Of a DNA stretch of 64,000 bases, positions 1 through 64,000 are shown one piece after another. Below the pieces are notes generated by a model. The model saw only the letters and a list, made by a program, of their open reading frames with translations. It did no database searches and was not told the DNA's origin. The position numbers and the translations under genes are program-made. Each line of letters opens with the position of its first letter. The stretch's first letter is position 1. The stretch is from Deltaproteobacteria bacterium (lineage in GTDB: Bacteria > Desulfobacterota > Desulfobacteria > Desulfobacterales > SG8-13), in assembly GCA_041299015.1 (NCBI GenBank), contig JBFYWB010000054.1, positions 2,526 through 66,525 on the forward strand. Reading direction: 5' to 3'.

Positions 1-1483
1 GCGGTTTGTCGATTCGTTGCGGAATGTATGCCACTGCAACCAGTTGATCCGGCGCCTCGGCTGGCGCTGGTTCTTCGACAATAGAGGGGGGCGCCGACCG
101 AAATTGAGGCCCTTCCGTATTTGCAATTTCCGAATGGACGGCAACCTGTGGTTTTTTTTCTTCCGGCAGGGGAATGCGCAGATTCTGGTTGACGCAGATT
201 GAGGCCCTTTTATCCAGGTCGTTGGCGGCGATCAAATCCGTCAGGCGAATGCCGTACAATCTGGCGATATCACCGGCGGTATCACCACGGCGTACGGTGT
301 AGAGTCGACCATGTTTCTGATCATTTCGGAATACCTCCGGCGGCAGATCGGCCATGAGGCTTGCCCAATTCCGCTCCTCGTCTGTCGGTAGTCGCAGCCG
401 GTATCCCTTCGGGACATATTTCTGTCCGGTAATGACCGGTGGTCGCAGGGCCGGGTTGAGTGTGTGCAACGTGTCTATATCAACGGCCAATTGCTGGGCC
501 AGTTGCGGTAACGATGCAAAACCGGAGAGTTTTACTTCGGTGGACCTCAGCGGGGTATTCAATTCGAGGTCTCCGAAATAGAGGCGGTAGTTTTTGGCCA
601 CATCCCGCGCCGCTATAAATTCGGAATAGAAATTTCGCGAAGCAAATTTGAAAATGCGGCTTTGGTAGCTTTTAAAGACCGCCGCGTAATCTCCCGTCTC
701 CCGCTGAGCGCGCAGCATTCCAGTGACCCCATGGTTGTAAGCGGTGATGGCCATCGGCCAGTCCCCGAGCTTTTCGCGGTTGCTTTTCAGCAGACGGGCC
801 GCCGCATAGGACGAGCGTATGGGGTCGCGGCGTTCGTCGATGGTGTAATCGATCGTCATGTATTGCTTGCCGGTGGAACGGGTAAATTGCCAGATACCGG
901 CTGCGCCGAATTTGCTGTAGGCATCGGGATTAAAGGAGGATTCCACATGCGGCAGGTAGGCGAAATCGACGGGCAGTCCATGTTCCTGAAACACTTGCTT
1001 GATTTCGTTTAAATAAGCGCCTGATCGAATCAGTCCTTCACGAAACCGGTCTTTCTGACCGACCTGGCAGCGGACCCGATGTGCGGCGCGTTGAAAGTCC
1101 GCCGGCTCTGCATTCGGGCCGAAGAGGTTCGCCACCCGCTGCTCTTCCGGACTGGACGGCGGCTCCCCGCGCGCCAGCTTCAGGAGCAGGGCTTGATAGG
1201 TTTTCTTGGCGGCTTCGATACGTTCCTGACCGATCTTGCCGGCGCCGGGCCTGTCCTGATTGTCCAATTCGACGACGTCGTAAACGATATCGAGGTGTTG
1301 GTTGTCGTGAATGATTCCCTGCCGAGAGAGATATTCGGAATAGACTTTTTTCCAGAAGTCCACATTGGGCCGAATGCATTGCGGTACAGGAAAAGGATCG
1401 GCTACGGATTCGGCGCCGAGGCAGAAACTCGGGCAAAGGGATAGGGCCGTCATCAGGCAACAGGTTATGAAAAGCTTCTTCAT
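1..1483 (-). CDS. mltD: Membrane-bound lytic murein transglycosylase D-like protein (SLT domain plus C-terminal LysM repeats). It runs off the 5' edge of the window and is absent from the ORF track.
   Basis: Reverse translation from ATG (cat at 1481-1483) gives MKKLFITCCLMTALSLCPSFCLG (signal). It also gives an SLT catalytic region, LPHVESSFNPDAYSKFGAAGIWQF, and a LysM repeat, YTVRRGDTAGDIARLYGIRLTDLIAANDL. The frame stays open to position 1. Confidence 0.85.
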   Translation of the reverse strand, partial: MKKLFITCCLMTALSLCPSFCLGAESVADPFPVPQCIRPNVDFWKKVYSEYLSRQGIIHDNQHLDIVYDVVELDNQDRPGAGKIGQERIEAAKKTYQALLLKLARGEPPSSPEEQRVANLFGPNAEPADFQRAAHRVRCQVGQKDRFREGLIRSGAYLNEIKQVFQEHGLPVDFAYLPHVESSFNPDAYSKFGAAGIWQFTRSTGKQYMTIDYTIDERRDPIRSSYAAARLLKSNREKLGDWPMAITAYNHGVTGMLRAQRETGDYAAVFKSYQSRIFKFASRNFYSEFIAARDVAKNYRLYFGDLELNTPLRSTEVKLSGFASLPQLAQQLAVDIDTLHTLNPALRPPVITGQKYVPKGYRLRLPTDEERNWASLMADLPPEVFRNDQKHGRLYTVRRGDTAGDIARLYGIRLTDLIAANDLDKRASICVNQNLRIPLPEEKKPQVAVHSEIANTEGPQFRSAPPSIVEEPAPAEAPDQLVAVAYIPQRIDKP

Positions 1484-1807
1484 TTTTTAAAACGATCTAC
1501 TCGGGCGATACAATCAGCATTGACAGGAAGAACTGTACGTTAATCCGCTGTCGGATCATGTCGCGCATCAATTTTTACAGTTTCGACGTGTTGGGTGGAA
1601 GGATATGAATATTTCAAGTGGAAAAGGTTTTTGCAAGAATCAGACCATGCTTCGAATTAAAGTAAACGCCGTTATTTTAGCCGATTATGATCGCAGACGG
1701 GCACCCGATCCAATATTTTTGACGAATACCGTCAAATTGGCGACACCGATTATCGACAACCCTGGAACAGCGGGACCCCAGCGGTATGGCCTGAGTTCAT
1801 TGTCGCA

Positions 1808-2380
1808 TTAATCTTTCACCCGCGACATGAACCGGCCTGTTTCGATGTTGATGCGCACAATCTCTCCGGGGGCGAGGTATTCGGGGACCAGCACCGTTAC
1901 CCCGTTTGTTAAAACAGCCGGTTTGTTGCGGTTGGTGGCGGTCGCCCCCTTGATGACCGGTGCGGTTTCGGCGATGGCAAGGTCCACGGATGGCGGCAGT
2001 TCGATGGCGATGATTGCACCGTTGAGCAGCAGTGCGGTAATGCCCTCGAGCCCTTCGCTCAGCCACTGAGTTTGCTTCCCCAGGAGTTCTTCGCCCAAGC
2101 TGTACTGCTCGTAGTTATCCGTGTCCATGAAGGTGAAGAAATCCCGGTCCCGGTAGAGGAAGTCAACCGGACGCCGTTCCAGTTCCGCCTCATCCAGCGT
2201 ATCGTTTCCCTTGAACGATTGCTCGAACTTTTGACCGGATGGGATGGCGGCAAAGCGGATTTTGTAAAGCGTATTGGCACCGCGGGCGGATGGGGTCTGG
2301 ACATCGATCTGTTTGGCCTGGTAGGCGTGGCCGTTGACCAGGACGATGTTACCTTTCTTGAGATTGGAAGCTTTCAACAA
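1808..2380 (-). CDS. yeiP: Elongation factor P-like protein EfpL/YeiP
   Basis: 190 aa. IDVQTPSARGANTLYKIRF and NRNKPAVLTNGVTVLVPEYLAPGEIVRINIETGRFMSRV closely parallel E. coli YeiP (IDIQSPTARGAATLYKMRF ... [32 protein letters not shown]). TTG start with GAGGAA upstream. Confidence 0.9.
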   Translation of the reverse strand: MLKASNLKKGNIVLVNGHAYQAKQIDVQTPSARGANTLYKIRFAAIPSGQKFEQSFKGNDTLDEAELERRPVDFLYRDRDFFTFMDTDNYEQYSLGEELLGKQTQWLSEGLEGITALLLNGAIIAIELPPSVDLAIAETAPVIKGATATNRNKPAVLTNGVTVLVPEYLAPGEIVRINIETGRFMSRVKD

Positions 2381-2650
2381 AAAATCGATTCCTCGATTGG
2401 TCCTTCTCTGGGGCAGGCACTGCGGCGGCGGGGCGTCTGTGCCGGTTGCTGCCGCAGGTGTTTTAACCAGCAGCTACCACGAATGGCGGCGTTCGTCAAA
2501 CCTTAGCGAAAACAGTTGGTAGGCGGGAGTCGACTGTGTTACTGTGACGCCCCTTCCCCTGCCGGCGGCGATTATAACCGCGCGACCGGGGTTCCGGGGC
2601 ATCCTAAATGAATGCGGCGCCATGCGGCTCCTGTGTGAGAGGAATTCGGA

Positions 2651-4384
2651 ATGGGTTCGCTTGATATCCGGTTGCGATACACACTGCGGTTGGTGAGAAC
2701 CGAGTCCGGAACCGGTTACTTCGCCTGCTTTCCCGAGGAAGATCTCGATTTCGACACCTGCCTGGGCCATGCGCGGTCGCATCCCAACGATGAGTTCATG
2801 CGCAAACACCTGCTGCGGCTGATCAACGCGTGGGGCAAGGTCGAATTGAAGCAGGCCATCCAGGCCGCCGACCCTTCCGATCGCTTCCTGCCGGCGCTGT
2901 TTTTCGAGGCCTGCCTGCTTAACCGGGAGTTCGCCGTCCTGAAGCGTCTTTTCGATCCCGGTGTGGTGAATCAGCTGGCCCAATATACACCGCTTGTTTT
3001 TATCGGGTCCGCTCTCCTTGCGGACAGGAGGTGCCACGAGGAGTGGATCCGGCTATTTCGGAAAAATATCTTTGCGCACTGTGAACTTCCGGCACCGGAA
3101 GACGTGAAGCTGGCGCCACCGTTTCCCGAGAGGTTGATCTCAAAGGCCAGGGATTTGAAGCGGACGCTGCGGGAGGCGTTCGATCGGATGCCGGCCGACA
3201 CGCGCCAGCCGACCGCTTCGTCGCCGGGTGCCGTTGAAACGGCCGCCATGGCGCTCGACCGGCTGGCGCGGGCCGGCATTGTTGTAGGACCTGAAATGCG
3301 GCACGAGTCCTCTCTCAGTCCGATTGCTCTGCTGCGGCGGTGGGAAATGAAGACGACCGTGCGCAATGAGCGCCACCGCTACCGTTTTGAAGGGGCCCAA
3401 ACCGCCTACGGCCGGGGGCTCGACCTCGAGTCAGCCCGTGCGGCTTGTGCCATGGAGATCGTGGAACGCTGCTCGGCCTACGCCAATTTTGTTCCCGGCG
3501 GGATAATCGGGTATCGTAAAGCGTATCCCCTACTGCATGCTTGCGCCTCGGATCTGTCGCGGCAGCACGTCGCCCACCTCGATCTCAACCGGTTGACCCT
3601 CGAAGCGCCTTATGCAGATGCGCCTCTTTATTGGATCGAGGGAGAAGAAGCGGACGGCAATCGGTCGCGTTCGGTATTCGTGCCGGCACAATGCGTTTTT
3701 CTCTTCTGCAATCTGGATGAGCGCAAACTCTTTTCCGCGCTGGGGTCCACCGGTCTGGGCGCCGGCAGTTCTCTGGAGGCGGCCAAATTGAGTGCTCTGC
3801 TTGAGGTCATCGAACGCGACAGCGAAAGCGTCATGCCTTTTTCGCCGGAGCGCTGTTTCGAAGTTGAGTCGGAGGATCCCGCCCTGGCCGCGCTTCTGTT
3901 CAGTTATGACCGGCAGGGCATCCGGATCCAATTCCAGGATATCACCACGCCGATCGGCGTGCCGTGCTGCAAGTGTTTCGTCGTTTCCGGAGAGGGGCAA
4001 ATCGTAAAGGCGACCGGCGCCCACCTCAATGCACGCCGCGCACTGCTGGCCGCCATGACCGAGACACCGTATCCTTATCCCGGGGGGTCGCCCTCACAAC
4101 CGGCCATGCAGGGGCTCTTGCGGGTGCCGCTGGAAAAACTGCCGGATTATTCGAGCAGTAATGCCGCCAGGGATCTGCACCTGCTCGAAACTCTACTGGA
4201 TTCAAACGGCTTCCGACCCATCTATATCGATCTGACCCGCAAAGACCTCGACATTCCGGTTGTTCGGGCGATCGTGCCCGGTATGGAATTAATGGGTGAT
4301 TTCGACCGGTTTTCGCGGGTCAATCCACGGCTCTTTGCCAATTACGTCGACATGTTCCTGAGGGTTGATCCGGCGGCCGGATGA
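2651..4384 (+). CDS. YcaO-domain protein with an unassigned N-terminal extension of about 190 aa
   Basis: 577 aa. YcaO-type motifs YGRGLDLESARAACAMEIVERCSAY and GSSLEAAKLSALLEVIERDSE. ATG preceded by GAGAGGA. Confidence 0.8.
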   Translation: MGSLDIRLRYTLRLVRTESGTGYFACFPEEDLDFDTCLGHARSHPNDEFMRKHLLRLINAWGKVELKQAIQAADPSDRFLPALFFEACLLNREFAVLKRLFDPGVVNQLAQYTPLVFIGSALLADRRCHEEWIRLFRKNIFAHCELPAPEDVKLAPPFPERLISKARDLKRTLREAFDRMPADTRQPTASSPGAVETAAMALDRLARAGIVVGPEMRHESSLSPIALLRRWEMKTTVRNERHRYRFEGAQTAYGRGLDLESARAACAMEIVERCSAYANFVPGGIIGYRKAYPLLHACASDLSRQHVAHLDLNRLTLEAPYADAPLYWIEGEEADGNRSRSVFVPAQCVFLFCNLDERKLFSALGSTGLGAGSSLEAAKLSALLEVIERDSESVMPFSPERCFEVESEDPALAALLFSYDRQGIRIQFQDITTPIGVPCCKCFVVSGEGQIVKATGAHLNARRALLAAMTETPYPYPGGSPSQPAMQGLLRVPLEKLPDYSSSNAARDLHLLETLLDSNGFRPIYIDLTRKDLDIPVVRAIVPGMELMGDFDRFSRVNPRLFANYVDMFLRVDPAAG

Positions 4385-4398
4385 AGGTTCGATCGCGG

Positions 4399-4899
4399 TT
4401 ATTTATAGAGCTTATGGATGCAGGTTTCAAAGATTCTGACGATGTTGAAGAGCGCCAACCGCAAAAACCAATCATAGCACGGATGCTCGGGAAACTTCGG
4501 AATGGTATACTTTTCTCGGTTTTGCGCCAAGGCCCGAAACCCGAATTCTCCGATGTTCCACATCAGGGTTTCGTATGCCGCGGCATTGAGATCGCGGGCC
4601 CAAACCGTGCGTTTGTCGGTGGCCAGCGACTCCCGATAGTCTTCTGAAAAAACAGGCCCATCTGAAGCTTCGGCTTGATTTTCAAGGTTGAATTCACAAC
4701 TGTAGATCAGGGTAATTCCCAAGATGGCACCGTGCATGCGCAGCTGCCAAGTGGCGTCGATGTCCGCTCGGGGCAGGGGATACGCACCGGTTTCGAGATG
4801 GATCAAGCTTGAAATGGCACCGAATTCACCTGCATAACGCAGCAAAAGGGTCAGGGAATCTTCGTCGATCGTCTCGATCCACTTCTTCAATTTGGGCAT
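4399..4899 (-). CDS. Hypothetical protein (166 aa), downstream of the GEMM-I-like leader
   Basis: Clean ORF starting MPKLKKWIETIDEDSL. I recognise no family. It is the first gene downstream of the promoter, riboswitch and terminator at 5037-5210. Confidence 0.55.
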   Translation of the reverse strand: MPKLKKWIETIDEDSLTLLLRYAGEFGAISSLIHLETGAYPLPRADIDATWQLRMHGAILGITLIYSCEFNLENQAEASDGPVFSEDYRESLATDKRTVWARDLNAAAYETLMWNIGEFGFRALAQNREKYTIPKFPEHPCYDWFLRLALFNIVRIFETCIHKLYK

Positions 4900-5036
4900 C
4901 GGCCCCCCTGCAGTAAGGACGACATTCCATTTTACCGGTCCATGAGATTCACCTGAAAAAAAGACCGGTTTTCACATCGGCGTCACATTCACGGTGCACT
5001 CGACCGGAGAGCCCTTTGGGCCAGCCTCCCGCGTCA

Positions 5037-5073
5037 AAGAAAAACCGGGCTTCCTTCATGAGGCAACCCGGCG
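5037..5073 (-). terminator. Intrinsic terminator; candidate expression platform of the riboswitch
   Basis: Minus-strand RNA GCCGGGUUGCCUCAUGAAGGAAGCCCGGUUUUUCUUU: a 7-bp stem CCGGGUU/AAGCCCGG followed by a U-tract. The 5' arm GCCGGGUUGCC is an exact repeat of the 3' segment of the aptamer. Confidence 0.55.
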
Positions 5074-5082
5074 TTCGTGGTG

Positions 5083-5166
5083 TTCCCCGGCAACCCGGCT
5101 GTCTTCATAAGATCCGTGGCTTTCCGTCCCTGCCTCACGACAGGTTTGGCCCTCTTGCGGGAAGTA
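5083..5166 (-). promoter_or_regulatory. GEMM-I (c-di-GMP-I class) riboswitch aptamer candidate
   Basis: Minus-strand RNA CUUCCCGCAAGAGGGCCAAACCUGUCGUGAGGCAGGGACGGAAAGCCACGGAUCUUAUGAAGACAGCCGGGUUGCCGGGGAAC. It aligns with V. cholerae Vc2 CGCACAGGGCAAACC-[hairpin GAAA]-GGGACGCAAAGCC-[P2]-GGGG. A GNRA (GUGA) loop caps P1, and the closing helix is UUCCC/GGGAA. Confidence 0.7.
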
Positions 5167-5181
5167 ACTTATTTAAAAAAA

Positions 5182-5210
5182 TTATACGATGGTGTGTCTG
5201 GTTTGTCAAA
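5182..5210 (-). promoter_or_regulatory. Consensus sigma-70 promoter (TTGACA-17-TATAAT)
   Basis: Minus strand reads TTGACAaaccagacacaccatcgTATAAT. The -35 is at 5205-5210, the -10 at 5182-5187, and the spacer is 17 nt. It lies immediately after the hisHF stop and 5' of the aptamer. Confidence 0.6.
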
Positions 5211-5213
5211 TTT

Positions 5214-6785
5214 TCAGAGCCGGATGTCAACTTTGCCCTGCAGGAATTTCTTGACAGCGCCAATCGGTACTTCACGGCGGTGAAAGATGCCCGCCGCAAG
5301 GGCCGATTCGGCCTCGGTTCTGGTAAAAACCTCGAGAAAATGCTCCGTGCGACCGGCTCCGCTGGAGGCGATAACCGGAATCGAGACTGCTTTCTTGACC
5401 GCATTGATCAGCTCGATGTCGAATCCAAGCCGGGTGCCGTCTCGATCGATGCAGTTCAACAGGATTTCACCGGCTCCCAGATTTTCACAGGCCTGCGCGA
5501 GGGTCACGGCGTCCACATCCCGTCCTTCCCGGCCGCCTTTGATGGTGCATTGGTACCAGCAATAGCGTTCACCCCTGGGCGACGGCAGGCTTGTTTGAAT
5601 GACCGGGTGTCTGACCGCATCCGGGGATGAGACATATACCCTGCGCGGGTCGATGGAGACGACGACCGCTTGGTTGCCGTAAACGCGGGCAATCTCTTCG
5701 ATGGCGCTGCGCCCGGATTTAACGCCGGTCTTCAGATATTCTTCCACGACCACGACCGCGTCACTGCCGATGGAGACCTTGTCGGCCCCGGAGCGGAAAT
5801 ACTCCGCCGCAACCTCGAGCGCTGTGTAGGGGCGCCCGTTCGTGTCCGTATAGTTTCTGATGCCGCCCCCGATGGTCAGCGGCACGAAAACGTTTCGTGA
5901 GGTCTGTTTCAGCACCTCGAGCATCGGCATGTCTTCTAAAGGGAAATCCCTGAACCCGGTGATGTTGAGGAAAGTGATCTCGTCGGCGCCTTCCTCATAG
6001 TAGCGACCGGCCAGTTCGACCGGCCGACCGAGATTGCGGACGGCACCCTCTTCGCGCACATCGTACCGGTCACCCTTAGTGACCACAAGATCGCCCTGAT
6101 CGTTTGAACGGACATCCAGGCAGGCGATAATCCGCTTGGCCAGGCGGGTCTGATGTGAGGATTGAGCGGGAAGCGACGGGCGCGAATCGTTTTTTAAAAA
6201 GTTACCAAGGAGGCGCAGTCCGGCGCGGCCGCTCTTTTCCGGATGAAACTGGGTGGCGACGATGTTCCCCTTTTGAATTCCGCTGACAAACCGGTGGCCG
6301 TAATCGGTGGTGGTCAGGACGACCGATGTGTCCCGCGGCGCGACGTAAAAAGAGTGGACGAAATAGAATTTTTCGTTGCCCGCGAGTCCATCAAAAATCG
6401 GCGATGGTTGGTTGATGATCAGGCCGTTCCAGCCGATGTGCGGAACGGCCAGATCGAGGGTGAACCGTTTCACCACCCCCGGAATGACCGCCAAGCCTTC
6501 GCAACCAGGAGCCTCCTGACTGGTTTCGAAGAGTGCCTGCAAGCCCAGGCAGATCCCCAGAAAGGGTCGCTGTGAATTAAGATAGGCTTTCAGCGGTTCC
6601 ACGAGGCCCTTGCTGTGCAGGATATGCATCATGTTGCCGAAAGCCCCCACCCCCGGGAATACCAATTTTTCGGCCGCAAGAATGTCAGCGCCCGTTGAGA
6701 CGATTTTGACCGTTTGCCCCAGGCTTTCAATGGCGTTAATGACGCTGCGAACGTTGCCGGCGCCGTAATCGAGCAGTGTTATCAT
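5214..6785 (-). CDS. hisHF: Imidazole glycerol phosphate synthase as a single-chain HisH-HisF fusion (HIS7-like architecture)
   Basis: 523 aa. The N-terminal amidotransferase has MITLLDYGAGNVRSV, GICLGLQ (Cys nucleophile) and FHPEKS. The C-terminal cyclase has ACLDVR, GADKVSIGS, GAGEILLNCIDRDGT and ASSGAG. Confidence 0.9.
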   Translation of the reverse strand: MITLLDYGAGNVRSVINAIESLGQTVKIVSTGADILAAEKLVFPGVGAFGNMMHILHSKGLVEPLKAYLNSQRPFLGICLGLQALFETSQEAPGCEGLAVIPGVVKRFTLDLAVPHIGWNGLIINQPSPIFDGLAGNEKFYFVHSFYVAPRDTSVVLTTTDYGHRFVSGIQKGNIVATQFHPEKSGRAGLRLLGNFLKNDSRPSLPAQSSHQTRLAKRIIACLDVRSNDQGDLVVTKGDRYDVREEGAVRNLGRPVELAGRYYEEGADEITFLNITGFRDFPLEDMPMLEVLKQTSRNVFVPLTIGGGIRNYTDTNGRPYTALEVAAEYFRSGADKVSIGSDAVVVVEEYLKTGVKSGRSAIEEIARVYGNQAVVVSIDPRRVYVSSPDAVRHPVIQTSLPSPRGERYCWYQCTIKGGREGRDVDAVTLAQACENLGAGEILLNCIDRDGTRLGFDIELINAVKKAVSIPVIASSGAGRTEHFLEVFTRTEAESALAAGIFHRREVPIGAVKKFLQGKVDIRL

Positions 6786-7169
6786 ATGAAGTTACCCTTT
6801 AAGGCCACCATCTTGAGAACCAGAATCGCCGCTTCAAACGGCTCGGCAAAGCCGCCGGCACCACACCAAAATGACATCAAAACCAGTTTTGGTCAATCTC
6901 TTGGATAAAACCGCTCAAGAGGCCCGTTTGAGACCGTTGTCAGCTCCGTTTTGGGTTTGTCCAGCCGCGCGGTTATGGTCTTGCGCGTTTTCTCATGATT
7001 GGGCACGGGTCGATGGAAGAGGCCGGCTTTCGGAAAACCGCCATGTCGCGCGCGTACCGGTTGCCAATTCAAAACGAGGCTGCAATTGAGCCGTTACGGC
7101 AATTGTGTTATGAATCTTTTTGATCGGTTTTAATAGAGTCAGTTTAACTTTTTAATTGGCGGCCCTGCC

Positions 7170-8639
7170 GTGACGGTCGACGCCTTTATCTGCCGGTGTA
7201 TCAGCGATACCCTCGATGGGTTGCGCGGCGGATTGTCCCTCTTTTCCGGCCCAAGCCGCGCCGCCGTGATATTCACCATTACACCCGACGCCCCGGTCCT
7301 TGTCTGTGATCCCCAAAACCTCCTGCGGGGTCACGAGCCCAGATTCAAAGAACTTTACCTGGACAGCGATCAGTGGCGCCGCAACATCTCCATCAGCAGG
7401 GACAAAAACAGGTTTAGCTACATACTGCCGGAAAAAAACCTTCAACTGGCTGGTCTCATATCCTGCGGCGGACGCTCCAGTTCGGTGTTTTTCCAAATGT
7501 GGTTCACCGATCACCATCCGGACATGTGTTCCATCGGGCCGACCGAGCGCTGGCTGGAACACGCGGCCTGGCGTTTTTCCCACGATATGGCCAACGATAA
7601 AGAACTATATACCGGGATATCGGGCAATTTCCTGCGCGAATTCGCCAGCCACGCTGTGCACGACTACATCGTCGACCGGATGAATGTCATCTTGGGGTGG
7701 GACAGCCAGCTGCGGATTTACCCGGTTCTTGAAGCGGTGCTCGGGATTTCGCGGACGCGTGAAGAACAGAAGATGCCCAGAGGTGAACTGGTATTCGTGG
7801 AACGACCGCTGTTGGGAAGCATCGACTATCTGGCACGATTTCCGGAATTGGAGCAACCCTTGCTCGACAACTTCAAGCATGTCCGTAAGATGCTCCAGGC
7901 GGTGGAAGATTCCGGTCGTCAACTCGTTTCAGATGGAAAGAGCATCGTCGGCATTATCGCCGGCGGCAGGCTGCCGCCTTTTTCGGTCACGGCAGATTTC
8001 AGAGGCGGTTTCGGCTTCCTCAGAATCAATGCGGAAGAGGTGTGCAGCTTTTCCGACGGCAGCTTCAAATCAACCACCCGCAAGGCCAAGCTGGTTCAAT
8101 TGGAGGAGGCCCTGCTCGAAGCAAAACTCGACCCCCAGATCGGCAACCATCTGTTTAAAACAACGGCCGCCTTGGTCCATGCCGCCGAAGAGTCGAAATC
8201 CGGTTGTACACTGGTCATCGACCTCAACGATAAACCGGTTGTCATCTCCGGTCAGAAACTGGCCGAGCCGCTCGATCTCCAGCAACCACACATACTGGAA
8301 CTGGCGAAATCGCTGTCCAAAGTGGACGGCGCCCTTCACATCGGTAAGGACCTGCATCTGCACGGATTTGCATGTCTGCTCGATGGTCGGGCGATACCGG
8401 GAGAGGATCGCGCGCGTGGGGCACGGTTCAACTCGGCCTTGCGGTTTACGGCCGAGCGGCCGGACCTCCTTGTGGTGGTGGTGTCGGTCGATCGGCCGGT
8501 TGCCGTTATCCAGGAAGGGGTTGAAGTCAGCGCCCAGTGCCAGTGGGTGCCCCTCACGAGTTGTCTATTCCGCCCATTGGCTCTCGATGCCTGGATTGGC
8601 GGGAATAAATCCGGAATTCTTCTTTCAGGAGCGGCCTGA
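7170..8639 (+). CDS. Protein with a C-terminal DisA_N/diadenylate-cyclase-like domain (degenerate RHR motif)
   Basis: 489 aa. The C-terminus reads VDGALHI ... LDGRAIPGEDRARGARFNSALRF ... LLVVVVSVDRPVAVIQEG. This follows the DAC pattern DGA(V/I)I ... GTRHRAA ... VVSEETG.IS, but RHR is replaced by RFN. GTG start is uncertain. Confidence 0.5.
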   Translation: MTVDAFICRCISDTLDGLRGGLSLFSGPSRAAVIFTITPDAPVLVCDPQNLLRGHEPRFKELYLDSDQWRRNISISRDKNRFSYILPEKNLQLAGLISCGGRSSSVFFQMWFTDHHPDMCSIGPTERWLEHAAWRFSHDMANDKELYTGISGNFLREFASHAVHDYIVDRMNVILGWDSQLRIYPVLEAVLGISRTREEQKMPRGELVFVERPLLGSIDYLARFPELEQPLLDNFKHVRKMLQAVEDSGRQLVSDGKSIVGIIAGGRLPPFSVTADFRGGFGFLRINAEEVCSFSDGSFKSTTRKAKLVQLEEALLEAKLDPQIGNHLFKTTAALVHAAEESKSGCTLVIDLNDKPVVISGQKLAEPLDLQQPHILELAKSLSKVDGALHIGKDLHLHGFACLLDGRAIPGEDRARGARFNSALRFTAERPDLLVVVVSVDRPVAVIQEGVEVSAQCQWVPLTSCLFRPLALDAWIGGNKSGILLSGAA

Positions 8640-8695
8640 AGCTTCCGGGTGCTCGGTGGGGCATACCCGCGCAGGTTTCATATCCGATCGAAACC

Positions 8696-9271
8696 TCAAT
8701 AGTTTTCGGCCAGCAGTTCAAAATAAGCCCGCGGATGGTCGCAGGAGGGGCAGATCTCCGGTGCCTCGGCGGCCTCGATCACGCGACCGCAGTTGCGGCA
8801 CTTCCATAAAGCGGTCTGGGGCCTATTGAAGACGGTGGCCGCCTGGACGGCTTCAATCAACTTGTTGTAACGGCGTTCGTGCCACTTTTCGACCTCCCCG
8901 ATCTCTGTGAAGGCCCGTGCCGCGTCCTTAAACCCCTCCTGTTCGGCCACATCGGCAAATCCCGTGTACAGGGTCGTCCACTCCATGCGTTCTCCGGCGG
9001 CGGCGGCCTTTAATTGCGCGAGGGTACCGCCGATCACACCGGCCGGGTAGCTTGCCGTGATGGTGGCCTCGCCGCCCTGCAGTTGACGAAAAAAAACCTT
9101 GGCATGTTCAAGTTCATTGTCGGCGGTTTCCATGAAAATGGCACTGATTTGTTCGAAGCCCTCTTTCTTGGCAATTTTTGCCGCCATGGCGTAGCGATTG
9201 CGCGCTTGGGACTCGCCGGCGAATGCCGCCAGCAAATTGTGTTCGGTTTTTGATCCTTTCAAAGATGCCAC
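8696..9271 (-). CDS. rbr: Rubrerythrin
   Basis: 191 aa. The ferritin-like diiron part has TEHNLLAAFAGESQARNRY and ELEHAKVFF. The C-terminal rubredoxin-like part has CRNCG ... CPSCDHPRAYF. GTG start with AGGAGG upstream. Confidence 0.95.
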   Translation of the reverse strand: MASLKGSKTEHNLLAAFAGESQARNRYAMAAKIAKKEGFEQISAIFMETADNELEHAKVFFRQLQGGEATITASYPAGVIGGTLAQLKAAAAGERMEWTTLYTGFADVAEQEGFKDAARAFTEIGEVEKWHERRYNKLIEAVQAATVFNRPQTALWKCRNCGRVIEAAEAPEICPSCDHPRAYFELLAENY

Positions 9272-9358
9272 CTTAGCCTCCTTTCGTTTCCGGCCTTTTT
9301 AAAGAAATGATAGCCCGATAATGACGGTTGCAATGGAATGTCGTTTGAATTTTTGGGG

Positions 9359-9387
9359 ATCTTAGGCAATTGAACCTTTGATGTCAA
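9359..9387 (-). promoter_or_regulatory. Putative sigma-70 promoter of rbr, with an overlapping palindrome
   Basis: Minus strand reads TTGACAtcaaaggttcaattgccTAAGAT (17-nt spacer). The inverted repeat AACCTT-N7-AAGGTT (9373-9391) overlaps the -35. Confidence 0.4.
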
Positions 9388-9515
9388 GGTTTAGCGATGG
9401 CACCGGTCCGTTTCTGGCGCTAAAGAATCCTGCCGAAATGTCGGCAAGATTTGGGTTCATGGCCATTTACGGCATGAGGCCGCGCATCTTTGGCGTTGGA
9501 TTGTCATAGGTGTCA

Positions 9516-9944
9516 TCATCGGGTGCAGCTGCCTTTGTTTTGAAGCCAGCGGATGGCTTCCACCGCTTCTGACCGGTCGAAATAGCCGATATCGATCCCT
9601 GCGAAGAGACCAAACAAACCGACGCTGGTTCTTTCCCAGGCCTTGCTGCCGATGATGGCGACCCGTTCGATGTGTTCGCCGTGCAATCGGAGGAAGTGAA
9701 GGCTTTCGAAGAGAATTTCCGGACTGCGCGCCGGCATTCGTGTATCAATGGACAACAACAGCCGGATTCTGCCCCCGGCAGCGGCAATGCTTTCCTGTAA
9801 CTGACGGCTCAGGTCGCGGGTCTGACGGTCGAGCATGCGGTCGAAGAGCTTGACCGTGACGATATCACCGAGCCGTTGAATCGGATTTTTTCCCACATCG
9901 ATTTTCCTGCACCACTCAACACACTGTTTTGTTAAAATAGCCAC
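9516..9944 (-). CDS. STAS/SpoIIAA-like (DUF3478-type) protein
   Basis: 142 aa. The pattern IRLLLSIDT ... HFLRLHGEHIERVAIIGSKAW ... YFDRSEAVEAIRWL is typical of SpoIIAA-like STAS proteins. The start is uncertain. Confidence 0.55.
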   Translation of the reverse strand: MAILTKQCVEWCRKIDVGKNPIQRLGDIVTVKLFDRMLDRQTRDLSRQLQESIAAAGGRIRLLLSIDTRMPARSPEILFESLHFLRLHGEHIERVAIIGSKAWERTSVGLFGLFAGIDIGYFDRSEAVEAIRWLQNKGSCTR

Positions 9945-9999
9945 GGGTTATCGTCAAATCGGTCTGCGAAGCGGTGCCTGTTGTAAGGGCGTTCGCCGC

Positions 10000-11184
10000 T
10001 CAGTGCCGTGGTCCGAGCACCTTGAGAAGATGCCGTCCTGCATTGCGGGCACCAATGATGTTGCGGGCGCAAGGCCCGAGCTGAAGTTCGGCCAAAGGGC
10101 CGGTAACGAAGATGTTCGCGGACCAGCGTAAATCTTCTCCGATGATCGGATAGCCGCAGGGCCCGCATTTTAATCCGAACTCTTTGCCAACCTGGTCGAT
10201 AAAATTTCCGCCCGGCCGCTTGGAATGAAAGCCGGTCGCCAGAACAACGGCATCGGCCCGAACCGTTCCGCCATCTGTATCCAGGCGAATGCGATGACCC
10301 TCCCGCTGCGCGCTGCGGATGCGGGCCTTTTGGAAGCGCAGGCGCATCGCGGCGAGGGCGCTACGGAACTCTTGGATAACCTCAGCAGGCAAGCTGCCGA
10401 TGACGCGCGACCTGTCGACGGTTTCTCGCCGGGTGCCGAAATCCTGCCGGTAAAATTCACGCAGGCATTTCGGGCCGATCCAACAAGGATCGAAATCGTA
10501 CTGACTTTCGCGCAGGTCGTGCCGGGAAACGAGCCGAACAGTGCCGTCCAGCCTTTTGGAGAGCATCAGCGCCGTCTGCACGGCGGATAGTCCACCGCCG
10601 ACAACGACCACGCTTTTAAAGGCATCAGGGATATCGGACGACCGAAATTCCTGATCGAAGACGTGATCGATTCGCGCGCCGGCCTGTTTCAGGCGGCGTG
10701 CCCAGGAAGGCCAGCACGGTTGCTCGCCCAATCCGAGAGCCAGGATGACATTGCGGGTATCGATGCGACCAGCCGAGGTTTCAGCGGTTATTGACTGGCG
10801 GTTTTTATGCAGTGCCAAGGCACGGCCGGTGATCCGCAAATCTGACAGTCGGGAATTTCGGATGACATGTGCACAGTGCTTCTGAAACAGGGCCAGCGAA
10901 GGACGGTTGTATGGCGGTATGAAATGGGCCATCTGCCTTGAGGCTAAGGCCAAAGGCTTGGCAAACCGATACAAGGAAAGAACGGGAATATCAATATGGT
11001 GAGTTGCCGGCGAGCGCAGAAAGTGCATACCGCAATTGCGCGTGTTCCGGTTCCAGGTCGCCAGGGGAGTCTCGTAAGGATCGAGAACGCACACATTCTC
11101 CCGTTCTATACCGCACTGCTGCACCAGCAGGTGAGAAAGGTATGTCCCTTGTATTCCGCCGCCGATAATCAACCATGCAACCAT
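10000..11184 (-). CDS. FAD/NAD(P)-binding oxidoreductase, in an operon with rubredoxin
   Basis: N-terminal Rossmann motif MVAWLIIGGGIQG and a second dinucleotide motif VVVVGGGLSAVQ. I prefer the ATG at 11184 over the track's TTG at 11220. Confidence 0.7.
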   Translation of the reverse strand: MVAWLIIGGGIQGTYLSHLLVQQCGIERENVCVLDPYETPLATWNRNTRNCGMHFLRSPATHHIDIPVLSLYRFAKPLALASRQMAHFIPPYNRPSLALFQKHCAHVIRNSRLSDLRITGRALALHKNRQSITAETSAGRIDTRNVILALGLGEQPCWPSWARRLKQAGARIDHVFDQEFRSSDIPDAFKSVVVVGGGLSAVQTALMLSKRLDGTVRLVSRHDLRESQYDFDPCWIGPKCLREFYRQDFGTRRETVDRSRVIGSLPAEVIQEFRSALAAMRLRFQKARIRSAQREGHRIRLDTDGGTVRADAVVLATGFHSKRPGGNFIDQVGKEFGLKCGPCGYPIIGEDLRWSANIFVTGPLAELQLGPCARNIIGARNAGRHLLKVLGPRH

Positions 11185-11216
11185 GGCAACGTCTCTGTCA
11201 GGGAGGGCATGTGAAC

Positions 11217-11375
11217 TCAATCGAGTTTTTCAAAAAACTCCTTTTCGGCCCCGCATTTTGGGCAAACCCAGTGCTCGGGTAGATCTTCGAACGCTGTTCC
11301 GACTTGGATACCACTCTCAAAATCACCTTCCTCCGGATCGTAAATGTAGCCACAGGGACATTCCCACTTGTCCAT
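11217..11375 (-). CDS. rub: Rubredoxin (52 aa; below the ORF-track size cut-off)
   Basis: Reverse translation gives [52 protein letters not shown]. It has the CxxCG ... CPxCG pairs and AGGAGG 6 nt upstream. Its stop overlaps the downstream oxidoreductase ORF. Confidence 0.9.
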
Positions 11376-11896
11376 TTCAACCTCCTTGAGTCAAAACATG
11401 GGTCAGTAGCATTGCGCTCAACTTGTCGGGTAACACTGCTTTCCTGCCTTAGTACAGCGGCCGAAACATATTTGAAACACGGATAATTTGCGGCTCGACC
11501 GCTCATGTTTTACAAAAGCACAGGACATCGAATTGTATTAACCTAATTGATTGTCTATCCCTAAGCACAGAAATACATGGCGTCAAGACTTTTTATGCCG
11601 GCAGGGTGCGAAAGCGAAAACCGAATTTTTTGGGGGCCGGTTTCGCAACGTGCCGCTCTAAGCCTGTCTCGCCGCCGTCCTCGTCAGGTCATTTGGTTTG
11701 ATCGTAAAGGGGGTTGATTCGAAAAAAAGTGACATCGTGCAACGAAGACCGAATAGGAACGGTCATTTTACCGCACATAATCCGGGCGGGCGGTTCTGTT
11801 GCGCCGGCATAATGATGGACGCATCGGTTCGCGGGATATCAAAACCAAATCATAGGCCGGCTTTTTTTCAGGAGAGCAGATGCTGCAGGGTAAATT

Positions 11897-12066
11897 TCAG
11901 CAGTGTCCCTTGATCAGGCACAGTTTCAGGAATTTTTTCTCTGCGGCCCGAAAGTCTTCCTCGGAGTAATGGTCGAGATTTTCTCGAATCCGAAACTTTT
12001 TTCTGTATCGGCTGATCAATTGTTTTGTGCCACTTTTTTCGCTGCGATCCATCCATTTTGATTCCA
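11897..12066 (-). CDS. Small hypothetical protein (56 aa)
   Basis: MESKWMDRSEKSGTKQLISRYRKKFRIRENLDHYSEEDFRAAEKKFLKLCLIKGHC, with GAGAGGA 8 nt upstream. The longer 136-aa track ORF looks out of frame in its N-terminal half. Confidence 0.25.
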
Positions 12067-12446
12067 TGCTGTTTATCCTCTCAACCGGTTGACCAGGCAT
12101 TCGGTTGTGAAGCGTGGAAAGCGCTGAGAAATTGACCATTAAAACCGGGTCGGCTTGACGAGACGGACAATCAGGCAGCCGGAGAGTCGATTTTCCAGCC
12201 AGCGAACGGTGTTCCTGACAGAGCGCTTCAACTTGTTCATGTCGACCTCGATTTCGCGAGTTTTTAAAACGCTCAAAGCATGTTCCATGCCACTGTTGGT
12301 TTAACATAATTAATTAATAATATAATGAGGTTATGTTGACCTTAGTTTGCCGTGAGACAAACGATTATGAAGCCCGGACCACAGCAGTGTGAAAAGATAC
12401 TCATATGAGCAGGTGGCGACGTAACCTCCCGCTCGCAGTTATTTCT

Positions 12447-13808
12447 TCAGGGATTAAAAATTTTCAAAAAGAGGATGGCAATCTGGAAATAAAGGGTGAT
12501 ACCGACCGCATCGATGATGGTGGCAATAAAAGGACCGGCGGTCAGGGCCGGATCGAGCCTCATCCGCTTGAGCAGAAGCGGCATGAGTGCGCCGGCCAGG
12601 TTGGCCGTCAGCAGTGTGGCGAGCAGAGCCGTGGCCACGATGCAGCCGAGCATGATGTTGTTATCCTGCAGATAGACACGGAAATAGGCCATTAAACCGA
12701 GGGCAAAGCCGAGGGCCAGCCCCATGAGGAGTTCACGGTTGAAGACCCGCAGGGCGTCCCGCGGGCAAATTTCTCCCAAGGCCAATGCCCGAACCACCAT
12801 GGTGGCCGACTGCGTCCCGGCATTACCGCAAGTTCCGGTCACCAGCGGAATAAAAAACGCCAGGGCCACCATTTGGTGCAGAATGGCCGAATTCATTTCC
12901 ATGACAGTGGTCGAGAGCAAAGAGGTGAACAGCAGGATGGCCAGCCAGCAAAATCGGTTCCAGAACAAACGGATCAGCGGACGTTTGAAGTACTGCTCAT
13001 CGAAGGGGACAACGGCAGAAATACGCTGAAAGTCCTCGGTGCTCTCCGCTTCGATGATGTCGATGACATCGTCGACCGTAATGATGCCAAGCAGGCGGTC
13101 CTCACGGTCGACCACCGGCAGGGCCAGGAAATCGTATTTCGAGATGATGGCGGCGACAGCTTCAACCTTCATGTCGTGTTTGACAGAGATGACATTGCCT
13201 TGCATGAGGGTATTGAGCAAGGCATTGGGCTTGGACATGATCAGGTCACGCAGTGAAATCATGCCCTGAAGGTGACGGCTGTCATCGGTGATATAAATAT
13301 AGTAGATGGTTTCCTTGTTCGGTGCCTGCAGGCGCAGACGCTCCAAAGCGGTACTGACGGATATATGCCCCGGAAGAAAAGCGTATTCCGTCGTCATCGC
13401 AGCCCCGGCGGTTCCTTCGACGAACTGCCACAGGCGCCTGATTTCATTGCGTTCGGCCTGTGCGATCAGCGGCATGATTGCTTCACGGATATCGGTATCG
13501 ACTTTTTTCAACAAATCGACGCGGTCGTCCGGGTCCATATTTTCGATAAACCGCAGCATGGTTTGGGCGTTACCGGTTTCCAGGCAGGCCTGCTGCGTTT
13601 CGAGAGAGAGCTGCTCAAAGGCTTCCATCGCGATGTGATTACCGATTTGCAGCAGTATTTCAGTGATAACTTCGGGCTTGAGGGCGGCATTCTCCAGGTT
13701 TTCGGCAATATCGGAGGGGTGCAAACCGCGCAGGGCAACGATATCGCGGTGAGTTGCGCTAACGGGCGACGGTTCGTTGGTTAGTCCGGAACAAAGGGCA
13801 GAAGTCAT
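12447..13808 (-). CDS. mgtE: Magnesium transporter MgtE
   Basis: 453 aa. It has the MgtE N-domain, a CBS pair (DDSRHLQGMISLRDL, VVDREDRLLGIITVDDV) and a C-terminal 5-TM domain (GNAGTQSATMVVRAL, GPFIATIIDAVG). Confidence 0.95.
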   Translation of the reverse strand: MTSALCSGLTNEPSPVSATHRDIVALRGLHPSDIAENLENAALKPEVITEILLQIGNHIAMEAFEQLSLETQQACLETGNAQTMLRFIENMDPDDRVDLLKKVDTDIREAIMPLIAQAERNEIRRLWQFVEGTAGAAMTTEYAFLPGHISVSTALERLRLQAPNKETIYYIYITDDSRHLQGMISLRDLIMSKPNALLNTLMQGNVISVKHDMKVEAVAAIISKYDFLALPVVDREDRLLGIITVDDVIDIIEAESTEDFQRISAVVPFDEQYFKRPLIRLFWNRFCWLAILLFTSLLSTTVMEMNSAILHQMVALAFFIPLVTGTCGNAGTQSATMVVRALALGEICPRDALRVFNRELLMGLALGFALGLMAYFRVYLQDNNIMLGCIVATALLATLLTANLAGALMPLLLKRMRLDPALTAGPFIATIIDAVGITLYFQIAILFLKIFNP

Positions 13809-13815
13809 CGCACCT

Positions 13816-13855
13816 CCTTCACGTCTTGGCCCTCATACGGACCAAGACGTGAAGG
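13816..13855 (-). promoter_or_regulatory. 14-bp perfect hairpin that partly occludes the mgtE Shine-Dalgarno sequence
   Basis: Minus-strand RNA CCUUCACGUCUUGG-UCCGUAUGAGGG-CCAAGACGUGAAGG AGGUGCG AUG. The 3' arm contains the first 4 nt of the SD AAGGAGGUG. It sits within a 420-nt gene-free leader (13809-14231). Confidence 0.5.
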
Positions 13856-14231
13856 GGCGAAGGCGCGCGTCAGCGCGGCGGGGAAGGTGGTGAAGGGGTC
13901 TTCGCGTCTTGAAACCGGTTGATGGGCATCCGGGATATTACAGTATTTCGGTCGGTGTGCTGGCGTTGGTGGTCGGTAGTACCGCCAGGCTCCTTGTCGT
14001 TCATAAGTGGTGCCTGTTCTCGATCAGTGTAGAGATTTAGGGGCAGCGAATCACGGCGCATTCATTTCTCGCTCTGCAAATTCACTTCCCACAATCGGGA
14101 CCATCAGGACGATTGATAACAAATCTTTTTGACGTTAATTAATGTGCTGCCATATTTCAAGCACTATTTTGAATCCCTTCACTTATGGGGTTATTGGGGA
14201 GACCCAAGTGCGGATAATCCGGCGTCATGGG

Positions 14232-16562
14232 TTACACCAAACCGGTAAACTCAAATTCCAACTTGGTCTGAAATTTTTCGATCCGTTTGAAAATTTCTTT
14301 CAGCATTTTTTGTTCGATGTTGGTCAGTTTTTTCGGATTGATATAGTTATTGGGCGCGGTTTTTTCGTCGATGACCGCGGTGACCTGCCGGACGAAACGC
14401 AACTGCATCAAAAAACCATAGGCCTTTTCGAGCTCATCGTACTCCGGCGCCGTGATCACCTTCTTGAGCTGCAAGTGACTCAGGCGCTCCAGCGTGTTGG
14501 TCTGTTCGATTTTGTGCTTTAGGGCGTATATGCGGACGAAGTCCACGATGGGTGTCATTGCACTTTTTATGTCCAAGGCGCTGCGGTGTTTGCCCTTGGA
14601 TTCGACCACAAAGTTTCGAAAAAAGCCGATGGGCGGTTTGAAATGCAGGGCGTTTTCGGTCAGGTGGCGAAAAAAACCGGACCAGCCTTCGAGAGAATCG
14701 AAAAGGTGTTGGCGCAGGGCATTAATCAAGAAAGGCTCTCCGAAACCGTGGCGGAAGTCAAAAAAGATGCTGGCCTGGAGTAAATCTTCCGGTTCGGCGG
14801 CGTGAATCCAGGCTGAAAAATAGGCCTTCCAAGTCGACAGAGGCTGACACCACTTGGGATTTTTTGCCATTACCCCGCCGGTACAGAATTCGAACCCGGC
14901 TTGGTCGAGCAGCGTGCAGGCTTTTTCACCGAATTTCAGAAAGTATTCTCTTGTGGCGGGGTCGTCTTTCGGGTCGACGTCTTCGTAGACAATGGCATTG
15001 TCCTGATCGGTTTTAAGGGTTTGCTCATGCCGGCCCTCACTTCCCATGATCATGAACACAAACCGTGCCGGCGGCTGTCCCAGTTCTTCCAGGGTAAAGG
15101 CCATGACCTTTTTGAGGATGGCATCGGACACCGCGGTGATGAAACGCGTGAGGTTCTGGGCCTTTGCGCCGCTGGTGATCAAACTGCGCAGCAGCTGCGG
15201 CATTCGTCGATTGCGGTCGATAATTTGCGCCATGCTGCCGGCTTCGGAGATTTCGCGTAGCAGAAACAACGGTGACTGGCCTTGAGCCGAAAGAAGATCG
15301 CGGCTCGATAGGATTCCAACGACGTTTTCCGTAGCATCCATGACGGCAAGGTGGCGGATGTCATCTTTCATCATCGACATGAGGGCTTCGAAAATCAAGG
15401 CCTGATCCGCGATCGTTCGAACCGGCGACGACATGATTTCCAACACCGGTCGCTTGATGTTCAGACCGGCCGCGATCACCTTCAACGCGAGATCTTTTTC
15501 GGTTACGACCCCCACGCATTTGTCGGCCGCGGTCTTCAGAAAGATCGAGCTGATCTTTTCCCGGCTCATTAATTGCGCGGCTTCCTGGATGGTCATGTCG
15601 ATACTGCCGAAAACCGGCCGCCGAGTGTAAAGGCTGGCCACCGGTTGGTTGAAAAACTGGAGGCCCTCTTCCTGTGACTGGATGGTTTTGGCGATGATGG
15701 CCGCATAGGATTTTTCCAGCATGCGGCGGCCGAAAATGTCCGTGAAGTATTCCGTGAATGTTTCGAAGCGGTTGCAGACGTCCAGAAACGATTGTTTGGG
15801 CAAAAGGTAAAAAAAAGATTTTTCAGTCACCCGCATCGTGCGCACTGAAATGCCATCGTTTAGCAGAATCGAAATGCCGCCGTAGATGTCGCCTTCTGCG
15901 AGTACCTCAACCATCTTCTTTCTGTTTTGTTCCTCGTAATACCATTCGGCGGAACCTCTCTGAAGAATATACAAGTATCCGATGCGCGTTCGACCTTGCA
16001 CAAACAAAATCGTGTCTTTGGGGTAATGAACCATGGTCAAATCCGCCACGATCTTCTCGATTTCCTCGGATGGCAAAAAGGAGAACGGAACCAGTTGCGA
16101 CAAAAAGAGTTTGGCTTGGCCGAATTCGATGATGGAGGCCAGCGACGTATCGAATATGTTCCTGCTGAAATTTTCCAGAAAATATTCGTAAAATGATTTG
16201 TACCGTGTGCATAGGTCCAGGAAAATTTCCTCGGAAACTCTGTATCCGGTGCAGTCTTCCTCGACAATGGCAGTCCTCAGGGAAATTCCAGCATTGAGCA
16301 GGATCGTAATACCGCCGAACACCTCACCCGGTTTGATGAATCCGGTCGGTTTTTCGGCGCCTTTTTTCTCGTCGAAAAGTGCCAGCGCGCCCCTTTTTAC
16401 AATAAAGATGCTGTCGATCTTCGACTGACCCTGAACGGCGTATGCCGTTCCCTTGGGATAGCTTTCCTCGGTAGCGGTTTCCGCTATTTTCTGGCGTTCT
16501 TCCCTGGGCAGGAAAGAAAAATGGGGCATGCCCGATAGGTATTGGTAAATCCGTTTGTCCAT
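14232..16562 (-). CDS. Signal-transduction protein: 2x cNMP-binding, a CBS pair, and a DUF294 putative nucleotidyltransferase with its C-terminal substrate-binding domain
   Basis: 776 aa. Two cNMP-binding regions (IVKRGALALFDE ... GEVFGG and ILQRGSAEWYYE ... GDIYGG). CBS regions (KCVGVVTEKDL, NVVGILSSRDL). A DUF294-like region (FMIMGSEGRHEQTLKTDQDNAIVYED). Confidence 0.85.
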   Translation of the reverse strand: MDKRIYQYLSGMPHFSFLPREERQKIAETATEESYPKGTAYAVQGQSKIDSIFIVKRGALALFDEKKGAEKPTGFIKPGEVFGGITILLNAGISLRTAIVEEDCTGYRVSEEIFLDLCTRYKSFYEYFLENFSRNIFDTSLASIIEFGQAKLFLSQLVPFSFLPSEEIEKIVADLTMVHYPKDTILFVQGRTRIGYLYILQRGSAEWYYEEQNRKKMVEVLAEGDIYGGISILLNDGISVRTMRVTEKSFFYLLPKQSFLDVCNRFETFTEYFTDIFGRRMLEKSYAAIIAKTIQSQEEGLQFFNQPVASLYTRRPVFGSIDMTIQEAAQLMSREKISSIFLKTAADKCVGVVTEKDLALKVIAAGLNIKRPVLEIMSSPVRTIADQALIFEALMSMMKDDIRHLAVMDATENVVGILSSRDLLSAQGQSPLFLLREISEAGSMAQIIDRNRRMPQLLRSLITSGAKAQNLTRFITAVSDAILKKVMAFTLEELGQPPARFVFMIMGSEGRHEQTLKTDQDNAIVYEDVDPKDDPATREYFLKFGEKACTLLDQAGFEFCTGGVMAKNPKWCQPLSTWKAYFSAWIHAAEPEDLLQASIFFDFRHGFGEPFLINALRQHLFDSLEGWSGFFRHLTENALHFKPPIGFFRNFVVESKGKHRSALDIKSAMTPIVDFVRIYALKHKIEQTNTLERLSHLQLKKVITAPEYDELEKAYGFLMQLRFVRQVTAVIDEKTAPNNYINPKKLTNIEQKMLKEIFKRIEKFQTKLEFEFTGLV

Positions 16563-16894
16563 TCAAATTCCTCGGCTATGAAAAAAGGTGGAAACCGCAC
16601 CGGGTCATTATAAACAAAAATCGCTTGAACATTCAATGCGGAACCGCAACCGCGGAAAGCCGGCGTGGGGCGGCGTTATTTGAGGGACGGACCGTTACTT
16701 GAGGCACAAACGTGACGATCGGGCATTTTTGACGGTGGTTCCGCTCCGCTAGATGAAACACCATGTCGTCCATAGGTATTGTTAACGTGCTCAAAAGTCG
16801 ATATAAAAGATGCTTGAAGGACGGCTTCATTTATGAGATTCTATTGGTCGTATAACATCTCAATTCCCGTAACCCTTTGAGGAAAGAATCGATC

Positions 16895-17557
16895 ATGATG
16901 CCGCTGATGAAAAGCCTCCTATTCTTCGGAATTTGCGCGCTGTTGTTTGCTGTTCCGGTTCATGCCACCACGATGTACGTGAACGATATCGTTGAGATTA
17001 CCCTTCGTACCGGCCAGAGTCTCGACCACAAGATACTGAGCTTCCTCCAGTCCGGTCAGCGGCTTGAGGTCCTTCAAACGAACGACCAGTGGGCCCACGT
17101 GCGGACGGCAAATGGGAAAGAAGGCTGGGTCTTGACCCGCTACCTGACTCCTGAACCGACCAGCAAGATCAAACTGGAAAGGTTGGAGGAAAAGCAAAAA
17201 AGCGTTTTGGAGCAAAATGCGGCCTTACTTCAGGAAAACCAACTGCTCAAGGGCGAGAACAAGAAGCTTTCCAACGCTCTTTCATCAACGGATAAAGGCT
17301 TGAGCCAGATCCGCACTGAGTACGACGCACTCAAATCAGAATCGAGCGAATTCCTGGCATTGAAGGCCAAATACGAACAAACAGCCACCCGTCTCGATCA
17401 GGAAACCCGCAAAGCCAGCCAGCTCGAAGAGCATGTGGCGAGGCTCGAGCGCAGCTATGCGATCAAATGGTTTCTGGCCGGCTCGGGAGTTCTCCTGTTC
17501 GGTTTTGTGGTCGGATTCAGCCTCAAGCGCCAACGGCGGCGCCCGTCACTGCTCTAA
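16895..17557 (+). CDS. SH3 domain protein of the YgiM/TIGR04211 type (signal, SH3b, coiled coil, C-terminal TM)
   Basis: MMPLMKSLLFFGICALLFAVPVHA is the signal. The SH3b-like part is LEVLQTNDQWAHVRTANGKEGWVLTRYL. A coiled coil and the terminal TM WFLAGSGVLLFGFVVGF follow. The ATG has GAGGAAAG upstream. Confidence 0.7.
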   Translation: MMPLMKSLLFFGICALLFAVPVHATTMYVNDIVEITLRTGQSLDHKILSFLQSGQRLEVLQTNDQWAHVRTANGKEGWVLTRYLTPEPTSKIKLERLEEKQKSVLEQNAALLQENQLLKGENKKLSNALSSTDKGLSQIRTEYDALKSESSEFLALKAKYEQTATRLDQETRKASQLEEHVARLERSYAIKWFLAGSGVLLFGFVVGFSLKRQRRRPSLL

Positions 17558-17718
17558 TTCTCCTGATGCAGGGCATTTAATTCTGACTCAGGCGTGCCCT
17601 TTGCGGCGCTGTTTTTGACCGATTATTTTGCGTAGACTTGGGATGGCGGCACCTTCAGGGTAACTTAAATTAATCGAGGCCCTTGAAGTTGGGGTTCACG
17701 CTGCGACGACCGGCGTCC

Positions 17719-17997
17719 TCATTCCTCGGCATCCTCGTCGCTTTCATCATACGGCGCGTAATCAAAAGTCTTCACATCGAATGTTTTCGTCCCGTTTGAA
17801 TCGACCGAGACCCTTCCGGTTGCTTGGATCTCCTCATCGATCATGTTCAGCAGCTTTTTCCCGGTGCGGTTCATTTCGACGATGTATTCGTCCTCATCGG
17901 TCGAAATTTTGACGCCGGTGTTGTCATCGTCGTCATCCAATGGATCTACGAAACCGATGAGGGTGATTTCTTCCCTGGAATCTTTTTCTCTTTTCAT
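17719..17997 (-). CDS. Small acidic hypothetical protein (92 aa)
   Basis: Clean ORF MKREKDSREEITLIGFVDPLDDDDDNTG ... DESDEDAEE, preceded by a sigma-54-type promoter. Confidence 0.5.
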   Translation of the reverse strand: MKREKDSREEITLIGFVDPLDDDDDNTGVKISTDEDEYIVEMNRTGKKLLNMIDEEIQATGRVSVDSNGTKTFDVKTFDYAPYDESDEDAEE

Positions 17998-18066
17998 CTT
18001 GTCTCCCTCTTGTTGATAATCTCGTCGGGTCGGTCAGCGCTGCACACACTGAGGCCTGATTTCAAA

Positions 18067-18082
18067 AGCAATTCTTGTGCCG
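18067..18082 (-). promoter_or_regulatory. Sigma-54 (-24/-12) promoter candidate
   Basis: Minus strand reads CGGCAC-AAGAA-TTGCT with correct GG/GC spacing, about 70 nt upstream of the ATG at 17997. Confidence 0.45.
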
Positions 18083-18498
18083 CTCTCGTAACATTTGGGA
18101 ATTGTATCGATCAAACCCAATGGGCGATGTGACAGATAGAACTTGTTGTTCCGGTCTGACGGCCGGTGCCTGTCGAACCGCAATTCGAGGAATCCGCTAT
18201 CTAATTACAAGTAATTGAAAATATAATTATTTATCAGAATATCGGCACCGTTTATCCGCCGTGGAAATATTGGGGACGGTTATCGGGCCCATGCGTGACA
18301 GGATGGGAACACAAAATTCCTTTAAAGAAAAAAAACGGAACCGTCAGTTCTTTACTCTGCCTCTCCCGATCTGAATCCGTAAGAACGGAAAGCGGTATCC
18401 GATCACGGTTGCACTGCCAAGTCGTCTGAAATCAAAGTCCGGCGCCTTTCACGCTCACCGGTTGGTTGCTGAGGCTTTCTTCTCGAATTTTAATTTTT

Positions 18499-18514
18499 TG
18501 GCATTAACCTTGCT
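18499..18514 (+). promoter_or_regulatory. Sigma-54 (-24/-12) promoter candidate for the kamA operon
   Basis: TGGCAT-TAACC-TTGCT, about 240 nt upstream of the kamA ATG. Confidence 0.5.
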
Positions 18515-18753
18515 TAGCGATTGACAACACCTGGCCTTGTGACCTGGCCCCTGCCAATAAATAGACGAAAAAACGGCGGGCGGGCGATGTCTTCGCTCAC
18601 CGCTTATGTTTTCTCGCCCGGATTCCGCTGCTGGTTCGGAGCGGTAGACAATGTTCGATAGCTGTGCAAGCGCGACTGTCGGCGGCATGGGTTGCCAAGC
18701 GGTATTCGCGTACAGGTCCCCAATCGATCCACTCAGACAAAGGAGAACCGGGA

Positions 18754-20124
18754 ATGCATCCGAACCCATCATTTTTTCAACCTACCGTTGCCAATAATTC
18801 ACCGGATACCATACAGGGGAAGGAAGATGAGGAACCTCCGGGTAGTCAGGCAGCGGCTTCCGAGCCGACTGCCAGCTGCGGTGTGCGGCGACTTGCCCAC
18901 CCTAATGACGCGGCCATCGTCCTCAGATTCCCCCCCGATCGTATCGCCCGTACTTCTTTAAAAACGCGCGCTTTCCGGCGCAAATTTTTTCCCGGTGTTC
19001 CCGACAAGAACTGGAATGATTGGCAATGGCAGATCAGAAACCGGATCCGTCATTACGGCCAGCTTCAGATGATGCTGGATCTCTCTGCTCCGGAAAAAGG
19101 CGTCAGTGGCCATATCGGCCCCAAACTGCCCATGGGCATTACGCCATACTACATGAGTCTTTTGTCTGTTGACGATGCCGCCCAGCCTTTGCGGCGCACG
19201 GTGGTGCCGACGACAAGCGAGTTCGTCAAGTCGCCCGGTGAGGCGGAGGACCCACTCGGAGAAGAAAACCAGAGCCCGGTACCGGGATTGGTTCACCGAT
19301 ACCCCGACCGGGTCCTTTTGTTGGTACACGATTTTTGTTCCACCTATTGCCGCTACTGTACGCGGTCCCGAGTCGTGGGGCACGGGGCCATTCTCCCGAG
19401 CCGGTCGCGTCTCGAACAGGCGATCGATTATGTCCGTGCGACACCGTCCGTTCGTGATGTACTGGTGTCCGGCGGCGACCCGTTGACCCTCAATGACGAC
19501 CGTTTGGAGTGGATTCTGGCGCGTCTGCGTCGGATTTCCCATGTTGAGATCGTACGGATCGGAACCAAGATTCCCGCCGTTTTACCGCAGCGGGTCACCG
19601 GTCGCTTGGTGCGGATGCTGCGGAAGTATCACCCCCTCTGGATGAGCCTGCACTTTACCCATCCGGATGAGTGCACGCCGGAGGCCACCCGGGCCTGTGG
19701 AATGCTGGCCGATGCCGGTATTCCCCTGGGGTCGCAAACGGTTCTGCTCAAGGGGGTAAACGATACGGTAGACACCATGAAGTCGCTCTGCCACAATCTC
19801 ATGCGCATGCGCGTGCGGCCTTACTACCTCTACCAGTGCGACCCCATAACGGGTTCGGGTCATTTCCGCACATCGATTGCGCAGGGCTTGGAGGTCATTC
19901 GGGGTCTGAGAGGGTTTACCAGTGGGTATGCCGTGCCGACCTATGTCGTGGATGCGCCGGGCGGCGGCGGCAAGGTTCCGCTGATGCCCGATTACCTCGC
20001 CGGCCGTGAAGAATCCGATCTTTTGCTGCGCAACTATGAAGATCGGTTGTTCCGTTATCCGGATTGCCGGGGCGCCGATATCCAAACCGGCGCTTCTGCC
20101 CATCTGTCGGAATCCATACCATAA
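18754..20124 (+). CDS. kamA: Lysine 2,3-aminomutase (KamA family radical SAM/PLP enzyme)
   Basis: CSTYCRYCTRSR (CxxxCxxC), WNDWQWQIRNRI, VSGGDPL and PYYLYQCD. ATG at 18754 has AAAGGAGA upstream. A low-complexity extension of about 70 aa precedes the conserved core. Confidence 0.9.
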   Translation: MHPNPSFFQPTVANNSPDTIQGKEDEEPPGSQAAASEPTASCGVRRLAHPNDAAIVLRFPPDRIARTSLKTRAFRRKFFPGVPDKNWNDWQWQIRNRIRHYGQLQMMLDLSAPEKGVSGHIGPKLPMGITPYYMSLLSVDDAAQPLRRTVVPTTSEFVKSPGEAEDPLGEENQSPVPGLVHRYPDRVLLLVHDFCSTYCRYCTRSRVVGHGAILPSRSRLEQAIDYVRATPSVRDVLVSGGDPLTLNDDRLEWILARLRRISHVEIVRIGTKIPAVLPQRVTGRLVRMLRKYHPLWMSLHFTHPDECTPEATRACGMLADAGIPLGSQTVLLKGVNDTVDTMKSLCHNLMRMRVRPYYLYQCDPITGSGHFRTSIAQGLEVIRGLRGFTSGYAVPTYVVDAPGGGGKVPLMPDYLAGREESDLLLRNYEDRLFRYPDCRGADIQTGASAHLSESIP

Positions 20125-20273
20125 AGCTTACATTTATCCAGGTTATAGAATCAACGGGTTTCCGGTATGTGAAATGGTTCCGGAAACCCGCAAGGTTTTT
20201 CACCGGGCCGAATTTTGCCGGTGCGGAGAAGACATTCTCATTGAGGAGAACCATCCAAAACAGGCAGTTGACC

Positions 20274-21287
20274 ATGAAAATCGGACTTACCTACGACTTG
20301 CGCTCGGAGTACCTGGCTGCCGGGTTTAGTGAGGAGGAAACGGCCGAATTCGACCGTGACGATACCGTGGCCGCTATCGAAAAGGCCCTCCAGTCCCTGG
20401 GCCATTCAACCGACCGTATCGGTAGTGTGCGCAGCCTGTTCGGACGTCTTTCCAGCGGCGATCGGTGGGACCTTGTTTTCAACATTGCCGAGGGTCTCAA
20501 CGGCATCGGCCGGGAGGCCCAAGTGCCGGCGGCGTTGGATGTTTACGGTATTCCCTACACTTTTTCGGACCCCCTGGTGATGGCGCTGACCCTGCACAAG
20601 GGTATGACGAAGCGGGTTGTGCGCGATGCCGGCGTCCCGACAGCGGATTTTGGGGTGGTAAGATTCCGCAGCGAGGCAGAGCAGTTCTCCTTTCCGCCGC
20701 CGTATTTTATCAAACCATTGGCCGAAGGGACCGGTAAAGGGGTTTCACCGCAATCGATCGTTCGACGCTCGGAAGATCTTGCCAACGCCTGTGAGGCGCT
20801 GATCGCCGCCTTTCGTCAACCGGTTCTGGTCGAACGCTTTCTGCCGGGCAGAGAGTTTACGGTCGGTATCGTGGGTACCGGTGACCAGGCCAGGGTGATC
20901 GGCACCATCGAAGTGCATCTGCTGGCCGGCGCCGAACCCGAGGTCTACTCTTATGTCAACAAGGAACGTTACGAAGAACTGGTTGAATACCGGCTCGGTC
21001 GCCCGGATGACGATCCACCGGTGAAGGCGGCCGAAATTATCGCGTTGCGGGCCTGGCAGGTGCTCGAATGCCGCGATGCCGGCCGGATCGATCTGCGCTG
21101 CGATGAGAGGGGGCGGCCGCATTTCATGGAGGTTAACCCGCTGGCCGGTTTACACCCTTTTCATTCGGACCTTCCGATCATCTGCAACCACATCGGCATG
21201 CCCTATCAGGATCTGATCCGGGAAATCGTGGATTCCGCAGCAAAACGGATCCGGTCCCGTTGCGACTGCAAAGGAGCGATCGGCTGA
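20274..21287 (+). CDS. ATP-grasp ligase, D-alanine--D-alanine ligase-like (1 of 2)
   Basis: 337 aa. MKIGLTYDLRSEY ... an N-terminal pre-ATP-grasp domain, then FIKPLAEGTGKGV, REFTVGIVG, GRIDLRCDERGRPHFMEVNPLAGL. Confidence 0.8.
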   Translation: MKIGLTYDLRSEYLAAGFSEEETAEFDRDDTVAAIEKALQSLGHSTDRIGSVRSLFGRLSSGDRWDLVFNIAEGLNGIGREAQVPAALDVYGIPYTFSDPLVMALTLHKGMTKRVVRDAGVPTADFGVVRFRSEAEQFSFPPPYFIKPLAEGTGKGVSPQSIVRRSEDLANACEALIAAFRQPVLVERFLPGREFTVGIVGTGDQARVIGTIEVHLLAGAEPEVYSYVNKERYEELVEYRLGRPDDDPPVKAAEIIALRAWQVLECRDAGRIDLRCDERGRPHFMEVNPLAGLHPFHSDLPIICNHIGMPYQDLIREIVDSAAKRIRSRCDCKGAIG

Positions 21288-21288
21288 T

Positions 21289-22347
21289 ATGCGTGTGGCC
21301 GTCGTACACAACGCTGTAACCGATGACAGCGCCCCCGATGAACGCGACGTGCTCGTTCAGGCCGAGGCCATACACAACGCCCTCGACCTCTTGGCGCATC
21401 AGAGTTGCGTTGTTCCCTGTTCATTGGACCTCGAACGCGTCAAAGATCGGTTGGAACAGTTTCGACCGGAGATCGTCTTCAACCTGGTGGAGTCACTCGA
21501 TGGACAAGGGCGCCTGGCCCATTTGTTTCCCGCGCTGCTCGACGCGATGGCGGTTCCCTACACCGGTTCACCGACCTTGACGCTGATGGTGAGCACCCAT
21601 AAGATCATGGCCAAAGAAATCCTGGCAGGTTTCGGACTGCGGACGCCGACCTGGCTCGACCCCTTTCCGCCGGAACCATTGCGCCTGGCGCCTGCCGGTT
21701 CGTTGCGCCGGGGACGTTCGGAAAACGATCTCTGGATTGTCAAATCGGTGTGGGAGCATGCCTCTTTCGGTATGGAAGAAGACGCTCTGGTGACCGACGT
21801 CACCGAAGCGGAGATCGAGACGATCATAAAAGACCGGGCGCCCCGTCTCGGCGGGGCTTGTTTTGCCGAGGCTTACATAGACGGGCGTGAATTCAATTTG
21901 GCCGTGCTGGCCGGCCCAGATGGGCCCGAAGTCCTGCCGCCGGCCGAAATCATCTTCGAAGGCTATGACGACCGCAAACCTCGGATTGTCGGTTACCGTG
22001 CCAAATGGGCCCAGGATTCTTACGAATACCTTCACACCCCCCGACGGTTTGATTTTCCACCTGCGGATGACGGGCTGTTGACACGGCTCAAGGCTAATGC
22101 GGTCGCCTGTTGGCGAATTTTCGGGCTGGGCGGTTATGCGCGAGTCGATTTTCGAGTTGATGACTACGGCACGCCTTGGATCCTGGAGGTCAATACCAAC
22201 CCTTGCCTGTCGCCGGATGCCGGTTTTGCTGCCGCTCTGGCCCAAGCCGGTTTGTCTTACCCGGCTGCCGTGGAGAGGATCCTTGAAGACGGGTTGCGGG
22301 ACGACCCGCATGCGTGGGATAGGCGTCACCGTTTCGAGGGAGCTTGA
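21289..22347 (+). CDS. ATP-grasp ligase, D-alanine--D-alanine ligase-like (2 of 2)
   Basis: 352 aa. MRVAVVHNAV ..., WIVKSVWEHASFGM, REFNLAVL, ARVDFRVDDYGTPWILEVNTNPCLS. It starts 2 nt after the upstream stop. Confidence 0.8.
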   Translation: MRVAVVHNAVTDDSAPDERDVLVQAEAIHNALDLLAHQSCVVPCSLDLERVKDRLEQFRPEIVFNLVESLDGQGRLAHLFPALLDAMAVPYTGSPTLTLMVSTHKIMAKEILAGFGLRTPTWLDPFPPEPLRLAPAGSLRRGRSENDLWIVKSVWEHASFGMEEDALVTDVTEAEIETIIKDRAPRLGGACFAEAYIDGREFNLAVLAGPDGPEVLPPAEIIFEGYDDRKPRIVGYRAKWAQDSYEYLHTPRRFDFPPADDGLLTRLKANAVACWRIFGLGGYARVDFRVDDYGTPWILEVNTNPCLSPDAGFAAALAQAGLSYPAAVERILEDGLRDDPHAWDRRHRFEGA

Positions 22348-22352
22348 AACCG

Positions 22353-24605
22353 ATGCTGCGCATTCGCCGGATTTTTGATGACGTTCTGCCGGCCAACCGG
22401 GAGACCCTGGAACAGGTTAAGGCCATCCTGCGCGATCGCTTCAACAAGCTTCCCGAAGAAGAAATCGAGCAGATCGGCGAAAAACTGCGCAATCCGTTCA
22501 AACAGCGTTTTCGTCCCATCCTTTTCGTCGCCAAGACCCTGCGCAGCCGCGTGAAGGGGTTCGCGATGCTGCTGCACGAACCGGTAATCGGCTTCTGCTT
22601 TCTCGACTGGATCGCAACCGCCACCGGCAGAACCGGCGGCGGGTTGGGCGGTGCCCTTTACGACCGGGTCCGACGGGAGTCGGTGGCATTGGGCGTGGGG
22701 GGTCTGTTCTTCGAGTGTCTGCCGGACGATGCCGAAAACTGTTCCGACGAGGCCCTGTTGAGGGAAAACCGTGTCCGCCTTAGATTTTACGAGCAGTACG
22801 GCGCCCGGCCGATCATTCACACCGGCTATGAACTTCCGGTGAATCCGGGTGACAGCTGTATGCCCCACCTGGTATATGATGCCCTGGACGCCGACAAACC
22901 GCTGCGCCGCGTATTTGTGCGCAAAGTGGTGCAGGCCATCCTGGAACGAAAATACAGCCGGTACTGCCCGGCCGAATACGTCGAGAAAGTGGTGGCTTCC
23001 TTTCGAGAAGACCCGGTCGCGCTGCGCGACTTTCGCTATGTCAAACCGCAGGCCGTCAAGACGACGGTGGATGATCGCTCCATCGAACAGATCGCCCTGA
23101 TTGTCAATGACCGCCACCAGATCCACCACATGCATGAGCGCGGATACGTGGAGTCGCCCGTCAGAGTGAGCAGCATTCTGGCGGAGATCGAGAAAAACGG
23201 CCTCTTTGCCCGACTCAAACCGCGCACCTTTCCGGACAAAAACATCTACGGCGTTCACGACGCCGATTTCGTCAGTTATCTGCGGCATGCCTCTGCCGAT
23301 GTGCCCGAAGGCAAATCCCTTTATCCCTATGTTTTCCCGGTTCGCAACAAGACGCGTCCGCCAAAGGAACCCGCTGTTCTCTCAGGGTACTACTGCATCG
23401 ATACCTTCACCCCCATCAACCGCAACGCTTATCCGGCGGCCCGACGCGGAGTGGACTGCGCCCTGACCGCCGCCCGTGAAATTCTGGACGGCCGGCGCCT
23501 GGCCTACGCCCTGGTGCGCCCTCCGGGGCACCATGCCGAACGGCGGGTTTTCGGCGGGTTCTGTTATCTCAACAACAACGCCATTGCGGCCCAGTATCTG
23601 TGCGCGCACGGAAAAGTCGCCATTCTCGACATTGACTATCATCACGGCAACGGTCAGCAGGATATTTTTTACCGCCGGTCCGATGTTCTGACCGTCTCGA
23701 TCCACGGCCACCCCAGATTTGCCTACCCCTATTTTAGCGGTTTCGAAGACGAGCGCGGTGAAGGTGAAGGTGAGGGGTTCAATCTGAACCTTCCGTTGCC
23801 GGAAAATCTGGAAGGCGAAAAATACCGTAGGGCGCTGACCAAGGCGCTGAATCGAATCGAAGAGTTCAGTCCTCAATTTCTCCTGGTGGCGCTGGGGTTG
23901 GACACCGCCAAGGGCGACCCGACCGGCACCTGGTCCCTGAAGGCCAAAGACTTTGAAGAAAACGGACGTCTGATCGGAACTCTCGGGTTGCCGACGGTGG
24001 TCATTCAGGAAGGCGGCTACCGCACCCGCACTCTCGGCCAGAATGCCCGCAACTTTTTCGTTGGACTTGTTAAGACCCATATGAAATCGGGCCGCGGCCG
24101 CCAGCAAACGAAAGTCCGGCTGCACGGTGTTGTGTTTCGCTATGAGCTGCAGCCGCTGGACCCTGAAAGAATCCGCCGCTTAACGGAAATAACCGGGTTT
24201 TTTACGCCCGCCGAAGTAAAGGTGGCGGTCGAACTCGCCAATGAACGCTTGACCAAGGGCTTACCAAGCGGGTACCACTTCATCATGGCGGAGCACTACG
24301 GACGCCTGGCCGGTTATGCCTGTTATGGGCCGATTGCCTGTACTGCGTCGAGCTATGATGTTTACTGGATAGCGGTCCATCCGGACTATCAGGGCAAGGG
24401 CCTGGGACGCAGGATTTTGAAGGAGAGCGAACGCCTGATAATCGAGAGCGGTGGTACGCGCATTTACGTCGAAACATCCCAGCGGGCGCAATACGCCAGT
24501 ACCCGTGCGTTTTACGAAAGTTGCGGATATCGACTGGAGAGCGTGCTGACGGACTTCTATGCGCCCGGCGATGGAAAAGTGGTTTACTGCAAATCGTTGA
24601 CTTGA
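22353..24605 (+). CDS. Tri-domain protein: N-terminal GNAT-like, histone-deacetylase-family (Zn amidohydrolase), C-terminal GNAT acetyltransferase
   Basis: HDAC core: RPPGHHAERRVFGGFCYLNNNAIAA ... ILDIDYHHGNGQQDIFY ... GLDTAKGDP. C-terminal GNAT: VYWIAVHPDYQGKGLGRRILKESERL. The N-terminal 170 aa contain TGRTGGGLGGALYDRV (GNAT motif A-like). Confidence 0.85.
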   Translation: MLRIRRIFDDVLPANRETLEQVKAILRDRFNKLPEEEIEQIGEKLRNPFKQRFRPILFVAKTLRSRVKGFAMLLHEPVIGFCFLDWIATATGRTGGGLGGALYDRVRRESVALGVGGLFFECLPDDAENCSDEALLRENRVRLRFYEQYGARPIIHTGYELPVNPGDSCMPHLVYDALDADKPLRRVFVRKVVQAILERKYSRYCPAEYVEKVVASFREDPVALRDFRYVKPQAVKTTVDDRSIEQIALIVNDRHQIHHMHERGYVESPVRVSSILAEIEKNGLFARLKPRTFPDKNIYGVHDADFVSYLRHASADVPEGKSLYPYVFPVRNKTRPPKEPAVLSGYYCIDTFTPINRNAYPAARRGVDCALTAAREILDGRRLAYALVRPPGHHAERRVFGGFCYLNNNAIAAQYLCAHGKVAILDIDYHHGNGQQDIFYRRSDVLTVSIHGHPRFAYPYFSGFEDERGEGEGEGFNLNLPLPENLEGEKYRRALTKALNRIEEFSPQFLLVALGLDTAKGDPTGTWSLKAKDFEENGRLIGTLGLPTVVIQEGGYRTRTLGQNARNFFVGLVKTHMKSGRGRQQTKVRLHGVVFRYELQPLDPERIRRLTEITGFFTPAEVKVAVELANERLTKGLPSGYHFIMAEHYGRLAGYACYGPIACTASSYDVYWIAVHPDYQGKGLGRRILKESERLIIESGGTRIYVETSQRAQYASTRAFYESCGYRLESVLTDFYAPGDGKVVYCKSLT

Positions 24606-24954
24606 TGTTGAAAGAATCTGCCCGCGCCAAGACCGCAGCCACAGGCTTTCCCGGTATGCCACCTTGAAACTGGTCCGGCTGACCTTGAGCGCATGGCTAC
24701 TCGACAAGACTTCAAAACACCAGTTGGTATTCGGTTCTTGTGCCGGAGGCGCGAAGGTTGGCGGATGTGCCGACTTTCGCGCTTCCGTTCTGTGTTTATG
24801 TTTCGATTTTTTCGTTCACCTTACCGAAGACGACCCGATTGCGCGACACCGGATGAAAGGTTTTGAGTCCCTGCAGATGCCGTCGGCGATGGCGCCTCCG
24901 GGCCGGCAGATCCGGTCATAACGGAGCGAAAATCACCGATGCCGGGCCCTGTTC

Positions 24955-24984
24955 TTGACATTGCCGGCCCGTTTTTCCTATACT
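24955..24984 (+). promoter_or_regulatory. Sigma-70 promoter (TTGACA-18-TATACT)
   Basis: TTGACAttgccggcccgtttttccTATACT, 67 nt upstream of the ATG at 25051. Confidence 0.55.
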
Positions 24985-25050
24985 CCCGGAAAAATCGGAA
25001 GTGCTCTTGGGAGCTTTTTTATCTGTTTATCGGTGACAAGGAGGAAAACG

Positions 25051-25719
25051 ATGCTAAAACTCGGAGAGAAAGGCGCCATTCCCCAACGCGACAACGAAAC
25101 ATTTGCCATTGCGCCGCACATTCCCTGCGGGTTGGTAACACCTGAACTGTTGCGGCGCATAGCGGATACAGCCGAAAAGTTCAGTGCGCAGGCGATCAAG
25201 ATTACCGGAGCGACCCGCATTGCGATCGTGGGCCTCAAGGAAGAGGATATCGACGCCGTATGGGACGCTCTGCGCCTCGACAAGGGCGCTGCCGTGGGGT
25301 TGTGTGTTCGCAGCGTGAGAACCTGTCCCGGAAACACCTATTGCAAGCTGGGCCAGCAGGATGCCATTAAATTGGGATTGAAACTGGACGAGATCTATCA
25401 TGGCATGGAGTTGCCGGGTAAATTCAAGATGGCCGTGTCCGGCTGTCATCTGAGCTGTTCAGAGTCATGGGTGCGCGACATCGGCCTTATCGGAAAAAAG
25501 GATGGCTGGGTTCTGGTTATCGGGGGAAACGTCGGTGCAAACCCGCGGATCGCACAGGAGTGTGCTGGCGGTCTCGATGACGATGCGGCGCTGGCGGCAA
25601 TCGACAAGGTGGTCGGCTACTACCGGGAAAACGCCCAAAAAGGGGAGCGCCTGGGAAAGATGCTCGACCGCGTCGGACTGGAGGCCCTCCAGAAGCTGGT
25701 TGCAATTGCGTCGCAATAG
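25051..25719 (+). CDS. Small nitrite/sulfite reductase-family protein (assimilatory-type low-molecular-weight sulfite reductase-like, siroheme/4Fe-4S)
   Basis: 222 aa from an ATG with AAGGAGG upstream. Cys cluster CPGNTYC ... CHLSC (Cx5C ... Cx3C) and a NIR_SIR ferredoxin-like half domain. Confidence 0.75.
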   Translation: MLKLGEKGAIPQRDNETFAIAPHIPCGLVTPELLRRIADTAEKFSAQAIKITGATRIAIVGLKEEDIDAVWDALRLDKGAAVGLCVRSVRTCPGNTYCKLGQQDAIKLGLKLDEIYHGMELPGKFKMAVSGCHLSCSESWVRDIGLIGKKDGWVLVIGGNVGANPRIAQECAGGLDDDAALAAIDKVVGYYRENAQKGERLGKMLDRVGLEALQKLVAIASQ

Positions 25720-25759
25720 AGCGCGAGGATGCGGATAAGGCGTTGGTCAGGGAAGGCCC

Positions 25760-25788
25760 GAGGGCAAACTATCTTCCGCCCTTTTTTT
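25760..25788 (+). terminator. Intrinsic terminator after the sulfite reductase-like gene
   Basis: GAGGGC-aaactatcttcc-GCCCTT followed by a T-run. Confidence 0.5.
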
Positions 25789-25817
25789 CAAGGGGAGTCC
25801 AAGAAGCGAAATAATGC

Positions 25818-25847
25818 TTGACAGGCAACGGCCGGTTGCCGCATCAT
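25818..25847 (+). promoter_or_regulatory. Possible promoter with an embedded perfect palindrome
   Basis: TTGACA-ggcaacggccggttgccg-CATCAT. The spacer contains GGCAAC-ggccg-GTTGCC. The -10 is weak. Confidence 0.3.
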
Positions 25848-25875
25848 CCGGCCCTGAACAGATGATAAAAAGGCA

Positions 25876-25959
25876 ATGCCAATGAAACCACTTCAGACAG
25901 CGACGATCGGCTGCGGATGCTTGTTTTTTTGCTTTAGAAGCGTCCATCCGGCTGAATGA
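25876..25959 (+). CDS. Candidate leader peptide (27 aa) with a Phe-codon cluster
   Basis: MPMKPLQTATIGCGCLFFCFRSVHPAE. It has three TTT codons within four codons (25924-25935). Its last codons overlap an antiterminator arm. The SD is weak. Confidence 0.3.
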   Translation: MPMKPLQTATIGCGCLFFCFRSVHPAE

Positions 25960-25971
25960 CGCAGTTCATTG

Positions 25972-26020
25972 AACCGCCCCGGATGGACCGCGACGCAGTC
26001 CATCCGGGGCGGTTTTTTTT
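25972..26020 (+). terminator. Strong intrinsic terminator (17-bp perfect stem plus T-run of 8)
   Basis: AACCGCCCCGGATGGAC-cgcgacgca-GTCCATCCGGGGCGGTT-TTTTTT. Confidence 0.8.
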
Positions 26021-26023
26021 AAG

Positions 26024-26049
26024 CCCCGGAAATCTGCCGGGGTTTTTTT
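26024..26049 (+). terminator. Second tandem intrinsic terminator
   Basis: CCCCGG-aaatctg-CCGGGG-TTTTTTT. Confidence 0.7.
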
Positions 26050-26144
26050 ATGGGCTTCGTGAGTGCCGCAAGGCCGGGTCACGGATCGTGACACCCGTCA
26101 TGGCGCCCGAGACTGACCTGAATAACCGCGCAAGGGAAAAAACG

Positions 26145-28070
26145 ATGATACTCGAATTGACAACAAACATCACACCTGCTGAAAAGTCTGTGCTGCATGA
26201 TGCTCTCCGGGATAAGCGCTGCGATTTTCGGGAACTTCCGGACACCGATATCCAGCGCATCGGCATCATGAACCGAGGGATTTGCGAAGCTGATTTTTTC
26301 AACCGTCTGCCCGGTGTGACCCGGACGGTGCCGGTCAAAACGCCCTACAAACTCGTCAGCCGCCAAATGCATCCGCAGGATACGCTGGTAAGCGTCGGAA
26401 ACGTGCTCGTCGGTGGTGACCGTATCACGGTTATCGCCGGCCCATGCGCCATCGAAAGTCGCGAACAGGCGCTGACCATCGCCCGCTGGGTCAAGAAAGC
26501 CGGTGCGGTCCTGTTCAGAGGCGGGGCATTTAAACCGCGGACTTCTCCTTATTCTTTTCAGGGCCTCGAAGAGGAAGGACTCAAGATCCTGGCCGAAGTC
26601 CGTGAAACCTTGGACATGTGTGTCGTCACCGAAATGACCGCTCCTTCCCAGGCCGAGCTCATGCAAAAGTACGTCGACGTGGTCCAGATCGGCGCCCGCA
26701 ACATGCAGAACTTCGAACTACTCAAGGTGGTCGGCCGTATGGGCAAACCGGTTCTTCTGAAGCGCGGTCTGGCCGGCACGATCGAGGAATGGCTTATGTC
26801 GGCCGAATATATCCTGTCCGAAGGGAATGCTCAGATTATGCTGTGTGAGCGCGGTATTCGCACCTTTGAACCTTACACACGCAACACTCTTGACCTCACC
26901 GCCATTCCGGTCCTGAGAAATTTAACCCACCTGCCGATCATCATCGATCCGAGTCATGCCACCGGCATTCGCGAGAAAGTCAGCCCCATGGCCCGGGCCG
27001 CCATTGCCGCCGGTGCCGACGGGCTTATGATCGAGGTCCATCATGAACCCGAAAAGGCGCTTTCCGACGGTCCGCAGAGTCTTTACCCCCTCCAATTCGG
27101 TCAGCTGATGCGAGACCTTTACGTGATAGCGCCGGTAGTCGGCAAGCAGCTCGACTTCGGTTACCTGGACAAGGCCCGAGCCGTGGCCATGCGCAGCCGA
27201 CGCGCTAACGGCATCCGGCAGAGGGCGGCATTCATGGGGCGCGTCGGCACTTTCAGCCACAAGGCGTGCCGGCAGTATTTCGGCAGTGAAGTGGAGGCTC
27301 TGCCGGTGGCCTCTTTCAGGGCGGTGTTCGAGGCCGTGAAATACGATACCGCCGACTTCGGCGTGGTTCCTCTGGAGAACTCTCTCAGCGGCAGTATTCA
27401 CGAAAACTTCGATTTTCTAAATGACTACGATTTGAAAATCATCGGTGAGATTAAACTGCGCATCATGCATCACCTGATGGCGAATCAGGGTGTCGAGATC
27501 GGCGGCATCCGGCGCGTTTTGTCCCATCCCCAGGTTTTCGGCCAGTGCCGCCAGTTTCTCGAACAGCACGACTGGGAGCTTGTTTCGGTCAGCGACACCG
27601 CTGCGGCCGCCCAGCGGGTGGCCAACGGCAGAAACAACGCAGATGCCGCCATTGCCAGTCTGGTTGCCGCCGAAGAATACGGATTGAAAGTGATAGCGGA
27701 GAATATCGAAACCAACCCGCGCAATTACACCCGCTTCGTCGTCATCGGCAAGTCTCCCCTCTACAAAGGGCCAATCGACAAGACATCGCTCATCTGTTCC
27801 ACTCGCAACGAGCCCGGAGCCCTATACGAAACGCTAAAGATTTTTGCCGAAAACCGCATCAACCTGATCAAGCTCGAATCCCGTCCCCTTCAAGGGGAAC
27901 CTTGGCGGTATATGTTCTACATGGATATCGAGGCGGATCTCGGTGCCGATGCCCTGAAACCCGTGCGGAAGGCCCTGGAACAAAAGACTGACTACTTGAA
28001 AATTCTCGGCACCTACGGCGAAGTCCCCGAAACGTTGCCGGTTGAAGGTGCCGATTCCCACCGGGTTTAG
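26145..28070 (+). CDS. Fusion protein: regulatory ferredoxin-like domain, 3-deoxy-7-phosphoheptulonate (DAHP) synthase type I-beta, prephenate dehydratase, ACT domain
   Basis: DAHPS: ITVIAGPCAIESREQ, FRGGAFKPRTSPYSFQGL, DPSHATG. PDT: FMGRVGTFSHKAC, VVPLENSLSGSI, TRFVVIG. ACT: CSTRNEPGALYETLKIF ... LIKLESRP. The ATG at 26145 is in frame with the track ORF. Confidence 0.9.
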   Translation: MILELTTNITPAEKSVLHDALRDKRCDFRELPDTDIQRIGIMNRGICEADFFNRLPGVTRTVPVKTPYKLVSRQMHPQDTLVSVGNVLVGGDRITVIAGPCAIESREQALTIARWVKKAGAVLFRGGAFKPRTSPYSFQGLEEEGLKILAEVRETLDMCVVTEMTAPSQAELMQKYVDVVQIGARNMQNFELLKVVGRMGKPVLLKRGLAGTIEEWLMSAEYILSEGNAQIMLCERGIRTFEPYTRNTLDLTAIPVLRNLTHLPIIIDPSHATGIREKVSPMARAAIAAGADGLMIEVHHEPEKALSDGPQSLYPLQFGQLMRDLYVIAPVVGKQLDFGYLDKARAVAMRSRRANGIRQRAAFMGRVGTFSHKACRQYFGSEVEALPVASFRAVFEAVKYDTADFGVVPLENSLSGSIHENFDFLNDYDLKIIGEIKLRIMHHLMANQGVEIGGIRRVLSHPQVFGQCRQFLEQHDWELVSVSDTAAAAQRVANGRNNADAAIASLVAAEEYGLKVIAENIETNPRNYTRFVVIGKSPLYKGPIDKTSLICSTRNEPGALYETLKIFAENRINLIKLESRPLQGEPWRYMFYMDIEADLGADALKPVRKALEQKTDYLKILGTYGEVPETLPVEGADSHRV

Positions 28071-28110
28071 CCGTTTAAAAACGGTGTGGTGGAGCAGCGC
28101 TATTATTTTT

Positions 28111-28139
28111 TTGACGGCGTGTACGCCAATCGGTATAGT
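28111..28139 (+). promoter_or_regulatory. Sigma-70 promoter (TTGACG-17-TATAGT)
   Basis: TTGACGgcgtgtacgccaatcggTATAGT, 80 nt upstream of the ATG at 28219. Confidence 0.55.
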
Positions 28140-28218
28140 TAAGCCGTTGCCTCTATGCCCATTGTTTCGGCCCCAGCTGATGCGGGTTGGTCGCATCTTA
28201 GGCCGTTGGACGACTTCC

Positions 28219-29943
28219 ATGAATATCGTCCTTCTTTATCCGCCGCCCTGGAAGATCTCGGCACCCGGGGATCCCCCCTATCCGACCGGCGAAGGAGCAC
28301 CGGTGGATTTTATCGGCAATGCATTTCTTACGGGTGACTTCAATCAGACCCCTTACGGGTTGCTTTCGCTGGCCGCGCAACTGCTCAGGGCCGGTCTACG
28401 CGTGTCCGTCTTCAATCTGTCCAATTATCCCTGGCCGGCGGTTGAAAGACTCATATACCGACTGGATGCGGACCTGTTCGGTCTTTCATGCTTAACGGCC
28501 AATCGACGCGGAATGGCGATGCTGGTGCGGTTTATCCGCAGGGTCCATCCCGCGGCCCGGATTGTTGTCGGTGGCCCGCATGTATCGGCACTGCCTCTTG
28601 AAACCCTCGACCATTTTCCGGAGATCGACGTGGTTGTCATCGGTGAAGGTGAACGCACGTTCATGGAGATCGTCGATCGGATGCTCCGGTTCGCGGCCAT
28701 TGAAGATCTTCCGGGAACGGCCTGGCGCAAAGGGAAAAGAGGTCACATCGGAGCCGCCCGAGAGCATATAAAAGATCTGGACACACTGGCCTCTCCAACC
28801 GACTATTTCAACTTGGGAACTCTTCTGACTTCTCGCGGCTGCCCGATGCGCTGTACTTTTTGCAGTAGCCGCATGATGTGGGGTCGGCGCCCGCGCTTTC
28901 ATTCGGTGGATTTCGTGCTCGATATGCTCGAAACGGCCTTGCGTCGTCATGGACGAAAAATCATAGCGATCAAAGACGATACTTTTACAGCCGACAAAGA
29001 CAGGGCGCTTGAAATCTGCCGGCAGATTCGGCGACGTGGCCTTGTTTTCATATGGAGTTGTGAAACCCGGGCAGACTGCCTGGATGAAAAATTGCTCGGG
29101 GCGATGCGGATGGCCGGTTGCAAACGGATTAGCCTAGGTGTCGAGTCGGCATCGGCGGAGATCTTGAAAAACATCCGCAAGCAGGTCCAGCCCGGCCTGG
29201 TCCAGGACGTTACCCAACTGATCAAGCGGCACGGCATTCAAATTCGGTATTATATGATGGTGGGAAATCGGGGAGAGACCTATGAAACCTTTTTACGCAG
29301 CATTGAATTTATAAAAAGGTGTAAGCCGAATCAGTTCGTTTTTTCCCAACTTCACCTTTATCCCGGGACCGAAGAGTTCGAACTTTTTCGGGCAAACGGA
29401 GTCGTCACGCCTGAGATTTTTTTCCAACGCGATTTCTTATGCTTGACCGTCTTTGCCGGCAAAGCCGCTGATGAAAGGAAAATCAGAGCCTGCCTGATGC
29501 GTATGCAAGGTGTTCAGGACTGCTGGCGCTACCGGGTCGAAGACTACGCTGAGATTTGCGCGCGGTTGCCGGAACATGCCACGCTTTACATGGATCTCTG
29601 CTGTGCCTGCCTGCGCGAAGACAATCCGGAAGCGGCCCGGAAACACCTGATCCGGGCCACGGCCTTAGGATATGCCCTGCCCGGACGGATCTTCAACGCC
29701 TGGGCCTGCATCGCCGCGGCCGGTCAGGACATCGATACGGCAGCGACTTTCCTCGAAACGGCCCTTAACTGCTATCCCCACAGCGAGGTAATCGAAAACA
29801 AGCAACGTCTTGAGGACTGGCAAAGCCGCGGCGGGCCGCTGAGCGGCAAACCGCTGGTGCTGAGCTGCGAGGATCATTTCGAATCCAACCGCATCTGCTG
29901 CGCACCCGAACATCCCGATCCTTTGCCGCTGCCGGTAACCTGA
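28219..29943 (+). CDS. B12-binding-domain radical SAM protein with a helical-repeat (TPR-like) C-terminal tail
   Basis: MNIVLLYPPPW ... LFGLSCLTANR ... IVVGGPH is the cobalamin-binding-like N-domain. TSRGCPMRCTFCSS is the CxxxCxxC motif. The C-terminal ~150 aa are helical repeats. Confidence 0.85.
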   Translation: MNIVLLYPPPWKISAPGDPPYPTGEGAPVDFIGNAFLTGDFNQTPYGLLSLAAQLLRAGLRVSVFNLSNYPWPAVERLIYRLDADLFGLSCLTANRRGMAMLVRFIRRVHPAARIVVGGPHVSALPLETLDHFPEIDVVVIGEGERTFMEIVDRMLRFAAIEDLPGTAWRKGKRGHIGAAREHIKDLDTLASPTDYFNLGTLLTSRGCPMRCTFCSSRMMWGRRPRFHSVDFVLDMLETALRRHGRKIIAIKDDTFTADKDRALEICRQIRRRGLVFIWSCETRADCLDEKLLGAMRMAGCKRISLGVESASAEILKNIRKQVQPGLVQDVTQLIKRHGIQIRYYMMVGNRGETYETFLRSIEFIKRCKPNQFVFSQLHLYPGTEEFELFRANGVVTPEIFFQRDFLCLTVFAGKAADERKIRACLMRMQGVQDCWRYRVEDYAEICARLPEHATLYMDLCCACLREDNPEAARKHLIRATALGYALPGRIFNAWACIAAAGQDIDTAATFLETALNCYPHSEVIENKQRLEDWQSRGGPLSGKPLVLSCEDHFESNRICCAPEHPDPLPLPVT

Positions 29944-29975
29944 ACGGTACAAGCTATTGGCTAAACGGCACCTGT

Positions 29976-30539
29976 TCAGTTTATGATAACGAAGTGGGCG
30001 CGTCGGTTCCTTGCCCATGCTTCTTCGGTGTTTGACCGGTCGAGGGGGCGCTCTTCACCGTAGCTGACCGTTCTGACCCTCGAGGCGGAAACGCCGAGGG
30101 CGACCAGGAAATCCTGGGTCATTTTCGCGCGTTGCTCGCCAAGGGCCAGGTTGTATTCGTTTGTACCGCGTTCGTCGCAGTGGCCTTCGATAATCACGTT
30201 AACCACGGGGTATTCCTTCATGTAGCGGGCTTTTTCGCGCACAATTTCCTGGGCCTGGGGTGTGAGCAGGGCGCTGTCGTAATCGAAATAAATGTCTTGA
30301 TTTTCGAATGCCTTGCGTGCTTCGGCGGCTTGTTCGGTCGACAGGGGCGATTCGGCACCTGCCGACCCAAGGCTCTCTTCGGAAATGATGCCCGGCTGCC
30401 CAGTGCCTCCAGCCCCCATTCGCTGGGCTTCGGATTCATAGGATGTCGATGGACCCGAACTGACAATCGGCTTGGAACACGCGCAGAGGAACATCAGCAC
30501 AATACCTGCAAGAATCAAAACAACAGTCATTTTTCGCAT
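29976..30539 (-). CDS. pal: Peptidoglycan-associated lipoprotein (Pal/OmpA family)
   Basis: MRKMTVVLILAGIVLMFLCAC is the lipobox. The OmpA_C part has IYFDYDSALLTP, IEGHCDERGTNEYNLALGEQRA and VSYGEERP. GGAGG lies upstream. Confidence 0.85.
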   Translation of the reverse strand: MRKMTVVLILAGIVLMFLCACSKPIVSSGPSTSYESEAQRMGAGGTGQPGIISEESLGSAGAESPLSTEQAAEARKAFENQDIYFDYDSALLTPQAQEIVREKARYMKEYPVVNVIIEGHCDERGTNEYNLALGEQRAKMTQDFLVALGVSASRVRTVSYGEERPLDRSNTEEAWARNRRAHFVIIN

Positions 30540-30810
30540 GGGCGATACCTCCATCTTTATCCGTTGAAGACAGTGAAGACCGGTGCACGGGATCAACGCC
30601 CCGTCTGGCTCAGGATTTTATAGCATAAGCAGCGTTGGTTTTCAAAAACTCCTTCAAAGAGGCATGGTACGGACAATGCAATATAAGACAGCCATTTGGG
30701 TTAGGCGCTAAAAAAGAATCTTTGCCGGCGGGAGAGGCTCTGGTTTTTTGAACCGATTGGCGTTCCACTCCATGTTATATTGCCGCCGGACCGCGGCAAC
30801 GGCTTGAAAA

Positions 30811-32202
30811 ATGTTGCCGAGAATGTTAAATAATTCAGTCAGCGTCGTCAACCAAAGAGCGAAATCGAATATGAGGGTGAACGTGTCCCAAGGATCCGGG
30901 TGGAGGACCTATCAGGAGAGGTTGCAGCGAGAGGTCCGGATCAGACAGTTAAAAAGGAAAATTTTCCTGGTCGGCGGTGTCATCGGTGGCTTGCTGGCGG
31001 TTGTTTTTTCCGGAGCCTGGATGAGCAACCGAGCGAGCCGGTCTGTTGAGGCCCCGCCGCCGCTTCAAAAACATTCTGCGCAGCAAAAGAATACCGCAGC
31101 GGAGAGTTTTTCACGCCAAACGCTGGCAACACTTTTGGTTCCGGTTTCTGGTGACAGCGTCAAGCTGGCCGATGAAATTGCCCTCGAAAACAACGGCGTC
31201 CGGTATACGCTGAAAACCACCTTGAACCCGAAACTACAGGCCTACGTTGACAAGTTGCTCGAACGCTCAAAGACGCTGCAGGCGGCCGTGGTGGTGTTAA
31301 GCCCTCATGATGGACGGGTACTGGTCATGTCGGGTCATGATAAAAACGGCGCTGACACCAACCTTTGCCTGAAGGCCGAATATCCCGCCGCCAGCCTTTT
31401 TAAAATTGTTTCGGCCGCCGCCGCCTTGGAAGCGGCCGGCTATACGCCGGATAAAACGCTCTACTTTGACGGCAATCGCCATACCCTTTACAAGAATCAA
31501 CTCAAGCAGCAACGGGGACGCTACACCTCCGAAACCCAACTCCGAAAAGCGTTCGCGGTATCCAACAACTCAATTTTCGGCAAGCTCGGCATTTATGCTC
31601 TCGGGCCGCAGGTCATGAACGAATATGCAGAAAAGTTCTATTTCAATCGGTCGATACCGTTCGACCTGCCGGTGGAAATCAGTCAAACCGAAGTGCCCGA
31701 CGATGAATTCGGATTGGCCGAAATTGCGTCCGGATTCAACAAGCGAACACGTGTTTCCCCACTACATGCCGCCTTGCTGGCGAGCGTGATCGTCAACCAA
31801 GGTGAAATGGCGGCGCCGTGGATGGTCGCGACCGTCACCGATGCGTCGCACGCTTTAGTCTATCAAGCGCAGCGGCGCGCCCTCGCATCACCTGTCAGCA
31901 AGAAAACCGCCGCCGATTTGAAGCTGATGATGGAGGATACCGTCGTTTACGGAACCGGGCGGAAAACTTTTAGTAAATTACGCCAAAGGAAAATGTTCAA
32001 GGACTTCGCGCTTGGCATTAAAACAGGTACCATCAACGATATCACCGACCAATTCAAATATGACTGGGCCACGGCCTTTGCCTTGACGCCCAACGGAAAC
32101 GACGGCATATGCGTCGGCGTGCTCGCGGTTCATGGCGAGAAACTCGGTATCCGTGCAACGGAAATGGCCCGGGCTATCATCGATTATAATTTCAGGTTGT
32201 GA
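30811..32202 (+). CDS. Penicillin-binding protein, transpeptidase domain, with an N-terminal TM anchor
   Basis: SxxK (ASLFK), SxN (SNN) and KTG (IKTGT) motifs in the canonical order. The TM is IFLVGGVIGGLLAVVFSGAW. The start codon is uncertain. Confidence 0.8.
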   Translation: MLPRMLNNSVSVVNQRAKSNMRVNVSQGSGWRTYQERLQREVRIRQLKRKIFLVGGVIGGLLAVVFSGAWMSNRASRSVEAPPPLQKHSAQQKNTAAESFSRQTLATLLVPVSGDSVKLADEIALENNGVRYTLKTTLNPKLQAYVDKLLERSKTLQAAVVVLSPHDGRVLVMSGHDKNGADTNLCLKAEYPAASLFKIVSAAAALEAAGYTPDKTLYFDGNRHTLYKNQLKQQRGRYTSETQLRKAFAVSNNSIFGKLGIYALGPQVMNEYAEKFYFNRSIPFDLPVEISQTEVPDDEFGLAEIASGFNKRTRVSPLHAALLASVIVNQGEMAAPWMVATVTDASHALVYQAQRRALASPVSKKTAADLKLMMEDTVVYGTGRKTFSKLRQRKMFKDFALGIKTGTINDITDQFKYDWATAFALTPNGNDGICVGVLAVHGEKLGIRATEMARAIIDYNFRL

Positions 32203-32232
32203 ATTGTTCGGAGGCACAACTCGAGCAACCGA

Positions 32233-32553
32233 TCAGCTGCAGGCACAGTTCTCCTCGTCGTTTTCCATCCGCCAATCATTACAGGAGACGTAGTGATGGC
32301 ACTCCGGGCAATAGAAATAGTTCGGGAAACAGTTCTCCCCGCATCGACGGCACCTGCGGCCCTCGTCGGGCTTTTGCCTGGATTTTATTTGCTTCACTCC
32401 TTTTTGAATTAAACGGTATTTTCGTCTTTCCTGGGCCAGTTGTTTGCGGCGTCTCTCATCCTGGCAAGCCGGACGCTCACAGTAAGCGCGCGTTGCCTGT
32501 TTAGGGGGGACATGAAATTCTTTTCCGCACACACGGCAGGTTCTTTTAAGCAT
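32233..32553 (-). CDS. Cys-rich zinc-ribbon hypothetical protein (106 aa)
   Basis: CRVCG ... CERPAC and CRRCG ... CPECH pairs separated by a basic helix. Confidence 0.45.
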   Translation of the reverse strand: MLKRTCRVCGKEFHVPPKQATRAYCERPACQDERRRKQLAQERRKYRLIQKGVKQIKSRQKPDEGRRCRRCGENCFPNYFYCPECHHYVSCNDWRMENDEENCACS

Positions 32554-32989
32554 TTTGGATCACCATACTTGCCGAGAAGAGGTTACACCCCTGGTATACG
32601 GACAAATGTCCGGTTCCAAGGTCGTTGTCGGTGCGTTAGACGATGCACCTACTTAAATGTAACGGGGCAAATACGGCTTGCTTGAGGAAGGAAGTTCTGC
32701 GGAATCTACCCAAGTAAGCCCGGAAACCTGTATTGGTACTCGGATGACACCCTAATCACATATTGCAAAATTGCAATAGTTAAAGCTATGGTTTATTGAC
32801 ATTCCCGGTTTATCATCTTACTGTTGGGGGCTTTTTATAAATTTCAGGGCTGCACGACAGCAATGGCATCAGGGCTCGTATTTTGAATATGCAATGTCAT
32901 TCAATAGAAATTAGGCCCTGCAGACCCGGTTTTTACCATGTTGCTTTCCAAAACAAGTCGACTATTGTAATGAAGGAGCAAGAAGGGAT

Positions 32990-33370
32990 ATGAAAATCGC
33001 TTTTCCTACGCAAATCGATCAGGGGTTAGAGAGTCCGGTCTTCGGGCATTTCGGTTCGGCCGGATATTTTTTGGTTGTCGATGATGCCTCAGGGGCCGTT
33101 GAAACCATCGTCAATACGGACCGGGAACATCTTCACGGTCAGTGTCAGCCGCTGGCGGCACTGGGTGGAAAAAAAGTGGATGCCGTGGTGGTCGGCGGTA
33201 TCGGCGGCGGCGCTCTGCAGAAACTTCTGTCATCCGGTATAAGAGTCTATCGCGCGGTTGAGGGAACCTTGAACCAGAATCTGGAACTGATCCGGAACCA
33301 TCGCCTGCCGGAATTCTCGTTCGATATGACCTGCGCCGGTCACGGTGGACATGGCGGTTGTGCCCATTGA
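32990..33370 (+). CDS. NifB/NifX-family (dinitrogenase FeMo-cofactor-binding domain) protein
   Basis: MKIAFPT ... SPVFGHFGSAGYFLVVD ... VDAVVVGGIGGGALQKL ... GIRVY. AAGGAG lies upstream. Confidence 0.8.
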   Translation: MKIAFPTQIDQGLESPVFGHFGSAGYFLVVDDASGAVETIVNTDREHLHGQCQPLAALGGKKVDAVVVGGIGGGALQKLLSSGIRVYRAVEGTLNQNLELIRNHRLPEFSFDMTCAGHGGHGGCAH

Positions 33371-33490
33371 TGAGCAGCCGACCGCCGATTTTTTTTCGCA
33401 ATATGTGAAATGGGAATGGTCGAGTGCCGCCGCCGACCGTCAAACGGTTTCTCCCTGCGGTTGATCAAAAAATCTCTTTAGGAGGGTGTC

Positions 33491-33745
33491 ATGCCACTTT
33501 TTGACTATCTTTGCCTGGACTGCGGAAGGTTGGTTGAAATCTTGTCGTCCAATCAGGCGGAAACCCCGCAATGTAAAACCTGCGGGGGTGTTAACATGCG
33601 GAAAATGCTCTCGGCGCCCTCGTCACTCTCCGGCGCCCAAACGCACCGGCTCCCCGGCCACGGGGACACCCCATGTTGCGGTTCAACACCCTCTCAGGCC
33701 GGTTGTGCCGGCCCCGGAAGTTGTTGTGGGAAAGCCGGGCGCTGA
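33491..33745 (+). CDS. FmdB-family zinc-ribbon regulatory protein
   Basis: MPLFDYLCLDCG ... CKTCGG (CxxC_CxxC_SSSS type) with a Cys/Gly-rich tail. TAGGAGGG lies upstream. Confidence 0.75.
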   Translation: MPLFDYLCLDCGRLVEILSSNQAETPQCKTCGGVNMRKMLSAPSSLSGAQTHRLPGHGDTPCCGSTPSQAGCAGPGSCCGKAGR

Positions 33746-33849
33746 AAAATACCTCTTCAGTTAATCAGTGAATATCGACGCCCACCTCCGTGCGCCGGTT
33801 ACGCCGAAAAAAAGCGTCGATTCGGCTGTCAACCAGCCAAAAATAAAAA

Positions 33850-33881
33850 CCCCGCATCCATTTGGCATGTGGGGTTTTTTT
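33850..33881 (+). terminator. Intrinsic terminator
   Basis: CCCCGCAT-ccatttggc-ATGTGGGG-TTTTTTT. Confidence 0.75.
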
Positions 33882-34026
33882 AATGCGCTTGGTCGGCCGA
33901 AAGCTTATTCGGGTAGCCGCTAGCAGGTATTACCGGGGAGGTGATCCTCCCTTTATTATCGGTTGCGCTCTTTTTTTATCGCCGGCTCCATTTAGGCGGT
34001 TAAAGTACGATGCCCTATTGCGGTGC

Positions 34027-34248
34027 CTATTTGGCTGGTACATAAGGAATGGGAATGCCCCACCATTCTTGAGCAGTAGATCCTTGTGCGTCAAGTGCCG
34101 TCGGTTCCTTGTAGCCCCACATACTGAATTTTGCGTGATCCCAGTCGCGATACAAGGTACTGTGGTCAAAAAATTCAGACTCCTGAGCCATATGCCCACA
34201 ACCAGCTAAAAACACCACCAACATACCGACAATCAGCAATTTTTTCAT
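34027..34248 (-). CDS. Small lipoprotein (73 aa)
   Basis: MKKLLIVGMLVVFLAGC is the lipobox. GGAGGA lies upstream of this ATG. Confidence 0.55.
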   Translation of the reverse strand: MKKLLIVGMLVVFLAGCGHMAQESEFFDHSTLYRDWDHAKFSMWGYKEPTALDAQGSTAQEWWGIPIPYVPAK

Positions 34249-34601
34249 CTTTTTCCTCCTCGTTTTTGCAGTTTTCATCAATCGGGTTTCTTTGAGCACC
34301 TCAGCACCTTATCTAAATCATCACCACTTGAGACATATCGCTGTAATACAGGCAACTTTATGAACTTGTGCCTATTTGTCAAGAGCAATTATTTGAAATA
34401 TTTTAAGGTCCTATACGAGATATCGACATATCGGATACGTCGTCCTCCTTTTTTGCTATTCAATTCTACTACAGCGTCATACAAATCAAGCCGGGTCATT
34501 TTTTGGCAGATTACTGACGATTTTTGGCGTTCACTGGTCAACACAAGAGAGATGAGAATTTAACTATTTGAAAATATATAGCATATTTATTTAATAGACT
34601 T

Positions 34602-34617
34602 TGGCTTGTTTTTTGCT
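34602..34617 (+). promoter_or_regulatory. Sigma-54 (-24/-12) promoter candidate
   Basis: TGGCTT-GTTTT-TTGCT at the end of an AT-rich island, 46 nt before the ATG at 34663. Confidence 0.45.
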
Positions 34618-34662
34618 GAACCTTATCGGGTTTAATTGTCCTCACTTCTTTTCAGGTGTTTA

Positions 34663-35349
34663 ATGGAAGGACGCGCCTCCTCCAAGCGATTCAACAGAGT
34701 TAGATTTCGTTCTATCTTGCTTGTGGTAGCCCTCCTATTCTGGTTGGCCGGTTGCGCTTCCTCGACCGACCGACGACATCCCGAGTTCAACCACCGCATT
34801 CAAGCGATCAGGACGCTATGCCTGTTATCGTCGGACACCATCGTTTTCGAAGAACTTCCCGACGGCCGATTGCAGCAGCGCAACAATCGAAGCGAGGCGG
34901 CACGTTTTTTTGTGCAACAGGCGCTCGTGGCTGAATTGACCGCCCGCAACTTTCGTGTCTCCACCTATCCGGCTGATGCGGCCAACTGTGCGGGCGAACT
35001 TCAGGAGGTCCTCGATTTGTACCGGGCGGTCAACAGGTCTATCCAACTCCATACCTTCGGACCCGAGGTTTTCACTGCAAAAAAAGACCGTTTCGAATAT
35101 TCGGTCGGACCGCTCACGACACTGCTGCAGCAAAACGGTGCAGACGCAATCGTTTTCGTCCGTGTTCTCCACAGGTATTCTTCCGAGCGTTCACGCAGCT
35201 TCATCAGCCTCGGTCTGGCTGATGCATCCGGCACCATTTTGTGGTATGGCGCCAACGGTAACCGGGAAGCTAAGGGTATCGAGGACGTGGACGGGACCAC
35301 CCACCTTGTGAGAAAAGCCCTGATTAATTTTCCGGAGGGGCGCTTGTGA
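34663..35349 (+). CDS. Lipoprotein of unknown function
   Basis: The signal ends in LFWLAGC (lipobox). Its stop overlaps the M48 gene start (GTGA). Confidence 0.6.
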   Translation: MEGRASSKRFNRVRFRSILLVVALLFWLAGCASSTDRRHPEFNHRIQAIRTLCLLSSDTIVFEELPDGRLQQRNNRSEAARFFVQQALVAELTARNFRVSTYPADAANCAGELQEVLDLYRAVNRSIQLHTFGPEVFTAKKDRFEYSVGPLTTLLQQNGADAIVFVRVLHRYSSERSRSFISLGLADASGTILWYGANGNREAKGIEDVDGTTHLVRKALINFPEGRL

Positions 35350-36527
35350 AACAGATCGCATGGTGGACCTTCTGGCTGATTCTCACCTGTATCTGCACCT
35401 TTGCCGTGGCCGAGGAGCCGGATTCGAGCAAAAATGATATCCACGAACTTATGGAGGCCGCCAGTCAGGATGAACAGCGCCTCGAGCAAACCGGTGTGGT
35501 GTATAGGGATCCAAAGCTCGAAACTTACATCAACCAGGTGGCGATGCGACTGGTTGCATCCGAGCCGGTAAAAGATGGCCAATTCAGGGTCAAAGTGATC
35601 AAGGATCCGCACCTGAATGCCTTCACCTACCCCAATGGCCTCTGCTATGTCCATACCGGCATTCTTGCGCGGTTAGAAAACGAGGCTCAACTGGCGGCTT
35701 TGCTATCCCACGAGATTGCCCATTACATCCATCAGCATGCGATAGGCGGTATCCGACGCCTCCATCATCAGGCCACCCCTGCCGCTCGTGACTCGGCAGA
35801 GGAAGAAACAACTTCATCGGCAGCATTTGTGCTGCAGAGTGTCGAATGCGCGTGGTCCGGTTATCGCCATGAAGCCGAATTCGAGGCCGACCGGGAGGGG
35901 TTGAAGCTCATGATGCGGGCAGGTTACAATCCTTATGAGGCGTTGCGGCTCTTCGAACACCTGGCAGAGGAAATGGCTCGGGAGAACTATCAGGAGCCGC
36001 TGTTTTTCAGCTCGCATCCCCGATTGCAGACCCGTATCCAAAAGTGTACCGAATTCCTGGTTTCCATCGACCCAAGCGCAGGGTCATGGAATAACCGCGG
36101 AAACCGTTTTGGGCTCATGCTGCGAGATGTGATTCTGGATAACATCGCCCTCGATATTCAAGCCGGGCGTTTCACCCAAGCGCGCCAGGCTTCGGAGAAA
36201 TACCAGGCGACTTATTCGGATGATGCCCGAGCCTACTACTTGCTGGGGGAAATCCATCGTCGACTGGGCCGTGATCGGCACGAATCCGAACGAGCCGAAT
36301 CCTTTTATAAACGCGCCATCGACCTGGATGCCGATTACCCTGAACCGTATCGGGTTCTCGGTCTGATGTACTACAAATCCGGGCAACTTCAACAAGCGCA
36401 AGCGTATCTCGAAGCCAGTCTCCTGCTGGCGCCGCACGCACAGGAAAATACTTATATCCGGCACTACCTCGAGCGCATTCATTCACGAGGTCTGCGACCG
36501 GAAAAGTTGGCCTGCAGGGAAAAGTGA
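35346..36527 (+). CDS. M48-family Zn metallopeptidase with C-terminal TPR repeats (BepA-like)
   Basis: Signal peptide, LLSHEIAHYIHQH (HExxH), a downstream EADREG, and TPR-like repeats (AYYLLGEIHRRLG, PYRVLGLMYYKSGQ). Confidence 0.85.
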   Translation: MKQIAWWTFWLILTCICTFAVAEEPDSSKNDIHELMEAASQDEQRLEQTGVVYRDPKLETYINQVAMRLVASEPVKDGQFRVKVIKDPHLNAFTYPNGLCYVHTGILARLENEAQLAALLSHEIAHYIHQHAIGGIRRLHHQATPAARDSAEEETTSSAAFVLQSVECAWSGYRHEAEFEADREGLKLMMRAGYNPYEALRLFEHLAEEMARENYQEPLFFSSHPRLQTRIQKCTEFLVSIDPSAGSWNNRGNRFGLMLRDVILDNIALDIQAGRFTQARQASEKYQATYSDDARAYYLLGEIHRRLGRDRHESERAESFYKRAIDLDADYPEPYRVLGLMYYKSGQLQQAQAYLEASLLLAPHAQENTYIRHYLERIHSRGLRPEKLACREK

Positions 36528-36577
36528 GCTGCCGAGTTGCCGGCCCAACCGTCTTTTTAACCACCTGAAGTTGGCAG

Positions 36578-37123
36578 ATGAAAAACGGACTCATTCTACT
36601 GACCCTTATTGGTTTAATTACCGGATGTTGCGGCTGGAAGGCCGTCGATGGTGATTTTCAGGCAGATACCTATCGTATGGAGGTTCCCGGTGGGTGGATG
36701 AAATTTGACTCCGGCGCCTATGTGATGATTTCGCGCGACGGACCCTATCTTCAGTATATCTTGTTTCAGGAACGACCCCTGGACAGACCCTTTCGTCATG
36801 CCCGCAAGCGTCTGACTGCGGACATGCTACCCCAGGAAGCCGCCCAAACCGTTATTGACGACTTGTCTTCAGACCCGATGGTGGCGAATTTTGGCGTCAT
36901 CGAAAACGCACCGGCCGTCATCGACGACCATGATGGCTTCAAGTTGCTGTTCAACTACCGTGACCGGGAGGGGCTGATCCTAAAAACCGCCTATTACGGC
37001 TTCATTCAAGGCCAAAGCTACTATAGCCTTCGTTACACGGCTCCGCAGCGGTACTACTTTGATAAGGATATCGAGGTATTCGAATCGATGCTGGCGAAGT
37101 TTCACCTGCTTGCGGCACGTTGA
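36578..37123 (+). CDS. Lipoprotein of unknown function
   Basis: MKNGLILLTLIGLITGC is the lipobox. Confidence 0.6.
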   Translation: MKNGLILLTLIGLITGCCGWKAVDGDFQADTYRMEVPGGWMKFDSGAYVMISRDGPYLQYILFQERPLDRPFRHARKRLTADMLPQEAAQTVIDDLSSDPMVANFGVIENAPAVIDDHDGFKLLFNYRDREGLILKTAYYGFIQGQSYYSLRYTAPQRYYFDKDIEVFESMLAKFHLLAAR

Positions 37124-37422
37124 TGAACTGCCGATGGCCAATTGGCTCCGATTCATCTTTCGCCGGTGGTCGCGGCGAACTCGTTGCGGGTCGTCCTTTC
37201 TGCCGGCAGGTTGATATTTACTTGTTTTAAGCGGTTCGATATAGTCAGAACCGATTTTTGCGTTAAACGCTCTGGCCGCATTTTTGAAGTCGCCTTTTTT
37301 CGCGCATAGCCGGTCGATCGCTTGGGACCGAATGAGGCATCCGGATAAAACGGACGTGCTCATCACCGTGCAGTCCGCCGCTTTTCCGAAGGGTGAATCG
37401 AGGTGAAGACGGCGAAAACGCC

Positions 37423-38043
37423 ATGAAAATTCTGAGCGTTTCAGATGTTGTCGAGCCATCGCTGTATCCCGCAGTCGATACCGGCCGGTTTACAGGAATC
37501 GATCTCGTCTTGGCGTGCGGCGATCTGCCGCCGGAGTATCTGTCTTTTTTGAGAAACTTTTTTAACGTGCCTCTCTATTACATCCGCGGCAACCACGATA
37601 TCCGCTATGACAGAAAGCCGCCCCTTGGATGTACCGAGGTTCACGGCAGGCTGGTGCGGTTCAGGGGTGTTAACATTCTGGGATTTGGGGGCTCGCACTG
37701 GTATAACGGCGGGCCGCACCAGTACACCGAAGGGCAGATGCGACTCCTGGTATTTCGGATGCTGCCTGCGCTCTTGCGACGGGGCGGCGTTGACCTCGTC
37801 ATGACCCACGCCCCGCCGCGTTTTGTGCATGATGCCGAGGATCCCTGCCATCAGGGCTTTGTCGTCTTTCGCCGGCTGATTCGTCGATGGCGCCCGCAAT
37901 ACTTCATTCACGGGCACATCCACTGCAGTTTCACTCATGATGCCGAACGGATCACCCTGATAGAATCGACCCGGGTCGTTAACACTTATGGCCATTTTCA
38001 GCTTGAAATCGACGATCGCCCGACTGCGGGACAGACTTGGTAA
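37423..38043 (+). CDS. Calcineurin-like metallophosphoesterase
   Basis: MKILSVSDV, ACGDLP, IRGNHD, MTHAPP, GHIH. Confidence 0.75.
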   Translation: MKILSVSDVVEPSLYPAVDTGRFTGIDLVLACGDLPPEYLSFLRNFFNVPLYYIRGNHDIRYDRKPPLGCTEVHGRLVRFRGVNILGFGGSHWYNGGPHQYTEGQMRLLVFRMLPALLRRGGVDLVMTHAPPRFVHDAEDPCHQGFVVFRRLIRRWRPQYFIHGHIHCSFTHDAERITLIESTRVVNTYGHFQLEIDDRPTAGQTW

Positions 38044-39106
38044 ACACCTGCCGGATCAGGGTAAAAGCGTCAGTTTCAACGACCGTCGTCAAAGCGAAGC
38101 GGCTTTCGACAGCCGGATTCGGGGTATTCGAACCGTACCGATCGAACGGATCGTGGGCAGTGTCGGACGCTATCAGGATTTCGACGACCGGTTTCGATTG
38201 AAACCGCATGTTCCCTCGGAGCGGCTGCAGCGTATCAAAGAGGCCTTGCGGGAAGGTCGTTTGCTGCCGCCCGTGAAACTTTACCAGATCAAGGATGATT
38301 ACTATGTGATGGACGGCAATCATCGCATTGCGGCGGCCAAAGAGCTTGGACACGATGAAATTCTGGCCGACATCATCGAGCTCATTCCTTCGCCAACCAC
38401 CTTGCAGAATCTCGTTTTCCGCGACCGGGCGGATTTTCTCGACCGCACGCAGCTCAAAGGGGAGATCCAGTTGACCGAGGTCGGACAGTATGCCCATCTG
38501 CTCAAACAGATCGAAGACCACCGGGCCTATCTGCAGCAGGAACGAACCGACGGCCTTTCTTTAGATGCGGCCGCCCAGGACTGGTACAAAACCATCTACC
38601 GACCTCTCTGCGCGATCATCCGGCGCGGCCGTCTCCTGGAATCCCTGCCGGGCCGAAGCATCGCGGACCTGTACGCCTACATCTCGGTCCACCAGTGGGA
38701 AACAGGCCGGCGGCGGCGTTACGGTAGCGGGATCGACGAATTGATACCTGACGACATGGAGGCTTTTAGAAAGAAAATGATGGAAATGAAGGATTGCGAC
38801 TACCCGGAAATGCGCCGTGGGATCACGGCGTTTGTCCTGATGAACGTACAGGGGAAAAAAGAACTCAAAGTCATCGACAAGATTTACGAACTGGAAGAGG
38901 TCCGGGAAGTACACTCGGTTCACGGCGATATCGACATTCTGGTCAAAATCGTTCTGAGCCGTGATTTACTCAGCTCCGATGCCGAGGTCATTTCACAGTT
39001 CGTTCACGAGAAGATCCGGCAATTGCCGGGCGTCATCAGCACCAAGACCCTGATTCCGGGATACTCAAAAATCAAGGACGACCGGAGGGCTGCGGAACAA
39101 TCGTAA
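37988..39106 (+). CDS. ParB/Srx-like nuclease-fold N-domain fused to a C-terminal Lrp/AsnC-type ligand-binding domain
   Basis: PPVKLYQIKDDYYVMDGNHRIAAAKELG is ParB/Srx-like. The C-terminal part VREVHSVHGDIDILVKIV ... FVHEKIRQLPGVISTKTLI is AsnC_trans_reg-like. It overlaps the upstream gene by 56 nt. Confidence 0.7.
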   Translation: MAIFSLKSTIARLRDRLGKHLPDQGKSVSFNDRRQSEAAFDSRIRGIRTVPIERIVGSVGRYQDFDDRFRLKPHVPSERLQRIKEALREGRLLPPVKLYQIKDDYYVMDGNHRIAAAKELGHDEILADIIELIPSPTTLQNLVFRDRADFLDRTQLKGEIQLTEVGQYAHLLKQIEDHRAYLQQERTDGLSLDAAAQDWYKTIYRPLCAIIRRGRLLESLPGRSIADLYAYISVHQWETGRRRRYGSGIDELIPDDMEAFRKKMMEMKDCDYPEMRRGITAFVLMNVQGKKELKVIDKIYELEEVREVHSVHGDIDILVKIVLSRDLLSSDAEVISQFVHEKIRQLPGVISTKTLIPGYSKIKDDRRAAEQS

Positions 39107-39204
39107 GGCTGACCTCGAAGGGTTGCCGTGCAAGGGTTTTTCGCGCTGATCTTCGGTTGTCCTCGCCCGTCGTTGGTTCCGCATGTTTTCCAGTAACCGA
39201 GAAA

Positions 39205-39732
39205 ATGGAGACGACGATGCTGTTAGAAAGCAAATTGGTGCCGGTTTTAAGGGAGGCCGTTACGCTCATAAAGGCCGTGCTTTTCAAGCGCCTCAAGGCG
39301 AACCTAATGCGCGAATACCCTCGGCAGAATTCTGTGTACCTCAACAGGCTATCCGGTGCCGTGGTCAACGAATTGTTCGGTACCCCCAATACCGACCCGG
39401 TATTTACAGAGTTCAGCACGGAAAATCATGGCCGCATCGTGGCGGAGCTTAACACCTTGGCATCGGCGCTAAGCGATCTACAGGGTCCATTGACCGACGC
39501 ATTGCGCGTTCAGTTTCTCTGTGACAATCTCGAGGGGATCGACAGCGGCCCTGCGCTAATACGGGCGGAAGGCCTCGGAATCCTGTTGGTGGACCGCGAA
39601 GTCCCCTTGCCCAAGACATTCATGAACCTGGTGCGCCGGGTCGGAGTGGCCCACAGTCTCTTAAAGCCGTCGGCCTTTGCAGACGAAGATGAGACGGTGG
39701 AAATTCGCTTAGCTCGACCGGAAACCATCTGA
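39205..39732 (+). CDS. Hypothetical protein
   Basis: Coding-looking ORF. Candidate starts are 39205 and 39217 (the latter has GGAG upstream). No family recognised. Confidence 0.45.
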   Translation: METTMLLESKLVPVLREAVTLIKAVLFKRLKANLMREYPRQNSVYLNRLSGAVVNELFGTPNTDPVFTEFSTENHGRIVAELNTLASALSDLQGPLTDALRVQFLCDNLEGIDSGPALIRAEGLGILLVDREVPLPKTFMNLVRRVGVAHSLLKPSAFADEDETVEIRLARPETI

Positions 39733-39840
39733 CGCAAATTGGCAGCCCTGGGTAACATTTTTGGGCAGCCAAGTGCGCGAGAAGAACCATAATAACTTAT
39801 AACATTTTGGAATCATATATAATAATAAATACACGCCTAG

Positions 39841-39856
39841 TGGCATGCAAATTGCT
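39841..39856 (+). promoter_or_regulatory. Sigma-54 (-24/-12) promoter candidate
   Basis: TGGCAT-GCAAA-TTGCT directly after an AT-rich island. Confidence 0.5.
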
Positions 39857-39948
39857 GCGTGAAAACTTTGCAAAGCGTGATCCATAATGCGGTCCATGGG
39901 TTGGATCATAACGAGTCGGTTCAATCGGCAGATGCAGGAGGGTTCCCC

Positions 39949-40152
39949 TTGATCTGTGAACGCTGCTACCATCACAAAGGCTGTAAACAAAAACCATCCC
40001 CGGATGGCCGCTGCGACGGTTACCTCAAAGACGGTCGGATCGGTCTCGACGAGGACATCGAGATCAATCCGATGGACACGCTTACCATCGACTACGAAAC
40101 TCTCAAGAAATTTTTCAAAGATTTGAACGAAGAGCAATTGAAATCCGATTAG
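39949..40152 (+). CDS. Small Cys-rich hypothetical protein (about 67 aa)
   Basis: TTG start 6 nt after GCAGGAGGG. The protein reads ICERCYHHKGCKQKPSPDGRCDGYL ... The upstream part of the track ORF would precede the predicted sigma-54 transcription start. Confidence 0.35.
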   Translation: MICERCYHHKGCKQKPSPDGRCDGYLKDGRIGLDEDIEINPMDTLTIDYETLKKFFKDLNEEQLKSD

Positions 40153-40153
40153 A

Positions 40154-42031
40154 TCACGCCAGTTCGTCGAACCGGCATTTCAGATAAATGCCCTCCCCGT
40201 CGTAGGAGGTTTTCACCTTGTAGGGCAGGGTTTTAAAAAGCCGGATCATCGCCTGGTTATGGGGGGCGGTATAGGCGATCAGAGCGGCGATGCCGTTTTC
40301 CCGGGCGGCATCCGCCAGCTTCCTGAGGATAAGACGGCCGAGCCCTTTGTTCTGGTACTTTTTGTTTGCCGAAAAAGCCACTTCGGCCATGTTGTTATCC
40401 ACCAGCAGCATGCTCTCACCCACGGCCACCACCTGACCGAAACCGAACTCTCCGACCACCGCCACGAGAGTCAGGTCTTTAACATAGTCGATTTGTGATT
40501 TGCTTTCGACCTCTTTACGGTCGAAGCTGGTTTTTTCGTGGAAAAAACGGGAAAATATATCTTCCTTGTCGAGACTGTAGTAATGCTCCTGGATGCGGCG
40601 CTCGTCCACGGGTTTGGCGGGACGGATGGTGACCTCTACGCCATCGATTTCGATGGTTTCCTCGAGGCGGACCGGGTAGATACCCCGCACGGCCTCTCCG
40701 AGGGAACGCTCGGATCCGATTATACCGGCCCTCTTGGCCTGCTCGAAGAGTTCCTCTCTGAAATCCGGATGGGCGATTTGGATCATGGCGACAACCCGCT
40801 CCTGGTAGCTCTTGCCGAACAGGTTGATCACGCCATACTCAGTGGCCACATAGTTGACGTCCCCACGGGGCACCACCACCGCCCGGTCACCGAGCGCCGC
40901 AACGATGTTGCTGCTTTTTCCATCCTCCGTGGTTGAAAAAAGCATTAAAATCGACTTGCCGCCGGGTGCTCGGCGTGCCCCACGGACGAAATCGGCAATA
41001 CCGGACACGCCGGCATAAAACGTCTGCGCGGAGGCCTCGGCCGTTACCTGCCCGGTGAGGTCGATGGTTCTGGCGACGTTCATCGACACCATGCGGTTGT
41101 GGCGCGAGATGACAAACGGATCGTTGACATAATCCGATGGGCGAAAATCGACCGCTGGGTTGTCGTCGATGAAATCGTAGAGGCTGCGGGAGCCAATGGC
41201 GGCGGAGGCGACCAACTTGCCCTCGTTGAAACCCTTCTTGCGGTTCGTGACGACGCCCATGGCATAGAGGTGCATGATGTCGTCGGTCAGATACTGAGAA
41301 TGAATCCCCAGGTCGTTTTTATTGGAGAGGGCCTGGAGAGTTGCCTGGGATGCAGCATCCAGACCGATCTGCAGGGTGGAGCCGTCGTCGATGAGCCGGG
41401 CGATGTGCCGTCCGATGCGGGCCGCCGTTTCCGAGGAGTGCCGGGGACCGACGGCCAGCAGGTCTTCTTCGTGCTCCACGATCACGTCGACATCGTTGAC
41501 GTGGATGAAGCTCTGACCCAATACCCGCGGCATTTTCGAGTTTACCTGGGCGATGACCAAGTCTGCCGATCCAGCCGCCGCAAGAGTTACATCCACCGAA
41601 ACACCAAGACTCATCCAGCCGAAATCATCAGGAGGGGAGACCTGGATCAGGGCAACATTGATCGGCAGTTTGTGCGTTTTGAACAACCCGGGGACATCCG
41701 ACATGTTCATGGGCGTGATGAACCGCAGATTACGGGTAATCATGTCACCCTCGCGGGCCGAGCCCAAGTATATGGTTCGTACGCTCAGGCTGTGATCCAG
41801 AGTTCGGTCGGCAATTGCTGTCAACGATGTGGTTTCCATACTCATTAGGCGCAGGATTTCAAGGCCCGAAGAGCGGAGCGCCACCTCGGAGAGAGCCCGG
41901 ACGAGCGCCTGCGGTTCACCGCAGGCCGATCCAATGAACACACGCTGACCCGGTCGGATCAGGCTGACGGCTTCCAGCATAGTTTTCCTTTTCCCGATGT
42001 AATTGTCGGCCCAATATTCGGAACCAGCCAA
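40154..42031 (-). CDS. Acetyl-CoA hydrolase/transferase-family protein fused to a C-terminal GNAT acetyltransferase
   Basis: IRPGQRVFIGSACGEPQAL marks the CoA-transferase N-domain, followed by the C-domain. The C-terminal ~170 aa are GNAT (KKYQNKGLGRLILRKLADAAR). Confidence 0.85.
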   Translation of the reverse strand: MAGSEYWADNYIGKRKTMLEAVSLIRPGQRVFIGSACGEPQALVRALSEVALRSSGLEILRLMSMETTSLTAIADRTLDHSLSVRTIYLGSAREGDMITRNLRFITPMNMSDVPGLFKTHKLPINVALIQVSPPDDFGWMSLGVSVDVTLAAAGSADLVIAQVNSKMPRVLGQSFIHVNDVDVIVEHEEDLLAVGPRHSSETAARIGRHIARLIDDGSTLQIGLDAASQATLQALSNKNDLGIHSQYLTDDIMHLYAMGVVTNRKKGFNEGKLVASAAIGSRSLYDFIDDNPAVDFRPSDYVNDPFVISRHNRMVSMNVARTIDLTGQVTAEASAQTFYAGVSGIADFVRGARRAPGGKSILMLFSTTEDGKSSNIVAALGDRAVVVPRGDVNYVATEYGVINLFGKSYQERVVAMIQIAHPDFREELFEQAKRAGIIGSERSLGEAVRGIYPVRLEETIEIDGVEVTIRPAKPVDERRIQEHYYSLDKEDIFSRFFHEKTSFDRKEVESKSQIDYVKDLTLVAVVGEFGFGQVVAVGESMLLVDNNMAEVAFSANKKYQNKGLGRLILRKLADAARENGIAALIAYTAPHNQAMIRLFKTLPYKVKTSYDGEGIYLKCRFDELA

Positions 42032-42282
42032 TTTTGACCTCCTCGCTCGACTGCGGTGAAACGGTTATTTTTAGATGATCAACAATCGCGACGGTTTTCG
42101 AAGCCAATTACTAAACCATAGTTCGACCACTCGTCAATATCGGCCGTCAAGGCATCTTAAGGAGACTATAAGGTCAAATTTTCTCTGGTCATATGGGACA
42201 CGCCGATTCTGGGTCCGACCGGCTGGCCTTGCGGCGGCAGTTCGCCCTGCGAGGGGCATCATCAGTATCACGGAGGATTGCG

Positions 42283-44715
42283 ATGCAAGCTTACGAAAAA
42301 CTGGGCGTATTTTACCTCGGCAAAGCCTTTGACGTATCCGCCGGGAAACGACGCGATGAACTGATCCTGTATGATTCCAAGGACCTTTTGACACACGCCG
42401 TTATCATCGGCATGACCGGCAGCGGCAAGACCGGCTTGGGCATCGGACTGCTCGAGGAAGCGCTGATCGACCATATCCCGGTGATCGCCATCGATCCCAA
42501 AGGGGATCTTCCCAACCTGCTTCTCGGCTTTCCCGACCTGCTTCCCGCAGACTTCCGGCCCTGGGTGCAACCCGGCGATGCCGCCCGTCAGGGATTGAGT
42601 CTCGAGCAGTTTGCCGAAAAAACCGCGGCTGCGTGGCGCAAGGGACTGGCGGATTGGGACCAAGACCCGGAGCGGATCGCCCGATTGCGCGCAGCCGCCG
42701 ATTTCGCCGTCTACACTCCGGGCAGCACGGCCGGTTTGCCTGTCAATGTTCTGCGCAGCTTCGCTCCTCCTCCGCCGGAGACGCGATCGGACGCTGACCT
42801 TTTCCGGGAACGGATCCAATCCACGGTTACCGCCCTGTTGACCTTGTTGGGGATCGAAGCCGACGCCATTACCAGTCGAGAGCACATCCTGATGTCCACC
42901 ATCTTCGAGCAGGCCTGGGGTGCCGGTAGCGGGTTGGACCTCGCGAAACTCATCCGATCGATTCAGCAACCGCCGCTGGAGCGCGTCGGTGTGATGGATC
43001 TGGAGTCGTTTTATCCTGCCAGGGAGCGGTTTCAGCTGGCCCTGCGCTTGAACAACCTTCTGGCGGCTCCCGGTTTTGAGGCGTGGTTGACCGGGGATCC
43101 ATTGGATATCGGACGGATGCTGCATACATCCGCAGGCAAACCCAGGGCCTTGATCTTTTCCATCAGCCACCTGTCCGATGGCGAGCGGATGTTCTTCACC
43201 GCTTTGCTCCTCAATGAAATTCTCGGCTGGATGCGCACCCAATCGGGTACCGCCAGTCTCCGGGCGATACTTTACATGGACGAGATCTACGGTTTTTTCC
43301 CACCGGTGAGAAATCCACCGGCCAAGTCCCCGCTGCTGACCCTGTTGAAACAAGCCCGGGCTTTCGGTCTCGGGGTGGTGCTGTCCACTCAGAACCCGGT
43401 TGATCTTGATTATAAGGGCCTTGCCAACACCGGAACCTGGTTTATCGGGCGGTTGCAGACCGAAAACGACAAAAGGCGCGTTCTGGCAGGGCTCGATGGC
43501 GCTGCCGCCGGTACCCGGTTCAACCGGCAGCGAGTGGGCGAAATCCTATCCGGTCTCGGTAAGCGGGTGTTTCTGCTTCATAACGTGCACAACACCGAAC
43601 CGGTGGTTTTCGAAACCCGCTGGGTGATGTCTTATCTTTCCGGACCGATGACCCGGGAGCAGATCAAAGCCCTCTGCGCCGGTGTGCCGGTTAGGCAGGC
43701 CGCTGAGTCCTTCGCACCAGGCGCTGCGCCGCCGCCCGTTTCGCCCTCAGCGGTGCCGCTGCCCGGCAATGTCCTGCCACCGCTTCCGCCGACGGATGTG
43801 GCCGTGTTTTATATTCCGGCCTCAGGTGCCGGGCAGGGCCTGGCATATGTTCCGGCGGTAGGGGGGTGGATCGATGTCCACTACCGCAATTCACGCTACG
43901 GCATCGATGTCAATGATGCCATGGCCTTGGCGGCTCCCATCGCAGACGCCCCCCTGCCGGTTGACTGGGACCAGGCCTTGGAGATAGGAGCGGCCCCCGA
44001 TGATCTGGCGAGTTCTCCTTTACCCGGTGCCGTGTTTACCGGCCTGCCCGCCGCCGCCAGTCGGGCTGGCGATTACAAAAAGTGGCGCAATGACATGCTG
44101 CGCTGGGTCCGGCAGAACCGTGCGCTGATCCTTCATCAGTCCAAAAGGTTTAAAATGGCCAGTTTCCCCGGCGAGACCGAAGGGGCTTTCCGAGCGCGCC
44201 TGGCTCAGGCGGCCCGCGAACAGAGGGATCTCGAGGTCGAACGCTTGCGCCGTAAATACGCAGAGAAGTATGCCGTTCTCCAGGACCGGCGGATGCGGGC
44301 CGATCAGGTGCTGGTCCGGGAGCAGGAACAGGCGAAGGCCAAAAAAGTCGAGAGCGTGATTTCTTTCGGCACGGCTATCCTGGGGGCCTTTCTCGGTCGC
44401 AGGACCGTCAGCTCGGGGAGTGTGGCGCGGGTGGGCTCAGCCATTAAGTCTGCCGGGCGTTTGAACAAGGAGCAGATGGATGTCGCCCAGGCCCAGGAAA
44501 CGATGGCGGTCGTGAACGACAAAATTGCCGATCTGGAAGCGCGCCTGCAGAATGACGTCGACCTGTTGGATGCCGCCTATGACCCTGGGAGCGAGCCTTT
44601 GGAAGAGGTGCGCCTGAACCCCCGGAGCACCGACATTGCGCTCCGTATTTTCGGGCTGCTGTGGCTGCCCTACCGCAAGGACGCCGGCGGGCGTATGGTG
44701 CCGGACTGGTCCTAA
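42283..44715 (+). CDS. HerA/FtsK-superfamily (DUF87-type) P-loop ATPase, 810 aa, with a C-terminal coiled coil and a hydrophobic segment
   Basis: Walker A IIGMTGSGKTGLG, Walker B AILYMDEIYGFF, and STQNPVDLDYK. The C-terminus has coiled-coil segments flanking a single hydrophobic stretch (VISFGTAILGAFLG). The ATG has CGGAGGA upstream. Confidence 0.75.
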   Translation: MQAYEKLGVFYLGKAFDVSAGKRRDELILYDSKDLLTHAVIIGMTGSGKTGLGIGLLEEALIDHIPVIAIDPKGDLPNLLLGFPDLLPADFRPWVQPGDAARQGLSLEQFAEKTAAAWRKGLADWDQDPERIARLRAAADFAVYTPGSTAGLPVNVLRSFAPPPPETRSDADLFRERIQSTVTALLTLLGIEADAITSREHILMSTIFEQAWGAGSGLDLAKLIRSIQQPPLERVGVMDLESFYPARERFQLALRLNNLLAAPGFEAWLTGDPLDIGRMLHTSAGKPRALIFSISHLSDGERMFFTALLLNEILGWMRTQSGTASLRAILYMDEIYGFFPPVRNPPAKSPLLTLLKQARAFGLGVVLSTQNPVDLDYKGLANTGTWFIGRLQTENDKRRVLAGLDGAAAGTRFNRQRVGEILSGLGKRVFLLHNVHNTEPVVFETRWVMSYLSGPMTREQIKALCAGVPVRQAAESFAPGAAPPPVSPSAVPLPGNVLPPLPPTDVAVFYIPASGAGQGLAYVPAVGGWIDVHYRNSRYGIDVNDAMALAAPIADAPLPVDWDQALEIGAAPDDLASSPLPGAVFTGLPAAASRAGDYKKWRNDMLRWVRQNRALILHQSKRFKMASFPGETEGAFRARLAQAAREQRDLEVERLRRKYAEKYAVLQDRRMRADQVLVREQEQAKAKKVESVISFGTAILGAFLGRRTVSSGSVARVGSAIKSAGRLNKEQMDVAQAQETMAVVNDKIADLEARLQNDVDLLDAAYDPGSEPLEEVRLNPRSTDIALRIFGLLWLPYRKDAGGRMVPDWS

Positions 44716-45326
44716 ATGCCGGAGGCAATGCCGATGACTTTGCCGTGAATGTCGATGAGGGGACCGCCGCTGTTGCCGCGGTAAAGCGACGTGTCGACCT
44801 GCAGGAATTTTTCGAATGCCCGTCGAACATGACCCCTGGTCACAATGACATTGATGGTCGTCTCCTTAGTCCGGCTACCGAGAGGAAAACCCAAGGTGAT
44901 AACCGGCAGAAATTTTGGAATCTTGAGTGGGTCCATCCCATGGTCGAGGGGCAGGGGACGCAGTTGCATTGGAACCGGATCGATTTTAAGCACGGCAAAC
45001 AGTCTGCCGTCTTCCAGCCATGGACAGGCGACATGGCGGTTGGTCAGCAGGTAACCCTCGGGATCGGCCAGAAAGGCCGTGCCTTCGGTACGGTTGCGGT
45101 AATAGATTTTTTCGTCGCTTTCCAGCCAGTATTCCACCAGCACAAAAGCCACCGATCCGGCGTTTTGATTGGCGTAAGCCGCCAAATCGGGCTTTCCCTC
45201 ATGCAGAACCTCCAAGATCCGGTAGTCGTCAATGGTCTTGCGCCCCTCTGCGACCTCACTGCCGCAGGAAGGACAGCCGGTGATCTCTTCGGCCAGCATC
45301 TGGCCGCAGGTCTGGCAAAGTTTCAT
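44712..45326 (-). CDS. Zinc-ribbon plus trypsin-like (S1/HtrA-type) serine peptidase domain protein. The C-terminus looks short.
   Basis: MKLCQTCG ... CPSCG is the zinc ribbon. TNRHV carries the His and GNSGGPLIDIHGKVIGIASGI the Ser. The ORF ends right after the Ser-motif strand, and its stop overlaps the convergent ATPase gene by 4 nt. Confidence 0.6.
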   Translation of the reverse strand: MKLCQTCGQMLAEEITGCPSCGSEVAEGRKTIDDYRILEVLHEGKPDLAAYANQNAGSVAFVLVEYWLESDEKIYYRNRTEGTAFLADPEGYLLTNRHVACPWLEDGRLFAVLKIDPVPMQLRPLPLDHGMDPLKIPKFLPVITLGFPLGSRTKETTINVIVTRGHVRRAFEKFLQVDTSLYRGNSGGPLIDIHGKVIGIASGI

Positions 45327-45617
45327 TGATTTTCCCCGGTGCTGCAAAACACCTATACGGGAGGGTGGAAATTGTCAATCCGAACAACCGGATCGCTCCG
45401 GGCCTATCGGGAGCCTTCAGCCGCTGCGACGATTGGTTGTGAATTGTGGCCGCGCAGAGAATCCGCTCTTGAAGAATTGGTCGGGAAATGAGATAAACGG
45501 CGCCACCGACTTTGAGGTCAGCAACATGGTGTTCATCCGCGACGATTTGACCCACAAATGACCCCAATTCAGAAGGAAAAAGAAAACCTGACTGACACAT
45601 TCGACCCTTGGAGGCAC

Positions 45618-47195
45618 ATGATGATTCTGAAATTTTCCCACTGGCTCTTCCATCGCCAAATGGTTACCCTTGTTTTTCTGTTTGTCATCCTCAGCGGCTG
45701 TCTCCCGCGCCAATATTCCGAGGCCGCGGCCAACGGTCCGTTTACATATGAAAATGCGATCGATGAAGCGCGCAACCTTTCCCTGGCGCCTTTCAAGGTC
45801 CCGGCCGGTGAGATCCCGGACCGGCTCATGAAAATCGACTATGACGACTGGCGCGACATTCGCTTCAAGCCTCCCCAAGCCCTCTGGCGCGATGAAAATC
45901 TTCCCTTCACCCTGCAGTTCTTTCATCCGGGTCTTTATTATGACCGGACGGTGAGCATCAACGTGATCGAGGCGAACGGCACCGTCCGCCCTGTGCGTTT
46001 TTCGAAAGACCTGTTTGATTATAAGAAAAAGCGGGTTGCGGATCTGGTCCCCGATAATTTGGGCTTTGCAGGGTTTCGGATCCACTATCCGATCAACAAG
46101 CCGGAGTACCAGGACGAGGTGGCCGTGTTCCTGGGGGCCAGCTATTTTCGGGCGGTCGGCCGGCACATGAACTACGGACTTTCAGCCAGAGGGCTGGCCA
46201 TCGACACCTATCTGCCAACCGGGGAAGAGTTTCCGTACTTTCGTAAATTCTGGATTCAGAAACCCGCACCCGACGCAAAACAACTGACCCTCTACGCCAT
46301 TCTCGACGGTCCGAGCATTGCCGGTGCCTACGAGTTTGTCATATCCCCCGGAAAAGAAACCTTGATGGATGTTAAGAGCACGCTCTTTCCCAGGAGAAAG
46401 ATCGAGCAACTCGGCATCGCTCCGATGACGAGCATGTTTTTTTACGGTGAAAACACATCGCTGCGACCGGTTGACGATTTTCGGCCCGAAATTCATGACT
46501 CCGACGGCTTGATGATGGAGACGGGTTACGGAGAGTGGATCTGGCGACCGCTGGTGAATCCGGGAAAACTGCTGGTTACTTCCTTTCAGATGACCAACCC
46601 CAGAGGGTTCGGACTCAGCCAGCGCGACCAGGAGTTTGACCACTACCAGGACATTGAAAGCAACTATGAAAATCGGCCCAGCCTCTGGGTTGCGCCGTCC
46701 GGCAACTGGGGTGACGGGCGCGTCCAGCTGTTCATGATCCCCACCGACGAAGAGATCCACGACAACATCGTGGCTTTCTGGGTTCCGGCTACACCCCCGC
46801 CCGTCGGCAAACCGATTACCTTCGACTACCGCATGAGCTGGCATCACTTTATTGACGGCGGTCGTCCACCGGCCGGTTGGGTGGCGGCCTCCCGCACGGC
46901 CGAGGGTAAAACGGCCGGGACCCGAAAATTTGTTGTTGATTTCACCGGTGATGGGCTGGCGGCTCTCTCCGCCGATCAACCGCTCGAAGCGACAGTGCAT
47001 GTAAGTTCCAACGCCGTGCTGGTGGAACAGCAACTCGCCAAAATCCTGCAAAATGGGCAGTGGCGTCTGGTCTTCCAGGTCGCCCCGCGAGCAGACACAG
47101 ACCCTGGGCGAGCTGAGCCTGTTGAAATTCGGGCCTTTTTGAAAAACGGGCCCGACGTTCTCACCGAAACCTGGAGTTATGTCTACCAACCCTGA
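45618..47195 (+). CDS. opgG: Periplasmic glucan biosynthesis protein OpgG/MdoG family, predicted lipoprotein
   Basis: MdoG-type sequence throughout (FAGFRIHYPIN, YFRAVG, GLAIDT, EFPYFRKFWI, NIVAFWVP). The ATG at 45618 has GGAGG upstream. The signal ends in VILSGC (lipobox). Confidence 0.85.
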   Translation: MMILKFSHWLFHRQMVTLVFLFVILSGCLPRQYSEAAANGPFTYENAIDEARNLSLAPFKVPAGEIPDRLMKIDYDDWRDIRFKPPQALWRDENLPFTLQFFHPGLYYDRTVSINVIEANGTVRPVRFSKDLFDYKKKRVADLVPDNLGFAGFRIHYPINKPEYQDEVAVFLGASYFRAVGRHMNYGLSARGLAIDTYLPTGEEFPYFRKFWIQKPAPDAKQLTLYAILDGPSIAGAYEFVISPGKETLMDVKSTLFPRRKIEQLGIAPMTSMFFYGENTSLRPVDDFRPEIHDSDGLMMETGYGEWIWRPLVNPGKLLVTSFQMTNPRGFGLSQRDQEFDHYQDIESNYENRPSLWVAPSGNWGDGRVQLFMIPTDEEIHDNIVAFWVPATPPPVGKPITFDYRMSWHHFIDGGRPPAGWVAASRTAEGKTAGTRKFVVDFTGDGLAALSADQPLEATVHVSSNAVLVEQQLAKILQNGQWRLVFQVAPRADTDPGRAEPVEIRAFLKNGPDVLTETWSYVYQP

Positions 47196-47339
47196 CGTGG
47201 CCATCGCCAACCGGCCGGGGCATCACTGTATTTCTTTGTCATGCTCCGGCCGGTGATTTCCCGCCTTCCGATCTGCGACGGGCACTGAATTCCCCGGAGA
47301 CCTCGACATCGTATCCATTCAACGGAACCGATAACCGAC

Positions 47340-50300
47340 ATGACGGACAAAGTGCACCAAAAAAACGCTGTCGTAAAGAACCACCAGATTCTGAATGGAT
47401 CCCTTTTCTTGTGCGGCACCCTCGCCGCGGCCGCCTGCAGTTATGCCACCGCTCAGGGGCAGGGGTGGTTGAGCGCCCTGCCGGCGGGTATTCTCGGAAT
47501 GCTCGCTGCCGGGTTCTTTAAGCTGCAATTCACCCGTAAGCTGCTCTCGATCGTTGAAGGGTCTCAGAACTTTCTCGTCCCGGCCATTTTTGCTATCTGC
47601 GTTCGCGCCGGCGTCGACATATGGCAGGTACCCACGACGTGGAATGACCCTTTCGTGCTGACAGGATTGGCCGCGAGCCTTTTCAGCGCCATCTACATTC
47701 TGGTCGTGGTTCAATCCCTGGCCGTTTCCGGCAGACATCCGAAGCCGCTGCTTGCCGCCGCGATCATTGTGATTCCATTTCTTTTCAACGGACTGCTCCT
47801 TATCGGGACCACGGATCTGGTGCGCCGGATCGGAAATGTGGTCTTGCCTGAAAAGGCCATGAGTTCTGTCTTGCCGACATTTCTGGGGCGCAGCGTTATT
47901 CTGGGGTTGTTCAACGAGGCGCTCGCCAACCTGATCGGTCTGCTCGTGGTCAGACGATTGGTCCGGAATGTGCGGGTCCACGTCCTGCTCCTGGGCAGTG
48001 CGTTGTTGGTTTCCTTCACTCCGGAGTTGGCCGACTGGGGGTCGGCCGCCTATCTGGCCAACCTGCCTTGGATTGCCGCCGTCCCGGCAGCCCTCGTTTT
48101 TGCCATGCTCTCCCAGGCGGGTCTCTGGAGCCAGACCTTCCTGGTTACCGGTCTGATAATGGATGCCTTCCACGGGAAGCAGCCGACATGGCACTGGGGC
48201 GCGGACCACTTTCGCTCCGGCTTCACCAAAGGGGCGGTTTACAGCCTCGTTTTCATTTCGATTGTCCAATGCCTGGCCGTGCTGACGCGGATCGATGCCG
48301 TTGTTGCGCTTGTCGTGGCCCATCCCATCTTTTTTTCGGCTTTGGCAGGGGCCCTGACCTTTCCCTTCCTTAAAACCATCATAGAGACCTTTGACGGCAG
48401 CGGCAGATTTTTTCAGAGAGCCGGCCGCAACTACATGGAGGGGGTCAGTTTCCTGCGGGGAGCCGTTCTGGGGGCCTTCTGCGGGGATGCGTTTGCCAAC
48501 AACCTGCCGGCGGCGGACAGCTACCAGCGGTTTTTTTTCGGTCTCCTGGCCGGCGCGACCGGCTATGGAGGGGTCGATATTGTGCGGGACATATTTGAGG
48601 TCCTCACAGGCAAAAGGCAGCGCTTGCAGTCCTGGCGCGTTTATGCGCTGGGCATCGTTTTAGGCGGGATCGCCGGCGGCGGCTTGGCCTGGTACGCAGA
48701 CAGATTGCAGCTGCGGGTGTTGACCAGCAAGTTCTTCAAATACGCTGCGCTCTATTATCCGGCCGCGGATAAGTCGGTTTCGGATTATATCATCTACCCG
48801 CTGTTCAGCAAGTGGGGCGCGCTGAACTTGGGCCACATCCCCGGCGGCGTCCGACTCCTCTACAACGAAGCGCTATCGGGAGTCATCAACTGGTCGCTGG
48901 CCGCGCCGCTTTTCAGTATCAACCTCGTGGTCCTCAACGCCCTTCTCCAACGCAGCAGCGCACCGTTGAAAGAGTTGTTCACGCGCAAAGGGGTGGTGGG
49001 CCTGATCGAACAGGCGGTGCGGGTGTTGCGCTGGGGTCTGTGGATGGCGCCGATAATCTATTCGTTCCTGCGCATGTCCCCGGATCCCACATGGTACAAC
49101 CAAGACGGCGCCATCCGAACGCTGATCGCCACTTACAAGAGCTGGACGCTCGACCCCCAGAGTTTTAGAACCTGGAGCCTGCACGTTTTCCTGAACCTGC
49201 TGGTGTATGACTGGTTCCGCATTCTGATTTGGGTCGACCACATGGGGCTGCGGGTGGCCACCCTGGTCAACTTGTCTTTCGTGGGGGCCGACATCCTGGA
49301 CGAAAAGGCGGCCCGAGCCGTTGGTTTTTCAGCCCGGACCCGCTGCATGCCCATGGGACTGAGGCGGTTTGCCACTTGGGCCCCCCTGCTGATTCCGTTT
49401 TACCTGCCGCGTGGAACGGAATGGAATTATGTCTGGAAGACCTCGGCGGACCGCGCCGCGCAACTGGCCGATACCGCCTGGCCGCCAGTTTTCTTCGTCG
49501 TCGGCGGATTTCTGTTGATTGCCTCTGTTCTGGGACTTTTTTTCACTCTCCACCGGCGCCGGATCCCCCAGACGGCCTCCCTGCCGGCGAGCGATGCGGT
49601 CAACGGCAAAGCGACACCGGATGGGGGCAAAACCTTCGTGCTGTCCAACGGTACCTACACCACCGAGGTCACTTCCGACGGAAGGGGGTACAGCAGGGTT
49701 TTCAGTCCTGCGCGCAAGGGCTTCGAGATCGATATCACCCGCCGGCCGGATGACCCGCTACAGATGCGCGGCAAATTCTTTTATCTCCGGGATGGCGCCG
49801 GCCCCACGGACAATCCGGAGAATTTCTGGTCCATCGGTTTTAACCCGGTCCGGCGCCGGGAAGGCGAATACCGGATAGCGCCAACCGATCCCCTTGCCCT
49901 GAAAATGGTGGCGGTTTTCGGTGGAATCCGCGCCGAAGCGACACTGCGCCTGGACGAAACCGAACCGGTTGAACTCTGGCAAGTGCGGCTCGACAACCTC
50001 GAGAAAAGGTCTCGGATCATTGAACTCATCAGTTATCAGGAGTTCGGGCTGAACAACACCGACGCCTACAGGCGCCATTCCTTTTACAACCACCTGCACA
50101 TCGGGACGCGTTTCGTTCGCCCCATGAATGCGCTTCTGGCCGGCAACCGCCTGGGTAAGGCCGCACAAAAGAACCCAGACCGGCGGCGGGACTCCGGTGA
50201 GACGGCTTTCCACGCGGTCAAGGAGGATCCGCAACACGGGGTTACGCTGATCGGCTACGAGGACTCCAGGGATCATTTCATCGGCCGGCAGAGCCTGTCG

Positions 50301-52820
50301 TCGCCGGCCGGATTGCAGGGCGACACGCGCAATCCCACGGACGAGGGGCTCTGCTATACCTTCGACCCGATTGCCAGCCTGCGTCTGCGGGTGGAACTGC
50401 CGCCGCTCGGCTCGGTTGCCGTGACCTTCGTCGACGGTTACGGTGTTAATGAACGCCAGGCCCTGGAACGCATCGCCAAACATACCGGCCGCAGCCTGCC
50501 GGCGGATATCAGTCATTGGTCCGCGTTTTCCAGAACGCGCCGGCTGAAGCAGACCGTCGCCGAAGAAAAAGACCGTGCCGGCGGCGGTAACGGTTCGCTG
50601 CCCTATCGCTTCTCTGCCGACGGCGGCGAGCTTAGCGTCGGATGGGCCACCCCGCGCCCCTGGAGTCATGTGATGGCCAACCCCCTCGGCTACGGTGCCG
50701 TGGTCTCAAACCAGGGTGCCGTGTATTCTTTCATGAAGAATTCGCAGCAAAACGGATTGACGCCTTTTGAGGCCGACTCCGCCCCGTCGCAACTGCCGGG
50801 GCAGGTCCTGTACCTTATGAACCTGACAACCGGAGAGACGGACACCCCCGCCTTCATTCCCTTCAGAAGAAAAGACCGGTCTTACGATGTCAGGTGGGGC
50901 TTGGGGTATGCGATCTACAGGAATCGAAGCGCTGCGGTCGAGCTGGAGCTGAGCCAGTTTGTTCTGCCCGACCAACCGGCCGAGATCCGGTTGCTCACAA
51001 TCCGCAACCTGACCGGAGACACTCTCCATTATCGTGTGGTGCCCTATTGGCAGATCGTGCTGGGCGAAACCCCGTTGGACACCTGCGGCAAAATCGTAAC
51101 GGATCGTGAGCGGGAACTGTCGGCGCTTTTCTTCTCCAATCCGCACAACGACTTCTGGCGCGGCTGGGCTTTTGCCGCCACGAGCCTGCGCGTGAACGCC
51201 TTTGAGACCGTGCGGTCGAGATTTCTCGGTGGAACCGCGCGGGACCTGACCAACCCCGTCCTGTTGCATAACGGAACGTCCGATGTCGCCCAGCCGGATG
51301 ACGGTTTGCGATGCGCGGCTTTCGTTGGCGAGGTGCTGGTCCCCCCGGCCGGAGAGGTGACGGTGAGCCTGGTTTTCGGGCAGACCCAAAACCGGGAGCA
51401 AGCCGCGGAGATCATCCGTAAATTCCAGGATGTCTCCACGGCCCAAAAGGCTTTTGTCGAAACCAAACAGTGGTGGGTCACCTTTCTCGAAAAGCTGAAG
51501 CTGCAAACCGGCGATGCCGCCTTCGACCGGATGATCAACTTCTGGCTGCCGTATCAGGTGCTGGTGGCCCGCCTGTGGGGTCGGATCGGCCCTTACCAGC
51601 GCAGCGGGGCTTTCGGTTTCCGGGATCAGCTGCAGGACGTCCTGCCCTTCATATCTCTCAAGCCCGAGCTGGCCCGCCGACAGATTCTGCTTCACTCCGC
51701 CCAACAGTTCCGCCAGGGCGACGTCCTGCAGTGGTGGCATCAATCCTGGGAAGATGAGACCGGCATCGGCGCTCACGGACGGGCTTCGGATCCACACCTG
51801 TGGCTTCCCTACATGGTCTATCAATATGTCAAGGCGAGCGGAGACTGGGCCATATTGGACGAAGAAACGTCCTATCTGGAAGGCCGACCGCTGGAGAAAA
51901 TGTCCGCCACCCAGGTGGCCGCGCAGCGGCCGTCACGTGACACGGCGAGCCTCTATGCGCATTGCCTCAAAGCGATCGAAATGACCCTTAAAAAAACCGG
52001 TCCGCACGGATTGCCCCTGCTGGGCGCCGGCGACTGGAATGATGGTCTCGATGCGGCCGGTATCAGAAACAGGGGCGAGAGCGTCTGGCTCGGATTCTTC
52101 TTCCATGATATTTTGATCAACTTTTCCGACCTGGTGGCTAAAAAAGAGGGGCAAGACCGTAAAAAGGAATTTCTGGCCCAAGCGGCCGAGTTGAGAGACC
52201 GTCTCGACGCCACGTGGCTGGGAGATCGATATGTCAACCATTACACCGATGACGGGCAGGTGATGGCCAGGGCCAATGCTCTGGTGACCGCCTGGTCGAT
52301 CATTTCCGGCGTCGCAGGCCCTGACAAGGGGCGGCGGGCCATGGCCACGGCTCTTCAGGAGCTTGAACAAGCGGACTTGGTTCAACTTTTCACGCCGCCC
52401 TTTACAGAACATGACGACATTTACCCCGGTCGACTGGCCGACTATCCGCCCGGTGTCCGCGAAAACGGCGGTCAATACTCTCACGGCGTCTCCTGGCTGG
52501 TCGATGCCTTGCTGTTTCTGTCGGCGGAGGCCCAGGGGCGGGGAGAAACGGAGATCGCCGCCGATTACCGAACCAAGGCCAAGGCGCTGTGGCGCAAGAT
52601 TTCACCGCTCAGCCACTTGTCGCCCGAAAATATGGCGGTGTACGGCCTACCGCCGCATCAACAGCCGGCGGATATCTATTTCGGACCGGGGTACGAGGGC
52701 AGAGGGGGCTGGAGTTGGTATACCGGTGCGGCGGGTCGCATGCTTTTCAATGCCCTCACCCTGTTGGGAATGGAGAAGAAAGGAAGAGAGGTCACCGCTT
52801 CACAGGATGAGCGTTCATAA
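47340..52820 (+). CDS. Giant membrane protein: about 720 aa of polytopic TM region fused to a GH94 (beta-1,2-oligoglucan/cellobiose phosphorylase-like, cyclic glucan synthase C-terminal type) domain
   Basis: 1826 aa. Residues 1 to about 720 are almost entirely hydrophobic helices. The rest contains LSNGTYTTEVTSDGRGYSR, FFYLRD, GDWNDGLD and RENGGQYSHGVSW, typical of GH94. I recognise no GT84 or GT2 motif. Confidence 0.8.
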   Translation: MTDKVHQKNAVVKNHQILNGSLFLCGTLAAAACSYATAQGQGWLSALPAGILGMLAAGFFKLQFTRKLLSIVEGSQNFLVPAIFAICVRAGVDIWQVPTTWNDPFVLTGLAASLFSAIYILVVVQSLAVSGRHPKPLLAAAIIVIPFLFNGLLLIGTTDLVRRIGNVVLPEKAMSSVLPTFLGRSVILGLFNEALANLIGLLVVRRLVRNVRVHVLLLGSALLVSFTPELADWGSAAYLANLPWIAAVPAALVFAMLSQAGLWSQTFLVTGLIMDAFHGKQPTWHWGADHFRSGFTKGAVYSLVFISIVQCLAVLTRIDAVVALVVAHPIFFSALAGALTFPFLKTIIETFDGSGRFFQRAGRNYMEGVSFLRGAVLGAFCGDAFANNLPAADSYQRFFFGLLAGATGYGGVDIVRDIFEVLTGKRQRLQSWRVYALGIVLGGIAGGGLAWYADRLQLRVLTSKFFKYAALYYPAADKSVSDYIIYPLFSKWGALNLGHIPGGVRLLYNEALSGVINWSLAAPLFSINLVVLNALLQRSSAPLKELFTRKGVVGLIEQAVRVLRWGLWMAPIIYSFLRMSPDPTWYNQDGAIRTLIATYKSWTLDPQSFRTWSLHVFLNLLVYDWFRILIWVDHMGLRVATLVNLSFVGADILDEKAARAVGFSARTRCMPMGLRRFATWAPLLIPFYLPRGTEWNYVWKTSADRAAQLADTAWPPVFFVVGGFLLIASVLGLFFTLHRRRIPQTASLPASDAVNGKATPDGGKTFVLSNGTYTTEVTSDGRGYSRVFSPARKGFEIDITRRPDDPLQMRGKFFYLRDGAGPTDNPENFWSIGFNPVRRREGEYRIAPTDPLALKMVAVFGGIRAEATLRLDETEPVELWQVRLDNLEKRSRIIELISYQEFGLNNTDAYRRHSFYNHLHIGTRFVRPMNALLAGNRLGKAAQKNPDRRRDSGETAFHAVKEDPQHGVTLIGYEDSRDHFIGRQSLSSPAGLQGDTRNPTDEGLCYTFDPIASLRLRVELPPLGSVAVTFVDGYGVNERQALERIAKHTGRSLPADISHWSAFSRTRRLKQTVAEEKDRAGGGNGSLPYRFSADGGELSVGWATPRPWSHVMANPLGYGAVVSNQGAVYSFMKNSQQNGLTPFEADSAPSQLPGQVLYLMNLTTGETDTPAFIPFRRKDRSYDVRWGLGYAIYRNRSAAVELELSQFVLPDQPAEIRLLTIRNLTGDTLHYRVVPYWQIVLGETPLDTCGKIVTDRERELSALFFSNPHNDFWRGWAFAATSLRVNAFETVRSRFLGGTARDLTNPVLLHNGTSDVAQPDDGLRCAAFVGEVLVPPAGEVTVSLVFGQTQNREQAAEIIRKFQDVSTAQKAFVETKQWWVTFLEKLKLQTGDAAFDRMINFWLPYQVLVARLWGRIGPYQRSGAFGFRDQLQDVLPFISLKPELARRQILLHSAQQFRQGDVLQWWHQSWEDETGIGAHGRASDPHLWLPYMVYQYVKASGDWAILDEETSYLEGRPLEKMSATQVAAQRPSRDTASLYAHCLKAIEMTLKKTGPHGLPLLGAGDWNDGLDAAGIRNRGESVWLGFFFHDILINFSDLVAKKEGQDRKKEFLAQAAELRDRLDATWLGDRYVNHYTDDGQVMARANALVTAWSIISGVAGPDKGRRAMATALQELEQADLVQLFTPPFTEHDDIYPGRLADYPPGVRENGGQYSHGVSWLVDALLFLSAEAQGRGETEIAADYRTKAKALWRKISPLSHLSPENMAVYGLPPHQQPADIYFGPGYEGRGGWSWYTGAAGRMLFNALTLLGMEKKGREVTASQDERS

Positions 52821-53065
52821 ATGGTCCTTTATTCTTCTCTTCTGTTCCAACAGAACCATAGATGGGGTGTATTGTCCCAATATTGGACACGACTTCCCCT
52901 GCATGATTGCCCCGAATTTCGAATTCACCTAATTTTTATCCTTAATTAATCGTTAATCTTCATTATCACCGACCGCTAACATTTTGTCGACATAGTATTT
53001 TTACGATACAATGCTCATTCGGTGAATGCCGCCGGATCGTTCTGGACCATTTTCATATTTGCCCG

Positions 53066-53081
53066 TGGCACACAAGTTGCT
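53066..53081 (+). promoter_or_regulatory. Sigma-54 (-24/-12) promoter, near-perfect consensus
   Basis: TGGCAC-ACAAG-TTGCT, about 85-95 nt upstream of the first flavoprotein gene and preceded by a 150-nt AT-rich region. Confidence 0.6.
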
Positions 53082-53097
53082 GACCGTGCAGTCTAAT

Positions 53098-53113
53098 GAA
53101 TAACGCGTTATTC
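53098..53113. promoter_or_regulatory. 16-bp perfect palindrome just downstream of the predicted sigma-54 transcription start
   Basis: GAATAACGCGTTATTC. Confidence 0.4.
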
Positions 53114-53162
53114 TTTAACCTTATTATAATCAAAAAAACAGACCGCTAAAGTGAAGCCGAAC

Positions 53163-55124
53163 ATGCATGAACATCTATTCTCGCCTTTGAAAATGAGGGG
53201 AATCGAACTGCCGAACCGCATCAGCTTATTGGCTCATCGCACCAATTTCAGCAAATCCGGAAGGATCACGGACCGACATATCGCCTATTACCGGCGGCGG
53301 GCCCAGGGTGGATGCGGGATGATCATCGTGGGAGAGCTGGCGGTGCACCCGGATGACCGTCCGTGGGAAACCTTGATTGCGGTTCATCGTCCGGAGGTGG
53401 TGGCGGACTTTCGAAAACTCACCGATGCCGTCCATCAATTTGATAGCCGGATCATCGCCCAGTTGAACCACCGCGGATTTCAGAGCAGCGGCCACGTGAC
53501 CCGCAAGGCGATTTTAGGGCCTTCCGCCGTCGCCGACATCGTCTTCGGCGAAACGTGCAAACCCATGGAGCCTGAAGACATGACCGACATCACGGAGGCC
53601 TTCGGCCAGTCCGCCGCCCGGGTCAGGCAGGGCGGATTCGACGGGCTCGAAATCGACATGGGGCCGGAATCGCTGCTGCGCCAGTTTCTATCACCCATCA
53701 GCAACCATCGCAGCGATGAATACGGCGGCAGCCTCGAGAACCGGATGCGCTTTCCCTTGAAAATTCTCGAAACCGTTCGAGCGGCCGTGGGGGACGATTT
53801 CACCATCGGGGTCTGCCTGTGCGCGGATGAAAAATTCTGGGGCGGCATCAATGCGGAGGAATCCGTTCAGATGGCTCAAGCATTGGAAGCCACCGGTGCC
53901 GTGGATTTCGTCAATGTTGCCGTGGGCACCTATTACAACCTTCACCTGATCATGCCGTCCATGCATATTCCCTTCGGTTTTACCATCGGCTTGGCCGAAC
54001 AGATCAAAAACGGGATCGATATTCCCGTGATGGCCAGCTACCAGATCGGTTTTCCGGGCAAGGCCGAACGGCTTATCGCGGATGGCAAGGCGGATATGGT
54101 GGGATATGTTCGGGCCATGATCAGCGACCCCGATATGGTCAAGAAGGCGCGTGAAGGCCGAATGGCCGATATCCGCTACTGCGTCAAGGATAACAAGGGG
54201 TGCATCGGCCGTGTCAATCAATCCAAGGCATTGGGGTGCATCCAGAATCCCCGGGTCGGTCTCGAGCCCCTGACCGGCGACGAGTCCTGGCCCTTGATCC
54301 GTCAAAAGAAAAAGGTCATCGTTGTGGGCGCTGGGCCGTCGGGCATGGAAGCCGCCCGGGTGGCCCACGAACGCGGTCATGACGTGACGGTCTATGAGAA
54401 GGCGGCCACCGTGGGTGGCCAGGTCAAGCTCATCGGCATGCGCCCGGGACGTGGCGCCATGCAGGGGGTGATCCGGTATCTCAGGCACATGCTCATCGAA
54501 CACGGCGTAACGATTCAGAGGGGCGTGACGGTTACACCGGAGCTGATCCTTGAACAGGCCCCGGATGCGGTGGTGGTGGCCACGGGTTCTGTCCCCATTT
54601 CAAAGCCCTTCCCCGGTGATTATGGGCCGCCGGCCGTCCTGACCGGCTGGGATGTCATTCAAGGAACCCACCCGGTGGGTGAAAAGGTCCTGTACATCGA
54701 TGAGGACGGCGGGCACCATGCCATGGCCACGGCGGAGCTGCTGGTCGAACAGGGGAAAAAGGTGGATATGGTGACCAGCGATCTGTTCATCGGCATCGAA
54801 CTGGCCCCCCGCGGAGAGCTTTACCTGGGCCGTCAGCGTCTGCTGCAAAAGGGCGCCACCTTCAGAACCGATCTGGATATTCTGGAAATCAATGCGAGCA
54901 CCGGCGGATTGCGGGTCAAGGCAAGGGACATTTACACCAACGAATCCATCCTCTTTGACGGCTACGATACGGTGGTCCTGGATGTGGGCAATGCGGTCGA
55001 TGACGACCTCTACCACCGGCTGAAAGGTCAGGTCAAAGAAGTCTACAGAACCGGAGATTGCGTTGCGCCAAGGGGAATTGACATGGCGATTATCGAAGGC
55101 AGACAGGTGGGAGAACTGTTGTGA
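53163..55124 (+). CDS. FMN/Fe-S/FAD flavoprotein of the 2,4-dienoyl-CoA reductase / trimethylamine dehydrogenase (OYE-like) family, paralog 1
   Basis: LFSPLKMRGIELPNR, GFDGLEIDM, YGGSLENRMRF, VVGAGPSGMEAA. The Fe-S motif reads CVKDNKGC-x11-C, so the second Cys is replaced by Asp. The start could be 53151 (GTG) or 53163 (ATG). Confidence 0.85.
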   Translation: MHEHLFSPLKMRGIELPNRISLLAHRTNFSKSGRITDRHIAYYRRRAQGGCGMIIVGELAVHPDDRPWETLIAVHRPEVVADFRKLTDAVHQFDSRIIAQLNHRGFQSSGHVTRKAILGPSAVADIVFGETCKPMEPEDMTDITEAFGQSAARVRQGGFDGLEIDMGPESLLRQFLSPISNHRSDEYGGSLENRMRFPLKILETVRAAVGDDFTIGVCLCADEKFWGGINAEESVQMAQALEATGAVDFVNVAVGTYYNLHLIMPSMHIPFGFTIGLAEQIKNGIDIPVMASYQIGFPGKAERLIADGKADMVGYVRAMISDPDMVKKAREGRMADIRYCVKDNKGCIGRVNQSKALGCIQNPRVGLEPLTGDESWPLIRQKKKVIVVGAGPSGMEAARVAHERGHDVTVYEKAATVGGQVKLIGMRPGRGAMQGVIRYLRHMLIEHGVTIQRGVTVTPELILEQAPDAVVVATGSVPISKPFPGDYGPPAVLTGWDVIQGTHPVGEKVLYIDEDGGHHAMATAELLVEQGKKVDMVTSDLFIGIELAPRGELYLGRQRLLQKGATFRTDLDILEINASTGGLRVKARDIYTNESILFDGYDTVVLDVGNAVDDDLYHRLKGQVKEVYRTGDCVAPRGIDMAIIEGRQVGELL

Positions 55125-57079
55125 GTGAATTCAAGTATCTTTTTTCACCACTTAAAATCGGCGCCACGGTGGTGCCCAACCGGATCCATTTCGCCGCCCA
55201 TATGACCAACTATGCGGTGGACAATCTGATCAGTGACCGGCATATTTACTATTACCGGGAACGGGCCAAGGGCGGCGCCGGTTTGATCACCACAGAGGAG
55301 ATGGGGATCCATCCCACGGATCACCCCTACGACAAGCTGGTGGATGTCTATGAGCCGGAGGTGATTCCCGGTTTCAAGCGGCTGGCCCGTACCATTCACG
55401 ACTATGACACCAAAATCTTCGCCCAGCTCAACCACAACGGCATGCAGGGAGACGGCAAGATCTCCCGACTGCCGGTGTGGGGGCCGTCAACCGGGAAGGA
55501 TCCCATCTTTCGGGAAACCTGCAAGGCCATGGAGCCCGAAGATATCCAGGAATGCATCGAGTATTTCGCCATCTGCGCCAAAAACGCGGTGGAAGGCGAG
55601 TTTGACGGCATCGAGCTGCAATTGGGGCACAGTTCCCTGATCCGGCAGTTTCTGTCGCCCCTGACCAATCACCGGCAGGACGCCTACGGCGGGAGCATGG
55701 AGAACCGCTGCCGTTTTGCCCTCGAAGTGATCGATGCAGTCCGCATGGCCGTGGGACCTGATTTTACCCTCGGGATTCGACTCAATGCCGATGAGATGCA
55801 CCCTCGGGGCGGGCTCACCCATGCAGACGCCAAACAGGTGGCCATACGGCTGGAGGCGTCCGGGCAGCTCGACTTTCTGGACCTCAGCCTGGGCACCTTC
55901 TACAATCTTTTCCTGGTGGAAGGCTCCATGCACACCCCGCTGGCCTATACGGTGCCCTTGTCCGCCGGCATGCGGTCGGTGGTCAACCTGCCGGTATTCT
56001 GTACCAACCGGATCAACGACCCCCATTTGGCGGAGAAGATCCTGGAAAACGGTCAGGCCGATATGATCGGCATGGTGCGGGCCCTGATCTGTGATCCGGA
56101 GTTGCCCAACAAATCCATGGAAGGCCGGACGGACGACATCCGGAACTGCATCGCCTGCAACCAGGGGTGCATCGCCCGCATGGGTCTCGGCTACCGTCTG
56201 GGATGCCTTCACAACCCGGCCGCCGGCGAGGAAGAAGCCTTAGGCATCGGCACCCTCAAGCCCGCCGAAACCCCCAAAAAGGTCGTAGTGGTGGGTGCGG
56301 GACCCGCCGGTCTCGAAGTGGCCCGGACGGCCACCCTGCGAAAACATCGCGTCGTCCTGCTTGAAAAGGCCGCTGAGGTCGGCGGCCAGAACATCATTGC
56401 CGGAAAAGCGGCCGGACGCCAGGAGATTACCGGCGTCACCCGCTGGCTGGTGAGCCAGCTGAACAAGCTCGAACTGGACATCCGGTTCGGCGTCGAGGCC
56501 ACGGTCGAGATGGTGCTCGCGGAAAAGCCGGACGCGGTGGTGATCGCCACCGGCTCGACCCCTAAAACCGCGCCGTTTCCCGGCCAATACGGTCCGCCGC
56601 AGGTGGTGACCACCGTGCAGATCCTCACCAATGAAATCGAGGCCGGCGACAAGGTTCTGCTCATCGACCTGGACGGCCACCATCAGGCCACCGGCACGGC
56701 GGAGATTCTGGCGGATCGCGGCAAACAGGTTCACATGCTTACCGCGGCGCTCTTTATCGGATCGGCCCTGGGCCCCCTTCAGGATCTCTACCTCACCCGC
56801 AGCCGGCTTGCCAAAAAAGGGGTGACCTTCACCCCCGACATCGCGGTGCTCGAGATCCAGGGCACCCTGGTCAAGGGACTGAACGTCTATTCCAACGAAT
56901 TGATCGATTTCGACGGGTACGATACGGTGGTGCTGGCGGCGGGGAATACGGCCAACGACGGCCTTTATTTTGAGTTGAAGGGCAAAGTGGAGGAACTATA
57001 CCGGGTCGGCGATTGCGTGGCGCCCCGGAAAACGGACATGGCCATTATCGAGGGTCATCGCATCGGCAGAACCATATAG
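55121..57079 (+). CDS. FMN/4Fe-4S/FAD flavoprotein of the same family, paralog 2
   Basis: LFSPLKIGATVVPNR, FDGIELQLGH, YGGSMENRCRF, canonical CIACNQGC-x11-C, VVGAGPAGLEVA. The GTG start overlaps the upstream stop (GTGA). Confidence 0.85.
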   Translation: MSEFKYLFSPLKIGATVVPNRIHFAAHMTNYAVDNLISDRHIYYYRERAKGGAGLITTEEMGIHPTDHPYDKLVDVYEPEVIPGFKRLARTIHDYDTKIFAQLNHNGMQGDGKISRLPVWGPSTGKDPIFRETCKAMEPEDIQECIEYFAICAKNAVEGEFDGIELQLGHSSLIRQFLSPLTNHRQDAYGGSMENRCRFALEVIDAVRMAVGPDFTLGIRLNADEMHPRGGLTHADAKQVAIRLEASGQLDFLDLSLGTFYNLFLVEGSMHTPLAYTVPLSAGMRSVVNLPVFCTNRINDPHLAEKILENGQADMIGMVRALICDPELPNKSMEGRTDDIRNCIACNQGCIARMGLGYRLGCLHNPAAGEEEALGIGTLKPAETPKKVVVVGAGPAGLEVARTATLRKHRVVLLEKAAEVGGQNIIAGKAAGRQEITGVTRWLVSQLNKLELDIRFGVEATVEMVLAEKPDAVVIATGSTPKTAPFPGQYGPPQVVTTVQILTNEIEAGDKVLLIDLDGHHQATGTAEILADRGKQVHMLTAALFIGSALGPLQDLYLTRSRLAKKGVTFTPDIAVLEIQGTLVKGLNVYSNELIDFDGYDTVVLAAGNTANDGLYFELKGKVEELYRVGDCVAPRKTDMAIIEGHRIGRTI

Positions 57080-57087
57080 GAGGGGCC

Positions 57088-58077
57088 ATGTGTGATATCT
57101 GGATAGTCGTTGAACACAGAGACGGCGAGATCGAGGACGCCACCTTTGGCCTCGCCACTGAGGCCAGGCGGCTGATCGCACAACTGGGCGAAGCGGGCCA
57201 GGTAACCGCCGTCGCATTAGGGTCCGCACCCGAATCGGTGCTGGCAGCGCTGGGCGCCTATGGCGTAAACCGGGTGCTGCATGTCACCAATGCCTGGATG
57301 ACGCGCTACCAGGGCGAAATCTTCGGCCGGGCATTATTTGATCTCGTTCAAAAAGAGAATCCGGCCTGTCTGCTCATGGCCCAGTCATCGGAAACGGAGG
57401 ACCTGGCCCAGCGGGTGGCCGCCATGATGAAGACGGCCCTGGTCACCCGGGCCATGGATTTTTCCATGACGGCCGACGGCACCGCCCGGGCCATTCGTCC
57501 GGTGGCCAATGGGTATCTCTTCGAAGACGTGATGCTCGACAGCCGCCCGTCCCCCATTGTCCTGTTTCTGCCGTCCGTGCTCTTCGATACGGAACCCGAC
57601 CGGGAGGAGACGGCCGCGGTGATCAATGTTTCGTTCCCGGGTCCGGCGGACGACCTGAAAACCCGCACTGTGCAGGTGATCGAAGCCGCACCGGAAGACC
57701 TGGACCTGGAAGAGGCCGATATCATCGTCGCCGGAGGCCGGGGCGTCGGCAAAGGAGCGTCCTTTGATGTCATCCATGCATTGGCCCGGACCATCGGCGG
57801 GTCGGTGGGCGGCACCCGGCCCATCATCGACTGGGGCGTCCTGCCCTACGAACGCCAAATCGGGCAGACCGGCAAGTATGTCTCCCCCCGATTGATCATC
57901 AACTGCGGTATCTCAGGTGCCAATGAATACACGGCGGGCATGGAAAAATCTCAGCAGGTCATTGCCATCGATCTCAACCCGAGGGCCCGGATGTTTCGGT
58001 TTGCCGACTTGGGCGTGGTCGGCGATGTTCATGAAATCCTACCCTTGTTGATTTCCCGAATCGAGGATCAGAAATGA
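57088..58077 (+). CDS. etfA: Electron transfer flavoprotein alpha subunit
   Basis: 329 aa from an ATG with GGAGGGG upstream. IIVAGGRGVG ... IGGSVGGTRPIIDWGVLPYERQIGQTGKYVSPRLIINCGISGANEY. Confidence 0.9.
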   Translation: MCDIWIVVEHRDGEIEDATFGLATEARRLIAQLGEAGQVTAVALGSAPESVLAALGAYGVNRVLHVTNAWMTRYQGEIFGRALFDLVQKENPACLLMAQSSETEDLAQRVAAMMKTALVTRAMDFSMTADGTARAIRPVANGYLFEDVMLDSRPSPIVLFLPSVLFDTEPDREETAAVINVSFPGPADDLKTRTVQVIEAAPEDLDLEEADIIVAGGRGVGKGASFDVIHALARTIGGSVGGTRPIIDWGVLPYERQIGQTGKYVSPRLIINCGISGANEYTAGMEKSQQVIAIDLNPRARMFRFADLGVVGDVHEILPLLISRIEDQK

Positions 58078-58892
58078 ATGGATACCTGTTCAAACCCATA
58101 TACAGGTGCGCAATGGTGATCTCCATGGTCATCACCATGCTGATCGCCGGGCATGCCCGCGCATCCGTAACCGAAGCCGCGACGGTCTACACGCCTGAGG
58201 ACTGCATCGAATGCCATCGAACGGGGAGCGAGGAAAGCGGGCTCCAAATCTTCGTCGAAGAATATGAAGCCTCCGTCCACGGCCCGGAAATCACCTGCTT
58301 GGATTGCCACACCGGTGTGGTTGACGATCAACACCAGAGCACCAAGGGATCGGGGGCTGTGGACTGCAGCGCTTGCCACGAGCAGGAAAACCGGCACGGT
58401 TTGAACGGGCCGGAAGAACAGCGCCCACATTGCTACGACTGCCACACTCGGCATCACATGCTATCGAAGACCGATCCGGCGTCTGCCGTCCATCCCGATC
58501 ATTTGGCAGTCACCTGCGCCGGGTGTCATCCGGCGGCATCCGGTGAAACCGATTTTTTCTCGTGGTTTCCCTCTTTCCAGATCGCTTCCCACAACAAAGG
58601 GGATTTCGCGACCGCCTATAATAAAGACAATTGCCTGGGATGTCATCAGGGCGCCGCCGTCCACGGCGAGTCGGTACCAATCAACGATCAGGATTGCTAC
58701 AAGTGTCACTTCTCCCCGGATGCGGCCGGCGCCATGTGGGGGAATATGCATTCCAAGCCGGACCTGAAGACACAGCCGGCCGTCTTTGCCGCCGCCTCGA
58801 TCTATCAAATCTTTGTCGCCATCGGGCTCATCGTGCTCCTGGGCAAATTTCTGAACCTCGTTTTCGATAGATTCTCCGGAAAATCGAAATAG
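58074..58892 (+). CDS. Heptaheme c-type cytochrome with an N-terminal signal and a C-terminal TM anchor
   Basis: Seven CxxCH motifs (CIECH, CLDCH, CSACH, CYDCH, CAGCH, CLGCH, CYKCH). The C-terminal helix is AVFAAASIYQIFVAIGLIVLLG. The ATG overlaps the etfA stop (ATGA). Confidence 0.85.
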   Translation: MNGYLFKPIYRCAMVISMVITMLIAGHARASVTEAATVYTPEDCIECHRTGSEESGLQIFVEEYEASVHGPEITCLDCHTGVVDDQHQSTKGSGAVDCSACHEQENRHGLNGPEEQRPHCYDCHTRHHMLSKTDPASAVHPDHLAVTCAGCHPAASGETDFFSWFPSFQIASHNKGDFATAYNKDNCLGCHQGAAVHGESVPINDQDCYKCHFSPDAAGAMWGNMHSKPDLKTQPAVFAAASIYQIFVAIGLIVLLGKFLNLVFDRFSGKSK

Positions 58893-58958
58893 ACGGTTAA
58901 AACGGTAGGATCAAATCGGTAAAACAAAGCGGTAAGTCATTTATTGAGGAGATAAGCG

Positions 58959-60893
58959 TTGAAGGCATTGTTAACCTCATTCGATTTGTTATTGATCGCA
59001 GCGGCGTTCCTTATCATGGCGGTCGGTTTGGCCCGGCGATGGTCGTTGTGGCGGACAAAAAAACCTGCCGGCATCTCCGGCGACTGGCAGGGGCTGAAGA
59101 CTTCTTTGCTGCTGCATCGCGGCATCCTGCGAAGGCCCTCGGTGGGCGGGGCGCATCTGGCTGCATTCTGGGGTGTCCTCATTCCCCTGATCGTGATCAT
59201 ACTCGTCCAATTCGGGTTCATCATCCCCCAGGCACCGGCCAAACTGCTCTCCCTGGTTCAGGATCTGGCGGGCATTGCGTTGTTGATCGGCACCCTGTTC
59301 CTGCTGTTTCGACGCTTGGGAAGCACGGATGCCGAAGGGCCCTCGCGCACCATGGTGCCCATGGTTCTGCTGCTGGTCATCCTTGTCTCCGGGTTCATGG
59401 CCGAAGGCACGCGGCTGAGCATCCTCCGGGCCGACGGGGTTCCGTGGGCGTCGCCCATGGGATGGTTTTTCTCTCTGATATCCCCGGCCTCGCCGGTCTT
59501 CATGCAGATGATGATCCGCCTGCATTTCTTCGCCGTGCTCGCTCTCATCGCGGCCATTCCGTTTACCTTCATGCGCCATGCCGCGGCCTCGCCCCTGAAC
59601 GTATTTTACAGGAAACAGGGCGCCAGGGCCGCATTGACGCTTCCATCGATCGAAAGCGGAGAGATCGGTGCAAAAACGGTTAAAGACCTTTCCTGGAAAC
59701 AGATGCTGGATGCCGAAGCCTGTGTCGCTTGCGGCAGGTGCGACGAGAACTGCCCGGCCGCCATCTCGGGCAAACCCCTGTCCCCCCGGAAGATCATCCG
59801 AAATATACGGGAACAGATGGAGACGGTCGCCGCCGATCAAAAGCGACGCGGGAATGCACTGGGGAACGTGCCCGAACCGCCGCTCCTGGCAAACGCCGTC
59901 AGAGCGGATGAAATGTGGGCGTGCACCTCCTGCATGGCCTGTGTGGAACATTGCCCGGTCTTTATCGAACCCCTGGACAAGATCATCGACATGCGGCGGT
60001 ATCAGGTCATGGGCGAGGCCCGGCTGCCCGCCGAAGCCCGGCCGATGATCCGGGATCTGGACCTTTACGGCGATGTTCAGGGCAAGGGTGTGGCCCATCG
60101 GGCAGACTGGGCCATGAACCGGAAGGTTCCTCAGATGTCCCAGGCTCCCGCCCAAAGCGGATCCGATGTGGACATCCTCCTGTGGGTCGGTTGTTCCGGC
60201 GCATTTCATCCCCGGAACCAGGAGACCAGCCGGGCCATGGTGAAGATTCTCAAGGCTGCCGGCATCCGGTTCGCCATATTGGGAAAAGAGGAGGTGTGCT
60301 GCGGTGATCCTGCCCGGCGGTTGGGCGACGAGATCCTCTTCCGAAAGCTGGCCCGGGCGAACATCGACCGATTAAACCATTATCAGGTGAAAAAAATCGT
60401 CACCCTGTGCCCTCACTGCCTGAATACCCTGAAAAATGAATATCCGGATTTGGGATGTAAAATGGAAGTGATTCATGCCACGGAACTGGTCATGACCCTG
60501 ATCCGCGACAAACGCATCGCCCTGAAGTATCCCGTGGCGGATAAAATGGCCATACACGATGCCTGTTATCTGGGTCGATATAACCAGGTTTATGAGCCGC
60601 CTCGGGATATCTGCCGGGCCGTGCCGGGCTCCCGGCTCAAGGAAACGGCGCGGAACCGGGGCAGCGGCTTCTGCTGCGGCGGCGGCGGCGGACGGATGTG
60701 GCTGCACGAGAACATCGGTCAAAACATCAATGTGGTCCGGGCCGCGGAGCTGGCCAAGACCGATGTCGATTTGATCGGCACCGCTTGCCCCTATTGTCTG
60801 GTCATGCTGGACGACGGTGTGAAATCCCTCGAACTGGAAAAAACGCCGAAAGTGGCCGACATTATCGACATCGTTGCCGACTCATTGGGTTAG
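58959..60893 (+). CDS. Membrane-integral Fe-S oxidoreductase: N-terminal NarI/HdrE-like multi-TM domain fused to an HdrD/DsrK-like 2x[4Fe-4S] module with two CCG domains (ETF:quinone oxidoreductase type)
   Basis: The N-terminal ~220 aa hold 5-6 TM helices with conserved His. CVACGRCDENCP and CTSCMACVEHCP are ferredoxin motifs. CCG motifs are EVCCGDP and GFCCGGGGG. TTG start with GAGGAG upstream. Confidence 0.85.
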   Translation: MKALLTSFDLLLIAAAFLIMAVGLARRWSLWRTKKPAGISGDWQGLKTSLLLHRGILRRPSVGGAHLAAFWGVLIPLIVIILVQFGFIIPQAPAKLLSLVQDLAGIALLIGTLFLLFRRLGSTDAEGPSRTMVPMVLLLVILVSGFMAEGTRLSILRADGVPWASPMGWFFSLISPASPVFMQMMIRLHFFAVLALIAAIPFTFMRHAAASPLNVFYRKQGARAALTLPSIESGEIGAKTVKDLSWKQMLDAEACVACGRCDENCPAAISGKPLSPRKIIRNIREQMETVAADQKRRGNALGNVPEPPLLANAVRADEMWACTSCMACVEHCPVFIEPLDKIIDMRRYQVMGEARLPAEARPMIRDLDLYGDVQGKGVAHRADWAMNRKVPQMSQAPAQSGSDVDILLWVGCSGAFHPRNQETSRAMVKILKAAGIRFAILGKEEVCCGDPARRLGDEILFRKLARANIDRLNHYQVKKIVTLCPHCLNTLKNEYPDLGCKMEVIHATELVMTLIRDKRIALKYPVADKMAIHDACYLGRYNQVYEPPRDICRAVPGSRLKETARNRGSGFCCGGGGGRMWLHENIGQNINVVRAAELAKTDVDLIGTACPYCLVMLDDGVKSLELEKTPKVADIIDIVADSLG

Positions 60894-60926
60894 CCGTTAA
60901 TACTTCTACCACCAAACGAGGATGAA

Positions 60927-61835
60927 ATGAAAATCATCGTCTGCGCCAAGCAAATTCGACACACCTATGCGAGAACGGGAACATCGCCCGAATCACATTA
61001 TATCCGCCCTGAAGACGGTGTCTACCGCGTTAACCCTCACGATGAAGCGGCTCTCGAACTGGCACTGCGCCTGAAAGACGTATACGAAAACACCACCGTC
61101 GTGCTGCTCACCCTGGGGCCGATGATCGCCGAAGAGGAGATTCGACGGTGCCTGGCCACCGGCGCCGACGACCTATACCAGATCAAGGTAAACGGGCACC
61201 CGCCTTTTCCGGCAGACCCCCTCGATCAGCCCGACCCGTGGGTCAAATCGGATCTCATGGCCCGAGCCGTGAAAGAACTTGGAGGGGATCTGGTGCTCTG
61301 CGGTAAAGCGTCTCTCGATAAAGCCAGCGGTCAAGTGGGAGCGCTGCTGGCACACCGCCTCGACCTGCCGTTTGTATCGGCCATCACAGACCTCACTATC
61401 ACAGATCTTTCCATGAATAAATCCGGCGGCACCTTACAGGTGCAGCGAAGCGCCGGCCGCGGGGTTCGGGAAATCATCGAATGCCGGCTGCCGGCCGTCT
61501 TCAGCGTGGATTTGGGGCCGGATCTCCGGCTCCCGAAATTTTCCGAGCGACAACGGGTCAAAGCCTATGCCCCCAAGCAACTGGATTGCGGCGCTGCTGT
61601 CGATGCCCCGAAGTTGGTCTGCGCCCACCGGTTTCAGCCGCGCCCCCGTCCGAAGATCGTCCCCGCGCCGGACAGCCGCCTGCAGGCTTATGAACGCATC
61701 ATGCAGCTTCTCGCCGGCAGCAAAGTGGAGAAAAAAGGGGAGATCTTGACCGGGAGTCCTGAATCTCAGGTCGAGGGCATTATCGCTTTTCTAAGAGCCA
61801 ATGACTTCCTCCTATCGACCAATGCAGACCCATAA
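60927..61835 (+). CDS. etfB: Electron transfer flavoprotein beta subunit
   Basis: MKIIVCAKQI ... VNPHDEAALELALRLKD ... DLVLCGKASLDKASGQVGALLAHRLDLPFVSAI. Confidence 0.85.
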   Translation: MKIIVCAKQIRHTYARTGTSPESHYIRPEDGVYRVNPHDEAALELALRLKDVYENTTVVLLTLGPMIAEEEIRRCLATGADDLYQIKVNGHPPFPADPLDQPDPWVKSDLMARAVKELGGDLVLCGKASLDKASGQVGALLAHRLDLPFVSAITDLTITDLSMNKSGGTLQVQRSAGRGVREIIECRLPAVFSVDLGPDLRLPKFSERQRVKAYAPKQLDCGAAVDAPKLVCAHRFQPRPRPKIVPAPDSRLQAYERIMQLLAGSKVEKKGEILTGSPESQVEGIIAFLRANDFLLSTNADP

Positions 61836-63306
61836 CCGCCCTTTGACCTTTCGGCTGAGACCTTCAGCCCGATACCACTGCCTGCCCGACGGGAAGACGG
61901 CGCTGGTGCTGCTCTTCCCACTGCGGGCGGTGTTTGTTCATGCGTTCTGGCATCCGGTGCCGGCCTGCCTGGGCCATGATGCGTGGGTGCCGCTGGAACG
62001 AATCGCAGAAGCGGTGCCCCATATTACTTCCGAACAGATCGAACTCTTCCTGAACACCCTGATTCAAAAGGGGTACGTCACCCAGGAAGGCTTTCCCCTG
62101 CTCGATGACGCCGATTATCCGACGGTGTCCGTCATCATACCGGTCAGAAACCGGCCAGAGGAGATCACCGCCTGCCTTAGCACATTGACCCGCCTCGATT
62201 ATCCGGCCGAAAAGCTGGAGATCATCGTGGTGGACGATGCCTCCGAAGATGTCACCCCCGAGGCGGTGGCCCGATTCCATGAGGCACGCCTCCTCCGGAT
62301 GCAGCAGCACCGTCAGGCATCTTTTTGCCGCAATCGGGCCGCCGAAGCCGCCCGGGGAGACATCCTGGCATTCATCGATTCGGATTGCCTGGCCGATCCC
62401 ACCTGGCTCAAGGAATTGGTGCCCGCGTTTCGAGACGCGTCACTCGGCGCATTGGGCGGCTGGGTCGATGCCGCCTTCGAAGAAAACGGGCTGGACCGGT
62501 ATGAAAAGGTCAAGTCGTCTCTCAAGATAGGGGCCTGGTTTAAGCGATCCGAACAGGCCGAACGCTTTTTTTATGTGCCCGCCTGTAATTTCCTGGTCAG
62601 AAGAGAGGCTTTTTTAAGCCTGGGCGGCTTCCGGGAGACCCTTAATGTGGGCGAAGATGTCGATTTGTGTTGGCGGTTGCAAGACGCGGGACATATTTTG
62701 GAATATCGACCCATGGGCAGGGTGGCCCACAAGCACCGGAACCGCCTCGCCGCCTTTTGCACCAGGCGCTTCGATTACGGTACCTCCGAACCCATGCTCC
62801 AGCAGCTGCACACCGGCCGGGTGAAAACCCTTTATCTGCCTTGGTCCGAATCCCTTTTCTGGCTGATCGTCATCCTGTCGATGGCGCTGAAAACTGCCCT
62901 GCCTCTTTTGCTGGGTGCGGGGTTGCTCCTGGTGGACGCTATAAGAAAACACGGCAAACTGAAGACCCGGCGGATCCCTGTCACGCAATGCCAGGTTTTC
63001 ACGGCCATCATCCGCGGCTATCTATCCTTCTTCTATCATTGTTGCAGTTTTATATCCCGTTATTACCTGGTCGTCGTGCCGGCGGTATTGCTCTTGTCTC
63101 CACTGACTGCCGCCGTTATTTTCGGGATGCATCTGACAGCCGGCATTGTAGAATATATGGTCAAGAAACCGCGCCTGAATCCGTTGTCGTTTTTGCTCTT
63201 TTTCACCTTGGAACAGGTATCCTATCAATCCGGTGTGTGGTGGGAGTGCATTCATCGGGTCAACTTCCACCCGGTGCTGCCGAGGATCATTCACAAGCGG
63301 AGTTGA
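61822..63306 (+). CDS. Family-2 glycosyltransferase with an extra N-terminal domain and C-terminal TM helices
   Basis: VSVIIPVRNRPEEITACLSTL ... IIVVDDASED ... LAFIDSDC, then 4-5 C-terminal TM helices. The start is uncertain, and the ORF overlaps the etfB 3' end. Confidence 0.75.
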   Translation: MQTHNRPLTFRLRPSARYHCLPDGKTALVLLFPLRAVFVHAFWHPVPACLGHDAWVPLERIAEAVPHITSEQIELFLNTLIQKGYVTQEGFPLLDDADYPTVSVIIPVRNRPEEITACLSTLTRLDYPAEKLEIIVVDDASEDVTPEAVARFHEARLLRMQQHRQASFCRNRAAEAARGDILAFIDSDCLADPTWLKELVPAFRDASLGALGGWVDAAFEENGLDRYEKVKSSLKIGAWFKRSEQAERFFYVPACNFLVRREAFLSLGGFRETLNVGEDVDLCWRLQDAGHILEYRPMGRVAHKHRNRLAAFCTRRFDYGTSEPMLQQLHTGRVKTLYLPWSESLFWLIVILSMALKTALPLLLGAGLLLVDAIRKHGKLKTRRIPVTQCQVFTAIIRGYLSFFYHCCSFISRYYLVVVPAVLLLSPLTAAVIFGMHLTAGIVEYMVKKPRLNPLSFLLFFTLEQVSYQSGVWWECIHRVNFHPVLPRIIHKRS

Positions 63307-63472
63307 TGCCTGATGATTGATGCCGGTCCGGGAAACGTGACAGAAACCCTCATTGAGACACTGCCGGCATCGGAGGAGTCCGTCCGAATCTGTCGCTTTG
63401 CAGGTCGGTTTTCGTGAATGCCGTCATTGTCATCATAATTATCCTTAAAAGCATTTTTAAAGGAGACATCAC

Positions 63473-63748
63473 ATGCCAAAGTACATCATCGAACGCGAAT
63501 TGCCGGGCGCCGGGAATCTTGGAGACGATCAGATTCAGGGCATTTCACAAAAATCATGCCAGGTACTGGGTGAATTGGGGCCCCAGATTCAATGGGTGGA
63601 AAGCTTTGTTACCGATGATAAAATCTATTGTGTGTACATTGCCCCCAGCAAGGATTTGATCGAAAAGCACGCGCAGCAAGGCGGCTTTCCGGCAAACCAA
63701 ATCTCGAAAGTCAGGCGAATGATCGATCCGACGAGCGCCGAAGGATAA
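63473..63748 (+). CDS. DUF4242-family small protein
   Basis: MPKYIIERELPGAG ... VQWVESFVTDDKIYCVYIAPS ... AAAGGAGA lies upstream. Confidence 0.65.
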   Translation: MPKYIIERELPGAGNLGDDQIQGISQKSCQVLGELGPQIQWVESFVTDDKIYCVYIAPSKDLIEKHAQQGGFPANQISKVRRMIDPTSAEG

Positions 63749-63775
63749 ACCACTATTTACCAAAGGAGGTCACTC

Positions 63776-64000
63776 ATGGCTGATCGCAAAGTCACCGTGA
63801 TCGCGCGGCTAAAGGCCAAGCCCGGTTTGGAGGAGAAAGTCAAGAGAGAAGTCATGAATCTGGTAGCACCGACCCGAGCGGAAGCCGGGTGCATCAATTA
63901 CGACCTGCACCTATCATCCGACGACCCGACGCTCTTGATGCTCTACGAAAACTGGGTCAGCAAGAAGGCTCTGGACGAGCACCTGGCCATGCCCTATCTG
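63776..64000 (+). CDS. Antibiotic-biosynthesis-monooxygenase (ABM) domain protein. It runs off the 3' edge and is absent from the ORF track.
   Basis: The ATG at 63776 follows AAAGGAGG. The protein reads MADRKVTVIARLKAKPGLEEKVKREVMNLVAPTRAEAGCINYDLH ... LMLYENWVSKKALDEH. Confidence 0.7.
   Translation, partial: MADRKVTVIARLKAKPGLEEKVKREVMNLVAPTRAEAGCINYDLHLSSDDPTLLMLYENWVSKKALDEHLAMPYL

What the first reader, a model, noticed from the sequence alone, without database searches (positions are those of the whole stretch)
18499..24605. Translationally coupled operon: lysine 2,3-aminomutase, two Ddl-like ATP-grasp ligases and a GNAT-HDAC-GNAT protein (candidate beta-lysine-derived product pathway)
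Four genes sit behind a sigma-54 element with tight junctions (21287/21289 and 22347/22353). KamA makes beta-lysine. KamA plus a GNAT is the known route to N-epsilon-acetyl-beta-lysine (AblA/AblB in methanogens). In B. subtilis, kamA shares an operon with the acetyltransferase yodP and a deacetylase. Here the acetyltransferase and a histone-deacetylase-type amidohydrolase are fused in one 750-aa protein carrying GNAT-like modules at both ends. Two paralogous D-Ala-D-Ala-ligase-type ATP-grasp enzymes are inserted between the genes. The known osmolyte pathway does not explain them. They imply ATP-dependent amide-bond formation on beta-lysine, giving a dipeptide, oligomer or conjugate, with an acetyl group possibly acting as a transient protecting group.
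Basis: partly seen in the sequence, partly recalled or inferred. Interest (0 to 1): 0.65.

Follow-up and report, generated by a model that had tools for sequence, protein, structure and literature searches.

The report
Conserved beta-lysine ligase and acetylase operon
A four-gene operon (lysine 2,3-aminomutase, two non-canonical D-Ala-D-Ala-ligase-like enzymes, and one protein fusing two acetyltransferase domains to a polyamine-type deacetylase) is real and is kept together in bacteria of at least four phyla; it most likely builds an undescribed amide-linked beta-lysine compound.

Summary
Window 18499-24790 is one transcription unit. It has a sigma-54 promoter match (18499-18514), then kamA (18754-20124), ATP-grasp 1 (20274-21287), ATP-grasp 2 (21289-22347) and a GNAT-APAH/HDAC-GNAT protein (22353-24605), then a strong terminator hairpin (24744-24787). 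KamA keeps the radical-SAM cysteines, the PLP lysine and both lysine epsilon-amine-binding aspartates of Clostridium lysine 2,3-aminomutase. Both ATP-grasp proteins keep every ATP/Mg/catalytic residue of E. coli DdlB. Their D-Ala specificity residues are replaced, differently in each paralogue, and they score far below the Ddl cut-offs. The deacetylase domain is acetylpolyamine-amidohydrolase type with an intact active site. The N-terminal domain is a divergent GNAT. The four genes occur in the same order in 55 of 65 informative loci from Desulfobacterota, Alpha- and Gammaproteobacteria, Planctomycetota and Dehalococcoidales. No other neighbour is conserved, no AblB is present, and I found no paper on the cassette. 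The best reading is a beta-lysine-derived amide product made with acetylation and deacetylation steps; the product is unknown. Cassette KamAs also carry a disordered N-terminal tail with a near-invariant acidic-Pro-Pro motif, which was not in the finding. Kind: new variant of a known type. Interest 0.6.

The parts
18499..18514 (+). sigma-54 (-24/-12) promoter match TGGCATTAACCTTGCT, 240 nt upstream of the kamA start
   Evidence: Sequence. Three matches in the window against 0.16 expected. A slightly looser form of the pattern lies upstream of kamA in 11 of 55 related loci, background about 0.01 per 900 nt.
18754..20124 (+). kamA: lysine 2,3-aminomutase-type radical SAM/PLP enzyme (456 aa), with RBS AAGGAG before the ATG
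   Evidence: 2A5H E=2e-138. CxxxCxxC (C195/C199/C202), R204, D363 and D400 (= LAM D293/D330) and K407 are conserved. NCBIfam AblA model 480 bits, below the 525 cut-off; KamA subfamily model passed. Gene call of 456 aa.
18823..18843 (+). Acidic-Pro-Pro motif EDEEPPG (KamA residues 24-30) inside a disordered N-terminal extension of about 74 aa that Clostridium LAM lacks
   Evidence: [DE]PP is present in 53 of 55 cassette KamA tails, against 6.9 expected from shuffles. E27-P28-P29 are invariant in alignment A3. Residues 1-65 have pLDDT below 50, block means 26-31.
20155..20190 (+). Stable hairpin (GGGUUUCCGG...CCGGAAACCC) in the 149-nt kamA-grasp1 spacer, followed by a U5 run; possible attenuator or processing/stability element
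   Evidence: 149-nt spacer MFE -45.6 kcal/mol, z = -2.07. In 14 related loci this position instead holds a CxxCxxCC-domain gene.
20274..21287 (+). ATP-grasp ligase 1 (337 aa), Ddl-like fold but not Ddl
   Evidence: PF07478 E=5e-24. Ddl models 148 bits against a 243 cut-off. DdlB catalytic residues are invariant in 60 of 60 orthologues. Specificity positions are changed to A15, T150, E216, D282.
21289..22347 (+). ATP-grasp ligase 2 (352 aa), paralogue of ligase 1 (about 26-30% identity)
   Evidence: PF07478 E=1.6e-16. Ddl models 99 bits against a 243 cut-off. Catalytic residues are invariant in 66 of 66 orthologues, except E270, which is E in 64 and D in 2. Specificity positions are changed to D15, A150, W216, A281, G282. 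Cross-hit identities.
22353..22997 (+). Fusion protein, N-terminal divergent GNAT domain (residues about 1-215) with an invariant G97-x-G99 CoA-loop motif
   Evidence: 18 of 18 orthologues hit PF00583/PF13508. Profile search gives weak hits to GNATs, including a streptothricin acetyltransferase (3pp9, E=0.012). Secondary-structure order.
23100..24077 (+). Fusion protein, acetylpolyamine-amidohydrolase (APAH)-type HDAC domain (residues about 250-575)
   Evidence: PF00850 E=2e-76. Best solved relatives are all APAHs (9gkz, 6phr, 3men, 3q9b; E 1e-62 to 1e-76). H393/H394, D426/D428/H430, D517 and Y556 are invariant in A1.
24120..24605 (+). Fusion protein, C-terminal canonical GNAT domain (residues about 590-750, motif Q-G-K-G-L-G), plus the stop codon
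   Evidence: PF00583 E=2e-17. PDB 2r7h (Desulfovibrio GNAT Dde_3044) E=1e-40, TM 0.95. This domain is a separate ORF, or is placed before the N-GNAT/HDAC gene, in some phyla.
24744..24787 (+). Terminator-like hairpin (20 pairs, 12 G-C) followed by TTCTGTGTTT; end of the operon
   Evidence: The next gene has its own sigma-70-like promoter at 24955-24984.

Best explanation
This is a self-contained four-gene biosynthetic cassette. In this organism it is transcribed from a sigma-54 promoter. It most likely turns L-lysine into an amide-linked beta-lysine derivative that stays inside the cell.

Proposed steps:
1. KamA isomerises L-lysine to beta-lysine. All substrate and cofactor residues are shown to be conserved; activity is inferred.
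2. A GNAT domain acetylates one amino group, most likely the epsilon-amine. This blocks it and prevents self-condensation or lactam formation. Inferred.
3. The two paralogous ATP-grasp ligases each form one amide bond through an acyl-phosphate. Both are catalytically intact, and each has its own strictly conserved non-Ddl substrate pocket. Ligase 1 carries two acidic residues (E216, D282 in DdlB numbering) in the nucleophile subsite, which suits a cationic amine partner. Intact catalytic residues and altered pockets are shown; the substrates are inferred.
4. The APAH-type deacetylase removes an N-acetyl group from an aliphatic amine chain, either as a deprotection step or to interconvert acetylated and free forms. 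The second GNAT caps another amine. Inferred.

[quoted passage not shown] The tools cannot tell which.
For: - Gene content and boundaries.
- KamA: 2A5H E=2e-138; CxxxCxxC, R204, D363/D400 (= D293/D330 of LAM) and K407 are conserved and invariant in 25 orthologues.
- Ligases: K97, K144, E180, E187, K215, R255, D257, E270 and N272 of DdlB are conserved in 60/60 and 64-66/66 orthologues. E15, S150, Y216, S281 and L282 are replaced by family-specific residues. Ddl model scores are far below the cut-offs.
- Deacetylase: best matches are all acetylpolyamine amidohydrolases, and the Zn/His/Tyr residues are invariant.
- Both GNATs keep the CoA-loop glycines.
- Synteny: kamA-grasp1-grasp2-fusion in the same order and strand in 55 of 65 informative loci from Desulfobacterota, Alpha-/Gammaproteobacteria, Planctomycetota and Dehalococcoidales.
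- No other conserved neighbour, no transporter, and the flanks differ between taxa.
- The fusion is 71-89% identical across Desulfobacterales and 50-64% across phyla, which indicates strong purifying selection.
- The fusion matched no AblB family model among its NCBIfam hits at E<=0.01.
- GC content is like the surroundings.
Against: - There are no product, expression or phenotype data of any kind.
- An acetyltransferase and a deacetylase in one polypeptide could equally be a synthesis/turnover pair or a regulatory switch rather than protect/deprotect chemistry.
- Eight of 65 informative loci have the fusion protein without the other three genes nearby. One (L066) has the ligases without kamA. 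The parts can therefore be separated.
- The pocket inferences rest on an alignment to DdlB at about 25-30% identity. Position 15 lies next to an insertion.
- No Rosetta-stone fusion of the ligases or KamA with the GNAT/HDAC protein appeared among the 150 best representatives.
- The role of the conserved acidic-Pro-Pro tail of KamA is not explained by this scheme.
Confidence: 0.55

Rival explanations
1. The operon is an N-epsilon-acetyl-beta-lysine (NeABL) osmolyte system with built-in turnover. KamA plus a GNAT domain make NeABL, and the APAH domain degrades it on osmotic downshift. The ATP-grasp enzymes play only an accessory role, for example making a minor beta-lysine dipeptide or a storage form.
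For: KamA scores best against the AblA model (480 bits). NeABL resembles N-acetylcadaverine-type APAH substrates (APAH-type domain). Many hosts are marine or saline taxa such as Desulfohalobiaceae, Desulfatitalea alkaliphila, Methyloceanibacter and Sneathiella. Bacterial ablA genes are linked to osmotic control by Na+ riboswitches (PMC9337991).
Against: No AblB family match. Two ligases with invariant catalytic residues and their own conserved pockets are retained in 55 of 65 loci, which is hard to square with an accessory role. No Na+ or other riboswitch is present. The KamA score is below the AblA equivalog cut-off.
Confidence: 0.15
2. The operon is a protein- or peptide-directed system. Beta-lysine, or another group, is attached by the ATP-grasp enzymes to a protein carboxylate or amine. 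The target could be the acidic Pro-Pro tail of KamA acting as a built-in carrier (LysW/RimK-like logic). Alternatively, the GNAT/HDAC protein is an AcuA/AcuC-like reversible protein-lysine acetylation switch.
For: Cassette KamAs have a disordered N-terminal tail with a near-invariant [DE]-P-P motif (53 of 55, against 6.9 expected). GNAT plus HDAC pairs are known as protein acetylation switches (AcuA/AcuC; own knowledge). ATP-grasp enzymes that modify acidic protein tails exist (RimK, LysX, TTL; own knowledge). The C-terminal GNAT has a sub-threshold RimI resemblance (49 bits against a cut-off of 86).
Against: The ligases are Ddl-type, not RimK/LysX-type. The HDAC domain groups with small-molecule APAHs rather than with protein deacetylases. 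No separate carrier protein is conserved. An internal Glu-Pro-Pro is not a known ATP-grasp acceptor.
Confidence: 0.12
3. The operon is a lysine catabolic (fermentation-type) pathway that starts with beta-lysine, analogous to the Clostridium kam/kdd/kce route or the B. subtilis yodT-kamA operon with an acetyl-protected intermediate.
For: KamA is the first enzyme of lysine fermentation.
Against: No beta-lysine 5,6-aminomutase, 3,5-diaminohexanoate dehydrogenase, aminotransferase or CoA-transferase is present in the cassette or conserved next to it. ATP-consuming ligases are anabolic.
Confidence: 0.03
4. The two ATP-grasp genes are ordinary D-Ala-D-Ala ligases for peptidoglycan that happen to lie next to kamA.
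For: Best Pfam, NCBIfam and PDB hits are Ddl.
Against: Scores of 148 and 99 bits against a cut-off of 243. E15, S150, Y216 and L282 are replaced in both paralogues, and S281 in ligase 2. The genes show fixed synteny with kamA and the GNAT/HDAC gene across phyla, with no mur/ftsQ context.
Confidence: 0.02

Closest known systems
AblA/AblB N-epsilon-acetyl-beta-lysine pathway of methanogens (also in some bacteria)
   Same: A lysine 2,3-aminomutase lies in an operon with a GNAT acetyltransferase, and beta-lysine is the committed intermediate. KamA here scores best against the AblA model.
   Different: No AblB-family GNAT. Two ATP-grasp ligases and an APAH-type deacetylase are added. KamA is below the AblA equivalog cut-off and has an extra disordered tail carrying an acidic-Pro-Pro motif.
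NAGGN pathway (Ngg: GNAT plus ATP-grasp bifunctional enzyme; AsnO) making N-acetylglutaminylglutamine amide
   Same: A GNAT and an ATP-grasp ligase combine to make an N-acetylated dipeptide compatible solute. This comparison of logic rests on my own knowledge of Sagot et al. 2010.
   Different: Different substrate (glutamine, not beta-lysine). No aminomutase and no deacetylase. The GNAT is fused to the ligase rather than to an HDAC. Homology to Ngg was not tested here.
PylB/PylC of pyrrolysine biosynthesis
   Same: A radical-SAM lysine isomerase is followed by a Ddl-superfamily ATP-grasp ligase that makes an (iso)peptide bond with the rearranged amino acid (own knowledge).
   Different: PylB is not a KamA-family enzyme. 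PylC was not among the solved-structure matches of either ligase at E<=0.001. There is no PylD, and acetylation/deacetylation modules are absent from Pyl.
Acetylpolyamine amidohydrolases (APAH; Mycoplana ramosa, Marinobacter, Burkholderia, Pseudomonas structures)
   Same: The HDAC domain is 35-40% identical by the Foldseek alignments over the whole catalytic domain, with an intact active site.
   Different: Known APAHs are stand-alone catabolic enzymes. Here the domain sits between two GNAT domains and is tied to kamA and two ligases. E117 of the M. ramosa enzyme aligns with Phe, with an invariant Asp two residues earlier.
L-amino-acid ligase pairs in small-peptide pathways (for example RizA/RizB, BacD) and acetyl protect/deprotect logic (arginine biosynthesis, bialaphos)
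   Same: Two sequential Ddl-like ligases build a di- or tripeptide, and an N-acetyl group serves as a removable protecting group (own knowledge).
   Different: Those clusters are narrow-range secondary metabolism with exporters or resistance genes. This cassette is highly conserved over several phyla and has no transporter.
EpmA/EpmB beta-lysylation of EF-P
   Same: A KamA-family aminomutase supplies beta-lysine for amide attachment to a lysine epsilon-amine.
   Different: KamA here scores 242 bits on the EpmB model against a cut-off of 369. No EpmA (LysRS-like) gene is present. The ligases are ATP-grasp enzymes.

Membership tests
Lysine 2,3-aminomutase (KamA/AblA) | Radical-SAM CxxxCxxC cluster motif, PLP-binding lysine, and the two aspartates that bind the lysine epsilon-ammonium (D293, D330 of C. 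subterminale LAM) plus the carboxylate-binding arginine | tested here: met
   The alignment to 2A5H (E=2e-138) shows C195/C199/C202, R204, D363, D400 and K407. All are invariant in 25 orthologues.
Lysine 2,3-aminomutase (KamA/AblA) | Score above the curated NCBIfam equivalog cut-off (TIGR03820 AblA, 525.4 bits) | tested here: not met
   480.2 bits. The protein passes only the KamA-family subfamily model TIGR00238 (344 against 199). NCBI names its homologues 'KamA family radical SAM protein'.
AblA/AblB N-epsilon-acetyl-beta-lysine operon | Adjacent AblB-type beta-lysine N-acetyltransferase | tested here: not met
   NCBIfam hits of the fusion protein at E<=0.01 are only RimI-like and N-acetylglutamate-synthase-like models, all below cut-off. 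No AblB model is among them.
AblA/AblB N-epsilon-acetyl-beta-lysine operon | Salt-induced expression and NeABL accumulation | not testable with these tools
   Needs culture, transcriptomics and NMR or LC-MS.
D-alanine--D-alanine ligase (Ddl) | Score above the curated Ddl model cut-offs | tested here: not met
   Best model NF002378: 147.9 bits (ligase 1) and 99.2 bits (ligase 2), against a cut-off of 243.
D-alanine--D-alanine ligase (Ddl) | D-Ala-binding residues E15, S150, Y216, S281, L282 (E. coli DdlB) | tested here: not met
   Ligase 1 has A, T, E, S, D and ligase 2 has D, A, W, A, G. Each set is conserved in at least 53 of 60-66 orthologues.
ATP-grasp carboxylate-amine ligases (superfamily) | ATP/Mg2+ and acyl-phosphate catalytic residues (DdlB K97, K144, E180, E187, K215, R255, D257, E270, N272) | tested here: met
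   All are invariant in ligase 1 orthologues (60/60). In ligase 2 orthologues all are invariant (66/66) except E270, which is E in 64 and D in 2.
Acetylpolyamine amidohydrolase / class II HDAC | Zn ligands (D-x-H ... D), tandem catalytic His, catalytic Tyr; closest solved relatives are APAHs | tested here: met
   H393/H394, D426/D428/H430, D517 and Y556 are invariant. The top PDB hits 9gkz, 6phr, 3men and 3q9b are all APAHs. Substrate specificity itself is not testable here.
GNAT acetyltransferase (N-terminal domain) | GNAT fold and acyl-CoA pyrophosphate-binding loop (Q/R-x-x-G-x-G/A) | tested here: met
   18 of 18 orthologues hit PF00583/PF13508 (best 1.8e-9; window copy 0.088). G97-x-G99 is invariant. 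The model shows a GNAT-like order of strands and helices.
EpmB (EF-P beta-lysylation) | EpmB equivalog score and a partner EpmA gene | tested here: not met
   242 bits against a cut-off of 369. No LysRS-like gene is in the cassette or conserved beside it.
AcuA/AcuC-type protein acetylation switch | The GNAT and HDAC act on a protein lysine (for example acetyl-CoA synthetase) | not testable with these tools
   The HDAC domain groups with small-molecule APAHs rather than with AcuC-like class I enzymes, which argues against this. Substrate assays are needed.

The most novel reading that the evidence does not exclude
The cassette makes a previously undescribed, phylogenetically widespread beta-lysine-based metabolite. 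This would be an N-acetylated beta-lysine peptide osmolyte or a short oligo-beta-lysine/polyamine-like cation. It would be assembled by two new-specificity ATP-grasp ligases using acetyl protect/deprotect chemistry. The invariant acidic-Pro-Pro motif in KamA's disordered tail would serve as the docking or carrier site that organises the enzymes.
Probability: 0.3. Interest if true: 0.75.

Novelty: new variant of a known kind. Interest (0 to 1): 0.6.

Why it matters

This cassette is strongly conserved. The best 80 loci come from sulfate reducers, marine Alphaproteobacteria and Planctomycetota, among others. The cassette couples beta-lysine formation to two dedicated ligases and an acetylation/deacetylation module.

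This points to an unrecognised primary-metabolism product, such as a stress solute, a polycation or a nitrogen store, in environmentally dominant anaerobes. The cassette also offers two ATP-grasp ligases with new substrate pockets and a natural GNAT-deacetylase-GNAT fusion for enzymology. All hypotheses are directly testable by expressing four genes.

Tried and rejected
- Literature. Terms combined aminomutase, beta-lysine, ATP-grasp, deacetylase, APAH, amidoligases, kamA and Dde_304x. No paper describes the cassette. Two searches probably failed on tokenisation of '2,3-aminomutase'. The Iyer/Aravind amidoligase paper could not be opened.
- Riboswitch or known RNA in the 240-nt leader, or anywhere in 17500-25100: none at E<=1. 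The leader is conserved only in the closest relative.
- Extra conserved neighbours (transporter, regulator, enhancer-binding protein): none. All recurrent ORF clusters are the four genes, their shadow ORFs, an optional CxxCxxCC gene, or clade-specific flanks.
- Solitary copies of the fusion gene (8 loci): their neighbours are unrelated (acyltransferase, M1 peptidase, SecDF, nitrilase-GNAT) and give no alternative context.
- Rosetta-stone fusions with KamA or the ligases: none among the 150 best 50%-identity representatives.
- Fold search of the full-length model: dominated by the HDAC domain and uninformative for the N-terminal domain. That domain was resolved through Pfam hits of orthologues instead.
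- AlphaFold of KamA, to see whether the tail docks on the core: the tail is simply disordered.
- EF-P link. An EF-P paralogue is in the window but 16 kb away, and no EF-P match was found in any of the related loci fetched up to that point. I rejected it as evidence.
- Glutamate or arginine 2,3-aminomutase reading of KamA: rejected, because both lysine-binding aspartates are kept and those models score lower.

Full report

Window 18499-24790 contains four co-directional genes: kamA (18754-20124), an ATP-grasp gene (20274-21287), a second ATP-grasp gene (21289-22347), and a 750-aa gene (22353-24605). Gene calls on near-identical NCBI MAG contigs of a Desulfobacteraceae bacterium give the same four products of 456, 337, 352 and 750 aa.

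Pfam finds Radical_SAM plus LAM_C in the first gene. It finds Dala_Dala_lig_C in the two middle genes, and Hist_deacetyl plus a C-terminal GNAT in the last.

- grasp1/grasp2: TGA-t-ATG at 21287/21289.
- grasp2/fusion: stop at 22347, ATG at 22353. Met1 is invariant in orthologues.

kamA and the first ligase are not coupled. They are separated by 149 nt that fold into a stable hairpin followed by a short U run.

The sigma-54 match TGGCATTAACCTTGCT lies at 18499-18514. The pattern TGGCAY-N5-TTGCW occurs three times in the window against 0.16 expected. A slightly looser form of it is found upstream of kamA in 11 of 55 related loci, all Desulfobacterota, against a background of about 0.01 per 900 nt. 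A 20-bp-stem terminator-like hairpin at 24744-24787 closes the unit, and the next gene has its own sigma-70-like promoter. No known RNA family matches the leader or any other part of the region. GC content is like the surroundings.

**2. What the four proteins are**

*KamA.* It aligns with Clostridium subterminale lysine 2,3-aminomutase (PDB 2A5H) at E=2e-138. It keeps the CxxxCxxC cluster motif (C195/C199/C202), the carboxylate-binding Arg (R204), the PLP lysine (K407) and both aspartates that hold the lysine epsilon-ammonium (D293/D330 of LAM = D363/D400 here). All are invariant in 25 orthologues. From published work on glutamate 2,3-aminomutase (my own knowledge), those two Asp residues are replaced in the glutamate enzyme. 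Free L-lysine is therefore the most likely substrate. NCBIfam ranks the AblA model first (480 bits), but below its equivalog cut-off (525). Only the KamA-family subfamily model is passed, and EpmB scores much lower (242 against 369).

*The two ligases.* They resemble Ddl in fold (best PDB hits all Ddl, E 1e-23 and 1e-15). They reach only 148 and 99 bits on the Ddl model whose cut-off is 243.
- Every ATP/Mg/acyl-phosphate residue (K97, K144, E180, E187, K215, R255, D257, E270, N272) is conserved in both families.
- The D-Ala-binding positions are replaced by residues specific to each paralogue. E15/S150/Y216/S281/L282 become A/T/E/S/D in ligase 1 and D/A/W/A/G in ligase 2.

Both are therefore probably active ligases, neither is Ddl, and they have different substrates. 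The two acidic residues in the nucleophile subsite of ligase 1 suggest a cationic amine partner. This is an inference from a distant alignment.

*The 750-aa protein.* It has three domains.
- The middle domain is 35-40% identical (Foldseek alignments) to solved acetylpolyamine amidohydrolases. These are its best sequence and fold matches. The tandem His, the Zn ligands and the catalytic Tyr are invariant.
- The C-terminal domain is a canonical GNAT. Its closest structure is the Desulfovibrio protein Dde_3044 (2R7H, E=1e-40, TM 0.95).
- The N-terminal 215 residues are a divergent GNAT. The window copy is marginal on PF00583 (E=0.088), but all 18 orthologues scanned hit it (best 1.8e-9). The G-x-G of the CoA loop is invariant, and the model has the GNAT order of strands and helices.
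- A profile of this domain weakly matches several GNAT structures, including a streptothricin acetyltransferase (E=0.012). Streptothricin acetyltransferases acetylate a beta-lysine beta-amine (my own knowledge). This is a lead, not a test.
- No AblB family model appears among the protein's NCBIfam hits.

**3. Conservation**

The fusion protein has more than 120 cluster representatives at 71% identity or higher over its full length, mostly from Desulfobacterales. The best 80 loci come from Desulfobacterota, Alphaproteobacteria (Methyloceanibacter, Sneathiella, Rhodospirillales), a gammaproteobacterium, Planctomycetota, a Cytophagia MAG and a Dehalococcoidales MAG, at 50-88% identity.

Of the 65 loci with at least 4.3 kb of upstream sequence:
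- 55 have kamA-ligase1-ligase2-fusion in the same order and strand.
- 1 has the ligases without kamA.
- 1 looks decayed.
- 8 have the fusion gene alone.

Clustering all ORFs of the loci finds no other conserved neighbour: no transporter, no regulator. The one exception is an optional CxxCxxCC-domain (PF03692) gene of about 173 aa, inserted between kamA and ligase 1 in 14 loci. The neighbours of the solitary fusion genes are unrelated to each other.

The C-terminal GNAT is a separate ORF in many Planctomycetota. In two loci it is encoded before the N-GNAT/HDAC gene. At 50% clustering, the N-GNAT plus APAH two-domain core is the commonest architecture. In the window the flanking genes are housekeeping and unrelated.

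**4.

Cassette KamAs carry an N-terminal extension of 55-100 aa that the Clostridium enzyme lacks. It is poorly conserved and predicted disordered (residues 1-65 have pLDDT below 50). It nevertheless contains an acidic-Pro-Pro motif (EDEEPPG in the window, residues 24-30) in 53 of 55 orthologues from all phyla. Composition-preserving shuffles of the same tails predict 6.9. E27-P28-P29 are invariant in the 25-sequence alignment.

Possible roles are a docking motif for the partner enzymes, an EF-P-dependent polyproline pause, or an acceptor/carrier site. None could be tested. An EF-P paralogue of the EfpL/YeiP type is present in the window at 1808-2380. It is 16 kb away and not linked in other genomes.

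**5. Most likely mechanism**

Shown:
- an intact lysine 2,3-aminomutase;
- two intact non-Ddl ATP-grasp ligases with distinct pockets;
- an intact APAH-type deacetylase;
- two GNAT domains with CoA loops;
- a fixed four-gene cassette under strong purifying selection, without an exporter.

Inferred:
- L-lysine is converted to beta-lysine.
- A GNAT blocks one amine, most plausibly the epsilon-amine. This gives the kind of N-acetyl-aminoalkyl end that APAHs hydrolyse.
- The two ligases add two amide bonds.
- The APAH domain removes the acetyl group, or interconverts acetylated and free forms.
- The second GNAT caps another amine.

The absence of a transporter and the breadth and strength of conservation favour an intracellular primary-metabolism product (a compatible solute, polyamine-like cation or nitrogen store) over a secreted antibiotic. 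I put 0.55 on 'amide-linked beta-lysine derivative distinct from plain NeABL'. The specific protect/deprotect scheme gets perhaps 0.3.

Rivals:
- NeABL synthesis plus turnover, with the ligases accessory: 0.15.
- A protein- or carrier-directed modification system, including an AcuA/AcuC-like switch or use of the KamA tail: 0.12.
- Lysine catabolism: 0.03.
- Ordinary Ddl genes: 0.02.

**6. Comparison with what is known**

The cassette works partly like AblA/AblB (aminomutase plus GNAT). It also works partly like the NAGGN pathway (GNAT plus ATP-grasp giving an acetylated dipeptide solute), PylB/PylC (a radical-SAM lysine isomerase followed by a Ddl-superfamily ligase) and ligase pairs such as RizA/RizB. 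It is a member of none of these:
- The AblA equivalog cut-off is missed and AblB is absent.
- The Ddl cut-offs and specificity residues are not met.
- EpmB and EpmA criteria are not met.

It is a member of the KamA family, the ATP-grasp superfamily, the APAH-type HDAC group and the GNAT superfamily.

Ten literature searches found no description of this gene combination. Public annotations are generic: 'KamA family radical SAM protein', 'GNAT family N-acetyltransferase', 'AcuC-like deacetylase/GNAT'.

**7. Verdict**

I rate it a new variant of a known kind (a beta-lysine pathway with new partners), interest 0.6.

Noticed in passing
window 18754-18975 (KamA residues 1-74; motif at 18823-18843): Cassette-specific disordered N-terminal extension of KamA with a near-invariant acidic-Pro-Pro motif (EDEEPPG). 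It is present in 53 of 55 orthologues across phyla, against 6.9 expected. A second short 'RFP ... TRAF' motif sits just before the catalytic core. Function unknown: docking site, polyproline pause, or carrier.
   Followed up: partly
L004:7446-7967, L077:7107-7637 and 12 other related loci (between kamA and ligase 1); window 20125-20273 is the equivalent spacer: An optional Cys-rich gene of about 173 aa (CxxCxxxGxxCCQ; Pfam PF03692 CxxCxxCC, putative Zn/Fe-chelating domain) is inserted in the cassette in 14 loci of Desulfobacterota and Planctomycetota. The window has only a hairpin-containing 149-nt spacer at that position.
   Followed up: partly
L074:9992-10606 and L080:9968-10450; separate ORFs in L042, L066, L071-L073, L075, L077, L078: The C-terminal GNAT domain of the fusion is a separate gene in many Planctomycetota. 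In two loci it is encoded upstream of the N-GNAT/HDAC gene. The three-domain protein is therefore modular, and the N-GNAT plus APAH pair is the constant core.
   Followed up: partly
window 1808-2380 (-) and 2651-4384 (+): An EF-P paralogue of the EfpL/YeiP type (loop TPSARGAN; 30% identical to E. coli EF-P) lies next to a divergently transcribed YcaO-domain gene. It is 16 kb from the cassette and no link was found.
   Followed up: partly
window 39841-39856 (+) and 53066-53081 (+): Two further exact matches to the sigma-54 pattern TGGCAY-N5-TTGCW. The second lies about 70 nt upstream of the ORF starting at 53151.
   Followed up: no
window 7170-8639 (+): A diadenylate cyclase (DAC domain) with N-terminal DACND and DACNH sensor domains. 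c-di-AMP is an osmoregulatory messenger, but the gene is 10 kb from the cassette and not conserved next to it.
   Followed up: no
window 25956-28070 (+): A single 704-aa ORF combines DAHP synthase, prephenate dehydratase and an ACT domain. This is an unusual fusion of the first shikimate-pathway enzyme with a terminal phenylalanine-branch enzyme.
   Followed up: no
window 40154-42031 (-): Acetyl-CoA hydrolase/transferase fused to a C-terminal GNAT domain (625 aa).
   Followed up: no
window 47340-52820 (+): A very large ORF (1826 aa) that I did not examine.
   Followed up: no
L071:6894-9938: In this Planctomycetales long-read MAG the cassette looks decayed or mis-assembled. An ORF carries only a KamA-like tail (REDEEPPGSG) without the catalytic core, and ligase 2 is split into two fragments.
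   Followed up: no

Follow-up and report, generated by a model that had tools for sequence, protein, structure and literature searches.

Two paralogous flavoprotein genes, FP1 and FP2, stand beside the genes of an electron transfer flavoprotein (ETF) in the stretch of Desulfobacterales DNA analysed here (the window, 64,000 nucleotides in length), and etfA and etfB are separated by the genes of a multiheme cytochrome c and a membrane Fe-S protein. What would such an operon oxidise or reduce, and where would its electrons go? The reading that we prefer, with a probability of roughly 0.45, is that the operon is no orphan module but forms the redox, electron-exporting half of a mycofactocin gene cluster of Desulfobacterota type.

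Gene order and promoter

The six genes listed in the preliminary description are all plus-strand open reading frames, and the start/stop overlaps at 55121 and 58074 are each 4 nt long according to the ORF coordinates (Table 1). The operon had been taken to end at 61835; instead, it runs on into mftF, because the mftF ORF overlaps the end of etfB. The mftF product scores 365 bits against TIGR03965 (MftF), over the cut-off of 280, and mftF directly follows etfB in 19 of the 23 informative contigs (count corrected for contig L121). The gene order is conserved among relatives: synteny holds for FP1 in 36/36, EtfA in 43/44, the membrane Fe-S protein in 30/30 and EtfB in 25/25 contigs. Further downstream, synteny of the SCO4226-like gene is kept in nine related contigs. 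In near-identical contigs, two radical SAM/SPASM genes come after the ABM-domain gene; MftC is the top NCBIfam match of the first one, with only 95 bits, far under the cut-off of 265.

Table 1. Features of the operon and its flanks in the window
Feature	Position	Strand	Description and basis
Candidate sigma-54 activator binding site (UAS) TGTCCCAATATTGGACA	52873..52889	+	TGT-N11-ACA, near-palindrome
Sigma-54 -24/-12 promoter TGGCACacaagTTGCT	53066..53081	+	motif match and conservation
FP1	53151..55124	+	657 aa; FMN (OYE barrel) / Fe-S / FAD-or-ADP flavoprotein; TIGR03997 paralogue
FP2	55121..57079	+	652 aa; TIGR03997 member; FMN, [4Fe-4S] site, one GxGxxG
EtfA	57088..58077	+	329 aa; FAD-binding ETF alpha subunit; Pfam
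Heptaheme cytochrome c	58074..58892	+	272 aa; signal peptide and C-terminal membrane anchor
EMO-type membrane Fe-S protein	58959..60893	+	644 aa; Pfam, PDB match
EtfB	60927..61835	+	302 aa; ETF beta subunit with C-terminal extension; Pfam
MftF-type GT2 glycosyltransferase	61801..63306	+	TIGR03965
SCO4226-like small protein, conserved accessory gene	63473..63748	+	Pfam PF14026
ABM-domain protein, cut by window end	63776..64000	+	L002 10304-10618 maps to window 63776 onward

Transcription from the sigma-54 promoter, in the order FP1-FP2-etfA-cytochrome-EMO-etfB-mftF, is the best explanation of this arrangement. Three sigma-54 promoter-type sites are observed in the window, compared to 0.16 expected by chance; the element lies 82-85 nt upstream of FP1 in nine relatives, and sigma-54 activator genes adjoin the cluster in seven related loci. 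Phylogenetic footprinting and the activator genes of the relatives thus speak for sigma-54 control, as suggested before. The UAS candidate forms an invariant island amid diverged upstream DNA. The window contains it once, where 0.02 chance matches would be expected; the exact motif is found once per locus in 12 related loci, located 270-277 nt upstream of FP1 in the five loci checked. We infer from this pattern that it may work as the activator site.

The flavoprotein pair

Both flavoproteins contain the Pfam domains Oxidored_FMN (E 1.5e-60 for FP1 and 7e-65 for FP2) and Pyr_redox_2. With 874 bits, FP2 is a full member of TIGR03997, the NCBIfam family "mycofactocin system FadH/OYE oxidoreductase 2", whose cut-off is 793; FP1 falls slightly below it (761 bits). 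Homologues of FP2 bear the same family name in public sources. The top PDB match of both proteins is 2-naphthoyl-CoA reductase (NCR, 6QKG; E 2e-83 for FP1 and 6e-91 for FP2), and in overall sequence they are closest to NCR, followed by FadH (E. coli 2,4-dienoyl-CoA reductase, 1PS9) and then trimethylamine dehydrogenase (TMADH).

An Fe-S motif had been read in both proteins. FP2 has the [4Fe-4S] site; in FP1, however, the second Cys is replaced by Asp, giving C-x2-D-x3-C-x11-C (Cys-Asp-Cys-Cys), and this Asp is kept in orthologues. The DEDGGHH and DLDGHHQ motifs of the third domain are real: as revealed by alignment, 'IDEDGGHH' in FP1 and 'IDLDGHHQ' in FP2 sit at the position of the NADPH site GCGGIG of FadH, and they are kept in orthologues. 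The corresponding motif of NCR is also degenerate (FIGGNEIS).

The proposal that the pair resembles TMADH more than FadH can be retained in part. No FadH-type NAD(P)H motif is present, and that region aligns with TMADH and NCR. Like TMADH of Methylophilus W3A1 (PDB 1O94, with ETF), FP1 and FP2 have a three-domain FMN / [4Fe-4S] / nucleotide architecture, and their ETF is genetically dedicated. The whole sequences, however, are closer to NCR and FadH, and features of TMADH are missing; Cys30, which forms 6-S-cysteinyl-FMN in TMADH, is Arg in FP1 and Met in FP2, and the aromatic bowl (Tyr60, Trp264 and Trp355) is unconserved. Different from NCR and FadH, the FP genes form a paralogous pair with an ETF, and no naphthalene or fatty-acid pathway context surrounds them.

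ETF, membrane Fe-S protein and cytochrome

EtfA matches the Pfam families ETF and ETF_alpha and has PDB matches; EtfB matches ETF. Against NF038209, the mycofactocin-specific mft_etfA model, EtfA scores 131 bits (cut-off 240); its score against the acryloyl-CoA reductase ETF model is higher (188 bits) and likewise under that model's own cut-off. The top NCBIfam match of EtfB is mft_etfB (TIGR04503), with 101 bits, under the cut-off of 200. In alignment, EtfB carries Lys where bifurcating ETFs have the invariant Gly123, a criterion for bifurcation (PMC12630350); EtfB is therefore predicted to be of the AMP (canonical) type, in an ETF with one FAD.

The membrane protein contains Nitrate_red_gam, 4Fe-4S dicluster and two CCG domains according to Pfam, with five predicted TM helices. 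Its sole PDB match is 9OJN, the EMO (ETF:(methyl)menaquinone oxidoreductase) of M. smegmatis, at E 3e-97, in agreement with the earlier assignment as an ETF:menaquinone oxidoreductase. It has the build of the EMO type: a cytochrome b domain with five TM helices that resembles NarI, two [4Fe-4S] sites (the HdrC-like cluster pair) and two HdrB-like CCG (non-cubane cluster) motifs. His66, His189 and His207 do not vary, and four of five sequences also have His53. As in Syntrophus aciditrophicus and M. smegmatis, it is a single polypeptide encoded with etfAB (for the EMO mechanism, see 10.64898/2026.08.18.745454). The known EMO genes, however, lie beside an intact etfBA pair, whereas the window gene lies between etfA and etfB; its product is paired with a periplasmic heptaheme cytochrome c, and electrons would come to the ETF from an OYE/TMADH-type flavoprotein pair rather than from an acyl-CoA dehydrogenase. 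We found no publication describing the insertion of an EMO-type protein and a multiheme cytochrome between etfA and etfB.

The cytochrome has exactly seven CxxCH motifs, as counted before. TM helices are predicted at residues 8-26 (N-terminal, signal-like hydrophobic) and 246-264 (C-terminal); matches to the c3/c7 families of Pfam are weak, and no sequence relative was found in the PDB. Of 30 informative contigs, 27 have its gene at this place, flanked by etfA and the Fe-S gene. Some cytochrome is present in 29 of the 30, and one relative is without any. In locus L012, the cytochrome and an EMO-like protein are fused in one polypeptide, and the fusion is topologically consistent. In Desulfobacula, HmcA together with HmcB/C/D-like genes stands in for the heptaheme cytochrome; this HmcA is a true one (539 bits, cut-off 400). 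Cytochrome and EMO-type protein are genuine partners, physically coupled in the natural fusion, and the analogy to the Tmc/Hmc complexes of sulfate reducers drawn in the preliminary description is vindicated by the Desulfobacula replacement. Tmc/Hmc likewise combine a multiheme cytochrome c on the periplasmic side with a cytochrome b of NarI type and a CCG protein resembling HdrD. The window membrane protein nevertheless scores far under the TmcB, HmcF and DsrK cut-offs (62, 21 and 32 bits, respectively); its b-type and CCG parts are fused in one protein, and on the cytoplasmic side ETF takes the place of DsrC.

Linkage to mycofactocin genes

This combination had been regarded as an undescribed system, a view that is not supported: a mycofactocin-associated OYE/ETF set is already in NCBIfam (TIGR03997/TIGR03996 for OYE 2/1, NF038209 and TIGR04503 for EtfA/EtfB). 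FP2 belongs to it and MftF is encoded next to the set, whereas EtfA, EtfB and FP1 of the window are all under the cut-offs. In the related loci L006/7, L110, L111, L120, L121, L144, L169 and L171, mftA (ending in IDGICGVY), mftB and mftC abut FP1 directly upstream; in L117 they lie further upstream, and the short fragment L125 has an mftA-mftC arrangement beside its only flavoprotein gene. MftA, MftB and MftC of the relatives are all over their cut-offs and thus genuine. The relatives' clusters also hold alcohol dehydrogenase (Fe-ADH and Zn-ADH), mycofactocin-coupled-type SDR and aldehyde oxidoreductase (AOR) genes; in having nicotinoprotein-type dehydrogenases, the relatives agree with the mycofactocin system (mftABCDEFG; Haft 2011).

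The window differs from that system. No mftA, mftB or mftC was found in it, and in its close relatives, those with an FP2 identity of 88% or more, no mftB or mftC adjoins the operon, with only decayed mftA fragments in two of them. No mftG, mftD or mftE was seen in the annotated or scanned parts of the related Desulfobacterota loci examined. In four relatives, mftF is also lost and the module is intact; the module can therefore function without in-cluster biosynthesis genes.

Proposed electron route and its alternatives

The redox potential of premycofactocin is about -255 mV (E0'). In the proposed route, nicotinoprotein alcohol dehydrogenases would reduce mycofactocin, and FP1 and FP2, which share the TMADH/NCR architecture (FMN, Fe-S, FAD or ADP) and lack a site for NAD(P)H, would oxidise the reduced cofactor. 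The two genes appear to be translationally coupled and their products probably form a heterodimer. The flavoproteins would pass electrons to their dedicated ETF, and this ETF would bind the EMO-type protein at its CCG domain in the cytoplasm; by way of two [4Fe-4S] clusters and then the hemes b of the NarI-like part, electrons would reach menaquinone and/or the membrane-anchored periplasmic heptaheme cytochrome. In the window lineage, where mftABC does not adjoin the operon, the cofactor would have to come from elsewhere in the genome, from another route or from scavenging. On sequence grounds, this reading is suggested by FP2 and MftF scoring over their cut-offs, by the matches of EtfA and EtfB to the mycofactocin ETF models, below cut-off though top-ranked for EtfB, and by a third domain that lacks the NADPH motif and aligns with that of ETF-dependent TMADH. 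It is also favoured by the genuine mftABC and the alcohol and aldehyde oxidoreductase genes in clusters of relatives, by mftG, mftD and mftE not being seen in the annotated or scanned parts of these loci, and by the conserved gene order and the EMO homology. The missing mftB/mftC neighbours in the window and its close relatives count against it, and so does the intact module of relatives that have lost mftF.

Alternatively, the flavoproteins may serve biosynthesis: FP1, perhaps with FP2, would be an oxygen-independent substitute of MftD that converts AHDP to premycofactocin by oxidative deamination, and ETF and EMO would only be the electron sink. The TMADH/histamine dehydrogenase family, which is among the PDB matches of the pair, oxidises amines and reduces ETF. 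The FP1-type gene always comes immediately after mftC; in L172 a lone paralogue of FP1 type is the only redox gene beside mftABC, in the place of mftD in the actinobacterial order. The lack of visible mftD and mftE in the annotated or scanned parts of the Desulfobacterota loci examined fits as well, MftD and MftE being missing from some mycofactocin species (Haft 2011). We nevertheless consider this unlikely. A low-flux biosynthetic step would hardly call for an ETF of its own together with a membrane quinone reductase and a multiheme cytochrome, the module outlasts the loss of mftABC and sometimes mftF, the Cys30 and aromatic bowl of TMADH are missing, and sigma-54 co-regulation with alcohol dehydrogenases points to catabolism.

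The same persistence of the module would also fit a CoA ester or another organic substrate, with FP1 and FP2 acting as OYE-type dehydrogenases or reductases that are coupled to ETF and resemble NCR, FadH or dienoyl-CoA oxidoreductases, and electrons flowing to or from EMO and the cytochrome, as in enoyl-CoA respiration; the mft genes would then be mere pathway neighbours, e.g. in alcohol to aldehyde to acid to acyl-CoA conversion. The nearest solved relatives work on CoA thioesters, which also speaks against the mycofactocin reading, as does L137, where an OYE-OYE-etfA-FixC-etfB-OYE cassette without mft genes stands by two acyl-CoA ligase genes and a CoA-transferase gene. Acyl-CoA ligase genes are near the cluster in L005 and L172, and one adjoins the etfA-cytochrome/EMO-etfB cassette of L012, which has no OYE or mft genes; moreover, EMO runs in both directions (PMC8805022). 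This substrate is rather improbable, however: the FP1-mftC and etfB-mftF linkages are tight, often overlapping, in many diverged contigs, FP2 scores above the curated threshold of TIGR03997, which NCBI associates with mycofactocin loci, and conserved CoA-metabolism genes are absent inside the cluster.

Inward electron flow is the role classically proposed for Tmc/Hmc. Hydrogen or formate would reduce periplasmic cytochromes, which would feed the heptaheme cytochrome, EMO, ETF and finally the flavoproteins; these would reduce an acceptor in the cytoplasm, for instance mycofactocin or some organic compound. Such a direction fits the Tmc/Hmc-like composition, the variant in Desulfobacula with its true HmcA and HmcB/C/D-like genes, and the fact that NCR-type enzymes are reductases. 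We hold it to be very unlikely, as the enzymes encoded by the conserved neighbouring genes (Fe-ADH, Zn-ADH, SDR and AOR) catalyse oxidations and yield reduced cofactor. Sequence by itself fixes neither direction, and we infer the outward one.

We therefore return to mycofactocin oxidation, under which the operon would tentatively be the anaerobic counterpart of MftG. MftG, a mycobacterial GMC flavoenzyme, is a mycofactocinol dehydrogenase that feeds respiration and is found in only ~75% of mftC genomes (PMC11778925). The proposed role, reoxidation of mycofactocin with electrons passed to the respiratory chain, would be the same, although the proteins belong to unrelated families. If this is true, anaerobes would use the module to channel electrons from the mycofactocin pool into the respiratory chain, as mycobacteria do with MftG.

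Gene content and organization of the redox operon

The six ORFs that the preliminary description had recognized were all recovered in place on the forward strand, and the start and stop codons of FP1 and FP2, and of etfA and the cytochrome gene, overlap by 4 nt each. The operon had been taken to end at etfB. This is not correct: a seventh gene overlaps etfB and continues the operon. Its product is the glycosyltransferase MftF, which scores 365 bits on TIGR03965 (cut-off 280). The cytochrome contains exactly seven CxxCH motifs, as had been claimed; TM prediction places a C-terminal helix behind its signal-like N-terminal segment. Identical or near-identical proteins in public entries, from Desulfobacterales or Desulfosarcinaceae MAGs, carry the same family names as we found for the window proteins; the cytochrome is annotated there as 'hypothetical' and the Fe-S protein as 'heterodisulfide reductase-related'. 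A terminator scan returned 10 hits, with 11.7 expected.

The genes directly upstream of the operon encode OpgG/MdoG and an 1826-aa protein, possibly a synthase of cyclic or periplasmic glucans; this protein has two C-terminal GH94 domains, and its long, hydrophobic N-terminal part matches nothing in Pfam. Three further unusual ORFs of the window are included in the table.

Positions of the features in the window and in related loci (locus handle before the colon)
Feature	Position	Strand	Content
Conserved upstream island	52873-52889		TGTCCCAAWATTGGACA
Sigma-54-type promoter	53066		TGGCACacaagTTGCT
FP1	53151-55124	+	Pfam Oxidored_FMN (E 1e-60), Pyr_redox_2
FP2	55121-57079	+	Pfam Oxidored_FMN (E 7e-65), Pyr_redox_2
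etfA	57088-58077	+	Pfam ETF/ETF_alpha
Cytochrome c	58074-58892	+	seven CxxCH, signal-like N-terminus, C-terminal TM helix
Membrane Fe-S protein (EMO-type)	58959-60893	+	Pfam NarI-like, 4Fe-4S dicluster, double-CCG
etfB	60927-61835	+	Pfam ETF
mftF	61801-63306	+	TIGR03965
Second sigma-54-type promoter	18499		TGGCATTAACCTTGCT
Region of the second promoter	18499-24605		radical SAM, ATP-grasp and fusion genes
704-aa fusion	25956-28070		DAHP synthase, prephenate dehydratase, ACT domain
Acetyl-CoA hydrolase/transferase fusion	40154-42031	-	fused to GNAT domain
840-aa ORF	42193-44715		no Pfam match
Region upstream of the operon	45558-52820		OpgG/MdoG (E 3e-194), 1826-aa protein
Cytochrome-EMO fusion	L012:8465-11095		876-aa single ORF
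Hmc-type locus, Desulfobacula	L011:4355-13861		HmcA, HmcB-like, NrfD/HmcC-like, DVU_0533 (HmcD-like)
Hmc-type locus, Desulfobacula MAG	L169:3904-21017		same genes; JAQYWD010000001.1
OYE/ETF cassette	L137:1395-17460		OYE-OYE-etfA-FixC-like-etfB-OYE
mftA 3' fragments	L126:843-914 and 2575-2646		start-less
mftA fragment	L097:~1150-1240		stop codon lost
rSAM1/rSAM2	L002:10966-13251		just past the window end

Regulation of the operon

The proposed sigma-54 promoter in front of FP1 is well founded, as it is one of 3 such sites in the window versus 0.16 expected by chance. When the sequences in front of FP1 from eight diverged loci were aligned, three invariant islands remained: the upstream island, the -24/-12 element and the GTG start region. 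The upstream island is unique in the window (0.02 expected by chance), and 12 related loci each have one exact copy of its motif, located 270-277 nt before FP1 where checked. In several relatives a sigma-54 activator gene adjoins the cluster, often accompanied by an Fe-ADH gene of divergent orientation. In the window itself, a scan of 20 other large ORFs found no sigma-54 activator.

A second sigma-54-type promoter of the window precedes a gene for a lysine-2,3-aminomutase-like radical SAM protein. Two D-Ala-D-Ala-ligase-like ATP-grasp genes and one histone-deacetylase/GNAT fusion gene are located in the same region.

The two flavoproteins and the ETF

FP2 scores 874 bits on TIGR03997 (mycofactocin system FadH/OYE oxidoreductase 2) and passes the cut-off of 793, whereas FP1, with 761 bits, falls narrowly under it. 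The two proteins share ~48% identity, and their genes are adjacent in all cases and coupled in translation; for these reasons we suggest that they form a heterodimer. Their nearest solved structure is 2-naphthoyl-CoA reductase (NCR, E 6e-91), followed by 2,4-dienoyl-CoA reductase (FadH), and then by trimethylamine dehydrogenase (TMADH) and histamine dehydrogenase.

The resemblance to TMADH proposed in the preliminary description holds in part. The third domain aligns with that of TMADH and has no NAD(P)H motif. GCGGIG is the NADPH-binding site of FadH; no such GxGxxG site is present in the third domain of the flavoproteins, where DLDGHHQ and DEDGGHH align with it. At this site FP2 reads LIDLDGHHQATG, aligned with ILNADTYFMAPS of TMADH and FIGGNEIS of NCR, and the GHH motif is kept in both paralogues. 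However, NCR and FadH are closer relatives, and in the alignment two hallmarks of TMADH are absent: the position of Cys30, which binds FMN covalently in TMADH and histamine dehydrogenase, is occupied by Arg in FP1 and Met in FP2, and the aromatic bowl positions align with Glu, Leu and Met. The Fe-S motif is also present as claimed, but the FP1 version is Cys-x2-Asp-x3-Cys-x11-Cys. It is located at residues ~343-363 (CVKDNKGC…C), with Asp at the second Cys position, and the Asp is found in all FP1 orthologues and in some FP2 orthologues (CIADNQGC). This motif suggests one Asp-ligated [4Fe-4S] cluster or one [3Fe-4S] cluster.

For EtfB, the top NCBIfam match is the mycofactocin-associated family TIGR04503, with 101 bits (cut-off 200). 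EtfA scores 131 bits on the corresponding family NF038209 (cut-off 240) and higher, 188 bits, on the generic acryloyl-CoA reductase ETF model, which is also below its cut-off; neither mycofactocin-associated cut-off was reached. The closest PDB matches overall are bifurcating ETFs for both subunits. Gly123 (A. fermentans EtfB numbering) is invariant in bifurcating ETFs, being a small residue that makes room for the second FAD (PMC12630350). Because Lys replaces this Gly in the window EtfB, the bifurcating (group 2) type was set aside, and the ETF is predicted to be of the canonical one-FAD type.

The membrane unit

The membrane Fe-S protein had been read as an ETF:menaquinone oxidoreductase (EMO), and its only PDB sequence match, the M. 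smegmatis EMO structure 9OJN (E 3e-97), agrees with this reading; the match spans both the membrane and the Fe-S parts. The protein combines a NarI-like 5-TM domain, a pair of cubane [4Fe-4S] sites and a double-CCG non-cubane domain in a single polypeptide, and its gene is flanked by etfA and etfB. EMO has the same layout, with five TM helices, the N-terminus outside, an HdrC-like cubane pair and an HdrB-like non-cubane-cluster domain (2026 preprint, 10.64898/2026.08.18.745454). The NarI-type His positions are present (His53, His66, His189 and His207), and three of the four are invariant. In the alignment M. smegmatis EMO keeps the same four His residues, yet the same preprint (10.64898/2026.08.18.745454) reports it without distal heme; heme occupancy is therefore not readable from sequence. 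Tmc/Hmc equivalog cut-offs were not reached by the Fe-S protein (TmcB, 62 bits versus 735; HmcF, 21 versus 750), and the NCBIfam profile search gave no TmcA or HmcA match for the cytochrome.

The cytochrome is coupled to the EMO-type protein, as had been proposed. In locus L012 a single ORF between etfA and etfB encodes both, with the seven hemes in an N-terminal domain and the EMO-type protein behind it; TM1 of the latter is substituted by the anchor helix of the cytochrome, an arrangement consistent in topology. No OYE or mycofactocin genes occur at L012, where an HMGL-like protein, a Pyr_redox_2 protein and an acyl-CoA ligase are encoded nearby. The unit etfA-cytochrome/EMO-etfB is thus a portable module connecting ETF to the membrane. 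Desulfobacula has, instead of the heptaheme cytochrome, a true 16-heme HmcA (539 bits, cut-off 400) followed by HmcB-, HmcC- and HmcD-like genes; farther upstream in these loci are genes for a sigma-54 activator, Zn-ADH and AOR together with mftA, mftB and mftC. In locus L121 the cytochrome is absent altogether.

We also scanned the genome collection with the Fe-S protein as anchor, a scan in which the generic pattern FCCGGGGG dominated the matches. Among the matches listed, most were EMO-like genes of 34-42% identity from Actinomycetota and Chloroflexota, two were close relatives, and the usual order was etfB-etfA-EMO; the L012 fusion came from the same scan. Where ETF genes adjoin the distant homologues, the homologue usually lies beside an intact etfB-etfA pair, so a position between etfA and etfB is characteristic of this cassette. 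At L137 the ETF acceptor gene again sits between etfA and etfB; this FixC-like gene and three OYE genes lie beside genes for two acyl-CoA ligases, one CoA-transferase and one MBL-fold hydrolase, with no mycofactocin genes.

Conservation of the operon and its association with mycofactocin genes

Related contigs were gathered by exact-protein look-ups and a metagenome scan, and classed by tblastn. Synteny was counted on contigs that have enough flanking DNA and an FP2 of at least 68% identity; the figures refer to contigs, many of them closely related, and not to independent lineages, and those for EMO, EtfB and MftF were adjusted for two threshold artefacts. The gene order is conserved. FP1 is present in 36/36 informative contigs, EtfA in 43/44 (the exception is a fragment), the EMO-type protein in 30/30 and EtfB in 25/25, with the heptaheme cytochrome found in 27 of 30 and MftF in 19 of 23.

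The combination had been called undescribed; this missed its context, because FP2 passes TIGR03997, mftF belongs to the operon and mftABC lies by FP1 in relatives. Genes for mftA (…IDGICGVY), mftB and mftC are located directly upstream of FP1 in L006/7 (the Olavius Delta-1 symbiont), L110, L111, L120, L121, L144, L169 and L171 (a complete Desulfobacterales genome). At L117 they are upstream at a greater distance, separated from FP1 by mftF and an Fe-ADH gene, and in the short fragment L125 mftA and mftC lie beside the sole flavoprotein gene. The three L006 proteins are above curated cut-offs, and MftC of the relatives scores 372 bits (TIGR03962 cut-off 265). Intact mftA and mftB are found in L006, L110, L111, L117, L120, L121 and L144; L169 and L172 have a called small ORF and mftB gene at this position. 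L172 combines mftABC with a single FP1-type gene, and in L170 mftABC stands alone elsewhere in the genome.

The module is also associated in relatives with alcohol and aldehyde oxidation genes. Conserved neighbours in the mftABC clusters include Fe-ADH, Zn-ADH (top match, the NDMA-dependent ADH model), an SDR of the mycofactocin-coupled type, a tungsten-type aldehyde oxidoreductase and a sigma-54 activator. No mftD, mftE or mftG was seen in the annotated or scanned parts of the related loci. In the mycofactocin biosynthesis cluster mftA, mftB, mftC and mftF are universal, and MftD and MftE are missing from some species (Haft 2011).

Loss of mft genes around the operon in the window lineage

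With Desulfobacterota MftC queries, tblastn gave no match in the window, and six-frame searches of the window and 10 kb downstream revealed no MftA precursor ending in IDGxCGVY; mftB is likewise absent from the window. Searches for a hidden precursor peptide, by GVY-type C-termini, the MftA core motif and small ORFs common to diverged type II loci, found none in the window or near-identical contigs. Where FP2 is at least 88% identical, both mftB and mftC are absent upstream of FP1, and the window has no mftA fragment there. Such fragments persist in L126 (FP2 95% identical), which has two before FP1, and in L097, which has one just upstream of FP1; FP2 of these carriers is 92-95% identical to that of the window, and both are without mftB and mftC. 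A subgroup of four contigs (L096, L098, L122 and L140; FP2 87-92% identical) has lost mftF too: etfB is followed directly by rSAM2 or an SCO4226-like gene, and the flavoprotein, ETF, cytochrome and EMO genes are intact. Despite the loss of mft genes, the redox genes are all intact across this divergence.

Recurring downstream accessories are an SCO4226-like protein, an ABM protein and two radical SAM/SPASM proteins (rSAM1 and rSAM2), for which no curated family matched. The rSAM pair lies downstream of mftF on L002, the near-identical contig that extends past the window, and also in L099, L108, L111, L116, L118 and L124. As a replacement for MftC, rSAM1 appears doubtful (26% identical, 95 bits versus the cut-off of 265). 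Since L111 has true mftBC together with rSAM1/2, the downstream accessory genes are not simple MftC substitutes. In L116, mftA is directly followed by rSAM2, with no mftB or mftC beside it. Retention of the module without mftABC beside it would imply that the cofactor is scavenged, that it is made by an alternative radical-SAM route through rSAM1/rSAM2, or that the substrate has changed.

Proposed function and alternatives

To our knowledge, mycofactocin is known almost solely from aerobic actinobacteria. Its reoxidation enzyme MftG, the mycobacterial mycofactocinol dehydrogenase, was reportedly identified only in 2025. MftG is missing from ~25% of mftC genomes, and the E0' of premycofactocin is quoted as -255 mV (PMC11778925). 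We propose, with a probability of roughly 35%, that strictly anaerobic Desulfobacterota use a different route: FP1/FP2 would oxidise reduced mycofactocin, and the electrons would pass to ETF, then to the EMO/Tmc-like complex, and on to menaquinone and/or the periplasmic multiheme cytochrome. The sigma-54-controlled module would be an anaerobic counterpart of MftG, and in the window lineage it would have outlived mftABC.

Alternatively, FP1 might act as an oxygen-independent substitute for MftD, as the FP1-type gene always follows mftC and no mftD was seen in the parts of the loci that were annotated or scanned; we regard this as unlikely. To a CoA ester as the flavoprotein substrate we give the same low odds. 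It is favoured by the relationship of the flavoproteins to NCR and FadH, by the L137 cassette amid acyl-CoA ligase genes and by survival of the module after loss of mftABC and mftF. The chain might also run inward, as proposed for Tmc and Hmc, which appears less probable still. Reoxidation of mycofactocin through ETF and the membrane unit remains our preferred reading.

In the literature, we found no paper that connects mycofactocin in Desulfobacterota to ETF, to OYE or to cytochromes, nor any discussing mycofactocin in this phylum. The OYE/ETF-mycofactocin association is already contained in NCBI family models and names, on the basis of annotation and not of experiment; in one paper that cites it, the family name serves as an annotation label. 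Several features appear to be undescribed: an EMO-type protein with a multiheme cytochrome or Hmc module between ETF genes, the fusion of cytochrome and EMO, the cluster motif with Asp, the regulatory layout with sigma-54, and the decay of biosynthetic genes around a kept redox module. This last combination means that the family name alone is no proof of a working mycofactocin system.

EMO-type oxidoreductases can recruit multiheme cytochromes of the periplasm, fuse with them or have Hmc modules in their stead, and these variants connect catabolism through ETF with the Tmc/Hmc systems of sulfate reducers. The cluster is a concrete candidate for the link of mycofactocin to respiration in anaerobes, and would offer the families named 'mycofactocin system OYE' and 'mycofactocin-associated ETF' their first hypothesis of function. 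If the proposal is true, a peptide-derived cofactor would in sulfate reducers feed directly into the quinone pool and the network of periplasmic cytochromes.
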